In this document: piece by piece, positions 1 to 58,392 of the stretch
How the letters are laid out: each line of letters begins with the position of its first letter
Position numbering within the stretch: position 1 is the stretch's first letter
Origin: a virus
Lineage: Duplodnaviria; Caudoviricetes
IMG/VR virus record: IMGVR_UViG_3300020045_012203
Span: 1 to 58,392 of that record
Strand: one strand, 5' to 3'
Length of the DNA stretch: 58,392 nt
Program-made: the position numbers and the translations under genes
The notes under the pieces: generated by a model
What the model was told of the DNA's origin: nothing
The model's database searches: none
The model's input: the letters and a program-made list of their open reading frames with translations, nothing else

Positions 1-2
1 CA

Positions 3-128
3 GAACTACAAACTGTTTTGGCAAAGTTTACATTATTAGCCGATTGTCCATCATCGCTGGCCGGAATGGCTGGCATGGGAATAAGAGTTAAACAGGATGA
101 AACCGGGTTAGAATTTTACACAATTTAG
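3..128 (+). CDS. 3' end of a tail-associated protein (partial)
   Basis: Frame 3 is open to TAG 126-128: ELQTVLAKFTLLADCPSSLAGMAGMGIRVKQDETGLEFYTI. It resembles the FxxLxDxPxxxxGxAG..V...TGLEF motif of phage tail proteins. Confidence 0.6.
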   Translation, partial: ELQTVLAKFTLLADCPSSLAGMAGMGIRVKQDETGLEFYTI

Positions 129-130
129 TC

Positions 131-2428
131 ATGAAAATATTAAGAAACGGCACTTCTTCAATATTCGTTAATTTTGAGGGTAAGGCTTTGAAGTTACAAG
201 ACGATAACTATGTTGAACCAGACCCAAATGCACTGCAAATTGAAGTTCAGGTGGATGCTGGTCAGGTTTTCACCATCCCAACGACAACTTCATTTAGCTA
301 TATGAACACATCAGGAACAAATGTATCAAGCGGAACTTTGGTTTATGATTATTATGTAGATTGGGGTGATGGGTCAGCAATCGCTCACATTACAACTTAC
401 AATTCAACGGATAGAATACACACTTATGTTTTAGCAGGAAAATATATCATTACAATTACATCACCTACAAAAAAATTCCCTGTTTTTGATTGTAATGATT
501 CGACAGCAGTAAATTCAAGATTACTTATAACTAGAGTAATTTCATGGGGTGATGTTGGAATTAAAAAAATAAACTTTTATGGTTGTGGTGCACTGGTAAC
601 ACTTCCTGAACAAAGAAGTAAATTAACTACGCTTTTAACTGCTATGTACTTTTGTCAAGGGTGTACATCTCTATCTGCCATACCTTACGGTACATTTTTT
701 AAAACAGCGACTCAGGATATTGTAATTGCAGATTTTTCTTACGCTTTTTACAATTGTACAAAGTTATTATCAATTCACTCTACGACATTAGTTGACTGCA
801 TTTATGCACGATCATTTTCGTTATCATTTGGAGGCTGTACCAGAATTACTACACTTCCTGATGAATTATTTTACTCCTGCCCAAACGTCACAACTTTTGC
901 TCAATGTTTTACAAGCTGTACATCGCTTGTATCAATTCCAGCTACATTGTTTTTATATAATACAGCTTCACCTTGCAATTTTTCTTACACGTTTTACAAT
1001 TGTTCCTCTTTAGTTTCAATCCCTGCACATTTATTCGATACGGTTCACAGTAATATATTCTATCAATGTTTTTATGCCTGCAATTCATTAACAACAATAC
1101 CTGAGTACCTTTTTCTCGGCCAAAACTTATGCACATCGTTCTACCAGTGTTTTTATGCTTGCGGTAAACTTAAAGGCGTTCCGACTGGTGTTTTTGATAT
1201 ATCGGTAAATGGGGTTAATAACTGTACAGATATGTCGTCCTGTTTCATAAGTTGCGGAACCGACTCTTCTGTAACGACATTTACAATAGCAGACAATCTT
1301 TTTGATGATTTATACAGGGTAACAAGTTTTTACGGGATATTTAATGGGTGCACTAAATTCACCGGAATCCCAACAGATTTATTTATCAATTGCATTGCAG
1401 TTACCGATTTTTCATTTGCCTTTGCATCTAATAAGCATACGGCAATTCCTTCAGGTTTATTTGACTCATGTACAGAAGTAACTAATTTTCAGGGAACGTT
1501 TTATAACAATACGTTATTGACAAGTGCTGGAATCCCGGAATCGTTATTTTATAATTGCACAAAAGCAATTTTATTTGGAGGTACATCAACCAGTTATGGT
1601 ACGTTCTCTAATTGCAATAACGTAGGATTTACTTATATACCTGCAACACTCTTTAAATATTGCATAAATGCCACTAATTTCGGGGGCTGTTTCTATAATT
1701 GTGCAAATGTAACTACCATTCCGGTAGATTTGCTGCGATACAATACTTCTGTTACAGATGTAAATAATATGTTTGCGGCTACAAAGATAAGTTCTCTTTC
1801 CTCAAATGTGTTCCAATATAACCCATCTATCACAACTGTTTATGGCTGTTTTACTAATTGTACTTTATTAGCATCTATTGATGAAAATATATTTAACACT
1901 AATTCAAGTTCAACGAATGCTATCGTAGATTTTTCTTTCACTTTTTCTGGTTGTAACAATGTAGGGCTTACTTCAATCCCTGCCAATTTATTCAGGTATA
2001 GCATTAATGCGAAATTGTTTTATAATACTTTTTCAAATTGTAATAAAATAACCTCAATACCTTCAGGTTTGTTTCAATATAACTTACTCATTGAAAATTT
2101 ATATGGTTGTTTCAACGGTTGGATAATGACCTCAATTCCGAGCGATTTATTCGCTGGGTTAACGCAAGTAAATACAGTACAGCAATGTTTTTACTATTGT
2201 CATGAGTTACTATCAATACCTTCAGGTTTATTTGATTCGATTGGGGTAAATAGATCGGTGAATTTCACCAGTTGTTTTCAGGTTAATAGCACCTTAGCAT
2301 CTTACAACAAAATAACCGGAGCCGTCCCAGAACTTTGGAATAAACCAAACAATCCGGTTGGGGTGCAGTGTTTTAGAAATAGAACGGCTGTAAGTAATTA
2401 TGCCAGTATTCCGGCTGGGTGGAAATAA
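131..2428 (+). CDS. BspA/DUF285-like leucine-rich-repeat protein with N-terminal PKD-like domain; putative tail adhesin/receptor-binding protein
   Basis: Many ~25-aa repeats of type FxxCxxLxxIPxxLF; N-terminal VDWGDGS...HTY..AGKY motif; located in the tail module. Confidence 0.8.
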   Translation: MKILRNGTSSIFVNFEGKALKLQDDNYVEPDPNALQIEVQVDAGQVFTIPTTTSFSYMNTSGTNVSSGTLVYDYYVDWGDGSAIAHITTYNSTDRIHTYVLAGKYIITITSPTKKFPVFDCNDSTAVNSRLLITRVISWGDVGIKKINFYGCGALVTLPEQRSKLTTLLTAMYFCQGCTSLSAIPYGTFFKTATQDIVIADFSYAFYNCTKLLSIHSTTLVDCIYARSFSLSFGGCTRITTLPDELFYSCPNVTTFAQCFTSCTSLVSIPATLFLYNTASPCNFSYTFYNCSSLVSIPAHLFDTVHSNIFYQCFYACNSLTTIPEYLFLGQNLCTSFYQCFYACGKLKGVPTGVFDISVNGVNNCTDMSSCFISCGTDSSVTTFTIADNLFDDLYRVTSFYGIFNGCTKFTGIPTDLFINCIAVTDFSFAFASNKHTAIPSGLFDSCTEVTNFQGTFYNNTLLTSAGIPESLFYNCTKAILFGGTSTSYGTFSNCNNVGFTYIPATLFKYCINATNFGGCFYNCANVTTIPVDLLRYNTSVTDVNNMFAATKISSLSSNVFQYNPSITTVYGCFTNCTLLASIDENIFNTNSSSTNAIVDFSFTFSGCNNVGLTSIPANLFRYSINAKLFYNTFSNCNKITSIPSGLFQYNLLIENLYGCFNGWIMTSIPSDLFAGLTQVNTVQQCFYYCHELLSIPSGLFDSIGVNRSVNFTSCFQVNSTLASYNKITGAVPELWNKPNNPVGVQCFRNRTAVSNYASIPAGWK

Positions 2429-2489
2429 CACTACAATTAACCGTGTGCGAATTTTTTGCACAAATCGTTTTCGCGGTTATACTTCTTGA

Positions 2490-2519
2490 ATAGAAAAATT
2501 TGCTGCTCAATATATTTTA
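2490..2519 (+). promoter_or_regulatory. Candidate phage late promoter (ATAG-N17/18-TATATTTTA)
   Basis: Motif recurs at 5157-5187 and 53709-53739; the TATATTTTA part alone recurs at 7731 and 41651. Confidence 0.4.
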
Positions 2520-2524
2520 CTTCT

Positions 2525-2596
2525 GAGTGATAAGGTTTTTTTTCATAATTAGTTTGGTTTTACTCCCTACATTTTAGCATTGTGTGGGGGGTTTTT
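2525..2596 (+). ncRNA. Putative small RNA 1 ending in a terminator hairpin
   Basis: Follows TATATTTTA; core TTTTTTTTCATAATTAGTTTGGTTT; hairpin 2562-2592 plus T-run. Same architecture at 7740-7826. Confidence 0.4.
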
Positions 2597-2626
2597 ACAG
2601 AAACGTTTTACTTAAAAATAATAGCT

Positions 2627-2956
2627 ATGGCAAAGATTGTAGATAATGTAAGTTTAGTAGCCGGGCTGATTACTTCAACAGCCGTTGCGCCTGCGAATAA
2701 CGTCAGGTTTCACATTGCAACAAGTAATGTAGTTGATCTCACAAAAGAGATTAAAATCAAGCTAAAAGTGAAAGACGGAAGTGCTGCTTATGCAATACTG
2801 ACAGATGACAATGACAGGCCAATCACGATCTCACTTTTTGGCAACCAGGAGAAAAGCCGGAACATTTTCGGAATCAATTCAGCTTCATTGATTGCCGAAG
2901 TTGTGAATGCTCCCGAATTAATTGGAAACATTTCAGTCTGGACAAATGAAAGCTAG
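2627..2956 (+). CDS. Hypothetical virion-associated protein
   Basis: ATG 2627 (MAKIVDN) follows an A-rich leader. The listed GTG 2582 start lies inside a terminator hairpin. Confidence 0.6.
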   Translation: MAKIVDNVSLVAGLITSTAVAPANNVRFHIATSNVVDLTKEIKIKLKVKDGSAAYAILTDDNDRPITISLFGNQEKSRNIFGINSASLIAEVVNAPELIGNISVWTNES

Positions 2957-3092
2957 TATTTCAGCCGGTAAAATATCCGGAATCGAAGCGGGTAAAATGG
3001 TTCAACATGGTTCAAATTCGAACCCCATACTTATTGGTGGAATCTGGAACGATTCGCTACTGTGGAATGATAATGATATATGGAAAGATTAA
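2946..3092 (+). CDS. Small 48-aa protein with Trp/Asp-rich C-terminus
   Basis: MKASISAGK...ILIGGIWNDSLLWNDNDIWKD*; overlaps the upstream stop and fills the gap between genes. Confidence 0.55.
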   Translation: MKASISAGKISGIEAGKMVQHGSNSNPILIGGIWNDSLLWNDNDIWKD

Positions 3093-3110
3093 ATTATAAA
3101 ACTAAAAATA

Positions 3111-5090
3111 ATGGAAACCCTAAATAACGGAGAACCCGGATTATCCATCAGAAATAAAATAAATGGCAATTTTTTAGAGCTATTAAATCGCTCGGGTCTT
3201 ATTGCCGGATCGTTCACATCTGCCCTACCAACTGGCACTATTGCAACCGACAAGGTATATCTCTATGCGGGTACAAATGCAACACTCGTTGATGGTATTA
3301 CATGGTATAATGGTGATTCAGCTCTGTATAATGGAAGCAGTTGGTCTAGAATACCATTTCAGAGTTTGGCAAACTACTACACGAAACTAGAGTTTGATAC
3401 GATTCTTAAAAACAAAGGGAAAAACAGATTCAACTCCGCCGATGCAGACATTAAACTTGGCTATTTTCTTTCCGTTGCAAATGCCCTATCCACCAACGCG
3501 GGCTACAATACGACGGGATATATGGCGGTTACTCCAGGCGAAAACATAGTTTGCAGCATTTCGACCAAAACATTAAAGATAACTCTTCGAACGGTGGTTT
3601 TCTATAATTCTTCAAAAACGTTAATTGCCGGAGGTGTCGAAAATGTCACGAGCTGTGTAATCCCGGTTAACGTTGCATACATAAGGTGTTCAATTGCAAC
3701 AGGGATAATTTCCACAGCGTTGTTTCCCACAATTCAATTTGAAAACTCAATTCACCCGACCGACTACGAGACTTACTATCAATCCGTTTTCGATCCGAAA
3801 TTACGGCACAACATCGCATCAATCAATTACGACGCTGTTGATCAATTTGAAAGCATAAATATGCTTGATGTGAGCAAAATAATCGGTGGCAAATTTGTTG
3901 ATTTATCTGGGATAGAAAATATACATGACTCATATAATGCTGCCGGAGAACTCATCAAGGTCGATGTGGGCAAAAGGGTAATTGCGGTCAACTCAACGAC
4001 CTTTCAACCGATGACGTTCAGATTCATTACTTGCTATGATTCTAACTTTGCCGCAATGCCAGGCTCTGGAGTTCAAAGTGTAAATTACTTTGATGTTCCA
4101 ACAGGAGTTGCCTATATCAGACCCACTTTCTTCGTTTCGGAAGGAACTTCAATCATGCTTCAATACGGTTATGTTCCATCTGTCTTTCATTCAAAGCATA
4201 AGACAATATTACCGAATTATTTGCCGTCGAAGAAAACAGTTCTAGCAGGCAAAACAGTACTTGTTTATGGTGATAGTAAAGTATCGGATAATCAATACCT
4301 TAACGTTATGTCGGCGTTAACTGGAATAGATCGTTTCTTCAATATGGCTATTACTGGTGCTAATATAATTGGGTTTTCAACTCGCAATGAATCAACAAAT
4401 AAATACGACTGGAGAACTTCATATCCAAACAGCGGCACTGACACCTACAATGACAGGCTTTTAATTCCACAAATTGACCATACCCCAAATACTCTCAGAC
4501 ACAAATACAACATAATATCTACTCCATTTCTTCAGGCAGATGCAAGATACATGTTAAAACCTGACATTGTCATTATTGATATTGGGTTCAATGACTGGAA
4601 AAATGCGATGGAAAAGACTTACGAAACTTATGCTGACGTAATCGATTTGACTTACAACCAGTTGCTTGATAGAGCATCAGATGCAGGGGTTCTAACCGTA
4701 AAAGTATTGACATATTTGAGGCTGGCTCTTGAAAAACTCAATGCCGAAATAACAGAAACACTTGATGGTTACACCTATGGAATTGATTGTCGATTATCAA
4801 AGTTTGTTTTCGTGACGCCGATCCAATGCGCTAATCCATTCACTTATATAGATGGAGGAACAAGTAATCATACTAAATCACTTTTAGAATTTGGAGACTA
4901 TCTGAACGATTTGCTCTCAGATTATTCAATCAGTCGGATTGATGGATACCGGGATGGTGGAATTTCGCGAAGATATGAATCTGTAGGAGTCGCTGGCAAG
5001 TTTTTAACAGATGGCATACATCTTAACTCATTAGGGGCTATAAAAGTAGGAAGAGCTTTTGCAGCAAAATTAGCTTCTATGCTTCGTTAA
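3111..5090 (+). CDS. Tail-associated protein with C-terminal SGNH/GDSL hydrolase domain (putative polysaccharide esterase)
   Basis: VYGDS (block I), IGFND (block III) and DGIH (block V) motifs; N-terminus resembles tail fibre proteins. Confidence 0.75.
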   Translation: METLNNGEPGLSIRNKINGNFLELLNRSGLIAGSFTSALPTGTIATDKVYLYAGTNATLVDGITWYNGDSALYNGSSWSRIPFQSLANYYTKLEFDTILKNKGKNRFNSADADIKLGYFLSVANALSTNAGYNTTGYMAVTPGENIVCSISTKTLKITLRTVVFYNSSKTLIAGGVENVTSCVIPVNVAYIRCSIATGIISTALFPTIQFENSIHPTDYETYYQSVFDPKLRHNIASINYDAVDQFESINMLDVSKIIGGKFVDLSGIENIHDSYNAAGELIKVDVGKRVIAVNSTTFQPMTFRFITCYDSNFAAMPGSGVQSVNYFDVPTGVAYIRPTFFVSEGTSIMLQYGYVPSVFHSKHKTILPNYLPSKKTVLAGKTVLVYGDSKVSDNQYLNVMSALTGIDRFFNMAITGANIIGFSTRNESTNKYDWRTSYPNSGTDTYNDRLLIPQIDHTPNTLRHKYNIISTPFLQADARYMLKPDIVIIDIGFNDWKNAMEKTYETYADVIDLTYNQLLDRASDAGVLTVKVLTYLRLALEKLNAEITETLDGYTYGIDCRLSKFVFVTPIQCANPFTYIDGGTSNHTKSLLEFGDYLNDLLSDYSISRIDGYRDGGISRRYESVGVAGKFLTDGIHLNSLGAIKVGRAFAAKLASMLR

Positions 5091-5125
5091 CCTTGGAGAC
5101 TATTTGAACCAGAATTTACGAATAT

Positions 5126-5150
5126 AAAAAGCGGCTCCGGTCGCTTTTTT
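5126..5150 (+). terminator. Rho-independent terminator
   Basis: AAAAAGCGGC-TCCG-GTCGCTTTTTT. Confidence 0.7.
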
Positions 5151-5156
5151 AGTTAC

Positions 5157-5187
5157 ATAGGTAAAAATTATATCTCATTATATTTTA
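5157..5187 (+). promoter_or_regulatory. Candidate late promoter upstream of the lysis operon
   Basis: ATAGGTAAAAATT...TATATTTTA, closely similar to 53709-53739. Confidence 0.45.
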
Positions 5188-5209
5188 AGGAAACAGTAAA
5201 TCAATCATC

Positions 5210-5614
5210 ATGAAATTATTGTCTTTCCTGGTATTATTATTCATTTCCATCCAGATGCAGGCTCAGACTTACGTTAAAGTAGCTGACAAAGCCGAATATG
5301 CAAAGTATGAAAAATGGGGAAAAGATTCTATTTCGATTGACATCGTACAGTACGGAAAGGCAACCATCATAAATCCGAAAGTATTGGGTCTTGATTACCA
5401 GCTTTACAAGGCTGTTTATGGCAATTACACTGATAAGCTATTGAAAGATACTATCTGGTATCAGTTGTGGCATCGTGGACTTAAAACAACGGCAATCTCA
5501 TTGACTTCCGACCAGGTGTTATTGACAAAAAAAGTGAGAATTAAAACACAGCGATGTGAAATATCACCAGCTCACTACTATTTAATCAGGGATAAAGTGA
5601 GAGATCAATGGTAA
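5210..5614 (+). CDS. Hypothetical secreted protein
   Basis: Sec-type signal peptide MKLLSFLVLLFISIQMQAQ. Confidence 0.6.
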   Translation: MKLLSFLVLLFISIQMQAQTYVKVADKAEYAKYEKWGKDSISIDIVQYGKATIINPKVLGLDYQLYKAVYGNYTDKLLKDTIWYQLWHRGLKTTAISLTSDQVLLTKKVRIKTQRCEISPAHYYLIRDKVRDQW

Positions 5615-5808
5615 ATCAACAGTCATATCAAGGTATCGAAAGACCAGCCTCTCCTGATTGGCTAGGTTGGTTTATTCTTGATTTACTGGATGAAAACCCG
5701 AATGAAACTGAAGAACATATTGCAGAAATAAAACAGCTACTTGATTTTGAAGTGAAGCTGTTTTTCTACTGCTTGAATTATAAACTTCCGGCTGATACCG
5801 GATTATAA
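5608..5808 (+). CDS. Hypothetical protein
   Basis: Overlaps the upstream stop; tight operon packing. Confidence 0.5.
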   Translation: MVNQQSYQGIERPASPDWLGWFILDLLDENPNETEEHIAEIKQLLDFEVKLFFYCLNYKLPADTGL

Positions 5809-5818
5809 ACGCAAGAAC

Positions 5819-6229
5819 ATGAGCAATGAAGAGCAAACACACGCACAGTTGATAGAAGAGATTATAAGCAGAAAACTAAAACCATTTTATTGGCTTGTAA
5901 GCATCGCAATTACTCTGTTTGGTATTGTTTCTGTACCTATCGCGGCACAGGTTATTACTCTTACCCAGAATCAGGGAGTCATCGAGGTAAAGGTTAATCA
6001 GAAAGTTGATTCTGATGAAGTCTATCGTAACTTCATATTAAAAGGAGTTTATCATCTTCTGCAAAAAGACGAACACGAGTCAGATATGGAAGCGATTGCA
6101 AATCCAGATAATTCAGCATTCATTTATATGAAAAACAATAGCAAGGAAGCCGAACAATTGGATTTAGGAACTAGGTCATCAACAAATTATAAATCAGATT
6201 ACCTAAAGGCGACTCAAAATCAAAAATAA
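5819..6229 (+). CDS. Single-TM membrane protein of the lysis module (holin/antiholin-like)
   Basis: One hydrophobic segment; directly upstream of the endolysin. Confidence 0.5.
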   Translation: MSNEEQTHAQLIEEIISRKLKPFYWLVSIAITLFGIVSVPIAAQVITLTQNQGVIEVKVNQKVDSDEVYRNFILKGVYHLLQKDEHESDMEAIANPDNSAFIYMKNNSKEAEQLDLGTRSSTNYKSDYLKATQNQK

Positions 6230-6230
6230 A

Positions 6231-6761
6231 ATGGCAAATTTCAACCAGGCATTTAAGTTGATGATCGAGCATGAAGGCGGCTATGTGAACGACCCGCAAG
6301 ATCCGGGCGGTGAAACTTACAAGGGCGTAGCCAGAAAAATGCAACCTAATTGGGATGGCTGGCCAATGATCGATTTATTTAAGGCCCATGCTTCGTTTCC
6401 TTCAATGCTGGATGGAAATATTGAACTGCAAAATAAAGTGATTGCATTTTACGAGCAAAAGTTTTGGCTCAGGACTGGTGGCGATATGATCATCAATCAG
6501 CAAGTTGCCGAATCTATTTTTGATTTTGGTGTGAATGCCGGTGTTGGTACCAGTGTAGAACTCGCTCAGGGAGTTGTTGGATCCGAAACAGACGGAAAGA
6601 TGGGGATTCATACCGCTGATGCAATTAATTCTTTTGATCCGGACCTATTTCTTGCATCATTTTCCCTGGCTAAAATCGCTCGCTATATCAGCATCTGTAA
6701 AAAGAGACCTGAAAGCAAAAAATACTTTTTCGGATGGGTTTGTCGAGCATTGAATCTATAA
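6231..6761 (+). CDS. Endolysin, glycoside hydrolase family 108
   Basis: HEGGYVNDPQDPGGETYKG catalytic motif; FDFGVNAG; C-terminal GWxxR. Confidence 0.9.
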   Translation: MANFNQAFKLMIEHEGGYVNDPQDPGGETYKGVARKMQPNWDGWPMIDLFKAHASFPSMLDGNIELQNKVIAFYEQKFWLRTGGDMIINQQVAESIFDFGVNAGVGTSVELAQGVVGSETDGKMGIHTADAINSFDPDLFLASFSLAKIARYISICKKRPESKKYFFGWVCRALNL

Positions 6762-6770
6762 AATACAAAT

Positions 6771-7157
6771 ATGAAAAAGTCAGACATTGGAACCTATCAG
6801 GAGCTTCAGCCTAATGGTATGATAGCCGACAGTTGGATGAGAAGAGCAGCGACATGGACCTTTGTATTCTGGGTTTTGACAACCATTTACTTTTGCGCTT
6901 CCTACGAATATCATTTCTATACTTTGTCTCAAATGGTCAGCACAAAAGTAGGGGAATCGACCGAAGGGATAATCTCTCAACAGACCTTCATTACTCTTGT
7001 GAATCAGCTCGAAGTAATCAACTGGACCATATTTGCCTTTTTTGGATTGGCCGTGTTCGCTCCCAAAGCGCTGCAAAAGTTCGCCGAAACAAAAATGGGT
7101 ATTAAATCAACAACGGAGTCAGAAAGTTCATCATCATCTAAAACTACAATGCAATGA
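6771..7157 (+). CDS. Putative holin (2 TM)
   Basis: Two hydrophobic segments and a KALQKFAE tail; adjacent to the endolysin. Confidence 0.6.
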   Translation: MKKSDIGTYQELQPNGMIADSWMRRAATWTFVFWVLTTIYFCASYEYHFYTLSQMVSTKVGESTEGIISQQTFITLVNQLEVINWTIFAFFGLAVFAPKALQKFAETKMGIKSTTESESSSSSKTTMQ

Positions 7158-7729
7158 AAGAAATTTACGCATTACTCATAATCGTTTTTCTATTAGCCGG
7201 GTGCCGGTCAACAAAGAAAACAACCGAATCATCGAACATTCAGTCGAATCAAACTGAATTTAATCAATCTAAAGATTCAGAATTAATCAGCAAGTCTGAT
7301 GCAACGCAAAAAGATAAGGTTGATAATGACATTTTAATTGAGGAAACCAATGTCACAGTAACCAACAAGTATTACCCACCGACCAAAGCTGACAGCGCCA
7401 AGGCAAAGGCCGAAAACAAGCCACCAGTAGGCGCTTTAGAATCAACAACAACTTCAACCAATACAAAAAAGAAAGTTGATAAAACGAAAGCTGCTTCTGA
7501 AAAAACCAAGTCTGATGAAAGCAACTTAAAGGCTAAAGAGGATAATTCAGCCAAATCGAAAAATTCAGTTGTTGCAAAAAATGCAACTACTGAAAAGAAA
7601 TCAGTCCCTATTCAGTGGGGTTGGATATTCGCCTGTGCTGCTTTGGGCGTTTCGATATTTATCTACTTCAGCAAGTCAGGTCCGGCCACTATCGTAAAAA
7701 CATTTTTATCAAAGATTTTCGGAAAGTAA
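7154..7729 (+). CDS. Lipoprotein with C-terminal TM helix; unimolecular-spanin-like
   Basis: Lipobox LAGC; low-complexity periplasmic part; C-terminal TM segment; last gene of the lysis module. Confidence 0.6.
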   Translation: MKEIYALLIIVFLLAGCRSTKKTTESSNIQSNQTEFNQSKDSELISKSDATQKDKVDNDILIEETNVTVTNKYYPPTKADSAKAKAENKPPVGALESTTTSTNTKKKVDKTKAASEKTKSDESNLKAKEDNSAKSKNSVVAKNATTEKKSVPIQWGWIFACAALGVSIFIYFSKSGPATIVKTFLSKIFGK

Positions 7730-7739
7730 ATATATTTTA

Positions 7740-7826
7740 AGGCTGCATAGAAACAGATTTTTTTCATTAGTTTGGTTTAGGTTAGTTAGTTTTAAAGGTC
7801 GGTTACAGAGGTAGCCGACCTTTTTT
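7740..7826 (+). ncRNA. Putative small RNA 2 ending in a strong terminator (7794-7826)
   Basis: TATATTTTA 7731-7739; core TTTTTTTCATTAGTTTGGTTT; hairpin AAAGGTCGGTTAC-AGAG-GTAGCCGACCTTTTTT. Confidence 0.4.
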
Positions 7827-7857
7827 AATGCCATTGACATATATCAATTAAATCTAC

Positions 7858-7884
7858 AAAGCGGCTATTTTGGTCGCTTTTTTT
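7858..7884 (+). terminator. Terminator-like hairpin
   Basis: AAAGCGGCTA-TTT-TGGTCGCTTTTTT. Confidence 0.55.
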
Positions 7885-7955
7885 ATGTGTTGTTCGCCAT
7901 GCAAATAATTTTGTTTTGTGGGTTGTATATCCGAGTCAATGGCTTAATTTTGCCT

Positions 7956-8354
7956 ATGTCTGTCACTAATTACATATTTCAAAGGGTCCATAGACCCGAC
8001 TCCATTATCCAGATAAGGCCGATGGAGTGGTACCACCGTAAGGCGTACCGGCTCAATATGCCCTTTGGATATTTAGTGACAGACAACTCCATTGGCTCTA
8101 TTATCAAAAACCAAAAATCAAAAATCATGCGAATGTTGAAATGGGTAATCATGGGTGAAATACTCATGGTGTTGGTGAAGTTTCACCCACACGAGAAGTT
8201 GTTTACGCTTGAAGAAAAGCGAATCTATTATGAGTTGAAAAAATGTGTTGTTATTTTATCAAAAGAAAATGATGGGTACAGGATCGAGAATGCCAGGTTC
8301 CCTTCGTTGATCAAATTGTGTTTGACCTCTTTTATTTTGTTTCCCCTAATTTAA
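7956..8354 (+). CDS. Stand-alone hypothetical protein (moron-like)
   Basis: ATG 7956 lies just after TAATTTTG (7945-7952, Bacteroidota -7 box); terminators on both sides. Confidence 0.45.
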   Translation: MSVTNYIFQRVHRPDSIIQIRPMEWYHRKAYRLNMPFGYLVTDNSIGSIIKNQKSKIMRMLKWVIMGEILMVLVKFHPHEKLFTLEEKRIYYELKKCVVILSKENDGYRIENARFPSLIKLCLTSFILFPLI

Positions 8355-8394
8355 TGAAAACTTAATCCGTAATATGTTGTATCTTTACGCTCTC

Positions 8395-8425
8395 ATCCTC
8401 TGAATTAATTTTCAGGGGATTTTTT
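8395..8425 (+). terminator. Rho-independent terminator
   Basis: ATCCTCTGAA-TTAATT-TTCAGGGGAT-TTTTT. Confidence 0.6.
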
Positions 8426-8526
8426 ATGAGTTGCAAATAAGTTGCAATCTTATCTTATTCAATATCAATGACTTATCAAACATAGAAAAATATTATAGCA
8501 TTTTAACACAAAATTTGTCATTTTTG

Positions 8527-8557
8527 TTTGGAGATTACACAGAGATGTGTATATTTG
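8527..8557 (+). promoter_or_regulatory. Bacteroidota primary-sigma promoter with overlapping palindromic operator
   Basis: TTTG 8527-8530, 19-nt spacer, TATATTTG 8550-8557; palindrome TACACA-GAGA-TGTGTA in the spacer. Confidence 0.7.
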
Positions 8558-8598
8558 TGTATCACAATTCTGTAATTCTTACGCAAAAATAACAAACT

Positions 8599-8811
8599 AT
8601 GTTACACTTGTATTACACAAATCTTACTTCAAATGAAGAAAAGGCTAAATTCTTCGATGAAGCTGCCTTAAAATGCAGGGTAAGACCTTCAACTGTTAGG
8701 AGTTGGATCGCAAAACCAAAATCAAACGCATTCAGGATTCCAAAACCTGTCTACCGTGGCATACTCTCGGAAATCACCGGAATTAAAGAAGAAAAACTCT
8801 TTAAAAACTAG
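8599..8811 (+). CDS. Cro-like HTH protein
   Basis: Small and basic; HTH-like AALKCRVRPSTVRSW; first gene after the promoter. Confidence 0.55.
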   Translation: MLHLYYTNLTSNEEKAKFFDEAALKCRVRPSTVRSWIAKPKSNAFRIPKPVYRGILSEITGIKEEKLFKN

Positions 8812-8814
8812 GCC

Positions 8815-9570
8815 ATGGATCAACTTGTATTCAAATCATCAAGAGGAAATCCAGTAACCAATAGTAAGGTTATTGCTGAACGATTCGGAAAGAATCACAA
8901 AGACGTTTTGAAAGCAATAAGAGGTCTTGAGTGTTCTGACGATTTTCATAAGCGCAATTTTGCGCCGATGTTCTATATCAGCCAAATAGGTAACGGAGGA
9001 AAAAGACAAGACCCATACACAATAATGACACGCGATGGATTTACATTTTTGGCAATGGGCTTTACTGGTAAGGAAGCGGCTAAGTTTAAAGAACAGTTCA
9101 TCGAAGCTTTTAATTCAATGGAGTCTAAATTAAAAACAATTACCCCATCTATCCCCGGATCATTTGCCGAAGCTCTTGAACTTGCAGCACACCAAGCCAG
9201 AGAAATTGAATCACAAGCCAAATTAATTGCAATTCAGGCACCAAAAGCAGAACTGGCCGACAGGTTGATTGATACCGAAACTCGCGTTGATATTGGTCAG
9301 GCCGCCAAACTCCTGAAACTTCCTTATGGACGCAATACCTTCTTCAAAGAATTGCGCGACCGTGGTATCTTCTTTAAAAATCGCAACGAACCAAAACAGG
9401 AATATGTTGACCGTGGATACTTTCAGCTTTTCATGGTTGTTATAGAAACGAATACCCATGGCGATCTGTCAAAAACCAAGATTGTAGTTCCTCAAAAGGG
9501 TCTTTCATGGTTAGCTAAAATGTTCGGGTCCGAATTAAATAATCAACTTCCAAACCTTAATTCCATTTAG
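8815..9570 (+). CDS. Rha-family regulator / antirepressor with C-terminal ANT (KilAC) domain
   Basis: NSKVIAERFGKNHKDVLKAIR and MTRDGFTFLAMGFTGKEA (Rha); PGSFAEAL...APKAE...GRNTFFKELR...PKQEYVDRGYF (ANT). Confidence 0.9.
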   Translation: MDQLVFKSSRGNPVTNSKVIAERFGKNHKDVLKAIRGLECSDDFHKRNFAPMFYISQIGNGGKRQDPYTIMTRDGFTFLAMGFTGKEAAKFKEQFIEAFNSMESKLKTITPSIPGSFAEALELAAHQAREIESQAKLIAIQAPKAELADRLIDTETRVDIGQAAKLLKLPYGRNTFFKELRDRGIFFKNRNEPKQEYVDRGYFQLFMVVIETNTHGDLSKTKIVVPQKGLSWLAKMFGSELNNQLPNLNSI

Positions 9571-9572
9571 CC

Positions 9573-9770
9573 ATGACCGTAACAGAACCACAGGTAGCAG
9601 ACAATGGTAGATATACTGTAACTCAGGCCGCGAAAGCCCTAGAAGTATCAACCAAGACAATTAATCGCCGGACTGATTCAAGAGACTTAAAATGCAAAAT
9701 TCACAAGGCAACAGGCAAAAAACTTTACTCAGGATCAGAACTGAAGAAGTTCTGGAGATCCAATTATTAG
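9573..9770 (+). CDS. Excisionase-like HTH protein
   Basis: YTVTQAAKALEVSTKTINR winged-HTH pattern. Confidence 0.65.
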   Translation: MTVTEPQVADNGRYTVTQAAKALEVSTKTINRRTDSRDLKCKIHKATGKKLYSGSELKKFWRSNY

Positions 9771-9826
9771 CACTTGTTTTTATTGATTGAATTTTCCTTG
9801 TTCCGGGGTGATTGCCGGGATGAGAT

Positions 9827-9871
9827 CGGGGGATGCTGGCTCTAAAGGTTCGATTCCTTTTCCCCTGACAA
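9827..9871 (+). ncRNA. tRNA-like minihelix (acceptor stem plus T arm only)
   Basis: CGGGGGA/TCCCCTG 7 bp; AAAGG-TTCGATT-CCTTT; 10-nt linker; 3' ACAA. Confidence 0.5.
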
Positions 9872-10462
9872 TACAAATTTTACTGAAAATACAAACGGTT
9901 GCTCAATAACCAGAAAGCAAAAGAAACCAAGATCCGGCTGAGACAAACAGCATAAACACCCCGAAAGAGCGAAAGAGCGCGATGAAAAGTAGGGAACAAA
10001 AACAAAAACATTCTCCTGAAACTCAGTTCGGCTGGTTACTCATGGGAGATTAATAATATGAAAATATTTAGACATGATATAAGCCCTCATGACTTTAGAG
10101 ATGCGGTGATGGTTTTCGAACCTGAGCAAGAGCGCTAACTCCAGAAAGGCACGATGTATAAATTTTTTCAGGGTGTAACTTCTTGATCGGAGTTACACTC
10201 ACAACCCAAAGGTCAGCAAGCAACACCGTAGCAATACGGTTCTTTCTTCGGAAAGATTGACACTCTGTTCATCAAGTGTTGGACAGATAGCTTCGAATCA
10301 AGAGTAGTGGTAAGATTCTCAGCGAAACGGTAGCCATTACAAACAGGCCGGTGTACCTTGATCGGTTATCCGGCCACGATAGATAGTTACAGAGGTGCTA
10401 TCTGTTTCTCGTTAGCGCGAGGCTTTATTTGAAATCGATGACAATCGGGAAAGACTGATGAT

Positions 10463-10520
10463 GGGGTGTACTCAGGGCAATTGCGCCTGATTGTTTGGTT
10501 CGTGACCATACGCTCCACAA
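10463..10520 (+). ncRNA. D-armless tRNA-Ala-like element
   Basis: GGGGTGT/ACGCTCC with G3:U70; TCAGG/CCTGA stem enclosing TTGC; short T arm TGG-TTCGTGA-CCA; 3' ACAA. Confidence 0.45.
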
Positions 10521-10786
10521 TGTTCGTTGAAACTATTTTGAAACTATTAAGACGTGGGTTCGACTCCCACCACCTCCACCCAATTCGCCAATTGGAAAAT
10601 TCAGGTGACCGAATACTGACATTAAGTTGGGTGTGAAAATCGGTTAGTGGCTACATCGTACAGCCTGAATTTTTAAAACTTTCGGGGGTGTCTGGTTTTG
10701 ATTAGCAGATAGTATGGATAGCGGAGAACATTAAAGCCATAACAGGCAACGAATACCAAATGAAAGCAGCGGCTTAGAGTTGTTGC
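10521..10786 (+). ncRNA. ssrA: Circularly permuted (two-piece) tmRNA: acceptor piece ~10521-10580, coding piece from 10684
   Basis: GAC-GTGGG-TTCGACT-CCCAC-CACCTCC-ACC precedes GGGGGTG-TCTGGTTTTGA; 7-bp acceptor with G3:U70; P2 complementarity between the pieces; tag ORF GNEYQMKAAA* at 10745-10777. Confidence 0.85.
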
Positions 10787-10893
10787 GATCAAAGTAGGCG
10801 AACCTATACTTTAAATGGGTCCTATTAGTCTCTGAAGAAAAGGGAACACTTTCGGTGTAATGATAACCGATGGCAGCCGGAAAGACGGCAAAT

Positions 10894-10967
<74 letters not shown>

Positions 10968-11041
10968 CAATGCGTTTAGAAAGTTTCTCACGGCTAGTGA
11001 AGTATTCGGTTAACCAGACCGACTTCGCTTGTTTTTTCTAT

Positions 11042-11070
11042 GCCGGAGGATTAAGTTTCTCCGGCTATTT
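11042..11070 (+). terminator. Terminator closing the RNA island
   Basis: GCCGGAGGA-TTAAG-TTTCTCCGGC-TATTTT. Confidence 0.55.
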
Positions 11071-11081
11071 TATATAGATAC

Positions 11082-11099
11082 TGAACCTATTTGAAACTT
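11082..11099 (+). repeat. Left boundary motif TGAACCTATTTGAAACTT (copy 1)
   Basis: Exact 18-nt copy at 22695-22712. Confidence 0.85.
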
Positions 11100-11114
11100 C
11101 AAACATAATTTTAT

Positions 11115-12104
11115 ATGAAAGTAATTGTAACTTTTTCGGGTGGTAAAGATTCAATCGCTGCCTTGCTTTGGGTTAAAAACAACATGACAAAGAAGTTCAC
11201 AACTGTTTTTTGTGACACTGGATGGGAGTCTGAAATTACCTATAAATATATTCAGGAAGTAAACGAACAGCTTGGATTAAACCTGATCACTTTAAAGAGT
11301 AAAAAGTATGATGGAATGATTGATCTGGCTGAAAAGAAAGGCCGTTTCCCTTCAACTAAAGCACGTTTCTGTACTGAGGAATTGAAGTCAAAACCGATGG
11401 TTGATTATTTGCTTGATGAAGTGAAAGAACATTGTTTAGTTATTCAGGGAATACGTGGCGATGAAAGTTCAGCCAGAGCCTTAATGAATAAGCAATGTAG
11501 GTATTTCAAGTATTATTTTGAACCGTATCAGACAAATACACTGATAGTTGAAAGGCTTTCTAAGATTCCTGTTTTATCGCTTTCTCAAAAGGTGAATCTT
11601 AAAACTGCTCAGGATCGGCTTGCAAAAGGAAAGAACGATGAAAAGTTTCATACATACCGGAAGAAAGAAGTAATTCAATTTTGCGAAAAATATATGGATG
11701 ATCTTTTAAGACCTGTATTTGAATGGTCTGGTCAGGACGTAATTGACTATTCAATTCTTAACGGAATACAGCCAAATCCTTTGTATTCAAAAGGAATGAG
11801 CCGTGTGGGTTGCTTTCCTTGTATCATGTGTAATCAGGGTGAAATCTTATCGCTTATAAATCATTTTCCTGAACGGTTAAAGGAGATTCAGGCCATAGAA
11901 GAAAGACTTGGATCAACATTCTTTAAGCCAAATTATATTCCCGAACGATTCAGAACCGGAATCATAGTAAACAAGAAAGGAAAGACGGTCAGATTTTCAA
12001 GGGCAATTGATGTAGAGAACTACGTTAAGTCAAAAAATGCCACGCTTGATATGTTTGATCCTGAACCTACAAGTTGCATGAGTTTTTACGGAACTTGTGA
12101 ATAG
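11115..12104 (+). CDS. PAPS reductase-family (PP-loop) protein
   Basis: FSGGKDS, CDTGWE, RFCTEELK, QGIRGDES..R and RVGCFPC motifs. Confidence 0.9.
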   Translation: MKVIVTFSGGKDSIAALLWVKNNMTKKFTTVFCDTGWESEITYKYIQEVNEQLGLNLITLKSKKYDGMIDLAEKKGRFPSTKARFCTEELKSKPMVDYLLDEVKEHCLVIQGIRGDESSARALMNKQCRYFKYYFEPYQTNTLIVERLSKIPVLSLSQKVNLKTAQDRLAKGKNDEKFHTYRKKEVIQFCEKYMDDLLRPVFEWSGQDVIDYSILNGIQPNPLYSKGMSRVGCFPCIMCNQGEILSLINHFPERLKEIQAIEERLGSTFFKPNYIPERFRTGIIVNKKGKTVRFSRAIDVENYVKSKNATLDMFDPEPTSCMSFYGTCE

Positions 12105-12111
12105 CAAAAAG

Positions 12112-12130
12112 GGTTCAACTATAGGAATTT
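12112..12130 (+). repeat. Right boundary motif GGTTCAACTATAGGAATTT (copy 1)
   Basis: Exact 19-nt copy at 23629-23647. Confidence 0.85.
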
Positions 12131-12154
12131 CATAAATAAACAAATACACAATCC

Positions 12155-12382
12155 ATGCCATCCAGAACACTACTCAAAGAAGTAAAAACAGAAACAATCC
12201 TACCTCATAAAATCATAATTACCGGAATTTACCGGGAAAAAGGAAAGTTAGTCGTTCGCAAATTCGAATTGAAAGGACTTATCCGGATTCCACTAGACGA
12301 AGAATATGTATTAAATGAAGAGGATGCAGCTATTACAATGAATATCATGTTTCACCGCACTCATAAATTTACACTTAACTAA
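12155..12382 (+). CDS. Hypothetical protein
   Basis: ORF in a tightly packed operon. Confidence 0.55.
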   Translation: MPSRTLLKEVKTETILPHKIIITGIYREKGKLVVRKFELKGLIRIPLDEEYVLNEEDAAITMNIMFHRTHKFTLN

Positions 12383-12383
12383 T

Positions 12384-12656
12384 ATGAAATCATTAAACCT
12401 ATTAATCATCATTCCGCTGATTCTTTTCAGCGTATCGGCTTTGTTTATTGCAGCCATGTTTTATTACCGGAATCTTAGACTTGAAAAAGAAAATGAACTA
12501 CTCAATGCGCAGCTTGAAAAACGAAATCTTATTTCAATCGCTCAGGGAATTGAAATTGAAATGCTCACTACTAACAAGAAAGAACTGAATCAGGAGATCA
12601 TTGATCAGATGCTTGAAGATTACGACAGGGAAGTATTAATCTCTATGGAAACTTAG
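12384..12656 (+). CDS. Hypothetical membrane-anchored coiled-coil protein
   Basis: N-terminal TM segment; operon packing. Confidence 0.55.
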   Translation: MKSLNLLIIIPLILFSVSALFIAAMFYYRNLRLEKENELLNAQLEKRNLISIAQGIEIEMLTTNKKELNQEIIDQMLEDYDREVLISMET

Positions 12657-12659
12657 AAC

Positions 12660-12893
12660 ATGAGAGCGAAAGTAAGCGAAGAAAACAAAGCTATCACAAT
12701 CCTTCGAGCTAAAGTAAAGGTTGCTGAATACCCCGAAAACATATTTAAAAACGGACTATTCAATCCTATATGTCCTTCAGGTTATAATTTTTTAACCGGA
12801 ATTACAGAACATAGGGAAAACGTACTTCCAGTAAGAATAAACTACAATTCTAATGCAAAAGTTAACGGAGCCAGATCATTTAATAACTACTGA
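12660..12893 (+). CDS. Hypothetical protein
   Basis: Operon packing. Confidence 0.55.
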   Translation: MRAKVSEENKAITILRAKVKVAEYPENIFKNGLFNPICPSGYNFLTGITEHRENVLPVRINYNSNAKVNGARSFNNY

Positions 12894-12895
12894 CC

Positions 12896-13318
12896 ATGAA
12901 ACGAGAAATATTATTTAGAGGAAAAAAAGAAAGTGATGGCGAGTGGATTTATGGTGACTTGCTATGGGAAATCCACGATAGAAAAAAGATTGATGTACCA
13001 ACAATACACAATCAGGACGCAAATGATTTAAGTGGATCATTTACAAGAATCACAGCCGAAACGGTTGGCCAATTCACTGGATTAACCGACAAAAACGGAG
13101 TCAAGATATTTGAAGATGACGTTTTAAGGTGGCCTAAATCAGAGTTTAAGTACTTAATAAAACATGAAAATGGAGCATTTATTTGCTTTCATATTGGCTT
13201 AAAAAATTGGGATGACAGCGAATTAAAATGGGGTGGTATCTGGAGGTTTGCAGAATTAGGTATGGAAACTGAAGTAATCGGCAACATTCACGAAAACCCC
13301 GAACTTTTAAAAACTTAG
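12896..13318 (+). CDS. YopX-family protein
   Basis: MKREILFRGK...WIYG...TVGQFTGLTDKNGVKIFEDD...EVIGNIHENPELL. Confidence 0.9.
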   Translation: MKREILFRGKKESDGEWIYGDLLWEIHDRKKIDVPTIHNQDANDLSGSFTRITAETVGQFTGLTDKNGVKIFEDDVLRWPKSEFKYLIKHENGAFICFHIGLKNWDDSELKWGGIWRFAELGMETEVIGNIHENPELLKT

Positions 13319-13490
13319 CCATGGATAACATTCTTCAATACTCAATAATTGGAGTAGTAATAATCTGCTCAATAGTAGGATGGAATCATACCCGAATCAG
13401 ATTTTTTAGACTTCGAAAAGAAGATCGTTACCGCGATTCAGTTGGAGCAACAAGATTAAATAGGGATTTAACCGGAAGAGGACATAAGAA

Positions 13491-13664
13491 ATGACTGAAA
13501 ACGATCAGGAATTAATCGATAAGGCATTTGAATACACCGATGGCTCAGATTGGAACATGATTGAAGAACTTTTTAATCAGGCCGAATCAGATGAAGCTTT
13601 GACAATACTTCGAAACCGTCAAAGCTATTTATATCGAAAAGAAGAAAATTTCTCAGGACTTTAA
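13491..13664 (+). CDS. Small hypothetical protein (57 aa)
   Basis: MTENDQELIDKAFE...; ATG overlaps the stop of another small ORF (13321-13494). Confidence 0.45.
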   Translation: MTENDQELIDKAFEYTDGSDWNMIEELFNQAESDEALTILRNRQSYLYRKEENFSGL

Positions 13665-13825
13665 AACCACAAATATCATCATGGAATATGTTGATTATTC
13701 AAAAAAAGAAAATCAAATAGGTTGTGGGTACTGCAAACTTGAAAAAACATGCAAGATAAGAGACCCAAAAATAAACAAGGCAAAATTAGGATGTCCAAAA
13801 TTCAAACACTTTACACATAAAAATC

Positions 13826-14806
13826 ATGGAAGACTTAGTAAAAATTGAAGAGGTTGGCGCAGAAGTAATCTACCAACAGGATCGCGCGGCTATTGATATT
13901 CAAATCAGCACCGCAAAGGCTTATCCAAGAAACATTAAAAGAGCCATTGAAAATTCAATTGCCATTGTTACGATGGATAAAGAAACAGCAGCAACGTGTA
14001 CCTACGCTGTTCCAAGGGCAGGAAAGGCAATAACAGGTCCATCCGTTCACCTTGCTAAAATTCTGGCTCAAAATTGGGGAAACCTTAGAATTGAGGCGAA
14101 AGTAGTTGGTATCGATGCAAGACAGGTTACAAGTCAAGCTGTTTGTTTTGATCTTGAAAACAATCTTGCAATAAAGGTTGAAGTAAAGCGGTCTATTATG
14201 ACCAAATCAGGCCGAATGACTGACGATATGATCACAGTCACAGGAAATGCAGGAAACTCGATTGCGCTTCGTAATGCCGTTCTTTCGGTTATCCCAAAGG
14301 CAATAGTTGATAAGGTTTATGGAGAGGCTAAATCAAAGATTACAGGCGATGTTTCGGACAAAACAAAACTACTTGCCAGAAGGAAACAGGTTATTGACGG
14401 ACTGAAAGACACTTATTCGCTAACTGAAGCCGAAATCATTGGAGCAGTAGGGAAAGCCTCAGTTGATCACTTAACGTCGGATGATCTGGTTGTTTTAATT
14501 GGAATTGGAACCGCAATCAAAGACGGAGACACCGATATTGACACCGCTTTCAGGAGAACAAAATCGGGGGATAAAAACGAGCCTCAATTACAACGACTGA
14601 TTTTCAAAACAGAAGAAGAGGCCAGAGCCTTTTTTGTAGATGAGCAAGGATTCACCGCCGATTCTGTTGTTGGAAAATTCCTTTATTCACTTGCAAAAGA
14701 AAAAGGCTTTGAATTGATCGTTACCAACAAGCCGCCACAACAAACACCGGAAGAAAAGAAAGCCAACCTGAAGGCCGGAGCGAATCAATCACCCACCTTA
14801 ATGTAA
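13826..14806 (+). CDS. Putative ssDNA-annealing/recombination protein
   Basis: QISTAKAYPR..YAVPRAGKAITGPSVHLA..WGNL pattern of phage recombination-module proteins; lies next to the exonuclease. Confidence 0.55.
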   Translation: MEDLVKIEEVGAEVIYQQDRAAIDIQISTAKAYPRNIKRAIENSIAIVTMDKETAATCTYAVPRAGKAITGPSVHLAKILAQNWGNLRIEAKVVGIDARQVTSQAVCFDLENNLAIKVEVKRSIMTKSGRMTDDMITVTGNAGNSIALRNAVLSVIPKAIVDKVYGEAKSKITGDVSDKTKLLARRKQVIDGLKDTYSLTEAEIIGAVGKASVDHLTSDDLVVLIGIGTAIKDGDTDIDTAFRRTKSGDKNEPQLQRLIFKTEEEARAFFVDEQGFTADSVVGKFLYSLAKEKGFELIVTNKPPQQTPEEKKANLKAGANQSPTLM

Positions 14807-14809
14807 TCC

Positions 14810-16912
14810 ATGTCATACACCAAACCTTATCACAAGTTCCGCGATCAACCAAATGAAAAGATCGAGGAACTTTTCAGCAATTATCTAATCGATAGTTTAT
14901 CGTACTCAAAATTAATGTCGTTCTGCCGGAATGAGAAAGATTTTGAAATGCGATACATCTACCGGATAACAGGTAAAAGTTCCGCTACTACGGTAGCCGG
15001 AACTGCCTACCATGCCGCACTTCAGTTGTATTTCGAATGCCTGAAAGATGGGATAGTTCTTGATATTGCAGCTTTGGAAACAAGAGCATTCCAAATTATC
15101 GAAGAGGTTCCGGCTAATTTATGGAAACTTCAAAAAACCACACCAACCATTGAAGAGTCGGTAAATAAAGCCTCCAAGACGGTTTCAATGCTTTTATTGA
15201 ATTTTCTTGGCGAGATTTCAACCTATACGTCTGACATTAAAGAAATCACTGGCATTGAAATATACCTGGATGAATGGCTGAAAATAAACGGTGTTGACAT
15301 ACCGCTTCCTTTCCACATGAAAATTGACCTTGTTGTATTAACCAACGATGGGAAGCGCGTAGTTATCGACCACAAATCAAAGTCTTCCTTTTCAGATGAA
15401 AAAGAACTGGCTTTCTCTTCCGGAAAACAGGCCATTACATACGCTTTGGGTTACGAAACAGCCACCGGAAATTCAATTGATGAAGTCTGGTTTATCGAAA
15501 ACAAATTCTCACAAAATCGGGATAAGTCAGCGCAGTTGATGTGTTCAAAAATTGAACTGACAGAAGATACAAAAAGGTTATATGAGGCTATGCTTTACGA
15601 ACCAACACGTAGAGTCTTGGAGGCCATAAGCAGCCCTGATTACATCTACCTGATCAATGAGAACGACAACTTCACTGATACGGCTGAAATACATGAATTT
15701 TGGGCCCAAACAATGATAGCTGAGATTGACGCTTTTATCAATGTGCCTGAAAATAAAAAAGAATTGCTTGCGAACCGGCTTCGGAAAATTAAAGATTCTG
15801 AACTCGCGGCAGTCAATCCTAAAATCATTAAGAACTTCCGGAAACACGCTTCTGAATTTATCCAATACGACCTTAGTAATAAAGACATGAACAACGAAGA
15901 AAAAATTGAACACGTACTCCGGACCTTTGGCATAACAGTTAAGGTACAGCACATCTTTAACGGTTTTTCAAGTTCAACATTCCTGATCGAAGTGAATGCC
16001 GGAATACCTTTAGCCACCATACAGCGACACAAATTAGACCTTGCAAACGCCTTGGACGTTTCAAGCATCCGAATAATGAAAGACCTTTTTGTTTACGAAA
16101 ACAAGTCATATTTGGCCGTTGAATGTGCCAGAAAAAGGGATGCTGATTTATTATTCGATCCGCAGTATTTAAGTGGGATGCGTATTCCTTTGGGTCTTGA
16201 TAACTTCAAACGTCCGGTTGTATGGGATTTGAATAATCAGTCAACACCTCACATGCTTGTATGTGGTGCCACCGGGTCCGGAAAATCAGTTTCAATCATT
16301 TCTACCATTGAGTACGCTATTTTGGCCGGAGTTGATAAGATTGTGATTTTCGATCCTAAGTTTGAATTTAAAAACTACTCTTCGCGTCCAAACATTACCG
16401 TATTCAACGACATTGAGGATATTGAGCTTGAAATGGGTATTCTGGTTGAAGAAATGAACAAGTTGGTTAAGTCCGGAATTACAAACAGAAAAACACTTAT
16501 CGTTTTTGATGAATTTGCCGATGCTGTTTCTCAGTCAAGAGCCGGTGCCGCTTTAAAAACTTACAGCACTGTAATTACCGGAAACTACAAAGACGGTTCT
16601 CCTAAAACCAAGCGCGAATGTACCGGAACTGAAAAAAGTCTGGAAGAGAACCTGAAGATATTGCTTCAGAAAGGCCGATCTTCTGGATTCCGAATCGTAG
16701 CAGGAACACAAAGAGCTTCGACTAAAGTAATCACAGGCGATGCAAAGGTGAACTTCCCGGTCCTAATATGCTTCAGGGTTCCAAAAGATGTTGACTCAAA
16801 GGTAGTACTCGATGAGTCTGGGGCTGAAGCCTTGCAGGGAAAAGGGGACGGACTGATTAAGTCTCCTGAATATCCAGATGTTATTCGCTTCCAGGCATTT
16901 TATAAAAAGTAA
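14810..16912 (+). CDS. PD-(D/E)xK exonuclease fused to an FtsK/SpoIIIE-type ATPase
   Basis: N-terminus: LSYS..GTAYH..KIDLV..VIDHKS..Q..Y. C-terminus: STPHMLVCGATGSGKS (Walker A), IVFDEFAD (Walker B), QKGRSSG, GTQRAS, GAEALQGKGDGL. Confidence 0.85.
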   Translation: MSYTKPYHKFRDQPNEKIEELFSNYLIDSLSYSKLMSFCRNEKDFEMRYIYRITGKSSATTVAGTAYHAALQLYFECLKDGIVLDIAALETRAFQIIEEVPANLWKLQKTTPTIEESVNKASKTVSMLLLNFLGEISTYTSDIKEITGIEIYLDEWLKINGVDIPLPFHMKIDLVVLTNDGKRVVIDHKSKSSFSDEKELAFSSGKQAITYALGYETATGNSIDEVWFIENKFSQNRDKSAQLMCSKIELTEDTKRLYEAMLYEPTRRVLEAISSPDYIYLINENDNFTDTAEIHEFWAQTMIAEIDAFINVPENKKELLANRLRKIKDSELAAVNPKIIKNFRKHASEFIQYDLSNKDMNNEEKIEHVLRTFGITVKVQHIFNGFSSSTFLIEVNAGIPLATIQRHKLDLANALDVSSIRIMKDLFVYENKSYLAVECARKRDADLLFDPQYLSGMRIPLGLDNFKRPVVWDLNNQSTPHMLVCGATGSGKSVSIISTIEYAILAGVDKIVIFDPKFEFKNYSSRPNITVFNDIEDIELEMGILVEEMNKLVKSGITNRKTLIVFDEFADAVSQSRAGAALKTYSTVITGNYKDGSPKTKRECTGTEKSLEENLKILLQKGRSSGFRIVAGTQRASTKVITGDAKVNFPVLICFRVPKDVDSKVVLDESGAEALQGKGDGLIKSPEYPDVIRFQAFYKK

Positions 16913-17086
16913 ATGGAAACGAATCTTAAAAAAGCAAAAAGGCTTTTAAGAACCCATCTTTTAGAACAGGGAATACCTATACTCGAAGATGGGTTTATTA
17001 TGAAAATGCTTGAATTGGCAGCAAGGCCAGATAAAAAGCCGACCGTAAGTTTAGATTACGACGATCCTGATTTTACGGTAGGATAA
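16913..17086 (+). CDS. Small hypothetical protein (57 aa)
   Basis: ATG immediately after the upstream stop: METNLKKAKRLL... Confidence 0.45.
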   Translation: METNLKKAKRLLRTHLLEQGIPILEDGFIMKMLELAARPDKKPTVSLDYDDPDFTVG

Positions 17087-17140
17087 TCAATCGTCACTTA
17101 GACAGTCTTCAAAAATAAACACTCACCTAAATTATAAATT

Positions 17141-17674
17141 ATGCAAACATGGTTTGAAACAAAAGTCATTTACGTTAAAGTAGATGACGATGGGCGCGAA
17201 GTTAAAGTAGCTGAATCTTATCTTCTGGATGCCGTAACCTTTACCGATGCAGAAGCAAGAATGATCAAAGAACTTCAATCGATTATTCGCGGTTAATTTC
17301 TTATCGACAAAATCAGCAAGTCGCGTATTGTTGAAATCTTCCCTCACGAAGCCGGTGAATATTGGTGGAAGGGAAAAATCAGTATCGTAACCATCGATGA
17401 AAAAGCCGGAAAAGAAAAAGTGATCAATAATTTCTTTTTGGTTGCTGCCGATGATCTAGAACAGGCATTGAAGCGACTCAAGGAAGGACTTGCTTACGTT
17501 CTGGTTCCTTATTCAATCACTTCTTTAGTGTTGAGCCCAATTGTCGATGTATTTCCTTATTTCGAAGAAAACAAGGCCATTCCAAGTAATCTGAAACCGA
17601 TTGAAAAAGAATGTGTCGCTTATGATTCTGAAGAAGAAGAAAACGAAGAAGATTGCCGCAATAACCCAAATTAA
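17141..17674 (+). pseudogene. DUF4494-family protein with an in-frame TAA at 17294-17296
   Basis: MQTWFETKV...YLLDAVTFTDAEAR...IIRG*FLIDKI...IVTIDEKAGKEK continues in the same frame into ORF 17420-17674. Confidence 0.75.
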
Positions 17675-17678
17675 ATAA

Positions 17679-17727
17679 TCCGTTTCCACGGTGGAGCCTT
17701 CCGGGATCGTTACCCGGAACGGAACAA
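17679..17727 (+). ncRNA. tRNA-like minihelix
   Basis: TCCGTT/AACGGA; CCGGG-ATCGTTA-CCCGG; 3' ACAA; intergenic. Confidence 0.4.
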
Positions 17728-17748
17728 ATAATCACTTAAATCTTATTT

Positions 17749-17931
17749 ATGGACAAAATACTTCTCGAACTCAATTCGGGCAATACCGTCTTGCTTGAAA
17801 CTGAAAGACTACCTGAATTTTGGGAATACTGCATGAAGCAAAAAGACTACCATTCTTTCAGATATGAATACTCTGAAAAGCTTGTAAAAATCACTCTAAA
17901 CGGAAAAGACACAATAATCAAATCACATTAA
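17749..17931 (+). CDS. Hypothetical protein
   Basis: Operon packing. Confidence 0.5.
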   Translation: MDKILLELNSGNTVLLETERLPEFWEYCMKQKDYHSFRYEYSEKLVKITLNGKDTIIKSH

Positions 17932-17940
17932 ACTTTATTT

Positions 17941-19193
17941 ATGAACATACTTAGCCTATTCGATGGAATGGGGTGTGGTGCTATTGCTTTGCGTGAATTA
18001 AACGACAAGGTTGATAAATACTATGCCTCTGAAATTGATAAATATGCAATCGGTCAAACAAAATTAAACTTTCCTGATGTCATTCATTTAGGGTCGGTTG
18101 TCGATGTCGATGTTTCACAATTAGAGCCTATCCAATTACTGCTTGGTGGCTCACCTTGTCAATCGTTCAGCTTTGCCGGAAAGAGAAAGGGAATGTCAAC
18201 AAAATGCGAAATACAGATTACTAAACTTCATCAATACTTGGAACTGAAAGAACAAGGTTTTGAGTTTGAAGGACAATCGTATTTATTTTGGGAATACATG
18301 AGGATTTTAACTGACATTAGAAAGTAAACCCTGATGTAAAATTCTTGCTTGAAAACGTTGAAATGGGTGCTAAATGGGAACGTATCTTATCCGAAGCAAT
18401 TGGAGTTTTCGGAGTACATATCAATTCTGCTTTAGTTTCAGCTCAGAACCGGAAAAGGATTTATTGGACAAATATCAGGACTAAACAAGTAGGTTTATTC
18501 GGTGAACTTCATTCTGATATTCCACAACCAAAAGACCGGGAAATCTTACTTAAAGATATTTTAGAAAGTGAAGTTGATGAAAAGTATTATTTGAGCAACA
18601 TAGCCTTAGATTATATTGAAAGAGGAAAAGAAAGAGGCCGGGACCGAATTTCAATTAATGATGGTTCAGATAAAACTACTTGTCTTACTCAAAATTATCA
18701 CAAAGGAGTTCACAACCAGGGAGAAACTTATGTATGTGTTGCTAAAGACAATTTGGTAATGCAAATCAATCCCTCACTTGAAAGTGGAGGAAAACAGCCA
18801 TACCAACACAATCGAATTTACGACACGGAAGGTATTTCACCATGCCTGAATACAGATGCAAGACCTCCGGCAATACTTACTGAAAACTATCTTCAATTAA
18901 AAGGAAATGGCTTTGATTCAGATAATAGATTCTTTTACGAAGATGGAAAACATGGGTCAGTATTAACTAGGGGTGAAGATAAAACAGGAGTTGTTTTAGG
19001 TAGTAAAATTCGCAGACTAACCCCGACTGAATGTGCAAGACTTCAAACTATTCCTGATTGGTATGTCTGGATTTGTAGCGATACACAGCAATACAGAATG
19101 TTAGGAAACGGATGGACCGTTGAAGTCATAAAACACATCTTATCATTTGGAAACTTTAAATCAATAAACCAATATGAACAAACCAAACACTAA
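17941..19193 (+). pseudogene. C5-cytosine DNA methyltransferase split by a 1-nt frameshift near 18325
   Basis: LSLFDG and GSPCQSFS in the first ORF; LLENV, AQNRKRIYW, RRLTPTECARLQ and LGNGW in the second. Confidence 0.85.
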
Positions 19194-19482
19194 ATTTTGG
19201 ATCGGCTATTACTTTGGCCTTGACTGCATAATTCACCCTGATTCCGGAAGATGGATTTTAGCCGGATTTTTCGACGATCAAGTATGTTGCAGAAGACATA
19301 TCGGAACTCCCGAAGAGGATTGTATGAATTATCCTGTTTCAGAAGTTTCTTTCATCCTAAAAAAGATCAATCCTTTCCTCTTTGCCTCTGTAAGCAATTT
19401 ACATGCTTTCATTAAAACCAAAGCCTTATATGGTTATTGGATGAATTTTGATAAATCAATCAATGTAATTTTCGAAGGATGA
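19174..19482 (+). CDS. Hypothetical protein
   Basis: Overlapping operon packing. Confidence 0.55.
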   Translation: MNKPNTKFWIGYYFGLDCIIHPDSGRWILAGFFDDQVCCRRHIGTPEEDCMNYPVSEVSFILKKINPFLFASVSNLHAFIKTKALYGYWMNFDKSINVIFEG

Positions 19483-19901
19483 AAATAATAGTAGAATTTG
19501 ACTTTAAGAAGCCACTGAACGAACATATTTCTGATGAGTTTATTTTCGGGGAAGTACTTCAGTCAATCCCGTTAAGAGGCGTTAAAATGAAGATAATAAA
19601 CCGAATTTATGATGGTGAATTTACATTTGATTCGCTTGAAAAATCAGTTTGCGAATATCTTGATTTCAAACCGGAAGAACTTCAAAGCAGAACCAGAAAA
19701 AGAGAAGTTGTTGAAGGCAGGCAAATACTTCACTACATCGCTAAAAATAGAAAGATGGGAACTCTTTCGGTTATTGGCTATCGGTATGGGAAAAAAGATC
19801 ATGCAACCGTCATGCACTCAAACAGAATAATTACAACACTGCTTCAAACAGATAAGGATTTCAAAAATCAATACCAAACCTTCATTGAATCATTTTTTTA
19901 G
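19479..19901 (+). CDS. Protein with DnaA C-terminal (domain IV) HTH
   Basis: LQSRTRKREVVEGRQILHY...SVIGYRYGKKDHATVMHS. Confidence 0.8.
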   Translation: MKIIVEFDFKKPLNEHISDEFIFGEVLQSIPLRGVKMKIINRIYDGEFTFDSLEKSVCEYLDFKPEELQSRTRKREVVEGRQILHYIAKNRKMGTLSVIGYRYGKKDHATVMHSNRIITTLLQTDKDFKNQYQTFIESFF

Positions 19902-19903
19902 CC

Positions 19904-20542
19904 ATGATGATACCAAAAACATCCAAACAACCAAAGCCTAAACTTTGCCAACGAACTAAAGGTTGTGGGAATTTAAGAATGAAACAACCGGGCAATTCAA
20001 CTCTTTATTTTAAGGGCTGTATTGATTGTGAGATTGAGGCTAATTTAAGCAAGCATAGGCAAGAAGTGGCACAAGATAAGACAGAACTCGAAAAAGTCCG
20101 TCAGATCAAGAAAAACACCCCACAGGAGAAGTTTTATCAACTCACAGCATGGAAGAATTGCAGTAAGGCGGTATTACTTCATTATGCCGACGATGATTTG
20201 ATGGTAGTCTGTTCCACTTCCGGAAGAGCGTATGAGGTCAATAGTGCTGATTTACATTGTGGTCACTACTACAAATCTAACGAACACAAAGCAACAGCCT
20301 TTGAATTTAAGAACCTTGCTCCACAATCGGCAAGCGATAACACTAAAAAAGGTGGATTACCTGAAGTTATGGCTGAATGGATTGAACGAACTCACGGACC
20401 AGGTACTTTAGAATGGCTAGACCGGAAGAAAAATGAAACACTTCACTTGGATAAAATCACACTTGAACAGATTTCAAAGTTTTATCTGAATATGCTGAAC
20501 GAAGAATTGAAACGAAGAAATATTAAAAACCCTTGGAAATGA
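19904..20542 (+). CDS. NinG/Rap-like recombination endonuclease
   Basis: VCSTSG..HCGHY..TAFEFKNLAPQ..DN..GG...GPGTLEWL pattern. Confidence 0.7.
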   Translation: MMIPKTSKQPKPKLCQRTKGCGNLRMKQPGNSTLYFKGCIDCEIEANLSKHRQEVAQDKTELEKVRQIKKNTPQEKFYQLTAWKNCSKAVLLHYADDDLMVVCSTSGRAYEVNSADLHCGHYYKSNEHKATAFEFKNLAPQSASDNTKKGGLPEVMAEWIERTHGPGTLEWLDRKKNETLHLDKITLEQISKFYLNMLNEELKRRNIKNPWK

Positions 20543-20805
20543 CCAAAGTTTATATAATTGGTGCCAAACATACCGATATTGAAAATATTAGGATAATGGC
20601 AAATGTTCCAGAAAGTACTGAGATTATCTTAATTGATAAGATGAGTGATCTTCCAGATGGAATAACCGAAGTTTTCAGCGCACATAAAAGGGATATTCCA
20701 CAAATTCAAGAGGCTTATCCAATTGTAAATATTCCAATATTCGAGCCTCAGTTTTTTCCTGAAAAACGGAAGTCATACGAACGACCTTATAAATTTCACA
20801 GATGA
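20533..20805 (+). CDS. Hypothetical protein
   Basis: Operon packing. Confidence 0.5.
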   Translation: MEMTKVYIIGAKHTDIENIRIMANVPESTEIILIDKMSDLPDGITEVFSAHKRDIPQIQEAYPIVNIPIFEPQFFPEKRKSYERPYKFHR

Positions 20806-21077
20806 AAAAAGTAACTCCATTCTCAAACGCATCTGAAGCCTGTTCGTGGCTTGATCAGAATTGCGATGTATGTAAACGGTGGCAATGTTCTGCAAAAGTA
20901 GCTATTCAAAAAGGCCTCATTTCGGGCGAAATAACCGAACGTATGGCAAGTTTTATCGGATACACCTACCATGCCAATAAATTTGAATCACTCTATCCTA
21001 AATGTGGTCATTTTACAACTGTTCCTGTATTGAGGAAGAAAAAGAAATGTGAAAATAACGACCTAATTCTATTCTGA
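20802..21077 (+). CDS. Cys-rich hypothetical protein
   Basis: PFSNASE..W...NCDVC; operon packing. Confidence 0.55.
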   Translation: MKKVTPFSNASEACSWLDQNCDVCKRWQCSAKVAIQKGLISGEITERMASFIGYTYHANKFESLYPKCGHFTTVPVLRKKKKCENNDLILF

Positions 21078-21079
21078 TT

Positions 21080-21739
21080 ATGGCAAAGGATAAAAAATCT
21101 GTTCTGGTTTATGTCGATTGGATAACAACTTTTGAAGAATTAGAGGATGATGAAGCCGGAAGATTGATTAAACATTTCTTTCGATACGTCAACGATCTCA
21201 ATCCTGAACCACCAGACCGATTGACAAAATTAGTGTTTGAAAACATTAAGGCTCAACTAAAAAGAGATTTAAAAGCGTACGAGCAAACTTGTAATAAAAA
21301 CAAGGAAAATGCAGAAAAAAGATGGCAACAAAAAAATGCGACCGCATACGATGGCATAAAGTCGCATCAAAAAAATGCCGATACAGATAATGATACAGAT
21401 AATGATACAGATATAGAGTTATCTAAAGATAACAGTAAAGAATCTTTATTACCCAAATATCAGTCTGATTTTTTTGATTCCTTAATTCCCCTTGTTGATG
21501 AGTTTGGAAAAGAAACATGCCGCGATTTTTACGACTACTGGACTGAGCCAAATAAATCAAAAACAAAAATCAGATGGCAGCTTGAAAAAACATGGGATTT
21601 AAGAAAAAGAATTACAAGGTGGTCAAATAACAATTTTAAAAAATCAAATGGAGGAAAACAACAAGAACGATCAGTTAGTGAAAGGTCAGTGGAACTTGAC
21701 GGAATTGTTTCGGCAGTCTTTGCATCGAAAAGAATGTGA
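21080..21739 (+). CDS. Replication initiator (DUF6291-like, lambda O-like organisation)
   Basis: KKSVLVYVDW..L.D.EAGRL N-terminus; DTDNDTDN linker; FYDYWTE..W..EKTW..RW C-terminus. Confidence 0.75.
   Translation: MAKDKKSVLVYVDWITTFEELEDDEAGRLIKHFFRYVNDLNPEPPDRLTKLVFENIKAQLKRDLKAYEQTCNKNKENAEKRWQQKNATAYDGIKSHQKNADTDNDTDNDTDIELSKDNSKESLLPKYQSDFFDSLIPLVDEFGKETCRDFYDYWTEPNKSKTKIRWQLEKTWDLRKRITRWSNNNFKKSNGGKQQERSVSERSVELDGIVSAVFASKRM
21380..21413 (+). repeat. 12-bp tandem repeat GATACAGATAAT x~2.8; probable origin region
   Basis: Direct repeats in the initiator linker. Confidence 0.55.
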
Positions 21740-22097
21740 AAATATTTCTGAAATTTCTATCTACAAAGGACAGATAGCCGAAGAATCAACCATAAAATCA
21801 GAAGTGATGAAATTAGTTGCAGCCTTCCCGAACATTAAAAATGATTTTATAATTGTTTTGATCGAAAGGCTCATCGAAAATGGATTCACAAAAGAAAGGG
21901 TTCACGATGCAATTTCAAAAACAATTGACACCAACCCATATCAACGACCATCAATAGCTGATATTATTTCTTTTGACCGTAAAATTAAAACTTACAGCTA
22001 TTCTGATATATCAGCAAAGTGCTATCCTGGATATTCTGCTTTTGATCATTTTGATAAAATTGAAATTGAAGGCCGAAAACGATACATTGAGAAATAA
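21648..22097 (+). CDS. Replication accessory protein (helicase-loader position)
   Basis: Overlaps the initiator; PSIADII motif. Confidence 0.5.
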   Translation: MEENNKNDQLVKGQWNLTELFRQSLHRKECENISEISIYKGQIAEESTIKSEVMKLVAAFPNIKNDFIIVLIERLIENGFTKERVHDAISKTIDTNPYQRPSIADIISFDRKIKTYSYSDISAKCYPGYSAFDHFDKIEIEGRKRYIEK

Positions 22098-22116
22098 ACG
22101 CTCCAAGTAAGAGAAC

Positions 22117-22686
22117 TTGATTATGAACCAAGAAATAAACAACTACATATCAGTACGCTACGAACGATGGCTTGATTATTCAAAATACAATTGCACGAAA
22201 AAGGGCATTGATGGAGAGTCAATAGATATTCTTGACGAAGTTATTATTTCACTTCTAAGCAAGGATGAATCTAATCTGCTTAGGATGCTCCGGACTCCAT
22301 CAAAATGTGGAAGGTTTATGGAGCTTGATATTTTCGTGCTCAGAATGATCAGGCTGAATATATACTCGCCAACGTCACCCTATCAAAGCAAGTACAAGCC
22401 AATTCCAAGGGCAAACAAAGACCTAAGGAGGCTTAACATTGCAGATGTGGAACAAGATCAGTCGGACAGGACAGAAACGATCTTAGAACAGTTTAAGCTA
22501 GTGCGAAAAACACTTGACGAATTAAATATATCATCAAACGCCCGCGCAATATTCGATTTTAAATTCACAAACGGACTTTCATTTAACGAATGGCCCGGAC
22601 ATGAAGATATAAAAAAACTCTATGCAACTTATAAAAAAGTTGAAAACTTAATAAAGGATAAAATAGCAGGGAAGACAATATTTTAA
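22117..22686 (+). CDS. Sigma-factor-like transcription regulator
   Basis: Region-2-like DILDEV..L and C-terminal region-4-like L...R.IF..KF; at the end of the replication module. Confidence 0.45.
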   Translation: MIMNQEINNYISVRYERWLDYSKYNCTKKGIDGESIDILDEVIISLLSKDESNLLRMLRTPSKCGRFMELDIFVLRMIRLNIYSPTSPYQSKYKPIPRANKDLRRLNIADVEQDQSDRTETILEQFKLVRKTLDELNISSNARAIFDFKFTNGLSFNEWPGHEDIKKLYATYKKVENLIKDKIAGKTIF

Positions 22687-22694
22687 CACAACAT

Positions 22695-22712
22695 TGAACC
22701 TATTTGAAACTT
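22695..22712 (+). repeat. Left boundary motif (copy 2)
   Basis: Identical to 11082-11099. Confidence 0.85.
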
Positions 22713-22731
22713 ACATCATAATAAAACAACT

Positions 22732-22950
22732 ATGAAATTTATTAAAGATTTATCAGTAAAAGTAACCTACACCGTAGGACTTGGGAACCTAGAAGTTTCC
22801 GAAAAGGTATTTAAAGAGTTAAATAAAATTGAGAAAAACGGAAGTATTGATGGAACAGGAATGGATTACCCAGAGGCAGTGGAATGGCTGCGTAATAACA
22901 TTAGAGAACGTGACTGTCACGACATTGAGTACACAGTTGAATTAATTTAG
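22732..22950 (+). CDS. Hypothetical protein
   Basis: ORF with an A-rich leader. Confidence 0.6.
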   Translation: MKFIKDLSVKVTYTVGLGNLEVSEKVFKELNKIEKNGSIDGTGMDYPEAVEWLRNNIRERDCHDIEYTVELI

Positions 22951-22996
22951 TTCAATTAACTGAAATTGATCTGTTTTAACCTTCAGACATGATTTT

Positions 22997-23308
22997 ATGC
23001 AAGATATAAGCTTAGATGAAATTTCAAAAAGAGTGACCGATGCGATATTATCACAACCATACATCAATCGGGAAAAACTACAATCCTTAATCAGACCAAT
23101 TTTAAAGGTTTGGCTGAAAAGTACTGATGAATTTAAAAGCCAAAAGGCTAATAAAACAAAGCTTCAGTTTACTATTGAAAATCGGGAAGTGCAACAAAAG
23201 TTTTGGCTTTCAAAGGTTCGTGAATTGGTTGGAAATGAGAATATGCAACCGTTTTACGATGAACTTGATTACATACTTACAGAACAGGGTTATAAATCTA
23301 AAAATTAA
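22997..23308 (+). CDS. Hypothetical protein
   Basis: ORF. Confidence 0.6.
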   Translation: MQDISLDEISKRVTDAILSQPYINREKLQSLIRPILKVWLKSTDEFKSQKANKTKLQFTIENREVQQKFWLSKVRELVGNENMQPFYDELDYILTEQGYKSKN

Positions 23309-23312
23309 CGCA

Positions 23313-23621
23313 ATGGACGAAAAACAACAAGCAAGAGAATTGCACGCAATTAGCCAGCAGCATGGCATTGGAAGTGGAATGAAAGACCTTTTTAATAAAA
23401 CACCATTCTTACTAAATGATATTGAAGAAGAAAAAAACGATACTGATTTTTGGGTAGAATGCAATGTTTGTAAGCAACATCTAAAAAACTGGGTAGGATC
23501 AACTCCTTGCTGTGGATCAATAGCATTCATCGTTGAAAACGGAAAGATGACTAATAAATTATCTCTGTTTGCATCAATAAATGGAGGTGAAATAAATCCT
23601 TCAATTTTGGAAATAACTTAA
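23313..23621 (+). CDS. Hypothetical Cys-containing protein
   Basis: Likely start ATG 23313 (MDEKQQ); CxxC...PCCG. Confidence 0.55.
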   Translation: MDEKQQARELHAISQQHGIGSGMKDLFNKTPFLLNDIEEEKNDTDFWVECNVCKQHLKNWVGSTPCCGSIAFIVENGKMTNKLSLFASINGGEINPSILEIT

Positions 23622-23628
23622 ATCCTTT

Positions 23629-23647
23629 GGTTCAACTATAGGAATTT
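23629..23647 (+). repeat. Right boundary motif (copy 2)
   Basis: Identical to 12112-12130. Confidence 0.85.
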
Positions 23648-23662
23648 TAACAATAAAAAATT

Positions 23663-23758
23663 ATGAAAGCACAAAAATGCCCTTGCTGTGGATATTTAGA
23701 TATTATCGTCGATGGGGCTTGTCTAAATCAATGTCCACAATCTGAACTAAAAAGATAA
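23663..23758 (+). CDS. 31-aa Cys-rich peptide
   Basis: MKAQKCPCCGYLDIIVDGACLNQCPQSELKR*; its stop overlaps TAAC of the first attC-like site. Confidence 0.4.
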   Translation: MKAQKCPCCGYLDIIVDGACLNQCPQSELKR

Positions 23759-23882
23759 CGGTTGGTGGTATGAAATCGAAGCGGATTGCGAGGACTGAAC
23801 TATCAAGTTACAAAATACTTGGCACGTGGCAGACCGCTTCGAGAACCACTAAGACCGCTTTGTTTTATACCACGTGTTAGTG
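23753..23882. repeat. attC-like site 1
   Basis: TAAC 23756; GTGGTATGAAATCGAAGCGG / CCGCTTTGTTTTATACCAC; GTTAGTG 23876. Confidence 0.75.
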
Positions 23883-23922
23883 CCTGTACATTTTGATTAT
23901 CAACAATTTAAAAATTATAACA

Positions 23923-24285
23923 ATGGGAATGGATTTAACTTTACTACCGGCTTACAGTCAAAGAGCTGATTTTTCACATGATTTGTTAGACTTTCATCGT
24001 GATTACGAATTATTTGACAAGATTAACAAAAAATCAAAACAATTTGGAATACAAGTAAAAGAAGGTGGTATTCATAGTTTTTATTCGAGAAATGATGACT
24101 ATGAAGAACCCCATTACGGAAGCACCGAAGATGACCCTTATGGTGATAAATTGAAATATATAACCGCTAATCATTTGAAAGATGCCGTTAAAGACTTCAA
24201 AACCGATTCATGGAAAAACAAAGCAATAATTGCCTTTATAAACGAACTTCCTGATGATTTGCAGGTGTATTTGTATTGGCACTAA
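23923..24285 (+). CDS. Cassette 1 hypothetical protein
   Basis: MGMDLTLL...VYLYWH; stop lies within GCACTAAC. Confidence 0.7.
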   Translation: MGMDLTLLPAYSQRADFSHDLLDFHRDYELFDKINKKSKQFGIQVKEGGIHSFYSRNDDYEEPHYGSTEDDPYGDKLKYITANHLKDAVKDFKTDSWKNKAIIAFINELPDDLQVYLYWH

Positions 24286-24409
24286 CGGTGCGGTATTGTA
24301 GCAGGGCGGGATTTTACCCGAAAGCCTACTAAGTACCTACCATTTTCAAAACTCTAATTTCCTGTCCGGTACGCATAATACCCGACTTGACTACAATACT
24401 AAGTTATTA
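24280..24409. repeat. attC-like site 2
   Basis: TAAC 24283; GGTATTGTAG-CAGG / CTTG-A-CTACAATACT; GTTATTA 24403. Confidence 0.75.
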
Positions 24410-24453
24410 CCAGTGCTTTATTATTCAAATTACAAATATTTAAACTCATAAAA

Positions 24454-24834
24454 ATGCAACAAGCTATTATTTTAATCGGGTTATTTCTCTGTCATTGGCT
24501 TGCAGATTATACCCATTTGTCGATGCCGCACATGCTTGCAGCAAAAAGATTAGGAACACCATTATTTCCAATTTTGCAACATGCCGCTATCCATGCCCTG
24601 ATAATGACAATCTTTTTATTTTTCATTATTGGACTGCCCCAATTGTTGGTAATTAAATTAACAGCGGTTCAATTAATTACACACTTTTTAATTGATCTAT
24701 GGAAAGGTCGAATGAACGGATGGTTTCCTTTAATTCAAAGTCCGTCCAATAAATTTCATTGGTACGTTTTCGGATTCGATCAATATTTACACACGCTTGT
24801 AATTATTGCTATGTCGATGCTTGCAACATCTTAG
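24454..24834 (+). CDS. Cassette 2: DUF3307-like membrane protein
   Basis: HWLADY, HAAIH, THFLID..K and GFDQYLH motifs. Confidence 0.8.
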   Translation: MQQAIILIGLFLCHWLADYTHLSMPHMLAAKRLGTPLFPILQHAAIHALIMTIFLFFIIGLPQLLVIKLTAVQLITHFLIDLWKGRMNGWFPLIQSPSNKFHWYVFGFDQYLHTLVIIAMSMLATS

Positions 24835-24840
24835 CATTGG

Positions 24841-24973
24841 TAATAACGTTACGGCAAATACACGCAGGTGGGGTTAGTAGCACAGCTTTAAGAGAACCGA
24901 AACATAAAGTAAATGTGCATTGCCTATGTTCATATCGGTTACGCCCCACTTGCCGGGTATTTGTTTGTTAGCA
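24841..24973. repeat. attC-like site 3
   Basis: TAAC 24844; GCAAATAC..CAGGTGGGG / CCCCACTTG..GTATTTGT; GTTAGCA 24967. Confidence 0.75.
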
Positions 24974-25032
24974 ACTCGGCTTTATTTTACTTTAAGCGTC
25001 AAAACTAAAATAACAGAAATCATATTTTACTT

Positions 25033-25218
25033 ATGAATGAGATAAGAACTTTTATAGACATCGCTCCAAAAAAAGAATTAAATGTTTGCGGAAATTGCAA
25101 GCATTGGATTTGTTGGGGAGTTTCTACCGGTGTTTGCATGAATAGAAAAACTTGCACCCCGGATAAAATGAATTACCAAACCTGTAAAAAATTTGAACGA
25201 AATGAAACAAGAACTTAA
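25033..25218 (+). CDS. Cassette 3 gene A: small Cys-rich protein
   Basis: CGNCKHW..GVC..TCKKF. Confidence 0.6.
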   Translation: MNEIRTFIDIAPKKELNVCGNCKHWICWGVSTGVCMNRKTCTPDKMNYQTCKKFERNETRT

Positions 25219-25585
25219 ATTTAAAGCTGTTAGCAAAAAACTAAACAGAACTTTTGAACATGATAAAATCGACTTTTGGGGTGATCCTTTATGTGCAAGA
25301 GTTGGGGCAAGACCTTCATGCCCTGAATATGATACTAATGCTGAACTATTCCAGTTTGTGATAAAAGACAGAAACGGAAACAGGATTTATGCAAACATTG
25401 ATCATTTCATTTTCAACTATTGGGACGGAATAAAACATATCTCTTTAGTTGGTCATTTTGAATGGAATCAAGACGAATTAAGATATGAGGTCAAAGTCCA
25501 CAATAAAAATATAAGTCTGATGTATCTAACAGCAACAATGAAAGATTTTGAACTGATCAACAATGCGCCTCAAGCTGGTTGCTAA
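25202..25585 (+). CDS. Cassette 3 gene B: divergent YopX-like protein
   Basis: ELKFKA...LFQF..KDRNGNRIY; stop lies within TTGCTAAC. Confidence 0.55.
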   Translation: MKQELKFKAVSKKLNRTFEHDKIDFWGDPLCARVGARPSCPEYDTNAELFQFVIKDRNGNRIYANIDHFIFNYWDGIKHISLVGHFEWNQDELRYEVKVHNKNISLMYLTATMKDFELINNAPQAGC

Positions 25586-25709
25586 CGGCATAAATAACGG
25601 CAGGGGCGGATAAATAACGGTGTCTAATCCTGTCAGCGAAAATATTACAAGTACGGAAAGCCTTTGCACACGCAGGGTTGCCGCACTTGACCGTTATTGT
25701 AAGTTATTT
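25580..25709. repeat. attC-like site 4
   Basis: TAAC 25583; AATAACGG-CAGG / CTTG-A-CCGTTATT; GTTATTT 25703. Confidence 0.75.
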
Positions 25710-25743
25710 TTAGGATTTAATTAATCAATTTAAAATCAAATAC

Positions 25744-26148
25744 ATGTCAAATTTTAACGAATTTTCAAAAGAAGTTTTCGAAGCCAACAAACTAAAAGGC
25801 TTTGATGTAAGCAAAAACAACATTGGACAAACACTAATGTTAGTAGTTTCTGAATTGGCTGAAGCTCTTGAGGCTGATAGAAAGGACAAAAGAGCGAAAG
25901 AAAAAGGATTGAAATTTCTTGAAGAAAAAGAAAAAGACGAATGGGATCGTGATTTTAATGAAACACCAGAGCATTTTAAAAAAATGTTTGAATTGTACAT
26001 TAAAGACTCTTTCGAGGATGAAATTGCTGATTCATTCATTCGTCTGTTCGATTTAGTCGGAGGTCTAGAAATTGATATTGATTTTCATATCGCTCAAAAA
26101 AGGCGATATAATTCTCTCAGGCCACACATGCACGGCAAAGCGTATTAA
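25744..26148 (+). CDS. Cassette 4: MazG-like NTP pyrophosphohydrolase
   Basis: LMLVVSELAEALEADR...EDEIADSFIRLFDL...K..YN..R..HGKAY. Confidence 0.85.
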   Translation: MSNFNEFSKEVFEANKLKGFDVSKNNIGQTLMLVVSELAEALEADRKDKRAKEKGLKFLEEKEKDEWDRDFNETPEHFKKMFELYIKDSFEDEIADSFIRLFDLVGGLEIDIDFHIAQKRRYNSLRPHMHGKAY

Positions 26149-26154
26149 GCTTGA

Positions 26155-26283
26155 AAATAACGCTGATGTATAGCGGCAGAGACGGATTCGGAGCGAAAGC
26201 CTGTCGAACCGAAATGAAGCCGATGCGAGAGTTGCAGCCAGAACACCGATACAGCCGGATTTGACCGCTATACAAAGTTGTAA
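26155..26283. repeat. attC-like site 5
   Basis: TAAC 26158; TGTATAGCGG-CAGA / TTTG-A-CCGCTATACA; GTTGTAA 26277. Confidence 0.75.
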
Positions 26284-26291
26284 CCTAGTGC

Positions 26292-26321
26292 TTATTCATA
26301 GTCAAATTATTCATAGTCAAA
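26292..26321 (+). repeat. 15-bp tandem duplication TTATTCATAGTCAAA x2
   Basis: Read directly from sequence. Confidence 0.8.
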
Positions 26322-26349
26322 TATTTATAAATCTTAAAAATTAAACAAA

Positions 26350-26850
26350 ATGAAAGTATTTATCGCAACAGTTTTAACAATATTGGCTTTGTCAATATTT
26401 GGAGTCGTAATTGTAAAAAGTATTTCAATGAAACAAAATTGCACTGGCTATTTAAAAAGAGCGGCAGATGCAAACACTGTTGAAACTGCAAAAGAGCAGT
26501 TAGAAAAATCAATTTCGTATTTAGAAGCAAACGGACTAACTACCGGATACACTTCTGTTTTATGGAGAACCCCCGATGAAGACATTGAGTTTTGGTTTAA
26601 AAACCTAAAAGCAAGCCAAAACGAATTATCGAAAGTTGATAGTACAACATCTTCTTTGGAAAAATCCAATCTTTTAATGAAGCTGCGGGAAACTCTTATT
26701 GATAATGGAGAAAAAGGAGATAACCTAACTGTTCCTAAAGGTCTGTCAAGATACCCAAATAACACGCTTTTCGGAATACTCATGTGGATTGGTGGTTTTA
26801 TCATTGTCGGTCTATTTGTCTGGGCTGGTGTCGAATTTGGCGACTATTAG
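26350..26850 (+). CDS. Cassette 5: two-TM membrane protein
   Basis: N- and C-terminal hydrophobic helices around a soluble domain. Confidence 0.7.
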   Translation: MKVFIATVLTILALSIFGVVIVKSISMKQNCTGYLKRAADANTVETAKEQLEKSISYLEANGLTTGYTSVLWRTPDEDIEFWFKNLKASQNELSKVDSTTSSLEKSNLLMKLRETLIDNGEKGDNLTVPKGLSRYPNNTLFGILMWIGGFIIVGLFVWAGVEFGDY

Positions 26851-26898
26851 CATTGGTTACAACTTGTAAATACCCGCAGTTAATTACTCAAAACACCA

Positions 26899-27141
26899 AT
26901 GAAACCAATACTTTTAAAAATAGCATATCGGTATCGTGGACTTGATTATTTAGTTGCTGATTCTGCAGGAAATCTATATTTAGTGCCTCATTTCCATTAT
27001 CGAAGAACTGTTTATTTTAAAAAGTTAGAACCGTTTGAGAATGGTAATAAAAAAGCGATCAACTATCACAAATCGAACGTTTCTTTCAAACAGTTAAGAG
27101 AAAGAAAAATACCAGTTGATGAAACAATTGAAGTTTATTGA
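26899..27141 (+). CDS. Hypothetical basic protein
   Basis: ORF ending before the bidirectional terminator. Confidence 0.55.
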   Translation: MKPILLKIAYRYRGLDYLVADSAGNLYLVPHFHYRRTVYFKKLEPFENGNKKAINYHKSNVSFKQLRERKIPVDETIEVY

Positions 27142-27169
27142 ATAGTTCGACTTTTGGAGTATCCGAACC

Positions 27170-27210
27170 AAAAAAAAAGGCCATCATGATTGCTCATGAT
27201 GGCCTTTTTA
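27170..27210. terminator. Bidirectional terminator between convergent operons
   Basis: A-run, GGCCATCATGA-TTGC-TCATGATGGCC, T-run. Confidence 0.8.
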
Positions 27211-27233
27211 ATTCAATGCTTTATTTTAGTTTA

Positions 27234-27437
27234 TTATTCAGGTAGTTTTCTCGGACCTTCGACAATACAAATATCAAGTTCTTTAAAAATCAGTTCCAGA
27301 CTTTTTGAATTTATTCCTGCTTTCCCTTTTTCAAAGTTTGATATTGCAGCCTGACGAATACCTGTTTTTTCGGATAGTATTTTTTGAGTAATGCCTTTTT
27401 TTACCCTTACGTTTTTTACAAATTCATGTAGATTCAT
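27234..27437 (-). CDS. XRE-family HTH regulator
   Basis: RVKKGITQKILSEKTGIRQAAISNFEKG. Confidence 0.85.
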   Translation of the reverse strand: MNLHEFVKNVRVKKGITQKILSEKTGIRQAAISNFEKGKAGINSKSLELIFKELDICIVEGPRKLPE

Positions 27438-27469
27438 TGTCTTATTTTTTGTGGTTATTTTTTACGGTT

Positions 27470-28972
27470 TTAAGCTCTCCTCATCTTTTCAGATTTAGTT
27501 TTTTCTGTGCCTTTTTGTTTATGATCTGTTTTTTGTGGAATCTGCCAACCTTTAATTTTAGAAACTGCCTGGTTAAATTGCATCCAAACCTTTTCGTCTA
27601 TAAATTCAAAGTGCATTGTGTTTTTTTTATAGCCTCTGACGCGAAAAAAATCATTCCATTGCACCCATTGTCCCCATTCAGTTTTATTGTAGCTGAAAAA
27701 CGAATACAGACTGTTATGTGTGAAATTTTCACTTCCGTATTGGTCTATGTGCTTTAGACTATTTACATCTTCAAATTTTTTACCAGTCAAAAAGCAAAGA
27801 GCCTTGATAATATCATCTAGCCGGTTATTGCTATGTCCACACCTGATTTTGACATTATCAGCTGGCCATCGTTTATCCCATTCGCAAACATAGGAGTCTA
27901 TAAACCTTAAATTTACTTTGTAATTGCTGTTTGTTTTCCATTTTTCCCCGGCCTCTGAATTGTCGTGCGATAAACTGCAAATATGATCGAAAGCCTCGAC
28001 CAGTACTTTATCCATTATTCCGGCGTGAGTTCCTACAATCATTTCGAGCATTAAGTAGATGTTTTTTACGGTAAATGGTACGTTTTGCTGCTGTTCAACG
28101 AATTTATTTATGTCTGCCATTACTCCGCTGGTTACATACTTATTCATGTTCATTTCAGCGAAAATCGACCTCCATGCAGACTTTTGTAGTTCCTTTTTAA
28201 AAATATCCCTGTCAAGTTTTGAATAGTGTTTATTTGAGTCCGTCCAATGTGCGCCAAATCCGATCCCCAGGTAGGAATTTATGGGACCAATCAAAGCATT
28301 TATTTTTTGTGATATGGGTTGTATCTCATCCCATAATTTAACCGATCCAACGTAACGCGAAACAATATCCTGAACCTTTGAATAGGTCATAATTCCGTTT
28401 TGTTGCCGGTCCATGTCTTCTGTCAAATCAAAATACCCATCAAACTCATCATTTTCAGTTGTTTTTGGCTTGGTCAATTTTACTAAGCCTATGCAGACTT
28501 TTGTTTTCCGTTCTGAGTCAGAAAAAATAGAGCCTAGTTTTTTATATGAACCTTCATTTTTTATGAGTTCATTCAGTTTTTTACGGCTTTTTGTGTAATC
28601 GTTTTTTATCGTTTCGCCGTTGCAAAGTGAAATTATTTGGCATCCTTCCGGCGCAATGTCCCAGGCATGAATAATGTGTTTTTCATCTGCTGAAAATGGC
28701 GGGTTCATTATGATGTAGTCAATATGACTAATCTCATCCGGTTGAACTTCCAGAAAATCAGATTTTAGGAATTGACATTTTTCTGAAACTATTTTAGCCA
28801 AATCTTCATTTAATTCACAGCATAAAACATTGGCTCCGTATAATTGCAGATAGTCAACAATTTTTCCAGATCCTGCTGAAGGTTCCAGGATTCTTTTTCC
28901 GGATAGGTTTATGCCTTCGCACATTAATTCGATTGCTTTTTTCGGTGAGGGGTAGAAATCAGGGGAAAACAT
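27470..28972 (-). CDS. DUF4942-type protein with N-terminal amino (N6A) methyltransferase domain
   Basis: DFYPSP, ILEPSAGSG and IIMNPPF; C-terminal FFRVRGYKKNTMHFEF. Confidence 0.85.
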   Translation of the reverse strand: MFSPDFYPSPKKAIELMCEGINLSGKRILEPSAGSGKIVDYLQLYGANVLCCELNEDLAKIVSEKCQFLKSDFLEVQPDEISHIDYIIMNPPFSADEKHIIHAWDIAPEGCQIISLCNGETIKNDYTKSRKKLNELIKNEGSYKKLGSIFSDSERKTKVCIGLVKLTKPKTTENDEFDGYFDLTEDMDRQQNGIMTYSKVQDIVSRYVGSVKLWDEIQPISQKINALIGPINSYLGIGFGAHWTDSNKHYSKLDRDIFKKELQKSAWRSIFAEMNMNKYVTSGVMADINKFVEQQQNVPFTVKNIYLMLEMIVGTHAGIMDKVLVEAFDHICSLSHDNSEAGEKWKTNSNYKVNLRFIDSYVCEWDKRWPADNVKIRCGHSNNRLDDIIKALCFLTGKKFEDVNSLKHIDQYGSENFTHNSLYSFFSYNKTEWGQWVQWNDFFRVRGYKKNTMHFEFIDEKVWMQFNQAVSKIKGWQIPQKTDHKQKGTEKTKSEKMRRA

Positions 28973-29019
28973 AGATTATTATTTTTTAGTGAAGGATTTA
29001 TTTTTTTTTGTGGAGTAGT

Positions 29020-29184
29020 TTAATTACTGCCAACTAAATGCCATCCACCTTCAGAAAATTCACTTTTTAGCGTATATCCTAAATGTTTGGCTTTTTCTAT
29101 TGCTGCTTTTTTGTTTTTTACTACAACGGTTAATCTGATTAATTCTCCGTTTACATTTTCTGCCATTGCTCTAAAAGTTTTCAT
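29020..29184 (-). CDS. Small hypothetical protein (54 aa)
   Basis: MKTFRAMAENVNGELIRL...; co-oriented with neighbours. Confidence 0.45.
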   Translation of the reverse strand: MKTFRAMAENVNGELIRLTVVVKNKKAAIEKAKHLGYTLKSEFSEGGWHLVGSN

Positions 29185-29369
29185 TTCATTTGTTTTTTTG
29201 TGGATTAATACCCGAATATTTTTTTCAGTAGTTCAGAATCGCTTAAAAACCTGCGTAAATGTCCAGTTGATTTGAATTTTGAATTGGGAACGTCAAGTTT
29301 TTTTATGCCTGACTCTTCAGTGATTGCGATATAACCGTATTTAGTATTCATTTTTTATAGATTGGTTTT

Positions 29370-30242
29370 TTAAACTGCTATTTTACACTTGATAAATTCA
29401 GGAAGGTTAACACAGTCCCGGTAAGGAGTAAAAATTACTTCCGGCTCAACTTCATAAGGAATGTTAACACCTTCGATTTTTTGCGGATTGGTTATGTACT
29501 TCCAGCAAAGTTTAATCAAATAGTTGTTATTTGCCTTGCTATATGCCTTTAAAACCCTGTTTTTATAAGCTTCTTTGTGTTCTTCTGAGATACCAACGCC
29601 GTTAAACTCATTTCTTAAACGCTCAATATATTTTTGATCATTTATCGAGCGGGTTTTATCAAAAGCGTTTCTTTTTTCGACTACTTTATTTTTCGGACAT
29701 TCTACAAAATTAGCCTTGATTTTTGGCAGTAAATCAACGGCCTGACAAACTGATAGTTCAAACTGAAAATCTCCGTAAAATAAACTTGAATTTTCACGCT
29801 CTTCGGTATTGTAATAAATGAAGTCATACGTTGCGTTTCTGACTTGTAAATCTGTTTTCGCTTGCTTCATTTCGATGAACGCGGCCAGCGTGTCGCCTGG
29901 TTCCGTTTCAATATCATGAATAGTTGTATCAATCCATTTTTTCAGGTCATTCATGGCAGCCGTGCGGATTTCTTTTGTACTCATCCTTTTTTCTCCGTGT
30001 TCAGTGTGTCTCGGCTTTTTGGCCGTTGATCTATCCTGATTTTTTACAATCGGCTGTTTTTTCTGTTCCGGCTCCTGTTCTATTGTTTTTTCGGGTTCTG
30101 AAACGTTGTTTTTTACGGTTATTTTAGCCTGAAGCAAGCAGACTAACAAAAGGATTGAAAGAGAAATAAACGGTGCCAAATCGCTTAAAATAGCGTTGTG
30201 ATTTATCGCGTGTGTTTGGATGAAATAGAATATTGAGTTCAT
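29370..30242 (-). CDS. Hypothetical protein with N-terminal TM anchor
   Basis: Long ORF with one hydrophobic segment. Confidence 0.65.
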   Translation of the reverse strand: MNSIFYFIQTHAINHNAILSDLAPFISLSILLLVCLLQAKITVKNNVSEPEKTIEQEPEQKKQPIVKNQDRSTAKKPRHTEHGEKRMSTKEIRTAAMNDLKKWIDTTIHDIETEPGDTLAAFIEMKQAKTDLQVRNATYDFIYYNTEERENSSLFYGDFQFELSVCQAVDLLPKIKANFVECPKNKVVEKRNAFDKTRSINDQKYIERLRNEFNGVGISEEHKEAYKNRVLKAYSKANNNYLIKLCWKYITNPQKIEGVNIPYEVEPEVIFTPYRDCVNLPEFIKCKIAV

Positions 30243-30270
30243 TGTGAAGGATTTTAAGGTTGAGAATTAT

Positions 30271-30477
30271 TTACAATTCGTGTTTTTTACAGTTCAGGAT
30301 ACCTAAAAGAAAAATGTTCATTTCGTCATAGCTTAATTTTGGGCTTACTTCATTTTTGCCTTTTTTTAGGACAAACTTTTGTTTTTTGCGCTTGTCTTCG
30401 AAGTTGCAAACAACTGCATCTAGGTTATAATTATTTGCAAAATTCTGAAGTGCCTGTAATTGTAGATTTGTATTCAT
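30271..30477 (-). CDS. Hypothetical protein
   Basis: Co-oriented ORF. Confidence 0.6.
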   Translation of the reverse strand: MNTNLQLQALQNFANNYNLDAVVCNFEDKRKKQKFVLKKGKNEVSPKLSYDEMNIFLLGILNCKKHEL

Positions 30478-30551
30478 TTTTCGGGTTTTTTATGGGTAAA
30501 ATGTTGTTTTTTTATGGGTGCAACCTGTTACGATTACACCCGGTTTGAGAT

Positions 30552-30713
30552 TTACCAATTACGTCCGTTTTTTACTTCTTTTAGCTCATTTTTGGCATGA
30601 TCAATATATTCTTTTGATCTTTCTTTGTCTATGTATTCACTATCCAAAGGCCACATTTTTTTTACTGTTTTAAGCCTTTTTTTATAGTAGGCTATTAATT
30701 TATTCCGTTCCAT
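30552..30713 (-). CDS. Small hypothetical protein (53 aa)
   Basis: MERNKLIAYYKKRL...; starts 3 nt after the upstream stop. Confidence 0.45.
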   Translation of the reverse strand: MERNKLIAYYKKRLKTVKKMWPLDSEYIDKERSKEYIDHAKNELKEVKNGRNW

Positions 30714-30716
30714 TTT

Positions 30717-32012
30717 TTAAGCTAGATTAAGTGTAAAACTCAATGCTGATTCCTCATTTTTGAATTGGAAGCCTGGAACAGCTCCGTTTTTATTGAATGC
30801 TGAATACCAGCCGCCAAAACTTTTTGCAGCGTTCAAAAGATCGTTAAAGGCATCTTTAGAAACACGGTTGACCAATGTAACAACCCATAAATCGAAACCT
30901 TTTAAAGTGTGTTTTGTTTTGATTATTTCAAAAACATCGTTTTTTGCGGGTTCCGGATCTTCAAAAATTGTATCCCAGTCGATCAATTCAGGTTCTGTTT
31001 TCTTTTCTTCTTTAACCGGAAGCTCGCAAGTAACAAAACGACAAAAAATGTATTTGTTTTGCTGCAAAATATGACCGTCGATAATAATCGATTCTTTTTC
31101 GTGATACTCATAAATATCTTCCATTCCGTTGAAATGTCCGTACTGAAAAGAATCTATAAAACTTTCAAGCTCTTTTATTTCTTCAGGAGCATAATAAACA
31201 ACGTCCATAGAATTGCCACCGGAAAAAGAGTCGGTAGAAACTTCGATTTTTGCAATTTTCCACGTTTTTAAACAATGTGCTTTAATTATCGCGGTCGTTT
31301 TTCTCCGGTCGGCCTGGATGAATTGAGAAAGATATTTTTGTCTTTCGGCGGCGGCTCTGGCTGACTCTTCAGAAGCTATTTTTTGTAAATAATCTTTTGT
31401 TTTTTTCACTTCCTGGGCATCGATCAACATTTCAGCAAGCTTATTTTCATCTATGCCAAAACCAGCCATATTAAAACCTTTTTCGAAATACATCCCGATT
31501 GTCTGACCTTTGCGTTTTTTATAATCGCTTACGTGGTCCTTAACCTGAAGTTCAAGCGTATCTTTTTCGATGCAATGGTAATTTTTTCCCCACCGGTCAG
31601 AATCAATTTTATAGATGATCCAATTATTTTCGAAATATCCTTTATCTTTTCCGTATCCACCTAAAAAAATAACGTCGCCAACTTCGGGAACATCCACAAC
31701 AAAAACGGCCTCCGGTAATTCTGATACTTTCAAATCAAACGCGGCCAATGCTTCGAAATGTGCGTTTTTTACAATATTTTCAGTGCATCTAACTTTTCCG
31801 TGGTCTATGCTCATGAAGTTTTCACCCATCTGAGAAATATAACAACCTCCGTCTGAATCAATGCTGCTTTTTTGCACTATTGAAACAAGGTGCCCGGAAT
31901 ATCTTTTCATTGTAGTAATTTCAAAAGTCTGGCCTTTTTCGGTTCTGACTGTCCGGCCTTCGATTCCGTTGAATGATTTAAAAATTTTGGTTGGCATTTC
32001 TGAAATTTTCAT
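30717..32012 (-). CDS. Multidomain protein with an LPD29-like (large polyvalent protein) domain
   Basis: KIEVSTDSFSGGNSMDV...FQYGHFNGMEDIYEY; C-terminal AKSFGGWYS..PGFQF. Confidence 0.65.
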   Translation of the reverse strand: MKISEMPTKIFKSFNGIEGRTVRTEKGQTFEITTMKRYSGHLVSIVQKSSIDSDGGCYISQMGENFMSIDHGKVRCTENIVKNAHFEALAAFDLKVSELPEAVFVVDVPEVGDVIFLGGYGKDKGYFENNWIIYKIDSDRWGKNYHCIEKDTLELQVKDHVSDYKKRKGQTIGMYFEKGFNMAGFGIDENKLAEMLIDAQEVKKTKDYLQKIASEESARAAAERQKYLSQFIQADRRKTTAIIKAHCLKTWKIAKIEVSTDSFSGGNSMDVVYYAPEEIKELESFIDSFQYGHFNGMEDIYEYHEKESIIIDGHILQQNKYIFCRFVTCELPVKEEKKTEPELIDWDTIFEDPEPAKNDVFEIIKTKHTLKGFDLWVVTLVNRVSKDAFNDLLNAAKSFGGWYSAFNKNGAVPGFQFKNEESALSFTLNLA

Positions 32013-32100
32013 AACTTTGTGGTGTTAAAATGTTTTGTAGATGTTTTAATATTTTTGATCCGGTACAGTGTGAAGGCTGTACCGGATTTTTTTATGGGTT

Positions 32101-32355
32101 TTAATCTTCTACGGTAATAAAGAATCCTTTCAGTTTTTTTGTGTTCTGTCTTGAATCGTAAAACCGTCTAATTTCAATCGGTTCTTTCGTTTCAGTTATT
32201 TTATAGATAGCCGGACAATAACCGCACGGAACGCCAGGAAGTTCACTAATAACCTTCATTGCTTCAGTTTGATCGATTTTGTTTTTTACCGTTACTTTTT
32301 TATAACCAATAAAATTTGTTTTTTCATCGAATTTAGGCACTAAAATAGTTTTCAT
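32101..32355 (-). CDS. Hypothetical protein
   Basis: Co-oriented ORF. Confidence 0.6.
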   Translation of the reverse strand: MKTILVPKFDEKTNFIGYKKVTVKNKIDQTEAMKVISELPGVPCGYCPAIYKITETKEPIEIRRFYDSRQNTKKLKGFFITVED

Positions 32356-32373
32356 AATATCGGTTTTTGTGGG

Positions 32374-32568
32374 TTATTTTGCAGCTTCGTAAACTTCAGG
32401 AGCAGAAGAAACATTGTAGATGTAAGATCCACAACGGACCAAAAGAGCGTCATTTCCGTAGTACTGTTTTTTCATTCCTGAAACACTTCCGTTTTTTGCG
32501 AAGTTTGGAAACTCTGATAAATTATATTTATCGTGTTCGCTTGCTGGTAAATTTTTTACTCGTGCCAT
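32374..32568 (-). CDS. Hypothetical phage protein
   Basis: FPNFAKNGSVSGMKKQYYG..ALLVRCGSYIYNV. Confidence 0.65.
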   Translation of the reverse strand: MARVKNLPASEHDKYNLSEFPNFAKNGSVSGMKKQYYGNDALLVRCGSYIYNVSSAPEVYEAAK

Positions 32569-32589
32569 GATGTATCTTTTTTTTGTGGG

Positions 32590-32979
32590 TTAAATAAATT
32601 TGTCAAGTTCTTTTTCAAGCTTTTCGCGGTCTGTATCTGGATATTTCGCCAGTACTTCGCGCAACGCCTTGCAATAATTTGCATCTGGATATGTGTCCAT
32701 GAGCTGTAAAACTTCCGAACATTCAGCCGATTTGTAAAGGGTTAGACTGCTTTCTTGCTGTGGCATCCAAAAGCAATCCAAATCAAGATAAATAAACCGT
32801 CCGTAAAAGTCTTCAGGTGCAAAGCCTAAAATTTCATGCCCTTCGAATACAACGCCGAATGTATTTGTATAGGTTACTTTATCCCCTACCTTTAGCCACG
32901 TTCTGTCCGTTGTTGATTCTACTTTGTGAGTTTTGGCCCACTGCTCAAACTCTTCTTTGTGCTGTATAAAATAGCTCAT
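32590..32979 (-). CDS. Hypothetical protein
   Basis: KVGDKVTYTNTFGVVF...ILGF..IYLDLDCFW. Confidence 0.65.
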   Translation of the reverse strand: MSYFIQHKEEFEQWAKTHKVESTTDRTWLKVGDKVTYTNTFGVVFEGHEILGFAPEDFYGRFIYLDLDCFWMPQQESSLTLYKSAECSEVLQLMDTYPDANYCKALREVLAKYPDTDREKLEKELDKFI

Positions 32980-33200
32980 TTGTTCAGTTTTTTAGGGTTA
33001 AAAAATCCAAATCATAATCTGATTGATCAAATCAGCCCCGGCCAAAACTAATACGGCAACGGTAAACAGTCCGAAAATATAAATCAAAGCTTTGCCTAAA
33101 TCTCCGGCGGTTGGTTCCTGGTGTTTGGTAGATGTTTTCATTTGTAGATGTTTTTTGTGAAGGGTTTAAAATGTGAAGGATTAATTTTTGCCGTTTGGCC

Positions 33201-33246
33201 TTGTCCTTTGCCGGTATCGGAACCGGTTATCATTCGCTGCAAAGGA
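33201..33246 (-). ncRNA. tRNA-like minihelix (minus strand)
   Basis: CCTTTG/CAAAGG; CCGG-TTCCGATA-CCGG; 3' ACAA. Confidence 0.3.
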
Positions 33247-33254
33247 TTGATTTT

Positions 33255-33599
33255 TTAAAGTGTGTAAATATCTAAACCTATTTTTAGTTCAGTTATTCCG
33301 GTTTTTTCATGGGTACCGCAATAAGTTGTACAGTTTGCAAGTTTGCCATCAGAATAAAAAAGATATTCATTTGCCTCAATACTTTCAATTATTGGCTCAT
33401 CGTTATTTAAAACATGATCATATTCAGAATCAAAAGATTTTTTAAGGTTTTCTGGTGTGTCATATTCAGAATCACCACTAATAAAATCGGATACTTGCAT
33501 AGTCGATAATAAAAAATCTCTATGCTCAAAAATTGCGTTTTCTTTTGCTTTTTCATTCAATTCGCTGAACTCATAAAGATTAATTGTTGCTTTTTTCAT
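33255..33599 (-). CDS. Hypothetical acidic early protein
   Basis: LYEFSELNEKAKENAI...IEANEYLFYSDG pattern, common in phage/plasmid early regions. Confidence 0.65.
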   Translation of the reverse strand: MKKATINLYEFSELNEKAKENAIFEHRDFLLSTMQVSDFISGDSEYDTPENLKKSFDSEYDHVLNNDEPIIESIEANEYLFYSDGKLANCTTYCGTHEKTGITELKIGLDIYTL

Positions 33600-33617
33600 T
33601 TTATCAAGTTTTAAAGG

Positions 33618-33806
33618 TTAAACGTTTTTTAAAGTATATTCTAATTTGCTTATGTTTTCAGATAACTGAACAGAAGTAAAACCGTTTATTTTTTTACCTG
33701 TTTTATCTGCTTTTAATTGCATCCTCTTTAACTGTTCAATATTTGCAGTTAATTGTACTTTCTTTTGTTCCGGTGTAAATTGATCGAAAAATGCAAAGTT
33801 TTTCAT
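33618..33806 (-). CDS. Hypothetical protein
   Basis: First ORF of the minus-strand operon. Confidence 0.6.
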   Translation of the reverse strand: MKNFAFFDQFTPEQKKVQLTANIEQLKRMQLKADKTGKKINGFTSVQLSENISKLEYTLKNV

Positions 33807-33830
33807 ATTGTTGAATTTAAAGGTTTATAA

Positions 33831-33895
33831 TGTACTGTTTTAAGGATTCGAACCTATGCAAATGATAAATCTAAATGCAAGCCAGATAAACAGTA
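33831..33895 (-). ncRNA. Degenerate tRNA-like structure (minus strand)
   Basis: TACTGTTT/AAACAGTA closing stem; AGG-TTCGAAT-CCT T loop. Confidence 0.35.
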
Positions 33896-34033
33896 TTTTT
33901 TCAGCTTTCTTATTTATATCCGGTTTAATCGTTCTGCATATCGTCGCAACTGTTAGCTAATGCAGTCAAATTCCCGGTTTCTAAGACTAAGACTTTCCCC
34001 AATAAGCAAAGAACTGAGCAGTATTTCGCTTAT

Positions 34034-34041
34034 CAAATATA
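34034..34041 (-). promoter_or_regulatory. Bacteroidota -7 box for the minus-strand operon
   Basis: TATATTTG on the minus strand at the head of the operon. Confidence 0.5.
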
Positions 34042-34155
34042 CTAAAAATAGTATTACATTGTTACTTTTAATGCAGTTATTTTTCATCTTTTTTCATTAT
34101 TTTCAGGCTTTGCACTACCTTTTATATTTTATTAATTACACTAAATTAGAACGAC

Positions 34156-34677
34156 ATGGCAGCACCTGAAGGGAATCAATTTTATAAAATAGCTCTTGCA
34201 AATGGTAATGCAGGAAGACCCGCTTTGTTTTCATCTCCTGAAATTGTAGCCCAAAAATGGAAGGAATACCAAACATTAATGGAATCAGAAGTAATTTATA
34301 AAACAGATTTCGTTAAGTCAGGACCAACGGCAGGCGAATTAGTATCAGTACCATGCAGAGTCCCTTATACAATAGAGGGTTTTTGTTTAAGTTGTGGCAT
34401 AACTGCAAGGCGTTTTAATCAGATAATTAGTGATGAAACATGCAAAGAATTACTTCCCATCTTATTACATGTGCAGGAATCTATCCGTAATGATCAAATA
34501 AAAGGCGGTCTAGTTGGAACCCTTAACCCTATGCTCGTAGCTCGAATAAATGGACTTAAGGAACAACAGGAAGTATCAGGAGAAATAAAGAACACAGTAA
34601 CCCAGATCAATTTTGTACAAAGAACAATAGAAGATACTACGTTTGTCGAAGTTCAGACCATGATAGAGGACTTATAG
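34156..34677 (+). CDS. Terminase small subunit (P22 gp3-like)
   Basis: MAAPEGNQF..GRP..F.SPE, PYTIEGFCL and G.LNPMLVAR.NGL. Confidence 0.85.
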   Translation: MAAPEGNQFYKIALANGNAGRPALFSSPEIVAQKWKEYQTLMESEVIYKTDFVKSGPTAGELVSVPCRVPYTIEGFCLSCGITARRFNQIISDETCKELLPILLHVQESIRNDQIKGGLVGTLNPMLVARINGLKEQQEVSGEIKNTVTQINFVQRTIEDTTFVEVQTMIEDL

Positions 34678-35128
34678 TCAGTTAATTATGTGATTTGTTA
34701 TCTTTTAAATCTATATTATTGTTAATATGTATTGAATAGCCTATTTGTAGCTCATTACAGATGGGCTGTATTTGTTTATACATACTATCAAGTTGAATAA
34801 GATAGTCCCCCAGGCATGATAAAAGTATTATAGAATTGAATATTGAATTAAGAATTAAGTATTTGATTCTGATTCTATTAAACACAATGTTAATTCTAAG
34901 ACAATGTAAAATAATCAGAAGTGTTAAATAGAATACACCCTACCGGTAGCCTTGCGTTTCGAAAGTTCGACTGTAAAGTGCCTGGTACTATTACCCAAAT
35001 GTGAAGTATTTATCCAAAACGTTTTTTTGATCTAATGCGATTATTGTTTAAAACTTTGTCTTAAAGTATGCTTGTGATTAATTAATATTTATTAAACTTG
35101 TGTACAATAAACTTTAATACAGTGCATT

Positions 35129-35701
35129 ATGGAAGAAATTTGGAAAGATGTAATTGGATACGAGGGATACTATAAGGTGTCTAATTTAGGCAATGTAACC
35201 TCTTTGGATAGAGTTATTAACTATGGGATGTATGATTGTAGTAGATTGTTTAAGGGAGCTTTAATTAAGAGTAGTGATAATGGGATAGGTTATCTTCAGG
35301 TAACATTATCAAAAAATGGCAGAAAGAACTATTTACTTCACCGATTAGTGGCACTACATTTCATCCCGAATACGGAGAATTTACCAGAAGTAAATCACAA
35401 GGATGGGAATAAATATAATTGTTCTTCAAGCAATCTTGAATGGTCGAGTCACAAATGTAATATGATTCATTCTGTTACTGAATTATGCAATTACTCAAAT
35501 CATCCGAATAAATTAAAGGTTGGATCGTTGAATTGGAACAGTAAGAAAGTTAATCAGTGTGATTTATCTGGCAATTTTATTAAGTCGTTTGGATCATCGA
35601 CAGAAGCGAGTCGAGAAACTGGAATAGATTTTAGTTCGATTCAAAAGGTATGTTTAAATAAACGTTCAAGTGCTGGAGGTTTTAAATGGGAGTATGCTTA
35701 G
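35129..35701 (+). CDS. NUMOD4-HNH-NUMOD1 homing endonuclease
   Basis: EIWKDVIGYEGYYKVSNLG; HRLVALHF..VNHKDGNKYN..NLEW; C-terminal F.S..EASR. Confidence 0.9.
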   Translation: MEEIWKDVIGYEGYYKVSNLGNVTSLDRVINYGMYDCSRLFKGALIKSSDNGIGYLQVTLSKNGRKNYLLHRLVALHFIPNTENLPEVNHKDGNKYNCSSSNLEWSSHKCNMIHSVTELCNYSNHPNKLKVGSLNWNSKKVNQCDLSGNFIKSFGSSTEASRETGIDFSSIQKVCLNKRSSAGGFKWEYA

Positions 35702-36082
35702 TCTGTGGTGGTGGGTGGTACCCTTTCGAAATGAAAGTTGAATTGTGAATGTGTGGTGTATATATTCGGAATGTGTGGTATTTGACCGAAATGAAATTTT
35801 ACCCAATGGCGAATTTAATTTATTTGATTCTGATTAAAATGTGGGTTGTTTTATTCTGTTCATGTGTGGCCTAAAAAGTTGTATAAGATAAAAGAATTGA
35901 TGCTGATTAATTTTTGTTTATTATAGGTTTAAATTCCTCATATAGAAAATATTAAGTGTAATGTGATTAGTTATAGTCGTGTTATGAGTTTTAATAGTAT
36001 AGTATTAAACCCCGTAACCACATAGTATTAGATTGTATAACTTGATTTAGGTTATATTTTAATATCAGTAAAAATATAGTTT

Positions 36083-36580
36083 ATGAATCAGGTAGAAGGG
36101 AATGAGCTTTATGCTGTTGATGCAAATGGTAAGTTGATTGGCAGTAATGTTGAGTTAAGGCATAGGAAGTTCAGGAGTGAAGAGCCGATGTATGTCAAGG
36201 CTTATTTGGATGATTTACGGCAGATATTGAGTGTTAACCGTGGGGATATTGCTGTTTTGATTGAGTTGATGAAATACATGAAATATGACAATGTTGTTGA
36301 TATTACTCCCAGGATAAGGCGGAAGGTTATTGATGGTATTGGTCATGGGAGTAATCAGACAATAAGTAATAGTATTTCGAGGTTAAAGAAAGTTTTTTTA
36401 ATACTTCCTATTGGTTGGTGTTCATATTTGATCGATCCTAAGTTATTTGCAAAAGGAGGCTGGTCAGATATACTCAAGATCAGTATGCAGATTACTTATA
36501 ACCGGGATGGCTCGAAGTATATAAAGACTGATTTTGAAAAGGAGAAAGTAAGTTCGGAAATTAAACCATTAAATGAATAA
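36083..36580 (+). CDS. RepL-like winged-helix protein
   Basis: EPMYVKAY...NSISRLKK...YLIDPKLFAKG. Confidence 0.6.
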   Translation: MNQVEGNELYAVDANGKLIGSNVELRHRKFRSEEPMYVKAYLDDLRQILSVNRGDIAVLIELMKYMKYDNVVDITPRIRRKVIDGIGHGSNQTISNSISRLKKVFLILPIGWCSYLIDPKLFAKGGWSDILKISMQITYNRDGSKYIKTDFEKEKVSSEIKPLNE

Positions 36581-36591
36581 ATTAACAAACC

Positions 36592-36870
36592 ATGAAACAA
36601 CTATTTAAATCCGTTATCCTCTGGCTAAATGCCATTAAAACAGCAAAAAATAATCAGGGCAAAACAGACCTTGAATTAAAGATTGAAGAAGCAGAACAGA
36701 AACACCGCGAAACAGGGAAACGCTACCATGTATTAACCGGGACAGACGATAAATTTGTTGTTGTAGATAATGCCATTCTAGCAACTTATAACCGTATGGC
36801 AAAGAAACGCGGTGTGGCTAAGATTGACATTGTTGATTTATTAAAGATGTCTCATTATTCAACTAAATGA
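36592..36870 (+). CDS. Hypothetical protein
   Basis: AEQKHRETGKRYHV; operon packing. Confidence 0.6.
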   Translation: MKQLFKSVILWLNAIKTAKNNQGKTDLELKIEEAEQKHRETGKRYHVLTGTDDKFVVVDNAILATYNRMAKKRGVAKIDIVDLLKMSHYSTK

Positions 36871-36876
36871 AAAAAT

Positions 36877-38190
36877 ATGAAATTACAGAAACCTAAAAAT
36901 CAAAATTATTGCGCCACTATTGTAAGCATTCAAAATATAATTCCATTGGAAGGATGCGACAATGTTGTTGCTACCCGAATTATGGGTAATCAGGTAATAA
37001 TCAGCAAAGATATTCAGATTAGTGATGTTGGTATGTTCTTTCCGGTTGAAACGCAATTGTCCAACGAATACCTATCAGCCAACAACCTTTACCGGAAGGC
37101 TGAAATGAATGTTGATCAAACTCAGAAAGGATATTTTGAGGAAAACGGACGAATTAAATGTATCAAATTTCGTGGGCACAACTCAGAAGGGTTATTTATG
37201 CCATTGAAATCGCTTGCATTTACTTTAGGTGTTTCAATTGACAATTATTCTGGCATATTCAATGAACGTGACGAATTTGACAAGGTAAATAACATTCAGA
37301 TTTGCCAAAAGTACGTTCCAAAATATACGAAGGTTCAGGGTAACCCGAAAGAAAAAACAGCGAAGCAACCCAAAGTATCTAAGATCGTTGAAAATCAGTT
37401 CCGGTTTCACGATGACACCTCTCAGTTGTACAAAAACCTTCATAACATCAACCCTGACGACTTAATTCATATTTCGTATAAGATTCATGGAACTTCGGGT
37501 ATTTCAGCTAAGATTTTATGCAATCGTAAGTTATCTATTGTTGAGAAATTGGCAAAGAACGTCTTTAAGTTGAATATTAACTCAACACTATACGATTACG
37601 TCAATTCAAGCCGAAAGGTGCTTAAAAATGATGATTTGAACCCCAATCCGGCAGGATATTACAATGAAGATATTTGGTCTATTGCCGATAAGGAATTAAG
37701 GCCTTTCTTACTTGATGGGATGACATTATACTACGAGATTGCAGGGTTTATGCCATCTGGCGCGGGTATTCAGGGGGTATTTGACTACGGATGCGAACCC
37801 AAACAGCATAAGATTTTCATTTACCGGATTACAATGACTAATCTATCTGGGAAGGTATTTGAATTTTCTGCCAAACAGGTTCAGGATTGGTGTCGTGATA
37901 ATGGGTTAGTTTCCGTTCCTGAATTATGGTACGGTAAGGCTAAAGACCTAGTTAGTTTTGAAGATACTCTTTCACCAGAAAATTGGAGAGAACATTTTTT
38001 GAGCCATTTGAAATACGTTCACAATGAACATGACTGCTACATCTGTAACAACATTGTGCCGGAAGAAGGCTGTGTGGTTCGTATCGAAGGAATGGGAATC
38101 GAAGCGTATAAATGTAAGTCAACCCGATTTCTTGAATTTGAAACAAAACAATTGGATAAAGGAACGGTTGATATTGAAACAGAGAATTAA
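36877..38190 (+). CDS. RNA ligase (Rnl2/DRB0094-like) with N-terminal OB fold
   Basis: IIPLEGCDN..SEGLFMP N-domain; motif I KIHGTS; YYEIAG; EGCVVR; YKCK. Confidence 0.8.
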   Translation: MKLQKPKNQNYCATIVSIQNIIPLEGCDNVVATRIMGNQVIISKDIQISDVGMFFPVETQLSNEYLSANNLYRKAEMNVDQTQKGYFEENGRIKCIKFRGHNSEGLFMPLKSLAFTLGVSIDNYSGIFNERDEFDKVNNIQICQKYVPKYTKVQGNPKEKTAKQPKVSKIVENQFRFHDDTSQLYKNLHNINPDDLIHISYKIHGTSGISAKILCNRKLSIVEKLAKNVFKLNINSTLYDYVNSSRKVLKNDDLNPNPAGYYNEDIWSIADKELRPFLLDGMTLYYEIAGFMPSGAGIQGVFDYGCEPKQHKIFIYRITMTNLSGKVFEFSAKQVQDWCRDNGLVSVPELWYGKAKDLVSFEDTLSPENWREHFLSHLKYVHNEHDCYICNNIVPEEGCVVRIEGMGIEAYKCKSTRFLEFETKQLDKGTVDIETEN

Positions 38191-38194
38191 GCCT

Positions 38195-38533
38195 ATGATC
38201 CCAACTTCCGACCTCCGCAAAGGCAACCTGATTAAGACCGAATATGGTGTTCTTCCGGTTCATGCTATAATCTTTCAAGAAGTTCAGGTAAAAGGCAAGG
38301 ATGGCCGGATATTGTGGGCGAAAGAGGTTGAAGGGGTTGAGTTGAGCGAAGAAATCATGCACGAATTTAAGTTTGAATTATTTCCATGGGGCTGGGTTAA
38401 AAATAGATTGAGAATTACGCCATTTTATTTTGCTTATAAATCTGATAATGGGTGTTGTAATTTAAAACTTGCCCATGAACTTCAAAATTTATACTACTGG
38501 ATGGAAAGAAAAGAACTAACTTTGAATGAATAA
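38195..38533 (+). CDS. Hypothetical phage protein
   Basis: Likely start MIPTSDLRKGNL; LSEEIMHEFKF..HELQNLYY. Confidence 0.65.
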   Translation: MIPTSDLRKGNLIKTEYGVLPVHAIIFQEVQVKGKDGRILWAKEVEGVELSEEIMHEFKFELFPWGWVKNRLRITPFYFAYKSDNGCCNLKLAHELQNLYYWMERKELTLNE

Positions 38534-38729
38534 AACCCATTCATACCTGTTCGAGCGTTTTAATCGGTCACATTGGCCTTATTATGGGCTTCTTGAAACT
38601 AAATATTATATCGGTGAAAGTTTCGATCAGGATATTAAGGAATTACGCGAAAAAGGAATGATTGAGCCTTGCAAGGGATTAAATGGGTGGCTGATTAAAA
38701 TACTTGACTTTGAAACTAAATGGAATTAA
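38526..38729 (+). CDS. Hypothetical protein
   Basis: Overlaps the upstream stop. Confidence 0.5.
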   Translation: MNKTHSYLFERFNRSHWPYYGLLETKYYIGESFDQDIKELREKGMIEPCKGLNGWLIKILDFETKWN

Positions 38730-38852
38730 AGTAACAATTCGGAAGTATCTGAGCAAAATAACTTACAATCTGTTACACCGACACCGAGCGGAGACAACAG
38801 ATTGTAACAAAACAGTCAAAATTAGTCAGCGCGAAACTCTTGTATGTCTATT

Positions 38853-38884
38853 TAGCCTCAATCCGTCAAGTTGGGGGCTTTTTT
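38853..38884 (+). terminator. Rho-independent terminator
   Basis: AGCCTCAAT...GTTGGGGGCT followed by a T-run. Confidence 0.55.
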
Positions 38885-38963
38885 ATGCCTATGCGCTTAA
38901 ATAAAATCTATTTTAATCAGGAATATCATAGAACAAATCTATTTTATAGAAATCTAAATAGAT

Positions 38964-40838
38964 TTGATGAGCGAAGAAGCCACGATAGAAAAAAAACCAG
39001 TTGATATAAAGCACAAGCAACAGCTTGCCATTAAGACGATGAACGATTTCACCTATTCGCTTCTGTATGGTGGTAGTAGGTCTGGAAAGTCGTTCATTAT
39101 CATGTTTATGATGCTAATTACGGCCAATAAATACAAGTGTCGTCAGCTTATCGTTCGTTTCCACTTCACCGATGTAAAAAAGTCAATCATTCACGAAACC
39201 CTGCCTGAAGTTGCCGCGATGTTGGGGATAACTTACCACTTAAATCAACAAGACTGGTTTATTACCCTTCCAAACGGTGCCGAAATATGGTTTGGTGGTA
39301 TCGACGAAGGCCGGGGGCTTGACCGTGTTCTTGGTAAACAATACCTGAATATTTGGTTTAATGAGGCTTCGGACATTGCTTACGATGCTTATACTACGGT
39401 TTTAACCCGACTTGCTGAACGTGTTTTGCGGATTGACCGTAACGCAAAGCCTGTTTATAAGAAAAAACCGGACGGAACATGGTTGTTGACCGAAAAGGGC
39501 GGTAAGATACGCGATGAAGTACGAAACCATGCCTTTATTGACGAAAACCCACCGAAAAAGAGTCATTGGACATACAAACTGTTCTTCGATAACATTGAGC
39601 CCGAAAGCCGGACTTTGCTTGATAATGCCGATGAATATGGGGTGATGCAACTCAACCCTGGCGATAATGCCGAAAACATATCCGAAGGATACCTGAAACG
39701 ACTGGAAGCCATGCCGCCAAAGCAACGAAAACGCTTCTTATTGGGTGAGTTCTCCGATGATATTTCCGGTGCGTTGTTCACCGAGGCTTGCATCAACCGA
39801 AACAGGCGAATACAACATCCATATCTCAAACAAGTGGTTATTTCTATTGACCCGGCCACCACATCAAAATCAACTTCTGACGAAACCGGAATAACGGTTG
39901 AAGGTAAAGATGAAAATGACCGTGGGTATTTACTCGAAGACAGGTCCGGAATCTATAAGCCGAATGAATGGGCTGAAATTGCCGTTAAACTTTTCTTCAA
40001 ATGGGATGCTGATTTTATTGTGGCCGAAATTAATCAGGGTGGTGAAATGGTTAAGGCTACGATAAACAATCACAACCGAAACGTCCCGGTTAAAACTGTT
40101 CATGCCACCAAAGGTAAGATGCTTCGTGCTGAACCGATTTCATTTTTGTATGAAGAGGACCTGATTAGTCATGTTGGGGCGTTCCCTGATGCTGAGGATG
40201 AAATGGTAAGCTTTACTGGTGCCGAAGGTGAAAAGAGTCCGAATAGGCTTGATTCCATCGTCCACGGCTTTACGTTCCTGTTCCCTGTTGGTAAATCTGC
40301 CGAAGCAGAATATTTCAACCGCGATAAAGTGAGGTATTTTGAAAAGATTAACCTGGCTGATGGTGAAAACATAGGCTACATCAATATTTCCGATTCCGAT
40401 AATTATTCGTTCACCATGCTTTGCCTGAAAATTAAGGACAAAAAAGTATTCCAGACCGAAGTACTTTTTAACGACTATATGCCTTCCGGTAATATCAAGG
40501 CAATAACCGACATGATTTCCAGAAATTCACTCGAAACGGTATTTGTCGAATGTTCCATGGCTTATTCGCCTTTTGTGCGCGAATTGAACTCGTTGGATTT
40601 AACAACCATTCGCGGGGTTAAGGCCATGCCTGAAGAAGAAAACCGGATCTTGATTGAATCAAATTTTATTGTTGAAAAATTCCTATTCCTGAAAGAACCT
40701 GAATCAATCCAATACAAGGATTTCATGCGCCAGCTTCATTCCTATACCTCAGTTTCCGAAAAAGATGAACGTTTCGCACCGGCGGCACTGGCCGGAATAA
40801 GCAAAATACTGAAAAAGTTATATCAAGATAATTTATGA
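38964..40838 (+). CDS. Terminase large subunit with a C-terminal extension
   Basis: YGGSRSGKS (Walker A); IWFNEA (Walker B); ISIDPA..SDETG..SPNRLDS nuclease motifs. Confidence 0.9.
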   Translation: MMSEEATIEKKPVDIKHKQQLAIKTMNDFTYSLLYGGSRSGKSFIIMFMMLITANKYKCRQLIVRFHFTDVKKSIIHETLPEVAAMLGITYHLNQQDWFITLPNGAEIWFGGIDEGRGLDRVLGKQYLNIWFNEASDIAYDAYTTVLTRLAERVLRIDRNAKPVYKKKPDGTWLLTEKGGKIRDEVRNHAFIDENPPKKSHWTYKLFFDNIEPESRTLLDNADEYGVMQLNPGDNAENISEGYLKRLEAMPPKQRKRFLLGEFSDDISGALFTEACINRNRRIQHPYLKQVVISIDPATTSKSTSDETGITVEGKDENDRGYLLEDRSGIYKPNEWAEIAVKLFFKWDADFIVAEINQGGEMVKATINNHNRNVPVKTVHATKGKMLRAEPISFLYEEDLISHVGAFPDAEDEMVSFTGAEGEKSPNRLDSIVHGFTFLFPVGKSAEAEYFNRDKVRYFEKINLADGENIGYINISDSDNYSFTMLCLKIKDKKVFQTEVLFNDYMPSGNIKAITDMISRNSLETVFVECSMAYSPFVRELNSLDLTTIRGVKAMPEEENRILIESNFIVEKFLFLKEPESIQYKDFMRQLHSYTSVSEKDERFAPAALAGISKILKKLYQDNL

Positions 40839-41626
40839 TTAGAACAGACATAAGTAGTGAACATTTAGGCGACTGTCTGGAATTAATGCCATTAATTACA
40901 TGCAAAAGCATTGATATGATATTGTGCGATTTGCCGTATGGAGTACTCAATAAATCCAATGCTTCTGCCAAATGGGATTCAGTCATTCCATTTGATTTAT
41001 TGTGGAATCAATATGAGCGAATTATCAAAGATAATGGTATTATCGTATTAACTTCTCAAGGCTTATTTACCTCAGACCTAATGTTGAGTAATCGGAAGTT
41101 GTGGCGATATAATTTAATTTGGAAGAAAGGCAATCGAACAAGTGGGTTTTTAAATGCAAATAGGCAACCGATGAGAAACCATGAAGATATTTGTATCTTT
41201 TATAAAAGTCTAGGTACATATAACCCACAAATGACTGTTGGTGAGAAAAATCACACGCGAGGTCATGGTAAGAATAATAAAAATGGATGTTATGGCGTTC
41301 ATAAATTCATCTCAGGAGATATACCTACAAATGAAAAATTTCCAATTTCAATTATTGACATAGATAAAGAACATCCCCAAATTCACCCCACTCAAAAACC
41401 AGTCGCTCTTTTTGAATACCTCATCCGCACCTACACCAACGAGGGCGAAACCGTCCTAGATAACACTGCTGGAGTTTTCACAACAGCCATTGCTTGCCTG
41501 AATACCAATCGAAATTATATTGTAATGGAAAAGGAGCAGGAATATTTCGATAAAGGTATAAAGCGGATAAAAGAACATAAAAGCAATAAAATGCAGTCAA
41601 TAAATTTTGAACTTGTAAATAGATAA
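40835..41626 (+). CDS. Beta-class N4C/N6A DNA methyltransferase
   Basis: ILCDLPYG; HPTQKPVALFEYLIRTYTNEGETVLDN. Confidence 0.9.
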   Translation: MIRTDISSEHLGDCLELMPLITCKSIDMILCDLPYGVLNKSNASAKWDSVIPFDLLWNQYERIIKDNGIIVLTSQGLFTSDLMLSNRKLWRYNLIWKKGNRTSGFLNANRQPMRNHEDICIFYKSLGTYNPQMTVGEKNHTRGHGKNNKNGCYGVHKFISGDIPTNEKFPISIIDIDKEHPQIHPTQKPVALFEYLIRTYTNEGETVLDNTAGVFTTAIACLNTNRNYIVMEKEQEYFDKGIKRIKEHKSNKMQSINFELVNR

Positions 41627-41702
41627 ATTCTATGAAAAATAAAAATATTCTATATTTTATTGATGTATTGAAATTTTTATTTGAATAATTCAATCAAAGA
41701 AA

Positions 41703-43151
41703 ATGGGATTTCACGAAGATTTTGACTTATCAAAAGAAGAAATAGAAAAAAGAGATGCGATAAAATCAGAAATGCTTACAGGCTCACTGATGATTGGAAA
41801 CTCCTTTGTTCCTCCTGAATTATTAAAATTTGTCAGAAGTGCCGAATGGGTTGATTTGTCCAATTTGTATGTCATCTATATGAATAATCCCATTCTGTAT
41901 GCCGCTCTTTCGATCAATGCCAAATACCTTTCGAGCGTGGATATTCGGGTTCGAAACATCAAAACAGGAGAGATTTACAGCAAGCAGAACATGCGCGAAG
42001 GAAAAATAACAGATCCCATCGCCAAAAAAATGTTCGATCTTATTTCGATGCCAAATCCGCTTCAGTCAACGGTTGAGTTTTTGTCTTTAAATTCAATAAC
42101 GCACGACCTTTACGGTAATTCATTTATCCGTGGAAATTTCGCCTTTGATCGGTTTGACATTAAGAATATAGCCACGCTTTATAACCTGTGGCCTCAGTTC
42201 GTAAAACCAATAATGACAGGCAAATTTTTAAATGCTTTGACGCTGGGCGACATTGTTAAAAATTGGGAATACACACTTATTTCGAACGATAATACAAGAT
42301 TCTTTGCTCCGGATGAGATTTTGCACCGTAAGGAGCCGAATTTAACTTACCAGACCCCTGAGGATATTATTCTGGGTAAAAGCCGGGTTATTCCGCTTCA
42401 AAAACCACTTTCAAATATCACGCTGGCCTACGAAACGCGAAATGTAATTGCCAAAGAACGAGGTATGCGGGTAATTATCAGTTCCGATAACAAAGATGCT
42501 CAGTTGGGTAATGTGCCAATGACTCCAAAGGAACAGGATAAACTTCAGGCAGCATTCAAGGCAAAATACGGAACACTCGAAGGTCAAAACCAGTTCCATT
42601 TTTCGCCTTTTGCCATCAAGGTTGATCAGATCGATCAGGATATTCGCAAGCTGGGTATTCTCGAAGAAATTGGAATGGATGCGCTTGCCGTTTGTAACAC
42701 CTACAATATTCCAATCGAATTGCTTAAAATGTTCCTTCAGGGGGCTACTTACGAGAATCAGGGAGCCAGCGACCGCCGTATGTACCAGACCAATGCCATT
42801 CCCCGCGCTGCCGACCTGCTGGATGACATTAACAACTGGCTTCAAACCCGAAAATATGGTTTTGAATACGTGCCTGACTGGTCACACATCGCAGTATTGA
42901 AACAGGACCATAAAGAGCAATCGCTAATCGACCGCAATGAATCATTTGTTGCCCGCGAAGCATTCTTGGCCGGAGCAATAACCTATAACCAATGGTTTAA
43001 ACGATTGGGTTGGGAAGAATCAACCGAACCGTGGGCGAACAAACGAATTACCGAAATGACAGACCGTGAAATACAAATCATTTCAGGCCGAAACTTAATG
43101 ATGGCACAAAATGCCAATCCTGAAACACCCGATTCATCAAGTCAAATTTAA
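41703..43151 (+). CDS. Portal protein (HK97-like)
   Basis: PNPLQS, LYGNSF, EILH, GKS, YNIPIELL and TYEN motifs. Confidence 0.85.
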   Translation: MGFHEDFDLSKEEIEKRDAIKSEMLTGSLMIGNSFVPPELLKFVRSAEWVDLSNLYVIYMNNPILYAALSINAKYLSSVDIRVRNIKTGEIYSKQNMREGKITDPIAKKMFDLISMPNPLQSTVEFLSLNSITHDLYGNSFIRGNFAFDRFDIKNIATLYNLWPQFVKPIMTGKFLNALTLGDIVKNWEYTLISNDNTRFFAPDEILHRKEPNLTYQTPEDIILGKSRVIPLQKPLSNITLAYETRNVIAKERGMRVIISSDNKDAQLGNVPMTPKEQDKLQAAFKAKYGTLEGQNQFHFSPFAIKVDQIDQDIRKLGILEEIGMDALAVCNTYNIPIELLKMFLQGATYENQGASDRRMYQTNAIPRAADLLDDINNWLQTRKYGFEYVPDWSHIAVLKQDHKEQSLIDRNESFVAREAFLAGAITYNQWFKRLGWEESTEPWANKRITEMTDREIQIISGRNLMMAQNANPETPDSSSQI

Positions 43152-43156
43152 CAGCC

Positions 43157-43270
43157 ATGCCAAAAGAAACAAAAGATAAAGACCAAAAGAAAATTGATCT
43201 GGAAGCCTATAAAAAACTGGTCAAAGAGAAAAATAAGCAAGTGAATACGCACAACATAATTCATAAGTAA
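43157..43270 (+). CDS. Small basic protein (37 aa)
   Basis: MPKETKDKDQKK...; fills the portal-protease gap. Confidence 0.4.
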   Translation: MPKETKDKDQKKIDLEAYKKLVKEKNKQVNTHNIIHK

Positions 43271-43271
43271 A

Positions 43272-44132
43272 ATGGAATATCCAACATTCAATACCCAAAA
43301 AGAATTGTTCGACTTTCTGGTTGCCAATAAAAGTTTACTGGTCACCCAAAAGAAAGCACAGATGAAATGTGCTGATGCTATTGTGTTTCAGCCTGAAATT
43401 CTGGCCGGAAAACCTAATGTGAATAAGGATGATTCCGGAGAAGATGTTACCGACATGCCAGATGGAACTGATAAAGACTTGTTGGCAAAATTGGTTATCA
43501 ATACGACAAATCTCATCGACTCTCACATGGACATGCACTTGGACGGATTGTGGAAAAAGAGCCTGAAAGAGAATAAAATGATCATGCACCTTCAGGAACA
43601 CGCCATGAAATTCGACCATGTTATTTCCGATGGTACTGAATTGAAAGCATATTCCAAAACCTACTCATGGAAAGAATTAGGGTACGACTATGAAGGTTCT
43701 ACCGAAGCGTTGGTTTTCGAATCTACCATCAAAAAAGACCGCAATGAGTTCATGTTTGAACAGTACAAAAAGGGATATGTAAAGAATCATTCCGTTGGTA
43801 TGCGATACATCTCATTAGTCATGTGCATCAACGATAAAGATTACGGTGCCGAATACGAAGCATGGCAGAAATATTACCCGCTTGCAGTGAATCCGGAGGT
43901 TGCCGATGATCGCGGGTATTTTTGGGTAGTTAAAGAAGCTCAGGTTATCGAAGGATCAGCCGTATTACGTGGCTCAAACTACGCCACCCCAACATTATCA
44001 GTTGAAGAATCAAAGAATCAGCCGCCATTTGGCACTGATAAAACAAATAAAGAAGCCGAAACAGAAGCCGTCAGCGACACTTCCATTGGCAAAATTGATT
44101 ACAAGTTTTTACTCACAAATTTAAAAAAGTAA
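43272..44132 (+). CDS. Prohead protease
   Basis: IDSHMD, HLQEH, HSVGMRY and IEGSAV motifs; lies between portal and capsid genes. Confidence 0.8.
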   Translation: MEYPTFNTQKELFDFLVANKSLLVTQKKAQMKCADAIVFQPEILAGKPNVNKDDSGEDVTDMPDGTDKDLLAKLVINTTNLIDSHMDMHLDGLWKKSLKENKMIMHLQEHAMKFDHVISDGTELKAYSKTYSWKELGYDYEGSTEALVFESTIKKDRNEFMFEQYKKGYVKNHSVGMRYISLVMCINDKDYGAEYEAWQKYYPLAVNPEVADDRGYFWVVKEAQVIEGSAVLRGSNYATPTLSVEESKNQPPFGTDKTNKEAETEAVSDTSIGKIDYKFLLTNLKK

Positions 44133-44134
44133 CA

Positions 44135-45463
44135 ATGGAAGAAAAAGAAGCATTGCTTGTCGAAATCAAGCAAATGATCACTGACTCCGCAAAAGATTCA
44201 GTAAAAAAGGCTGACGTTGAAGCCCAGGTAAAAAACATCAACGACCAGATCACTAAAATGAATCTGGATAACGAAGGTTTGAAAGCTCTTAAAGCATCCG
44301 TTGACCAATTGGTTCAGGACGTTAATACTACTTCACTTCAGGTTAAATCTTTGAAAGAAGAAGGCGTGAACGTGAAAAACGCCGCTGCAAAAACATTCCG
44401 CGATGTGATGGAAGCTGCTATCATGGAAAAGAAAGAAAACGTTTTAACCGAAGTGACCGACACTTACGGAAAACGCCTTTCTCTGAAAGAGTTCTTCGAA
44501 AAGAACGGTAGCCGTGCATCGACTCCTGAATTTATTCTGAAAGATGCCGTTGACATGTTGCAGTCTGCAATCGTAGGCAATTATGTTGCCAACATTCGTC
44601 AGACTGAACTTGATGCCAACCGGGTAAGTATTCCTTTGGCTATCTATCCACACGTTATTAACGTGCTTCCAAAGAAACGTATCAGCAAGCCAAGCATGGC
44701 AATGTTGGTTGTTTACACATACGTTGATGGTTCAGGCGTTAAAACTGAAGGTTCAGCATCTGCCAAATCAAGCTTCCTGTTCAAAACAGTTAGTTTCCCT
44801 GCTTTCACCATTGCAACTTATTTCACTTTGTCTGACGAAACTCTGGACGATTTACAAGAAGCATTGGACGAAATCTACTTGGTTGCTCCTGACGCTATCA
44901 ACGACAGGATTGATGCTGCTATCTTGACCGCTGCCGGTGATGATTCAAGTGCCATCAAAGGATTGTTTGCTGCTGCCAAAAGTACCGCTTTTGTTCCTGC
45001 CAATTATGCTGATTTTGCTGAAAATGCAACCATCGTTGACCTTATCGCTGCAATGAAATTGCAATGCGAAGCCGGAAGATATATTCCAAACGTTGTTTGG
45101 TTGAATCCTGTAAGCGTTGCTAAGATTTCTGCTCTGAAAAATGCAATGGCCGATTCTGTTCAGGATCGTAGGATTGTATTTGGCGCATTTGGTGAACCTA
45201 TCTCTATCGATGGTTTAACTATCCTGAAAAATACCAATGTAGGTGCTGATGCTGTTGCTGTTGGTAAATTAAGCACTCAGTTGCTTGGTATCCGCAAGGA
45301 CATGACCATGGAAATTGGCTACAACGGAACCGACTTCGTTGAAGGACAGAAAACTGTTGTTATCAAAACCAGAGTTGCCTTTGGTGTACGCGATGCTTTG
45401 GCTACCATTTACACAGCCACCGCAACTGCCGACATTTCTTCAATCAGTATAACTTCTGCATAA
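44135..45463 (+). CDS. Major capsid protein (HK97 fold, with N-terminal scaffold)
   Basis: N-terminal coiled coil; KTEGSA, LSDETLDD and IKGL; gene position. Confidence 0.85.
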   Translation: MEEKEALLVEIKQMITDSAKDSVKKADVEAQVKNINDQITKMNLDNEGLKALKASVDQLVQDVNTTSLQVKSLKEEGVNVKNAAAKTFRDVMEAAIMEKKENVLTEVTDTYGKRLSLKEFFEKNGSRASTPEFILKDAVDMLQSAIVGNYVANIRQTELDANRVSIPLAIYPHVINVLPKKRISKPSMAMLVVYTYVDGSGVKTEGSASAKSSFLFKTVSFPAFTIATYFTLSDETLDDLQEALDEIYLVAPDAINDRIDAAILTAAGDDSSAIKGLFAAAKSTAFVPANYADFAENATIVDLIAAMKLQCEAGRYIPNVVWLNPVSVAKISALKNAMADSVQDRRIVFGAFGEPISIDGLTILKNTNVGADAVAVGKLSTQLLGIRKDMTMEIGYNGTDFVEGQKTVVIKTRVAFGVRDALATIYTATATADISSISITSA

Positions 45464-45465
45464 TT

Positions 45466-45903
45466 ATGAAAAAGTTTATTTTCATACTGGTATTTGGGCT
45501 GATAGCAACATTTGCTAACGCTCAATTGGCAACATTCGATTGCAGCACTCCGAAAACAAGCGTTGAAACTCAGACGGCCTATACCCTGACGAATACAACT
45601 GCCGGATATGTACTGTTTAATGCTCCACAGCATTACACAACTACTCAGGATTTCACGGTTACCTTTCACAAGGCAAGCGGAACACCTACGCGGGTAAATA
45701 TAGTTCTGTATGGTCAGAAAACTGCTGACACTCCATGGGTTTCAATAGCTACCGGATTTTGGAAGGTTACAACCGCTGATACAGTAATGACACTTAGTAA
45801 CGCAACGGCAAATAGGTATCGAAATTATAAAGCTCTCTATACCCCTGATGGCACTGGTGTTTCTACGATCACAAAACAGGTATTCAAACTTTATTTACAG
45901 TAA
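45466..45903 (+). CDS. Capsid-adjacent beta-rich protein with a signal peptide
   Basis: MKKFIFILVFGLIATFANAQ; starts 2 nt after the capsid stop. Confidence 0.7.
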   Translation: MKKFIFILVFGLIATFANAQLATFDCSTPKTSVETQTAYTLTNTTAGYVLFNAPQHYTTTQDFTVTFHKASGTPTRVNIVLYGQKTADTPWVSIATGFWKVTTADTVMTLSNATANRYRNYKALYTPDGTGVSTITKQVFKLYLQ

Positions 45904-45904
45904 G

Positions 45905-46225
45905 GTGAAAGCTAAACTGAAAAATGGCTCAATAGTAACCGGAAGGCTGGCAGAAATATTTGTCGGCCTGAAGGTTGCCAATTGGATTCCAGAGGAACAG
46001 CCAACAGAAACAAACGAAGAAGATTCAATTTCAGAATCTGATTTAGATACCGAAACAGAAGAAACTTTGGATGAAATTACTCAGGATGAACAGGTAGTTG
46101 AAGAAGCCGAGGCGAAAGAAGAACCTGTAATTTCTGAAGTAAAACCAATTAAAGCCAAAGTATCAGTTCCTAAAAAAGCTAAGGTATCGGTTAAAAAAGC
46201 AGGACGACCAAAAGTTAAAAAGTAA
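45905..46225 (+). CDS. Small acidic/Lys-rich head-module protein
   Basis: GTG 45905 right after the upstream stop, in frame with ORF 45848; ends KKAGRPKVKK. Confidence 0.55.
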   Translation: MKAKLKNGSIVTGRLAEIFVGLKVANWIPEEQPTETNEEDSISESDLDTETEETLDEITQDEQVVEEAEAKEEPVISEVKPIKAKVSVPKKAKVSVKKAGRPKVKK

Positions 46226-46228
46226 GCG

Positions 46229-46900
46229 ATGAGTTTTATTGACACGACATATTTTGTGAGGGATTTAAATGTTCCAATCAGTTCAACGTCTGGTTTTAAC
46301 AGCACATTGATTGACTACATAAGCAAGTACGAGCCCGAAGCATTAAAACTGCTTTTAGGCTATTCTTTGTACAAAGAGTTGATTACTGCCGTTGCTGCCT
46401 ACGATCTGGCTATGGAGGACTACGATAGTGCAATGTTGACTTACGACCCCGAAACGGACGAGCCATTGGTTATTCCTGTTTTGGAAAGTAGGTTTGATAA
46501 GCTTATCAATGGTTCTGAATTTAGCTTTGAACTGAACGGTGAAACAATTACCGAATATTGGCCGGGATTTAAAAACTCCGACAAATCATCTTTGATTGCC
46601 AATTACGTTTATTTCAACTACCGGAGAGATAATGTCAGTCAATTTAACGGACTCAGTGAAACGGTATCGTACAGCGAAAATTCAAGATCGATTAATCCGG
46701 GTGCTAAGATTGTCAGTGTTTGGAATGGGTTTGTTGACAAGATGGGCGAATGTTCTTTTTTTGCTTACATCATCAATAATTCATCATACGTCCATTTTGA
46801 TAGCTTACCGTCTGCTTACAATTTCCTGCTTGCTAATTTAGCCGATTATCCGAGTTGGAAGTTTACTCCACAGCAAAAAATTAATACCTGGGGATTATGA
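46229..46900 (+). CDS. Head-tail adaptor (putative)
   Basis: Position; MSFIDTTYF..YEPEAL..LLG..LY, SLIANYVYF. Confidence 0.6.
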   Translation: MSFIDTTYFVRDLNVPISSTSGFNSTLIDYISKYEPEALKLLLGYSLYKELITAVAAYDLAMEDYDSAMLTYDPETDEPLVIPVLESRFDKLINGSEFSFELNGETITEYWPGFKNSDKSSLIANYVYFNYRRDNVSQFNGLSETVSYSENSRSINPGAKIVSVWNGFVDKMGECSFFAYIINNSSYVHFDSLPSAYNFLLANLADYPSWKFTPQQKINTWGL

Positions 46901-47436
46901 CAGCTCAAAAAGTAATCGATCCTGTTATTGCAAACATCGTTGATGTGGTACGCGAAATCGTTGATAAGGTACGTCTGGAATATGATGCGTCCAACGAAAA
47001 ACCGTACTTCATGCACGGTCACCCGCTCGAAATTATCAATACGCTGAAAGAGTACACCCAAAACCCTCAGTTAAGGCTTAAAAAGTTTCCGCTCGTTGCC
47101 TTGTTCGAAGACATTGAAAGCAGTAGTGCTGAAGGAATATTTGCTTCACAATCGAAGTTGAACATCCTGATCATTACCGATACACTTCCGAGATATAAGG
47201 CAGCCGAACGATACACAGAATCATTCAACAAGATTCTAACCCCGATTTACAAACTGTTTATCGAAGGATGCGTCAAGTCAAATCGCGTACAATCATTGCA
47301 CCGAAAGATAAAGCACGATCCGGTAAACCATTTGTTCTGGGGCAATAAAGGTCTTTATGGTAATACCGCCAATTTCTTCGAAGATTGCGTGGATGCCATC
47401 GAGATTAAAAACCTTGATTTTAAGATTTACAGGTAG
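46897..47436 (+). CDS. Tail terminator/completion protein (putative)
   Basis: Position; KFPLVAL. Confidence 0.5.
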   Translation: MTAQKVIDPVIANIVDVVREIVDKVRLEYDASNEKPYFMHGHPLEIINTLKEYTQNPQLRLKKFPLVALFEDIESSSAEGIFASQSKLNILIITDTLPRYKAAERYTESFNKILTPIYKLFIEGCVKSNRVQSLHRKIKHDPVNHLFWGNKGLYGNTANFFEDCVDAIEIKNLDFKIYR

Positions 47437-47502
47437 GGTTTTTACCTGATACGATCAATGAAATCTATTAAAAAGTTAAAAGTAATTCAAAAATAATTTA
47501 TT

Positions 47503-48417
47503 ATGACAGCAGCTTATAAAATTACAACTCAGTCTTTCGACTCTTTGGGAACAAGGGGTACTCGAAAAGACAATGAGCTTACCCCTGAAGTGGGGTTGTG
47601 GTTCGCTACTTCTGCTTTTATTCCTACTCCGGCTGAATTGGCAACCGAAGCATTTATTGACGCAGCTATTAAAAGCGAAAAACTGTTCCCTTGCCCTGGA
47701 ATGGATGGTTACGATTTGCGCGACCTGGAAGATAAGATTTACGATTCAAATTCAGGAAACCAAAAATTCCTGAAACGTGGTAAGGAACGTAAAACTTACA
47801 AGTTGGATATTCCAATTGCCGTTCACCAGGCATTGCAGAGCTTCAACAACGCCGATCTTCGCGTTTACAAGATTCACGATGACGGAAGTGTTTCCGGCAC
47901 TCTTGTTAATGGCAAGTTATTGGGGTTCACTACCGACATGATCAATGTTGGCCGTATGCCTTCAGTGGCCGCCGATGGTGGTTCTCCTGCATTAACTCCG
48001 TTGATGATCAACTACGCCAACTCTCGTGAGTGGGATAGTTTCGGGGCAAAACTTACCCCAACGTATGAACCTCTTGGAAAAGAAGGTTTGGCTCCTATTC
48101 AGGTGAGAGTTGTTTCGGCAATTGCTACGCTTGTGAAAGTTCAGCTTTATGCCGAGGATGGTCTTAACTCTGACGGATCGGCCAGAGAAGTATTGATTGG
48201 TGGTATTGATCCTGCCGACTTTACTTTTGTGAAAGCCAACGATACTGCTCAGGCAGCATTTACACCGCTTGAAGATGCCGCAGCTCCTGGAACATACAAC
48301 ATTACCGGTGTTGGATTCGTGACAGGTAAGGTGAATTTAAAATCTCCTTCATTGATGGTAAGTACTGAGTTACTTGTAAAAGCTCCTTCGGTTGCCGCTA
48401 CTGTAACAATTGCATAA
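47503..48417 (+). CDS. Major tail tube protein (putative)
   Basis: Size and position; followed by a terminator. Confidence 0.6.
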   Translation: MTAAYKITTQSFDSLGTRGTRKDNELTPEVGLWFATSAFIPTPAELATEAFIDAAIKSEKLFPCPGMDGYDLRDLEDKIYDSNSGNQKFLKRGKERKTYKLDIPIAVHQALQSFNNADLRVYKIHDDGSVSGTLVNGKLLGFTTDMINVGRMPSVAADGGSPALTPLMINYANSREWDSFGAKLTPTYEPLGKEGLAPIQVRVVSAIATLVKVQLYAEDGLNSDGSAREVLIGGIDPADFTFVKANDTAQAAFTPLEDAAAPGTYNITGVGFVTGKVNLKSPSLMVSTELLVKAPSVAATVTIA

Positions 48418-48421
48418 ATCT

Positions 48422-48448
48422 AAAAGGCGGGTTTCGGCTCGCCTTTTT
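48422..48448 (+). terminator. Rho-independent terminator
   Basis: AAAAGGCGGGT-TTCG-GCTCGCCTTTTT. Confidence 0.75.
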
Positions 48449-48460
48449 ACTTTTCTACCT

Positions 48461-48907
48461 ATGGACTTGATTCAGTTTCAGCGCAACCTTAAAATAAATG
48501 TTTGGCACACATTAACGCCGATCATTGAAAAGCATTTGGGGTATATTGAAAATCTGAATAAGTCACAGCTCAAAAAAGGTATTGCATCAGATGGGTTCGC
48601 TACACCTCCGCACAAAAAATCTGCTAAGTCTGAAATATACCTTGAATCAAAGATTGCCAGAGGGGTTTATGATGAATCAATTTATCCGGCAGTCAATTTA
48701 TACAATAAAGGAGATTTTTACCGTGCAATAAAAGCGAGGGTAGCCACTTTCGGAATCGAGATTGAATCATTTGACCCTAAGGCTGATGAACTTGAATCCA
48801 AATACGGAAGCACGATTTACGGTTTAACCGATGAGAGTTTAAAGAAGTTTACCGACTCAATTATTGATGAATTTATCGAAGCACTTTACAAACAACTATC
48901 CAAATGA
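48461..48907 (+). CDS. Tail/neck completion protein (putative)
   Basis: Start ATG 48461; NKSQL..G..SDG, VNLYNKGDFY and YG..IYGLT. Confidence 0.55.
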   Translation: MDLIQFQRNLKINVWHTLTPIIEKHLGYIENLNKSQLKKGIASDGFATPPHKKSAKSEIYLESKIARGVYDESIYPAVNLYNKGDFYRAIKARVATFGIEIESFDPKADELESKYGSTIYGLTDESLKKFTDSIIDEFIEALYKQLSK

Positions 48908-49128
48908 AAACACCTGAACTTGAATCAAAATACATCGTGATGGCTAATGAATTGGCCGCCATTAAAAATGGTCGCAGAGGGCATAACCTTTGGTTTTGGA
49001 TCATCAGAACATGGCTCCGAATATCGCTTGAAATAAGATTGGAAAGGCTTAAAGAAGATTACAAAGACAGCGTGATCACAAAAGTACAATACGATGCTTG
49101 GAGTTCAATAATTAAAAATGCGCTATGA
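48904..49128 (+). CDS. Hypothetical protein
   Basis: Overlapping operon packing. Confidence 0.5.
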   Translation: MKTPELESKYIVMANELAAIKNGRRGHNLWFWIIRTWLRISLEIRLERLKEDYKDSVITKVQYDAWSSIIKNAL

Positions 49129-49733
49129 AGCTGTTCGCAAAAAAAGTAGTTCAAAAGTTAGAGTTATTCGATACTCCTGAGAAAATCAACATCCGGACCT
49201 TTTACCGGATTCTGGAAACTGGCGACTTGTCCATGTTGGCAAACGAAAAAAGTTTAGTGAATGAAGATCAAGCAGATTTATTAACCGAAACATGGAATAA
49301 TCTACTTGACTTTTATTACCGGAACACCAACACGCAGGCATGGGAAAACTTTCTTCGGAACTTCCGAAACGTGGTCAAGATTCAGAATGAGATTACATCG
49401 TGCAAAGCAGCCTATGAAATGTGCCTGTTATTCGACAATAGGGGATTTGCTCACTTAAAGACGTTCGGAATTAAGTCAGAAAACTTAGATGCCATTAAAT
49501 CGGCCATAAATGCCAAACAAACCAAACTTGAATTTGCTGAAAACAAGCTAAAGAATAAGAATGAGGGAGAAGCATTCAAGTTCTACAAGATACTGGTATC
49601 TGTAAAAAACGCAATCAAAAGGGATATTGACACGGATAAAACCTGTTTAGCTGAATGGGTTGAGATATTGGCCGGAATAGCAGAGCAAAACAAAGCAGAA
49701 CACGAAGCACTAAACAAGCATAAAAGACGGTAA
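49125..49733 (+). CDS. Tail assembly chaperone (putative)
   Basis: Directly upstream of the tape measure gene. Confidence 0.5.
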   Translation: MKLFAKKVVQKLELFDTPEKINIRTFYRILETGDLSMLANEKSLVNEDQADLLTETWNNLLDFYYRNTNTQAWENFLRNFRNVVKIQNEITSCKAAYEMCLLFDNRGFAHLKTFGIKSENLDAIKSAINAKQTKLEFAENKLKNKNEGEAFKFYKILVSVKNAIKRDIDTDKTCLAEWVEILAGIAEQNKAEHEALNKHKRR

Positions 49734-49734
49734 C

Positions 49735-52701
49735 ATGGCAGGGATAATTACCAAAGAGCGAATAATTGAAGATGCCAAAATTCAACAGGCATTTGTAGCC
49801 ATAGGCGAAAAAATTATAGTATGTACTGATAACCTCGATAAATTAGTTGTCGCTGCTATCAAGGCCAATAAAGAATTGGGGGGTGGTGATAGTCTGAGTA
49901 AGCTAACGAAGGGCGTGACAGAAGCCACCAAATCAACAGAGGAATTGACATTTATCCAGATGGAACTTGCCAAACAACATCAACTGGTAGGTAAGTTAAC
50001 CGCACAGCTCGAAACAATAGAAAGTTCATACAATAAAGAAATTCAGAAAACAAGAATTGAAATTCAAAAGAAAAATGCTGCAATAAAAGAAGAAATTACC
50101 GGAGATAAGGCAGCAGCACAGGCAAAAAAAGCATCTGCTCAGGCAGCTAAAGATAAATTGATAGCAGACAAACAGGCTGCAATCGAAGCGTCAAAACAAG
50201 CAACTTCGTACAATGCACTAAATGACGAATTAAACGAATCGGTAAGGGCATATAAAGCATTTACTCAGGCTCAACGTGATGATATTGCAGTTGGTGGCGC
50301 ACAGTTAAAGAAAATTCAGGCGTTAGACTCTGAATTAAAACAGCTCGATGCTACGATGGGTAGGCAACAACGCAACGTAGGAAATTACAAATCTGGATTT
50401 AACGGATTACAATTCTCCATGATGCAGGTTGGCCGTGAACTTCCTTCTTTAGCGTATGGATTTAGCACATTTATTGGTGCTATTTCAAACAACATTCCGA
50501 TGGTTACCGACGAAATAACCAGAGCCAGAAAAGAAATTGTTCGAGCAAAAGAAGCCGGGGAACAATCAACCCCAATTTGGAAACAATTAGGTAGTGCGAT
50601 ATTTTCATGGCAGACAGCTATGGTAGTCGGGTTAACCGTACTGACTTTATATGGAAGGGAAATTGCAACTTGGGCCAAAGGATTATTTAGCGGAGTAAGC
50701 GCAACTGAAAAACTAAAAATTGCACAGAAGCGATTAAATGAAGCCAATAAAAAAGGGTATGAAAATGGACAACAAGAATTAGTTCACATCAAACTACTTT
50801 ACAATGCTACTCAGAATCAGGCTACTTCTATGGACAATAAAAGAAGAGCCATAAAAGAATTGCAGGATCAATACCCGAACTACCTGGGGAACTTTACGGA
50901 GGAAGAAATATTGGCCGGAAAAGCAGGGAAAGCTTATTATGAATTGGCAAATGCCATAATGTCGGCAGCAAAGGCAAAAGCGTATGAAGGAATAATTGTT
51001 GAAAATGAAGTTAAAAAGTTTGAATTAGAATTAAAGGTACTCGAAGAAAGAAAAAAGCTTGTAAAAGCACAAGAAGACCTATCGAAGTTAGAAAAAGCAC
51101 TAAGTGGAATACAATCAGGGAACGTAGGCGCATCTTCGGTTGCTAGAGCTGCGATGGATGCAAATTCGGAAATAATAAAATATACAGATTCTATTGGAAA
51201 ACTCAATACTGAAATATCTCAACTTGAATATTCAAGCAAGGAGCTCTCGGACAAAATTAGTCCTACTGATTTATTATTTGACAGCAAAAACGATAAAAAG
51301 AAAAAAGAAAAGACTGAAAATGAGTTTACCAACCTCGAAAAGCTCAAAGAACAGCACAAACAGGAACTTGACGAAGCAGCACAGTTTCAGTCTGATTTAT
51401 TGGCAAATGAACAATTAACCGAATCTCAAATAATTCAGGCCAAAGCTGACAATGCAAGGGAATTGATCCGTATTCGAATGGATCAGATTAAAGAAGAACA
51501 AAAATTATCTACGCCAGAACAGAAATCAAAGTTAGATTCTGAATATGCCGATAGTGAAAGAAAACTACAACAGGCAACATCTAATTTTATCATTTCTGAG
51601 GATAAAAGACTAACAAAAGAGCAGATCGAAGAAGCAAAAAGACTGGCAAAAGAAAAAGCAGATGCTTTGAAGGTATATACAGATAGGGTTATTTCTGATT
51701 CAGTTGCTATTGCTGACGAAGAAAAGTTATCTGCACAAGAGGTCGCCCTAGAAAAGATAAAGGCATCAAAGGGGAGCAAAGATGCGATTGAAACGATTCA
51801 ACATGAACTTACATTGTTTATGATTGATCAGGATATTGCAGCACAACAACGTATTATTGATACTGCCAATTTAGAGCCGGATGCTTATGCTGAAGCGTCA
51901 GTCCGATTACGCAAATTAAGATTACAAAGAGGCGAAGAAGATTTAAGTTTTACCGATAAAACAGAGCAAGAAAAGCAACGCATCCGTGAGGAAGTGGTTC
52001 AGGCTTCAGCAAATTTATTAAACGAAGGGTTTAATCTATCACAACAAGCATATTCCAATCAGGCTGAGAATGTTAAAAATACCTATGATCAGGAACTAAA
52101 AGCAGCGGGCGATAGTGTAGAGGGTAAAATTATAGCCGAACGTAAATTTGAGGCTGAATCCCTGAAGATAAGACGCAGACAAGCCATTGCGGAAAAGGCA
52201 CAGGCAGTATTTAGCATTGGACTAAGTACTTATCAGGCGGTAATGAAAGTAACGGCACAAACAGGTATTGGCGCAGCCGTACTTGTTCCGCTGATTATTG
52301 CCGCCGGAGCGTTACAATTAGCAGCAGTTTTGGCAAAACCCATTCCTCAGTTTTTCAAGGGAACTAAAAATGCTCCCGAAACATTCATTGCCGGGGAACA
52401 AGGCTCTGAAGCTATCATTAAACCATCAGGCGAAGTATTGCTGACACCTGACAAAGCAACCATGTTCAGCGATAAATCATTCATTGGTTCAACCATTTTG
52501 CCACACGATAAAACCCAACAGATGCTTGCTAATTATGCAGTAACTCAGGGCGCACAGGTATTCTTAGACATGAACAAAACGAATAGCATCCTTTCGAGCA
52601 TGGACCGTAAAATTAATGGTAAAGATGAAAAATTCATCGACGGCAAAGGAAATTTAACAATCAAACGCGGTAACACAACAACTCATTATGCAACAGTTTA
52701 A
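49735..52701 (+). CDS. Tape measure protein
   Basis: Long Ala/Lys/Glu helical protein; RNVGNY, QVGRELPS and PQFFKGT..AGEQGSE. Confidence 0.9.
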   Translation: MAGIITKERIIEDAKIQQAFVAIGEKIIVCTDNLDKLVVAAIKANKELGGGDSLSKLTKGVTEATKSTEELTFIQMELAKQHQLVGKLTAQLETIESSYNKEIQKTRIEIQKKNAAIKEEITGDKAAAQAKKASAQAAKDKLIADKQAAIEASKQATSYNALNDELNESVRAYKAFTQAQRDDIAVGGAQLKKIQALDSELKQLDATMGRQQRNVGNYKSGFNGLQFSMMQVGRELPSLAYGFSTFIGAISNNIPMVTDEITRARKEIVRAKEAGEQSTPIWKQLGSAIFSWQTAMVVGLTVLTLYGREIATWAKGLFSGVSATEKLKIAQKRLNEANKKGYENGQQELVHIKLLYNATQNQATSMDNKRRAIKELQDQYPNYLGNFTEEEILAGKAGKAYYELANAIMSAAKAKAYEGIIVENEVKKFELELKVLEERKKLVKAQEDLSKLEKALSGIQSGNVGASSVARAAMDANSEIIKYTDSIGKLNTEISQLEYSSKELSDKISPTDLLFDSKNDKKKKEKTENEFTNLEKLKEQHKQELDEAAQFQSDLLANEQLTESQIIQAKADNARELIRIRMDQIKEEQKLSTPEQKSKLDSEYADSERKLQQATSNFIISEDKRLTKEQIEEAKRLAKEKADALKVYTDRVISDSVAIADEEKLSAQEVALEKIKASKGSKDAIETIQHELTLFMIDQDIAAQQRIIDTANLEPDAYAEASVRLRKLRLQRGEEDLSFTDKTEQEKQRIREEVVQASANLLNEGFNLSQQAYSNQAENVKNTYDQELKAAGDSVEGKIIAERKFEAESLKIRRRQAIAEKAQAVFSIGLSTYQAVMKVTAQTGIGAAVLVPLIIAAGALQLAAVLAKPIPQFFKGTKNAPETFIAGEQGSEAIIKPSGEVLLTPDKATMFSDKSFIGSTILPHDKTQQMLANYAVTQGAQVFLDMNKTNSILSSMDRKINGKDEKFIDGKGNLTIKRGNTTTHYATV

Positions 52702-53458
52702 CCCAATCAGGTTTTTCACCGACAAAAGAGCAACGCAGTTCGAAAAGACTCCAGACAATATTGAGTCAATGGTATTCTACGAAATTGGAGTGGTCCCGGC
52801 TTTCTGCTTGTTGGTTGCTACTAACCCCGACGATCCGGCTCCGACATTTTCCGGAAAGGTTTACGATGCTGAGGATAATGAAATTTATACACTGGCAGAT
52901 AGTTTTGTTTCGGGCAAGGACACATACAGCCAGATCATTTACGCCGGTATTAATCTGACCGGAAAAGTAAAAGGCTATTATTACCTGAAGGTAACCATCG
53001 GAACAACTGACTATTTTTCGGATATGTTCGCGTGGATCGACATAACCGCAGAACTGCTAAAGTTTGAAGTAGCTACCTCAGATGTTCGGGTAAACGATAA
53101 TCTGCTTTACATGATGGACGGTGTTTCATCTACATTTTACCTGAATGCTGAACAATTGAGCATTAAACCGAAGATTGATCAGGTGGGACACGACCAGAAA
53201 GCAATTACCAATATCCTGTTTGGTTCAAGGGCGGTTCCCCGCGAATTTGAGATTGATGCCAGCGAATCAATATTTATCTACCTATCAGCCTTAGGATTGC
53301 TAAAATCGAACGGAAGTGTTCAAATTACATGGAAGTACGAAACATGGAACGCTTCGGATATTCTGGTTGAAGAAACTACCTTTCACGGAAACGGACTTTA
53401 CCAGGTTAAACTAACTTTTGTTGATGAAGATGAAAGCGTTTCGATTTGTAACGGCTAA
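52688..53458 (+). CDS. Distal tail protein (putative)
   Basis: Follows the tape measure gene. Confidence 0.55.
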   Translation: MQQFNPIRFFTDKRATQFEKTPDNIESMVFYEIGVVPAFCLLVATNPDDPAPTFSGKVYDAEDNEIYTLADSFVSGKDTYSQIIYAGINLTGKVKGYYYLKVTIGTTDYFSDMFAWIDITAELLKFEVATSDVRVNDNLLYMMDGVSSTFYLNAEQLSIKPKIDQVGHDQKAITNILFGSRAVPREFEIDASESIFIYLSALGLLKSNGSVQITWKYETWNASDILVEETTFHGNGLYQVKLTFVDEDESVSICNG

Positions 53459-53632
53459 TTATTTCTTTTCTCTCAATTCTTTCAATATTTCGGTTAGTAG
53501 CTGATTAGTTTCATCTTGTAAAATAAACCTGTCGTTGATTCGATAATACCACAATACCAGATTTCTTAACAGGAAGAAAAGGGCGATTACTATTACGATT
53601 GCTATGAAAAGTGACGCGATAGAGGTATTCAT
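53459..53632 (-). CDS. Small membrane protein; moron inserted antisense in the tail module
   Basis: ATG 53632 MNTSIASLFIAIVIVIALFFLLRNLVLWYYRIN; own TAACTTTG -7 box at 53675-53668. Confidence 0.7.
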   Translation of the reverse strand: MNTSIASLFIAIVIVIALFFLLRNLVLWYYRINDRFILQDETNQLLTEILKELREKK

Positions 53633-53708
53633 GTTTATTTTTTTGTGACTATAAGTTTCTATTTTCCCAAAGTTAAACAATGCAATCCGATAAATTGATT
53701 CTATTTCA

Positions 53709-53739
53709 ATAGGTAAAATTTATTCAATTATATATTTTA
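53709..53739 (+). promoter_or_regulatory. Candidate late promoter
   Basis: ATAGGTAAAATT...TATATTTTA. Confidence 0.45.
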
Positions 53740-53765
53740 TAGAGTAAATCTATAAATCTCGTACC

Positions 53766-56738
53766 TTGATTCCATACAAACTATATCTCGATTTAAGCGG
53801 AGGCAAAAACCCTGATGGATATTTTGAGGTATCGGCTGTTTCAGTTGCTCCTTTTACCGAACAGTCTATTGATAACATGGTTACTACACGCAAGCAATGG
53901 GGAGAGGTTCAGATAAAAAATAAGCCGTTTGATGGTGTGATGCTTTACAATCAGATAACTGCATTAAAACCCACTCAGGAAATTCACCTTAAATTTGTTT
54001 CAGCCTACGAAACTATTTACGGTTATTTCGGAATTGTTGACTGCAAACTGAATGATGACCAGAAAGTACTAACGATTAACGTTACTACCTTAGATCAATA
54101 TACTGAGTTTCTTGAAAACAGGGATGAGGAAGTTAAGCTGTTCGATGAGGTAAACCAGATAGTAAATGGTGATTTTAGTAGTTGGTTTGAAGGTGTTCCG
54201 GTTGGGTGGAATGTAAACACCGAAACCGTAGTTGAACAAGCATATTTTCTAAGTTCAAGTGCAATAAAAATTAAAAGATACTTCGACTTACTGAATGTTG
54301 GCGATGGCGGAATTAACCGAACCATATTATCAGTACTAAAAGGTAAGCAAGTTCAATTTTCGTTTTTATGGGCATTGGTAGGCGATACAAGCGACAAAGA
54401 AGATTTAGAATTTGAAATTGCTCTTTATGGAACGTCAAATACCTACTATTTAGATTCAAATAATAATTGGTCACTAACTCAACAGCGAGTTAAATATACG
54501 AAAAGTCCTACGCTACCAATACCTTACGCATCTGTTCAGAATTATATTTCGGTGAGTAAAACCACAAATTACACTCCTGAACATGGAAGTATTGTTTTGA
54601 ATATTTATCATTCATCGGATGCCGTGTTTACCGATGACACTTATTTATATGTGACCGATGTAGTTTTATCGGTATCAGCCATTGCGTTAAATACCATTAA
54701 ATTAGAGTTTGATACGGAAAACCTTATCAATAAACAACAACAGGATATTTATTGGAAGGACAAAAAAGGTGAAGAAAAATACTTCTATAAGTGGAATAAG
54801 GATGCGAGTCTGAATATTGAAGATATGTTTGATTCAAATGGAGTTCCAATGTTAGGAGCTATGCCGATGAGCAGCAATAGTGGCATGACTTATTCTGATT
54901 TGGTGTCAATATTTGAAAATGACAGTACTCATTTGTCGTATAAATTTGAACTTTCTAAAATAACAGTATTTAAAGGAAGTCTTACAAAGAATTTATTATC
55001 TCAAAATAGATATTATTACGGAGTTGCTGAATTTAGCCGTGAAGAAATTTACATTGAAGATCACGAATATACTGCCGATGATCTTGCAAATGGGTTATGT
55101 TCTGAATCAGAAGTTGGACATTATGCTGAGCCTGAACGCAGCGTGGGATGGAGCCGGATAGGAACACCACAAATAGCAAATTCAAACATGGTTCTTTGGG
55201 TTCGGTTCCCATTCAATAAAGCAACAGATACATGGGTGCTTGGTGATGTCTCACATAGCACCGGAACACTTCGAAGTTATCAGGGATTATTTGATTACCA
55301 TGATAGTCTGACATCCATCAAACAATATCCGGTCCAGTCAAGTAATACCCTTGAAATAAATAATGCTATTGACTTTCGGGAGCTGATAACTCAGGTTTAC
55401 CAACAGACCCATATTTCACTCAGGGGTAAAAAAGTTTATTCGAATTTCCTGTGGAACGATGCACTTTCGGTTGATGAGACTAAGGCCGTTTACGGTGGAA
55501 ATGATAGTGAATGCAACTATGTTACCATGACCGACACAACCGACGATACAGAGCCTAAAAACATCCTGAATAAGATATTTGCAGTTCATACCTATGAGTT
55601 TGTGCCGCTGACAAGCCGGACACCTTCAGATGAGGATAAATCAATACTGAAAACTTCAGCAAAAAAGCTGATGGACGATTTATTTGATGTTTACCTTCCT
55701 AAATGCTTCTGGTTTATTGATGTAAATGGAGACTTGCATATTGAACACCTGAAATATTTTGACCGGATTAATACAGCCAAAGATATAACCACTCCGGCCT
55801 ACAAATATTTAGGCAATTATTCAGAATGGGAATACATTAAGGATAAACTATATTCGAAAGAGGAATATACCACACCTAATTCCGGTTACCTGGACTTCAA
55901 TAAATCAATCGTAACATTTGACAAAATAACCTCAAATAAGCGAGGAGAAGATATTAAAGGCAGTTATGCAGCTTCGATAATCACAACTGATGTTCAGTAC
56001 TGTGCTGAGAACCCGAATAATATTCAAAATGGCATTGTTCTGGTCACTTATGAAACGAAAGACGGAACAAATAAGGCAAAGTATGGCAGAGGCCAATACT
56101 CCGGTAAATCAGTTATAAATGGCGATTTAAGTATATCGTCTTTACTGGAAGATTACGCAACCTATGAAGGAACATGGAATGCCGGAAGTATCAACGGAAA
56201 ATCTCAGGTATTCAACTTTTTAAAACGGTCGAGGCAAGGGATTGAAATTTCAATCAAAGGAATATTTCTTGATAAAGTTATCCTTTCAAAATTAGGGATC
56301 GGAGTAATCAAGCCAAGAACCATTGACTACCAGAATGAAAATACGAAGTTAACGGCAGTTTACCGATACAGCGATGACTACTTAGTACTTGCGCCAAACG
56401 TATTAATGGGATTTGGTGAGCCTTTGCCGTCAACCAATGAAGTTGCTACGATAACAACCGATAGTACTGTGACCGACATTACAGAAACTTCGGCCATGTG
56501 TACCGGGATTATTTCTGCCGACGGTGGAAGCCAGGTAACTGAGCGCGGAATTTGCTACGGAATAACATACGGATTGGTTGATATTAATGGAACAAAAGTA
56601 TTGGCAGGGGATGGAACAGGAACCTTTACGGTTTTGGTCGATGGGCTAGAATCGATGACAAATTATTGGATCAGAGCTTATGCGATTAACAGTTCAGGCG
56701 TGGCTTATGGGGCAAGGTGTAAATTCAGCACAATTTAA
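53766..56738 (+). CDS. Large tail tip/hub protein with C-terminal FN3-like domain
   Basis: WFIDVNGDLHIEH; C-terminal ITETSA..DGGSQVTERG..GTGTF..Y.IRAYAINS.GVAYG. Confidence 0.75.
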   Translation: MIPYKLYLDLSGGKNPDGYFEVSAVSVAPFTEQSIDNMVTTRKQWGEVQIKNKPFDGVMLYNQITALKPTQEIHLKFVSAYETIYGYFGIVDCKLNDDQKVLTINVTTLDQYTEFLENRDEEVKLFDEVNQIVNGDFSSWFEGVPVGWNVNTETVVEQAYFLSSSAIKIKRYFDLLNVGDGGINRTILSVLKGKQVQFSFLWALVGDTSDKEDLEFEIALYGTSNTYYLDSNNNWSLTQQRVKYTKSPTLPIPYASVQNYISVSKTTNYTPEHGSIVLNIYHSSDAVFTDDTYLYVTDVVLSVSAIALNTIKLEFDTENLINKQQQDIYWKDKKGEEKYFYKWNKDASLNIEDMFDSNGVPMLGAMPMSSNSGMTYSDLVSIFENDSTHLSYKFELSKITVFKGSLTKNLLSQNRYYYGVAEFSREEIYIEDHEYTADDLANGLCSESEVGHYAEPERSVGWSRIGTPQIANSNMVLWVRFPFNKATDTWVLGDVSHSTGTLRSYQGLFDYHDSLTSIKQYPVQSSNTLEINNAIDFRELITQVYQQTHISLRGKKVYSNFLWNDALSVDETKAVYGGNDSECNYVTMTDTTDDTEPKNILNKIFAVHTYEFVPLTSRTPSDEDKSILKTSAKKLMDDLFDVYLPKCFWFIDVNGDLHIEHLKYFDRINTAKDITTPAYKYLGNYSEWEYIKDKLYSKEEYTTPNSGYLDFNKSIVTFDKITSNKRGEDIKGSYAASIITTDVQYCAENPNNIQNGIVLVTYETKDGTNKAKYGRGQYSGKSVINGDLSISSLLEDYATYEGTWNAGSINGKSQVFNFLKRSRQGIEISIKGIFLDKVILSKLGIGVIKPRTIDYQNENTKLTAVYRYSDDYLVLAPNVLMGFGEPLPSTNEVATITTDSTVTDITETSAMCTGIISADGGSQVTERGICYGITYGLVDINGTKVLAGDGTGTFTVLVDGLESMTNYWIRAYAINSSGVAYGARCKFSTI

Positions 56739-56748
56739 AAATTAGGAT

Positions 56749-57345
56749 ATGGCACTAGAACAGGGTGATTTAAATTTATTGCTAACATACGATCCTGAAA
56801 CCGATTTAACCCCGGCAAATGAGATCAGAACATTGTTGTTTCACCCATCTTGGGTAGCAGCAAAGAAAGCACCAGCTAACTTTAATAATACTTTTCCTGA
56901 TTGGGCTGATGCTACTGAAGCAGACGTATTGGCACTATTGGGCGTTGCTGACGTTGTTCAATCTTCGCAATTAACAGGATTTCAGGCTGCAATTGCCGGA
57001 AGTGGATTAATTGCCGAGACTGAGAAAACAAGGTTATCTGGAATTATTGCACCGCAAGTAATTGTCCTTTCGGCTGCCAGTGATGTATCCGGTAAAATAT
57101 CTGGCGCAACCAAACCGGACGGATGGACGCTGGCCGCTAGTGATACTGATTTGATTATTACCCACACAGTTACCGGAAAGCAAGTTTCTGGTATTATCAT
57201 TAAAGAAGTTGACGGAAGCACTAAACGGATTTGTGTTCCTTTTGAAGAAGCCTATACCGGAATAACCGAAATATCAACAACCATAACCATTGAGGGAATT
57301 AACCCTACATCATTGGCATTAATTGTAATCATTCAATTTGTATAA
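56749..57345 (+). CDS. Tail protein (hypothetical)
   Basis: ORF in the tail module. Confidence 0.6.
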   Translation: MALEQGDLNLLLTYDPETDLTPANEIRTLLFHPSWVAAKKAPANFNNTFPDWADATEADVLALLGVADVVQSSQLTGFQAAIAGSGLIAETEKTRLSGIIAPQVIVLSAASDVSGKISGATKPDGWTLAASDTDLIITHTVTGKQVSGIIIKEVDGSTKRICVPFEEAYTGITEISTTITIEGINPTSLALIVIIQFV

Positions 57346-58392
57346 TGGCAGACGCAACGCAATACAAAGCAATTGTAGCTTGGAGGTCGATAGCCAACAG
57401 GGTTGTTCAGCTAACCAAAGCAACTGAATTAGTTTTGGCTACTTACCGAGTTTATGTGAGCCCGATTGATAGGCACGATGTAGGCTCAGGACAGGTTCAG
57501 GCAGGGTTTTACTTCATTTCATACATGGGTAACCCTTATCTGATTATTGCCGTTGGATCAGGTTACATCGACGTTGAGGACAGTTTTAGATTTCGTAAAT
57601 GTCCGACTTCTGGCAAAAATGGGATTGTTTACAAATCAGTTGGTGACGGTGACAGTCCATATTTGGCTCCATTCTTCCGCTTTTTGCACCCAACAGCTTT
57701 TCAGAAGTTCATGGGTATCGCTTTGGATATACTTTGGAAGAATGAAAGCAAGCTGAATATCAAAGCTATTCAGGACACGAAAGGGCTTACCGGATTCGTA
57801 AACCCTTCGGATATTGACGTTTCATACAACTGGACAAACAGAACCATAACCTTAACCGGAGTTTTAGATTACTATTGGAGGGGTGAACTACATACCCTAC
57901 CCTCGCCTTGGACAAGTTCGGCTCACGCAAACACTATTGGTAAATGGTTCTTATATTCAACCGATGGCGTTACTTTCGCATGGTCTAATGATTTATGGAA
58001 ATTTTCATACGCAATGGTATCTGGCGTAAATTACAAAGCCACAGCAGCTTCATCTTTTGCCATTTGTGAGACTCACGGAACGATGGATTGGCTTTCGCAT
58101 GAAGAAGATCACCAAGTAAACGGCACTTATTTGCTGTCTGGCGGAAAAGCCACATCTGGAACCTACGCTTACGATACGGCTACCGATGCAGCAAATAGTC
58201 CTGGATTTGACGCTGCAAGAGTTAAGGACGAGGATTTGGAAACTGATATTCCTGCATGGATTGAAGGAACCTATACGACAATGTATGTCGGTGCGTCTGG
58301 GGTCTCAGTATTCAATATTGCTGCCACACTTCCATTTGTTTCATCAGGAAGTTATTTGCAAGTTAACAATGCGTTGACAGGTGCAATGACAG
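57345..58392 (+). CDS. Tail protein, 5' part (runs off the window end)
   Basis: ATG overlaps the upstream TAA; MADATQYKAIVAWRS...; open to the end of the window. Confidence 0.7.
   Translation, partial: MADATQYKAIVAWRSIANRVVQLTKATELVLATYRVYVSPIDRHDVGSGQVQAGFYFISYMGNPYLIIAVGSGYIDVEDSFRFRKCPTSGKNGIVYKSVGDGDSPYLAPFFRFLHPTAFQKFMGIALDILWKNESKLNIKAIQDTKGLTGFVNPSDIDVSYNWTNRTITLTGVLDYYWRGELHTLPSPWTSSAHANTIGKWFLYSTDGVTFAWSNDLWKFSYAMVSGVNYKATAASSFAICETHGTMDWLSHEEDHQVNGTYLLSGGKATSGTYAYDTATDAANSPGFDAARVKDEDLETDIPAWIEGTYTTMYVGASGVSVFNIAATLPFVSSGSYLQVNNALTGAMT

Follow-up and report, generated by a model that had tools for sequence, protein, structure and literature searches.

The region from 23757 to 26863 is very probably an array of five cassettes belonging to an integron-like system widespread among uncultured phages, the hosts of which are probably Bacteroidota. 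The window, by which we mean the whole stretch of DNA that was analyzed (58,392 nt; IMGVR_UViG_3300020045_012203; a Caudoviricetes phage, approximately 68% complete), carries here five hairpin elements of 121-125 nt, each running from AAC to GTT, with units of one or two genes between them (Table 1). Integrons are the textbook system for the capture and shuffling of genes, with a chemistry bound up with a single feature of their enzyme, the IntI insertion, and an earlier note on this DNA had read the region as integron-like. That reading gained support from related contigs, in which the arrays abut a tyrosine recombinase gene and which differ from one another by whole cassettes with ends at AAC.

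All five elements of ~130 bp claimed in the earlier note are present, its coordinates being 4 nt longer on each side than the AAC and GTT cores. Each was correctly described as an imperfect hairpin with a variable loop, the layout being TAAC, a 5-6-nt spacer, an imperfect stem, the variable loop, a return stem, 1-4 nt and GTT in 5/5 cases. The unequal spacers, put at about 5 versus 2 nt, were measured at 5-6 versus 1-4 nt, with 1-2 nt on the GTT side in four of the five sites, a geometry that departs from the classical attC description. A bulged A is found on the GTT-side arm, opposite the AAC, in three of the five sites, and a G-T stem pair in four. Judged by anatomy, which is directly supported by the sequence, the five sites have the AAC/GTT cores, paired stems, variable loop and, in three of the five, the extrahelical base of the attC type. 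Stop codons do fall in or next to the AAC box, two of them inside TAAC (24285 and 25585) and three 13 nt ahead of AAC (24834, 26148 and 26850). Fold z-scores of the single window elements are modest (-0.9 to -3.0). No sixth element was found in the 58-kb window with the five-element model (next best match 19 bits, E 0.046). Rfam at gathering thresholds matched one tRNA and one permuted tmRNA in the window but no family at the elements, and a megablast search of window positions 20000-30000 against GenBank phages gave no match.

Table 1. Coordinates of the array, its sites and its neighboring features in the window.
Feature	Position	Strand	Details
31-aa phage-backbone ORF	23663-23758	+	stop within the TAAC opening site 1
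Site 1	23757-23878	+	122 nt; 107 bits; 3' arm partially duplicated inside the element
Cassette 1 (AA/C model)	23759-24285	+	site 1, GTT arm 23876-23890, ORF 23923-24285, AAC arm 24272-24286
Site 2	24284-24405		by AAC and GTT cores
Cassette 2	24286-24846	+	site 2, arm 24403-24417, ORF 24454-24834, arm 24833-24847
Site 3	24845-24969		by AAC and GTT cores
Cassette 3	24847-25585	+	site 3, arm 24967-24982, two overlapping ORFs, arm 25572-25586
Site 4	25584-25705		by AAC and GTT cores
Cassette 4	25586-26160	+	site 4, arm 25703-25714, ORF 25744-26148, arm 26150-26161
Site 5	26159-26279		by AAC and GTT cores
Cassette 5	26161-26862	+	site 5, arm 26277-26292, ORF 26350-26850, arm 26849-26863
Array end	26849-26898	+	bare AAC half-site, then TTGTAAATACC; hairpin absent
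80-aa ORF	26899-27141	+	sits where relatives have the recombinase gene; without family
Terminator-like hairpin	27174-27209		closes the rightward transcription unit containing the array

The ORF of cassette 1 encodes 120 aa without a family, that of cassette 2 a DUF3307 membrane protein (PF11750, 4e-11; phrog_2470), that of cassette 4 a MazG-like pyrophosphatase (phrog_9236, 7e-31) and that of cassette 5 a 166-aa membrane protein. Cassette 3 holds ORFs of 61 aa (25033-25218) and 127 aa (25202-25585) with a weak phrog_98 match, and relatives of the 127-aa protein were absent in IMG/VR, as were relatives of the gene directly upstream of the array (23127-23621). In L045-L047, where the DUF4942 methyltransferase that flanks the array has relatives, no synteny with the array was seen, and the 80-aa ORF that follows it had no relative among the fetched loci. 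Hairpins were almost absent from 44 viral loci with MazG-like homologues, in which model R1 gave a match in L013 (34 bits, 5.6 kb from the gene) and two weaker ones in L042 (E 0.4-0.8), and DUF3307 homologues were bracketed by arms in only 2 of 12 scored loci (L139 had no GTT/AAC pair in range). As homologues of these two genes are so rarely flanked by hairpins or arms, they are ordinary phage genes in most places.

The outer arms had been claimed to pair across each gene and not within an element, and this held when the GTT arms were scored against the AAC arms in a 5 x 6 matrix. The best partner of each GTT-side arm was the AAC-side arm past the next gene (13, 14, 11, 12 and 10 of 15 positions), as compared with 5, 10, 9, 7 and 7 of 15 for the AAC arm of its own element. 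Among 200,000 random GTT/AAC pairs from the window, at least 13/15 was reached at a frequency of 5.5e-5 and at least 12/15 at 7.9e-4. The arm pairs of cassettes 1 and 2 were also reported by a repeat search (I20 and I15, respectively), and the AAC arm of site 1 has no upstream partner, scoring at most 10/15 against any GTT arm. When the cassettes were joined in silico, a check that the earlier note had put forward, the arms paired at 14, 15, 15, 8 and 15 of 18 positions, compared with 0, 0, 7, 0 and 5 of 18 for the same positions in the context of the array, and the fold improved by 0.9-9.8 kcal/mol. Circularizing a cassette regenerates a fully paired site.

A scan of other phages with a custom model, also suggested earlier, was productive: a search model built from the window's five elements alone recovered 33 more elements, which are spread over 18 other phage contigs and covary strongly. 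In the alignment of these 33 sites, which was fitted to the model, 94.4% of stem cells are paired, versus 63.0% after shuffling and 35-50% when the partners are slid, and compensatory changes, which directly support the stems, occur in 17 of 22 stem pairs. One stem pair is G-U in 25 of 32 related sequences. Covariation is equally direct in the arms, as homologous genes carry different arm pairs that covary. Among inter-cassette elements defined by arms alone (n=57), the closing helix has at least 8 pairs in 46, with a median fold z-score of -2.86. In 48 of the 57 the better fold is that of the coding strand, a strand asymmetry that suggests a single-strand mechanism. Because the arm scan was noisy at scores of at least 10 (419 hits versus 195 in shuffled sequence), chains and scores of at least 11.5 were relied on. 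The related arrays include methyltransferase cassettes. A host among the Bacteroidota is plausible, and a PAPS-reductase look-up in Atlas gave only a weak hint in this direction.

A co-occurring tyrosine recombinase, which the earlier note had proposed looking for, was detected in related contigs and not in the window, whose 58,392 nt contain none (no PF00589 match). In the recombinase-bearing contigs, 27 of 28 model matches lie upstream of, and on the same strand as, a gene for a 276-aa tyrosine recombinase. This adjacency is seen directly in the loci: an AAC stands 47-59 nt ahead of the recombinase start codon in 42 of 44, and an arm-paired cassette ends at this recombinase-proximal AAC in 30 of 44, with chains of up to 11. 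The arrays there end at a conserved motif, a fixed attI-like site made up of AAC and then a TATATGTA-like box, which is located ~52 nt before the recombinase gene in 40 of the 44 loci, with 0.01 expected per 32-nt window. The recombinase gene reads away from the array, and the cassette ORFs of the relatives are on the 5'-AAC...GTT-3' strand, reading toward it. The best PDB matches of the enzyme are archaeal XerA 4a8e and 5hxy (E 3e-34 and 7e-31), and it scores 187-191 bits against NF040815 (XerA; cut-off 220), 163-166 bits against the XerD/XerC models (cut-offs 330-335) and 159-161 bits against TIGR02249 (cut-off 265). Aligned with VchIntIA (2a3v) in two stretches, it has 21 residues (178-198) opposite 64 (181-244). 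By sequence, the relatives' enzyme is Xer/XerA-like, without the IntI insertion, which is an additional segment of the catalytic domain (I2 helix), and is not an IntI. A tblastn search of GenBank phages found no cultured carrier, the only match being at 34% identity in Polaribacter phage Leef_1.

Contigs that differ by whole cassettes provide evidence of mobility, and junction-precise differences, for which a comparison among related phages had been proposed, were observed at AAC in two pairs. L048 and L049 have in common a 700-nt block of 90% identity, running from AAC to AAC between unrelated flanks, and L052 and L053 are 94-98% identical on both sides of a single cassette of ~290 nt, inserted at AAC, by which they differ. 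AAC was found at the left HSP end in 26 of 65 cases and at the right end in 22 of 62, over a background of 16.5%. Two of the window's cassettes appear in other contexts in other metagenomes: one contig has window positions 26269-26865 (cassette 5) in different flanks, and the loose ends of contigs from another metagenome bracket 24401-24849 (cassette 2: 24401 and 24849). In a further metagenome, the stems of site 4 occur with a different loop. The nucleotide homology of cassette 5 to its homologues covers the gene only, not the hairpin or arms, and therefore holds no junction information. No RNA was listed among the sequencing runs with window-like sequence, which were three with shares of 0.05-0.07; as these are of small share and kept as contigs, rare excision products are beyond view.

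The hairpin most often moves with its downstream gene, so the exchange point is best placed between AA and C (AA/C) on the coding strand, not at G/TT, and with exchange at this point the genes lie opposite to those of classical cassettes relative to the site. Some shared blocks consist of the hairpin alone or of GTT-gene-AAC alone, which implies exchange on the GTT side too and is unpredicted by a single fixed cleavage point. A cassette comprises a 5' site, an arm of 12-16 nt, one or two small promoter-less ORFs and a complementary arm ending in AA. In the mechanism that we propose, the recombinase would bind the coding strand in its hairpin form; strand exchange at AA/C between two sites would excise the cassette as a circle, and exchange at AA/C that joins a cassette site to the attI-like site would insert it beside the recombinase, much as IntI acts on the attC bottom strand. 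The genes are carried by the folding strand and point toward the recombinase, so that upstream phage promoters would express the cassettes. These sequence comparisons would make the 276-aa recombinase the probable catalyst, single-stranded DNA its probable substrate and AA/C the probable cleavage point.

At the end of the window's array, the AAC and the TTGTAAATACC that follows it do not match the motif of the relatives, and a search for this motif gave one match with 3 mismatches versus 0.57 expected. As the recombinase and the attI-like site are both absent from the window, its array is an orphan, similar to a CALIN, and a 91%-complete relative with such sites likewise has no tyrosine recombinase. 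Either the array is a relic, or it is served in trans, by a co-infecting relative or by the 32% of the genome that is missing here. The earlier claim that the phage captures and shuffles genes in this manner consequently stands for the family and not for the window phage, which represents the orphan case: its sites are paired and intact, and enzyme and insertion site are absent.

Several other origins for this arrangement were weighed. The elements are intergenic and similar in length, with inverted-repeat ends, as MITE- or REP-like repeats inserted into intergenic palindromes would be. This alternative, which the earlier note had itself raised, is extremely unlikely, as the mean identity per column is only 63%, target-site duplications are absent, the elements' own flanks pair at 5-10/15 as against 10-14/15 across the gene, and all elements lie on one strand in one array, with no near-identical copies elsewhere in the 58 kb. 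In T4-like phages, modules are bounded by a promoter and stem-loop, and modules here could similarly have been swapped by homologous or microhomology recombination at conserved intergenic hairpins that serve as RNA processing or stability elements. The hairpin-only and gene-only shared blocks would fit such swapping, as would the lack of a recombinase in the window and in its 91%-complete relative; the strand that folds better is also the one transcribed, and at the RNA level the conserved wobble would be a G-U pair. We nevertheless consider this explanation unlikely, since the cassettes have cores of only 3-4 nt in common and arms that vary from one to the next, leaving little homology for recombination. 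Moreover, arm pairing across a gene has no obvious RNA role and regenerates the full site on circularization, arrays stop at one fixed motif by the recombinase gene, and the elements have no Rfam match and are not terminator-like.

It is quite unlikely that the region is a classical CALIN, the cassettes of which were made and moved by a host IntI and merely picked up by the phage, an origin that has been suggested for the phage CALINs in the literature. The AAC/GTT cores, the variable-loop hairpin, lengths in the attC range and the absence of an integrase nearby agree with the definition in the section of Cury 2016 drawn on here, and phage CALINs with IntI1-recombined sites are described in the part of Qi 2023 (PMC9892861) used. 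In the relatives, however, the enzyme fixed beside the arrays in 40-42 of 44 loci is the Xer-like protein of 276 aa with no IntI insertion, the folding strand is the one that carries the ORFs, the reverse of the classical cassette, and the spacers are lopsided (5-6 versus 1-4 nt).

If the preferred reading of an integron-like phage system holds, a compact Xer-like enzyme without the IntI insertion would appear to serve the integron site design, and the evolution of single-strand recombination from Xer-type enzymes would become testable with natural proteins. Phages would have a dedicated route by which small genes could be exchanged, among them DNA methyltransferases directed against host restriction, and integron tools that rely on IntI would overlook an entire class of cassette arrays. 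We lean slightly toward a wider interpretation, in which a large and so far undescribed lineage of compact Xer-like recombinases would perform integron-type chemistry on folded single-stranded hairpins without the I2 helix that is considered essential to this chemistry, Bacteroidota phages would use it to swap small accessory and anti-restriction genes, and orphan arrays would be reservoirs served in trans. Were this true, the integron design would have arisen twice, or the present system would stand close to the ancestor of that design before IntI.

Among known systems, integration of the CTX-phi type proceeds by Xer recombination of folded single-stranded DNA into chromosomal dif. The similarity lies in a Xer-family enzyme without the IntI insertion and a hairpin folded from one strand; in contrast to the present arrays, a whole phage genome integrates at dif there, and a cassette array and attI-like platform are absent. 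Archaeal XerA, which resolves chromosome dimers at dif, provides the best sequence matches of the relatives' recombinase (4a8e, 5hxy, NF040815), whereas that recombinase adjoins phage cassette arrays and scores below the XerA cut-off. The resemblance to integrons, especially sedentary chromosomal ones with attC sites of ~120-130 nt, extends to one-gene cassettes, imperfect AAC/GTT hairpins that have a variable loop and, opposite AAC, a bulged base, arms left unpaired until the cassette circularizes, a 5'-AAC strand that folds better and, in relatives, an array abutting a fixed site by a tyrosine recombinase gene that reads away from it. Unlike in integrons, the relatives' enzyme has 276 aa, is Xer/XerA-like and falls below every curated cut-off, the ORFs share the folding strand and are directed toward the recombinase rather than away from attI, the orientation in which a platform promoter reads integron cassettes, the spacers are 5-6 versus 1-4 nt, the arms 12-16 nt and the carrier a phage, and the window has neither enzyme nor attI-like site.

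According to the sections of Nivina 2016 drawn on here, the recombined strand has cleavage within 5'-AAC-3', extrahelical bases on the arm opposite, more G:T pairs and a lower folding energy, and all four features are found here on the coding strand; in the same sections, promoter-facing cassettes are stated never to have been observed in integrons. The portions of Escudero 2020 and Smyshlyaev 2021 consulted link the IntI insertion to single-strand recombination and describe it as essential for integron function, and its absence from the relatives' recombinase is a point against an integron-type mechanism. Cury 2016 defines, in the section cited, a CALIN as an attC cluster without an integron integrase; the 58-kb window has five sites and lacks a tyrosine recombinase, and the attC status of these sites depends on the curated attC models. 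A Xer-type phage cassette platform is undescribed in the literature searched, including the parts of Qi 2023 used, the Table S1 of which (all 17 CALINs) could bear on overlap with the present family. Those parts of Qi 2023 (Front Microbiol, PMC9892861) report integrase-less attC-type clusters in virulent phages, one of them a phage of Bacteroidota (Polaribacter phage P12002L), and their cargo includes DNA methyltransferase cassettes. Unlike the window array, these CALIN sites were found by canonical attC models and recombined by IntI1, and P12002L has two sites in divergent directions; like these phage CALINs, the arrays of the window's relatives also carry methyltransferase cassettes.

The window, a linear sequence that makes up the entire IMG/VR virus record (58,392 nt, completeness estimate 68%), contains all five TAAC...GTT hairpin elements described in the earlier note, with core coordinates from 23757 to 26279 and lengths of 121-125 nt. 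Each element begins with TAAC, a 5-6-nt spacer, an 8-12-bp stem, a CAGG-type box facing CTTG(A) and a short G+C stem, followed by a 60-80-nt loop, the return arms, 1-4 nt (1-2 nt in four of the five) and GTT, and the lopsided spacers noted previously (about 5 versus 2 nt) are thus reproduced. A search of the whole 58,392 nt yielded no sixth element. As the mean column identity of the five elements is only 63%, they are not copies of one repeat, which argues against the MITE or REP origin that the earlier note had raised as an alternative.

Features of the window
Feature	Position	Description
Element 1	23757-23878	AAC...GTT hairpin
Element 2	24284-24405	AAC...GTT hairpin
Element 3	24845-24969	AAC...GTT hairpin
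Element 4	25584-25705	AAC...GTT hairpin
Element 5	26159-26279	AAC...GTT hairpin
Array end	26863	bare half-site, no hairpin
Cassette cargo		120-aa protein, no family
Cassette cargo		DUF3307 membrane protein
Cassette cargo		61-aa + 127-aa pair
Cassette cargo		MazG-like pyrophosphatase
Cassette cargo		166-aa protein with hydrophobic ends
80-aa ORF		no family; in the place of the relatives' recombinase gene
Terminator-like hairpin	27174-27209	closes the rightward gene block
Circularly permuted tmRNA	10489-10968	Rfam RF04321, 56 bits; ARAGORN tag peptide GNEYQMKAAA*; tRNA-Met directly downstream
Exact 18-19-nt repeats, two pairs	11082, 22695 and 12112, 23629	TGAACCTATTTGAAACTT and GGTTCAACTATAGGAATTT
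C5 cytosine DNA methyltransferase	17941-19193	apparently split into two ORFs (PF00145 first piece, phrog_116 second)
N6/N4 DNA methyltransferase	40835-41626	not arm-bracketed

The arms flanking the GTT and AAC cores pair across genes, as proposed. For each GTT-side arm the best partner is the AAC-side arm past the next gene (13, 14, 11, 12 and 10 of 15), whereas pairing with its own element is poor (5-10 of 15); random GTT/AAC pairs reach at least 12 of 15 at a frequency of 7.9e-4. Mismatches fall at positions 10-11 and so divide the arm into 9 bp, a 2-nt bubble and 4-5 bp. When cassette ends were joined in silico, the circularization check suggested earlier, the arms paired at 8-15 of 18 positions and fold energy dropped by 0.9-9.8 kcal/mol. 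Both named cargo types, MazG-like and DUF3307, are indeed among the cassette genes.

A rightward block of genes for replication and modification (methyltransferases, NinG/Rap-like nuclease) ends with the array. In the window, A-rich leaders without a Shine-Dalgarno motif precede the start codons, as is usual in Bacteroidota. The two repeat pairs frame two unrelated gene blocks, the second of which stops just left of the array. Homologues of the apparently split C5 methyltransferase lie immediately ahead of the recombinase gene in two related viral contigs (L076, L118), at the place of the cassette arrays, and those of the N6/N4 methyltransferase (L104, L070/L071) are inside arm-bracketed cassettes adjoining it.

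Homologues of the 166-aa protein were found on 11 viral contigs (51-81% identity). In three of these (L048, L049, L052) they are flanked by the same element type, with arm pairs of other sequence that are still complementary, showing that the arms covary. L049 carries a row of eight cassettes, including D12-class and MT-A70 DNA methyltransferases. A bare AAC half-site closes the row, and a tyrosine recombinase gene, truncated by the contig end, begins 52 nt beyond it. Across 44 viral loci with a known recombinase start (near-duplicates L098-L100, L089/L090 and L070/L071 included), an AAC lies 47-59 nt upstream of that start in 42, and an arm-paired cassette ends at this AAC in 30, the longest chain counting 11 cassettes; of the 12 chain-less loci, six offer under 520 nt of sequence upstream. 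AAC plus a TATATGTA-like box, the attI-like motif, occupies this position in 40 of the 44 loci, against 0.01 expected per 32-nt window. In 55 recombinase loci, a model derived from the five window sites alone gave 28 matches (E 0.01 or better), 27 of them on the recombinase strand and all 27 upstream of the gene. One locus (L061, 133-1527) holds a single 464-aa ORF that joins, in frame, the N-terminal half of a C5 methyltransferase to recombinase sequence starting at about residue 62, which suggests that a rearrangement has struck the recombinase gene itself. In L062-L120, the contig end on the array side is often no more than a few hundred bases from the recombinase gene, which would fit assembly breaks from array variation among co-occurring strains.

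To define elements independently of any fold, 57 inter-cassette elements were picked by their arms alone. A closing helix of at least 8 pairs is present in 46, the median z-score is -2.86 (below -2 in 38), and in 48 the coding strand folds more stably. The custom-model scan of phage genomes envisaged in the earlier note found 33 sites in 18 loci other than the window; in the alignment of these matches, which was fitted to the model, 94.4% of cells are paired compared with 63.0% when shuffled and 35-50% with slid partners. Of 22 pairs, 17 show compensatory changes, and one pair is G-U in 25 of 32 sequences.

Comparison of relatives gave evidence of whole-cassette differences, in keeping with the proposed shuffling, although the window itself has no tyrosine recombinase. 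L048 and L049 share one 700-nt block (hairpin, gene and arms; 90% identity) that starts at TATAAC and stops at AACGTT between unrelated flanks. L052 and L053 differ by one cassette of about 290 nt (hairpin, arm, 63-aa ORF, arm) inserted exactly after AAC, the kind of junction-precise gain or loss that the earlier note proposed to look for, with 94-98% identity on either side. Among 74 high-identity blocks, ends carry AAC in 26/65 (left) and 22/62 (right) cases against a 16.5% background. Some blocks contain only a hairpin, or only GTT-gene-AAC; downstream they always end at AAC, upstream at either core. A single cleavage point does not explain two kinds of upstream boundary; recombination that sometimes uses the other strand, or gene conversion among hairpins that resemble each other, may be the cause. 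In other metagenomes, contigs assembled from three studies, each with a small share, show presence only: they include window 26269-26865 with 13 differences and other sequence on both sides (X1), loose ends at 24401 and 24849 framing the DUF3307 cassette, which a different hairpin follows there (X2), and the site-4 stems enclosing a different 34-nt loop (X3).

The co-occurring tyrosine recombinase that the earlier note sought is thus found beside arrays in relatives, but neither it nor an attI-like motif was detected in the 58,392 nt of the window. This makes the window's array an orphan that corresponds to a CALIN (attC cluster without integron integrase), the lack of the enzyme being judged on a record about 68% complete. 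The recombinase is also missing from L052, a 91%-complete relative with such sites. There, the array end (7109-7135) reads AAC then TATCTTATTTG, resembling the attI-like variant AAC-TATCATTTGTAC seen in L082 and L087, a likeness that would fit loss of the recombinase gene.

Full-length recombinases have 276-278 aa, are 80-90% identical among the best 120 of 3218 candidates (E 1e-20 or better, a set that includes general Xer proteins) and retain the catalytic residues R, K, HxxR, H and Y. GenBank phages yielded no relative closer than 34% identity, and in species-representative genomes seven of nine matches of at least 47% identity are on Bacteroidota MAG contigs (Flavobacterium, Flavobacteriaceae, Pedobacter, Chitinophaga, two Chitinophagales, 'Bacteroidota'). 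Scores fall under the curated cut-offs of the XerA, XerC, XerD and integron integrase models. The best solved relatives are archaeal XerA proteins; the alignment to the integron integrase VchIntIA breaks into two pieces, between which the recombinase has 21 residues against 64 in VchIntIA. For integron function the IntI insertion is described as essential (Smyshlyaev 2021), and it is credited with having opened the way to single-strand recombination (Escudero 2020).

Integrons and CALINs have already been reported from phage genomes, a Polaribacter phage among them (Qi 2023, PMC9892861); these were detected by canonical attC models, and IntI1 recombined their sites. A full-text literature search found no description of an Xer-type platform in phages. 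In classical integrons, according to Nivina 2016, the bottom strand is cleaved in 5'-AAC-3', carries its extrahelical bases on the arm opposite, is richer in G:T pairs and folds at lower energy; the coding strand of the window and its relatives shows all four of these bottom-strand properties. Read on that strand, the order in the relatives is recombinase, attI-like site, array, as in an integron, but the ORFs are inverted and read toward the recombinase, presumably transcribed from phage promoters upstream.
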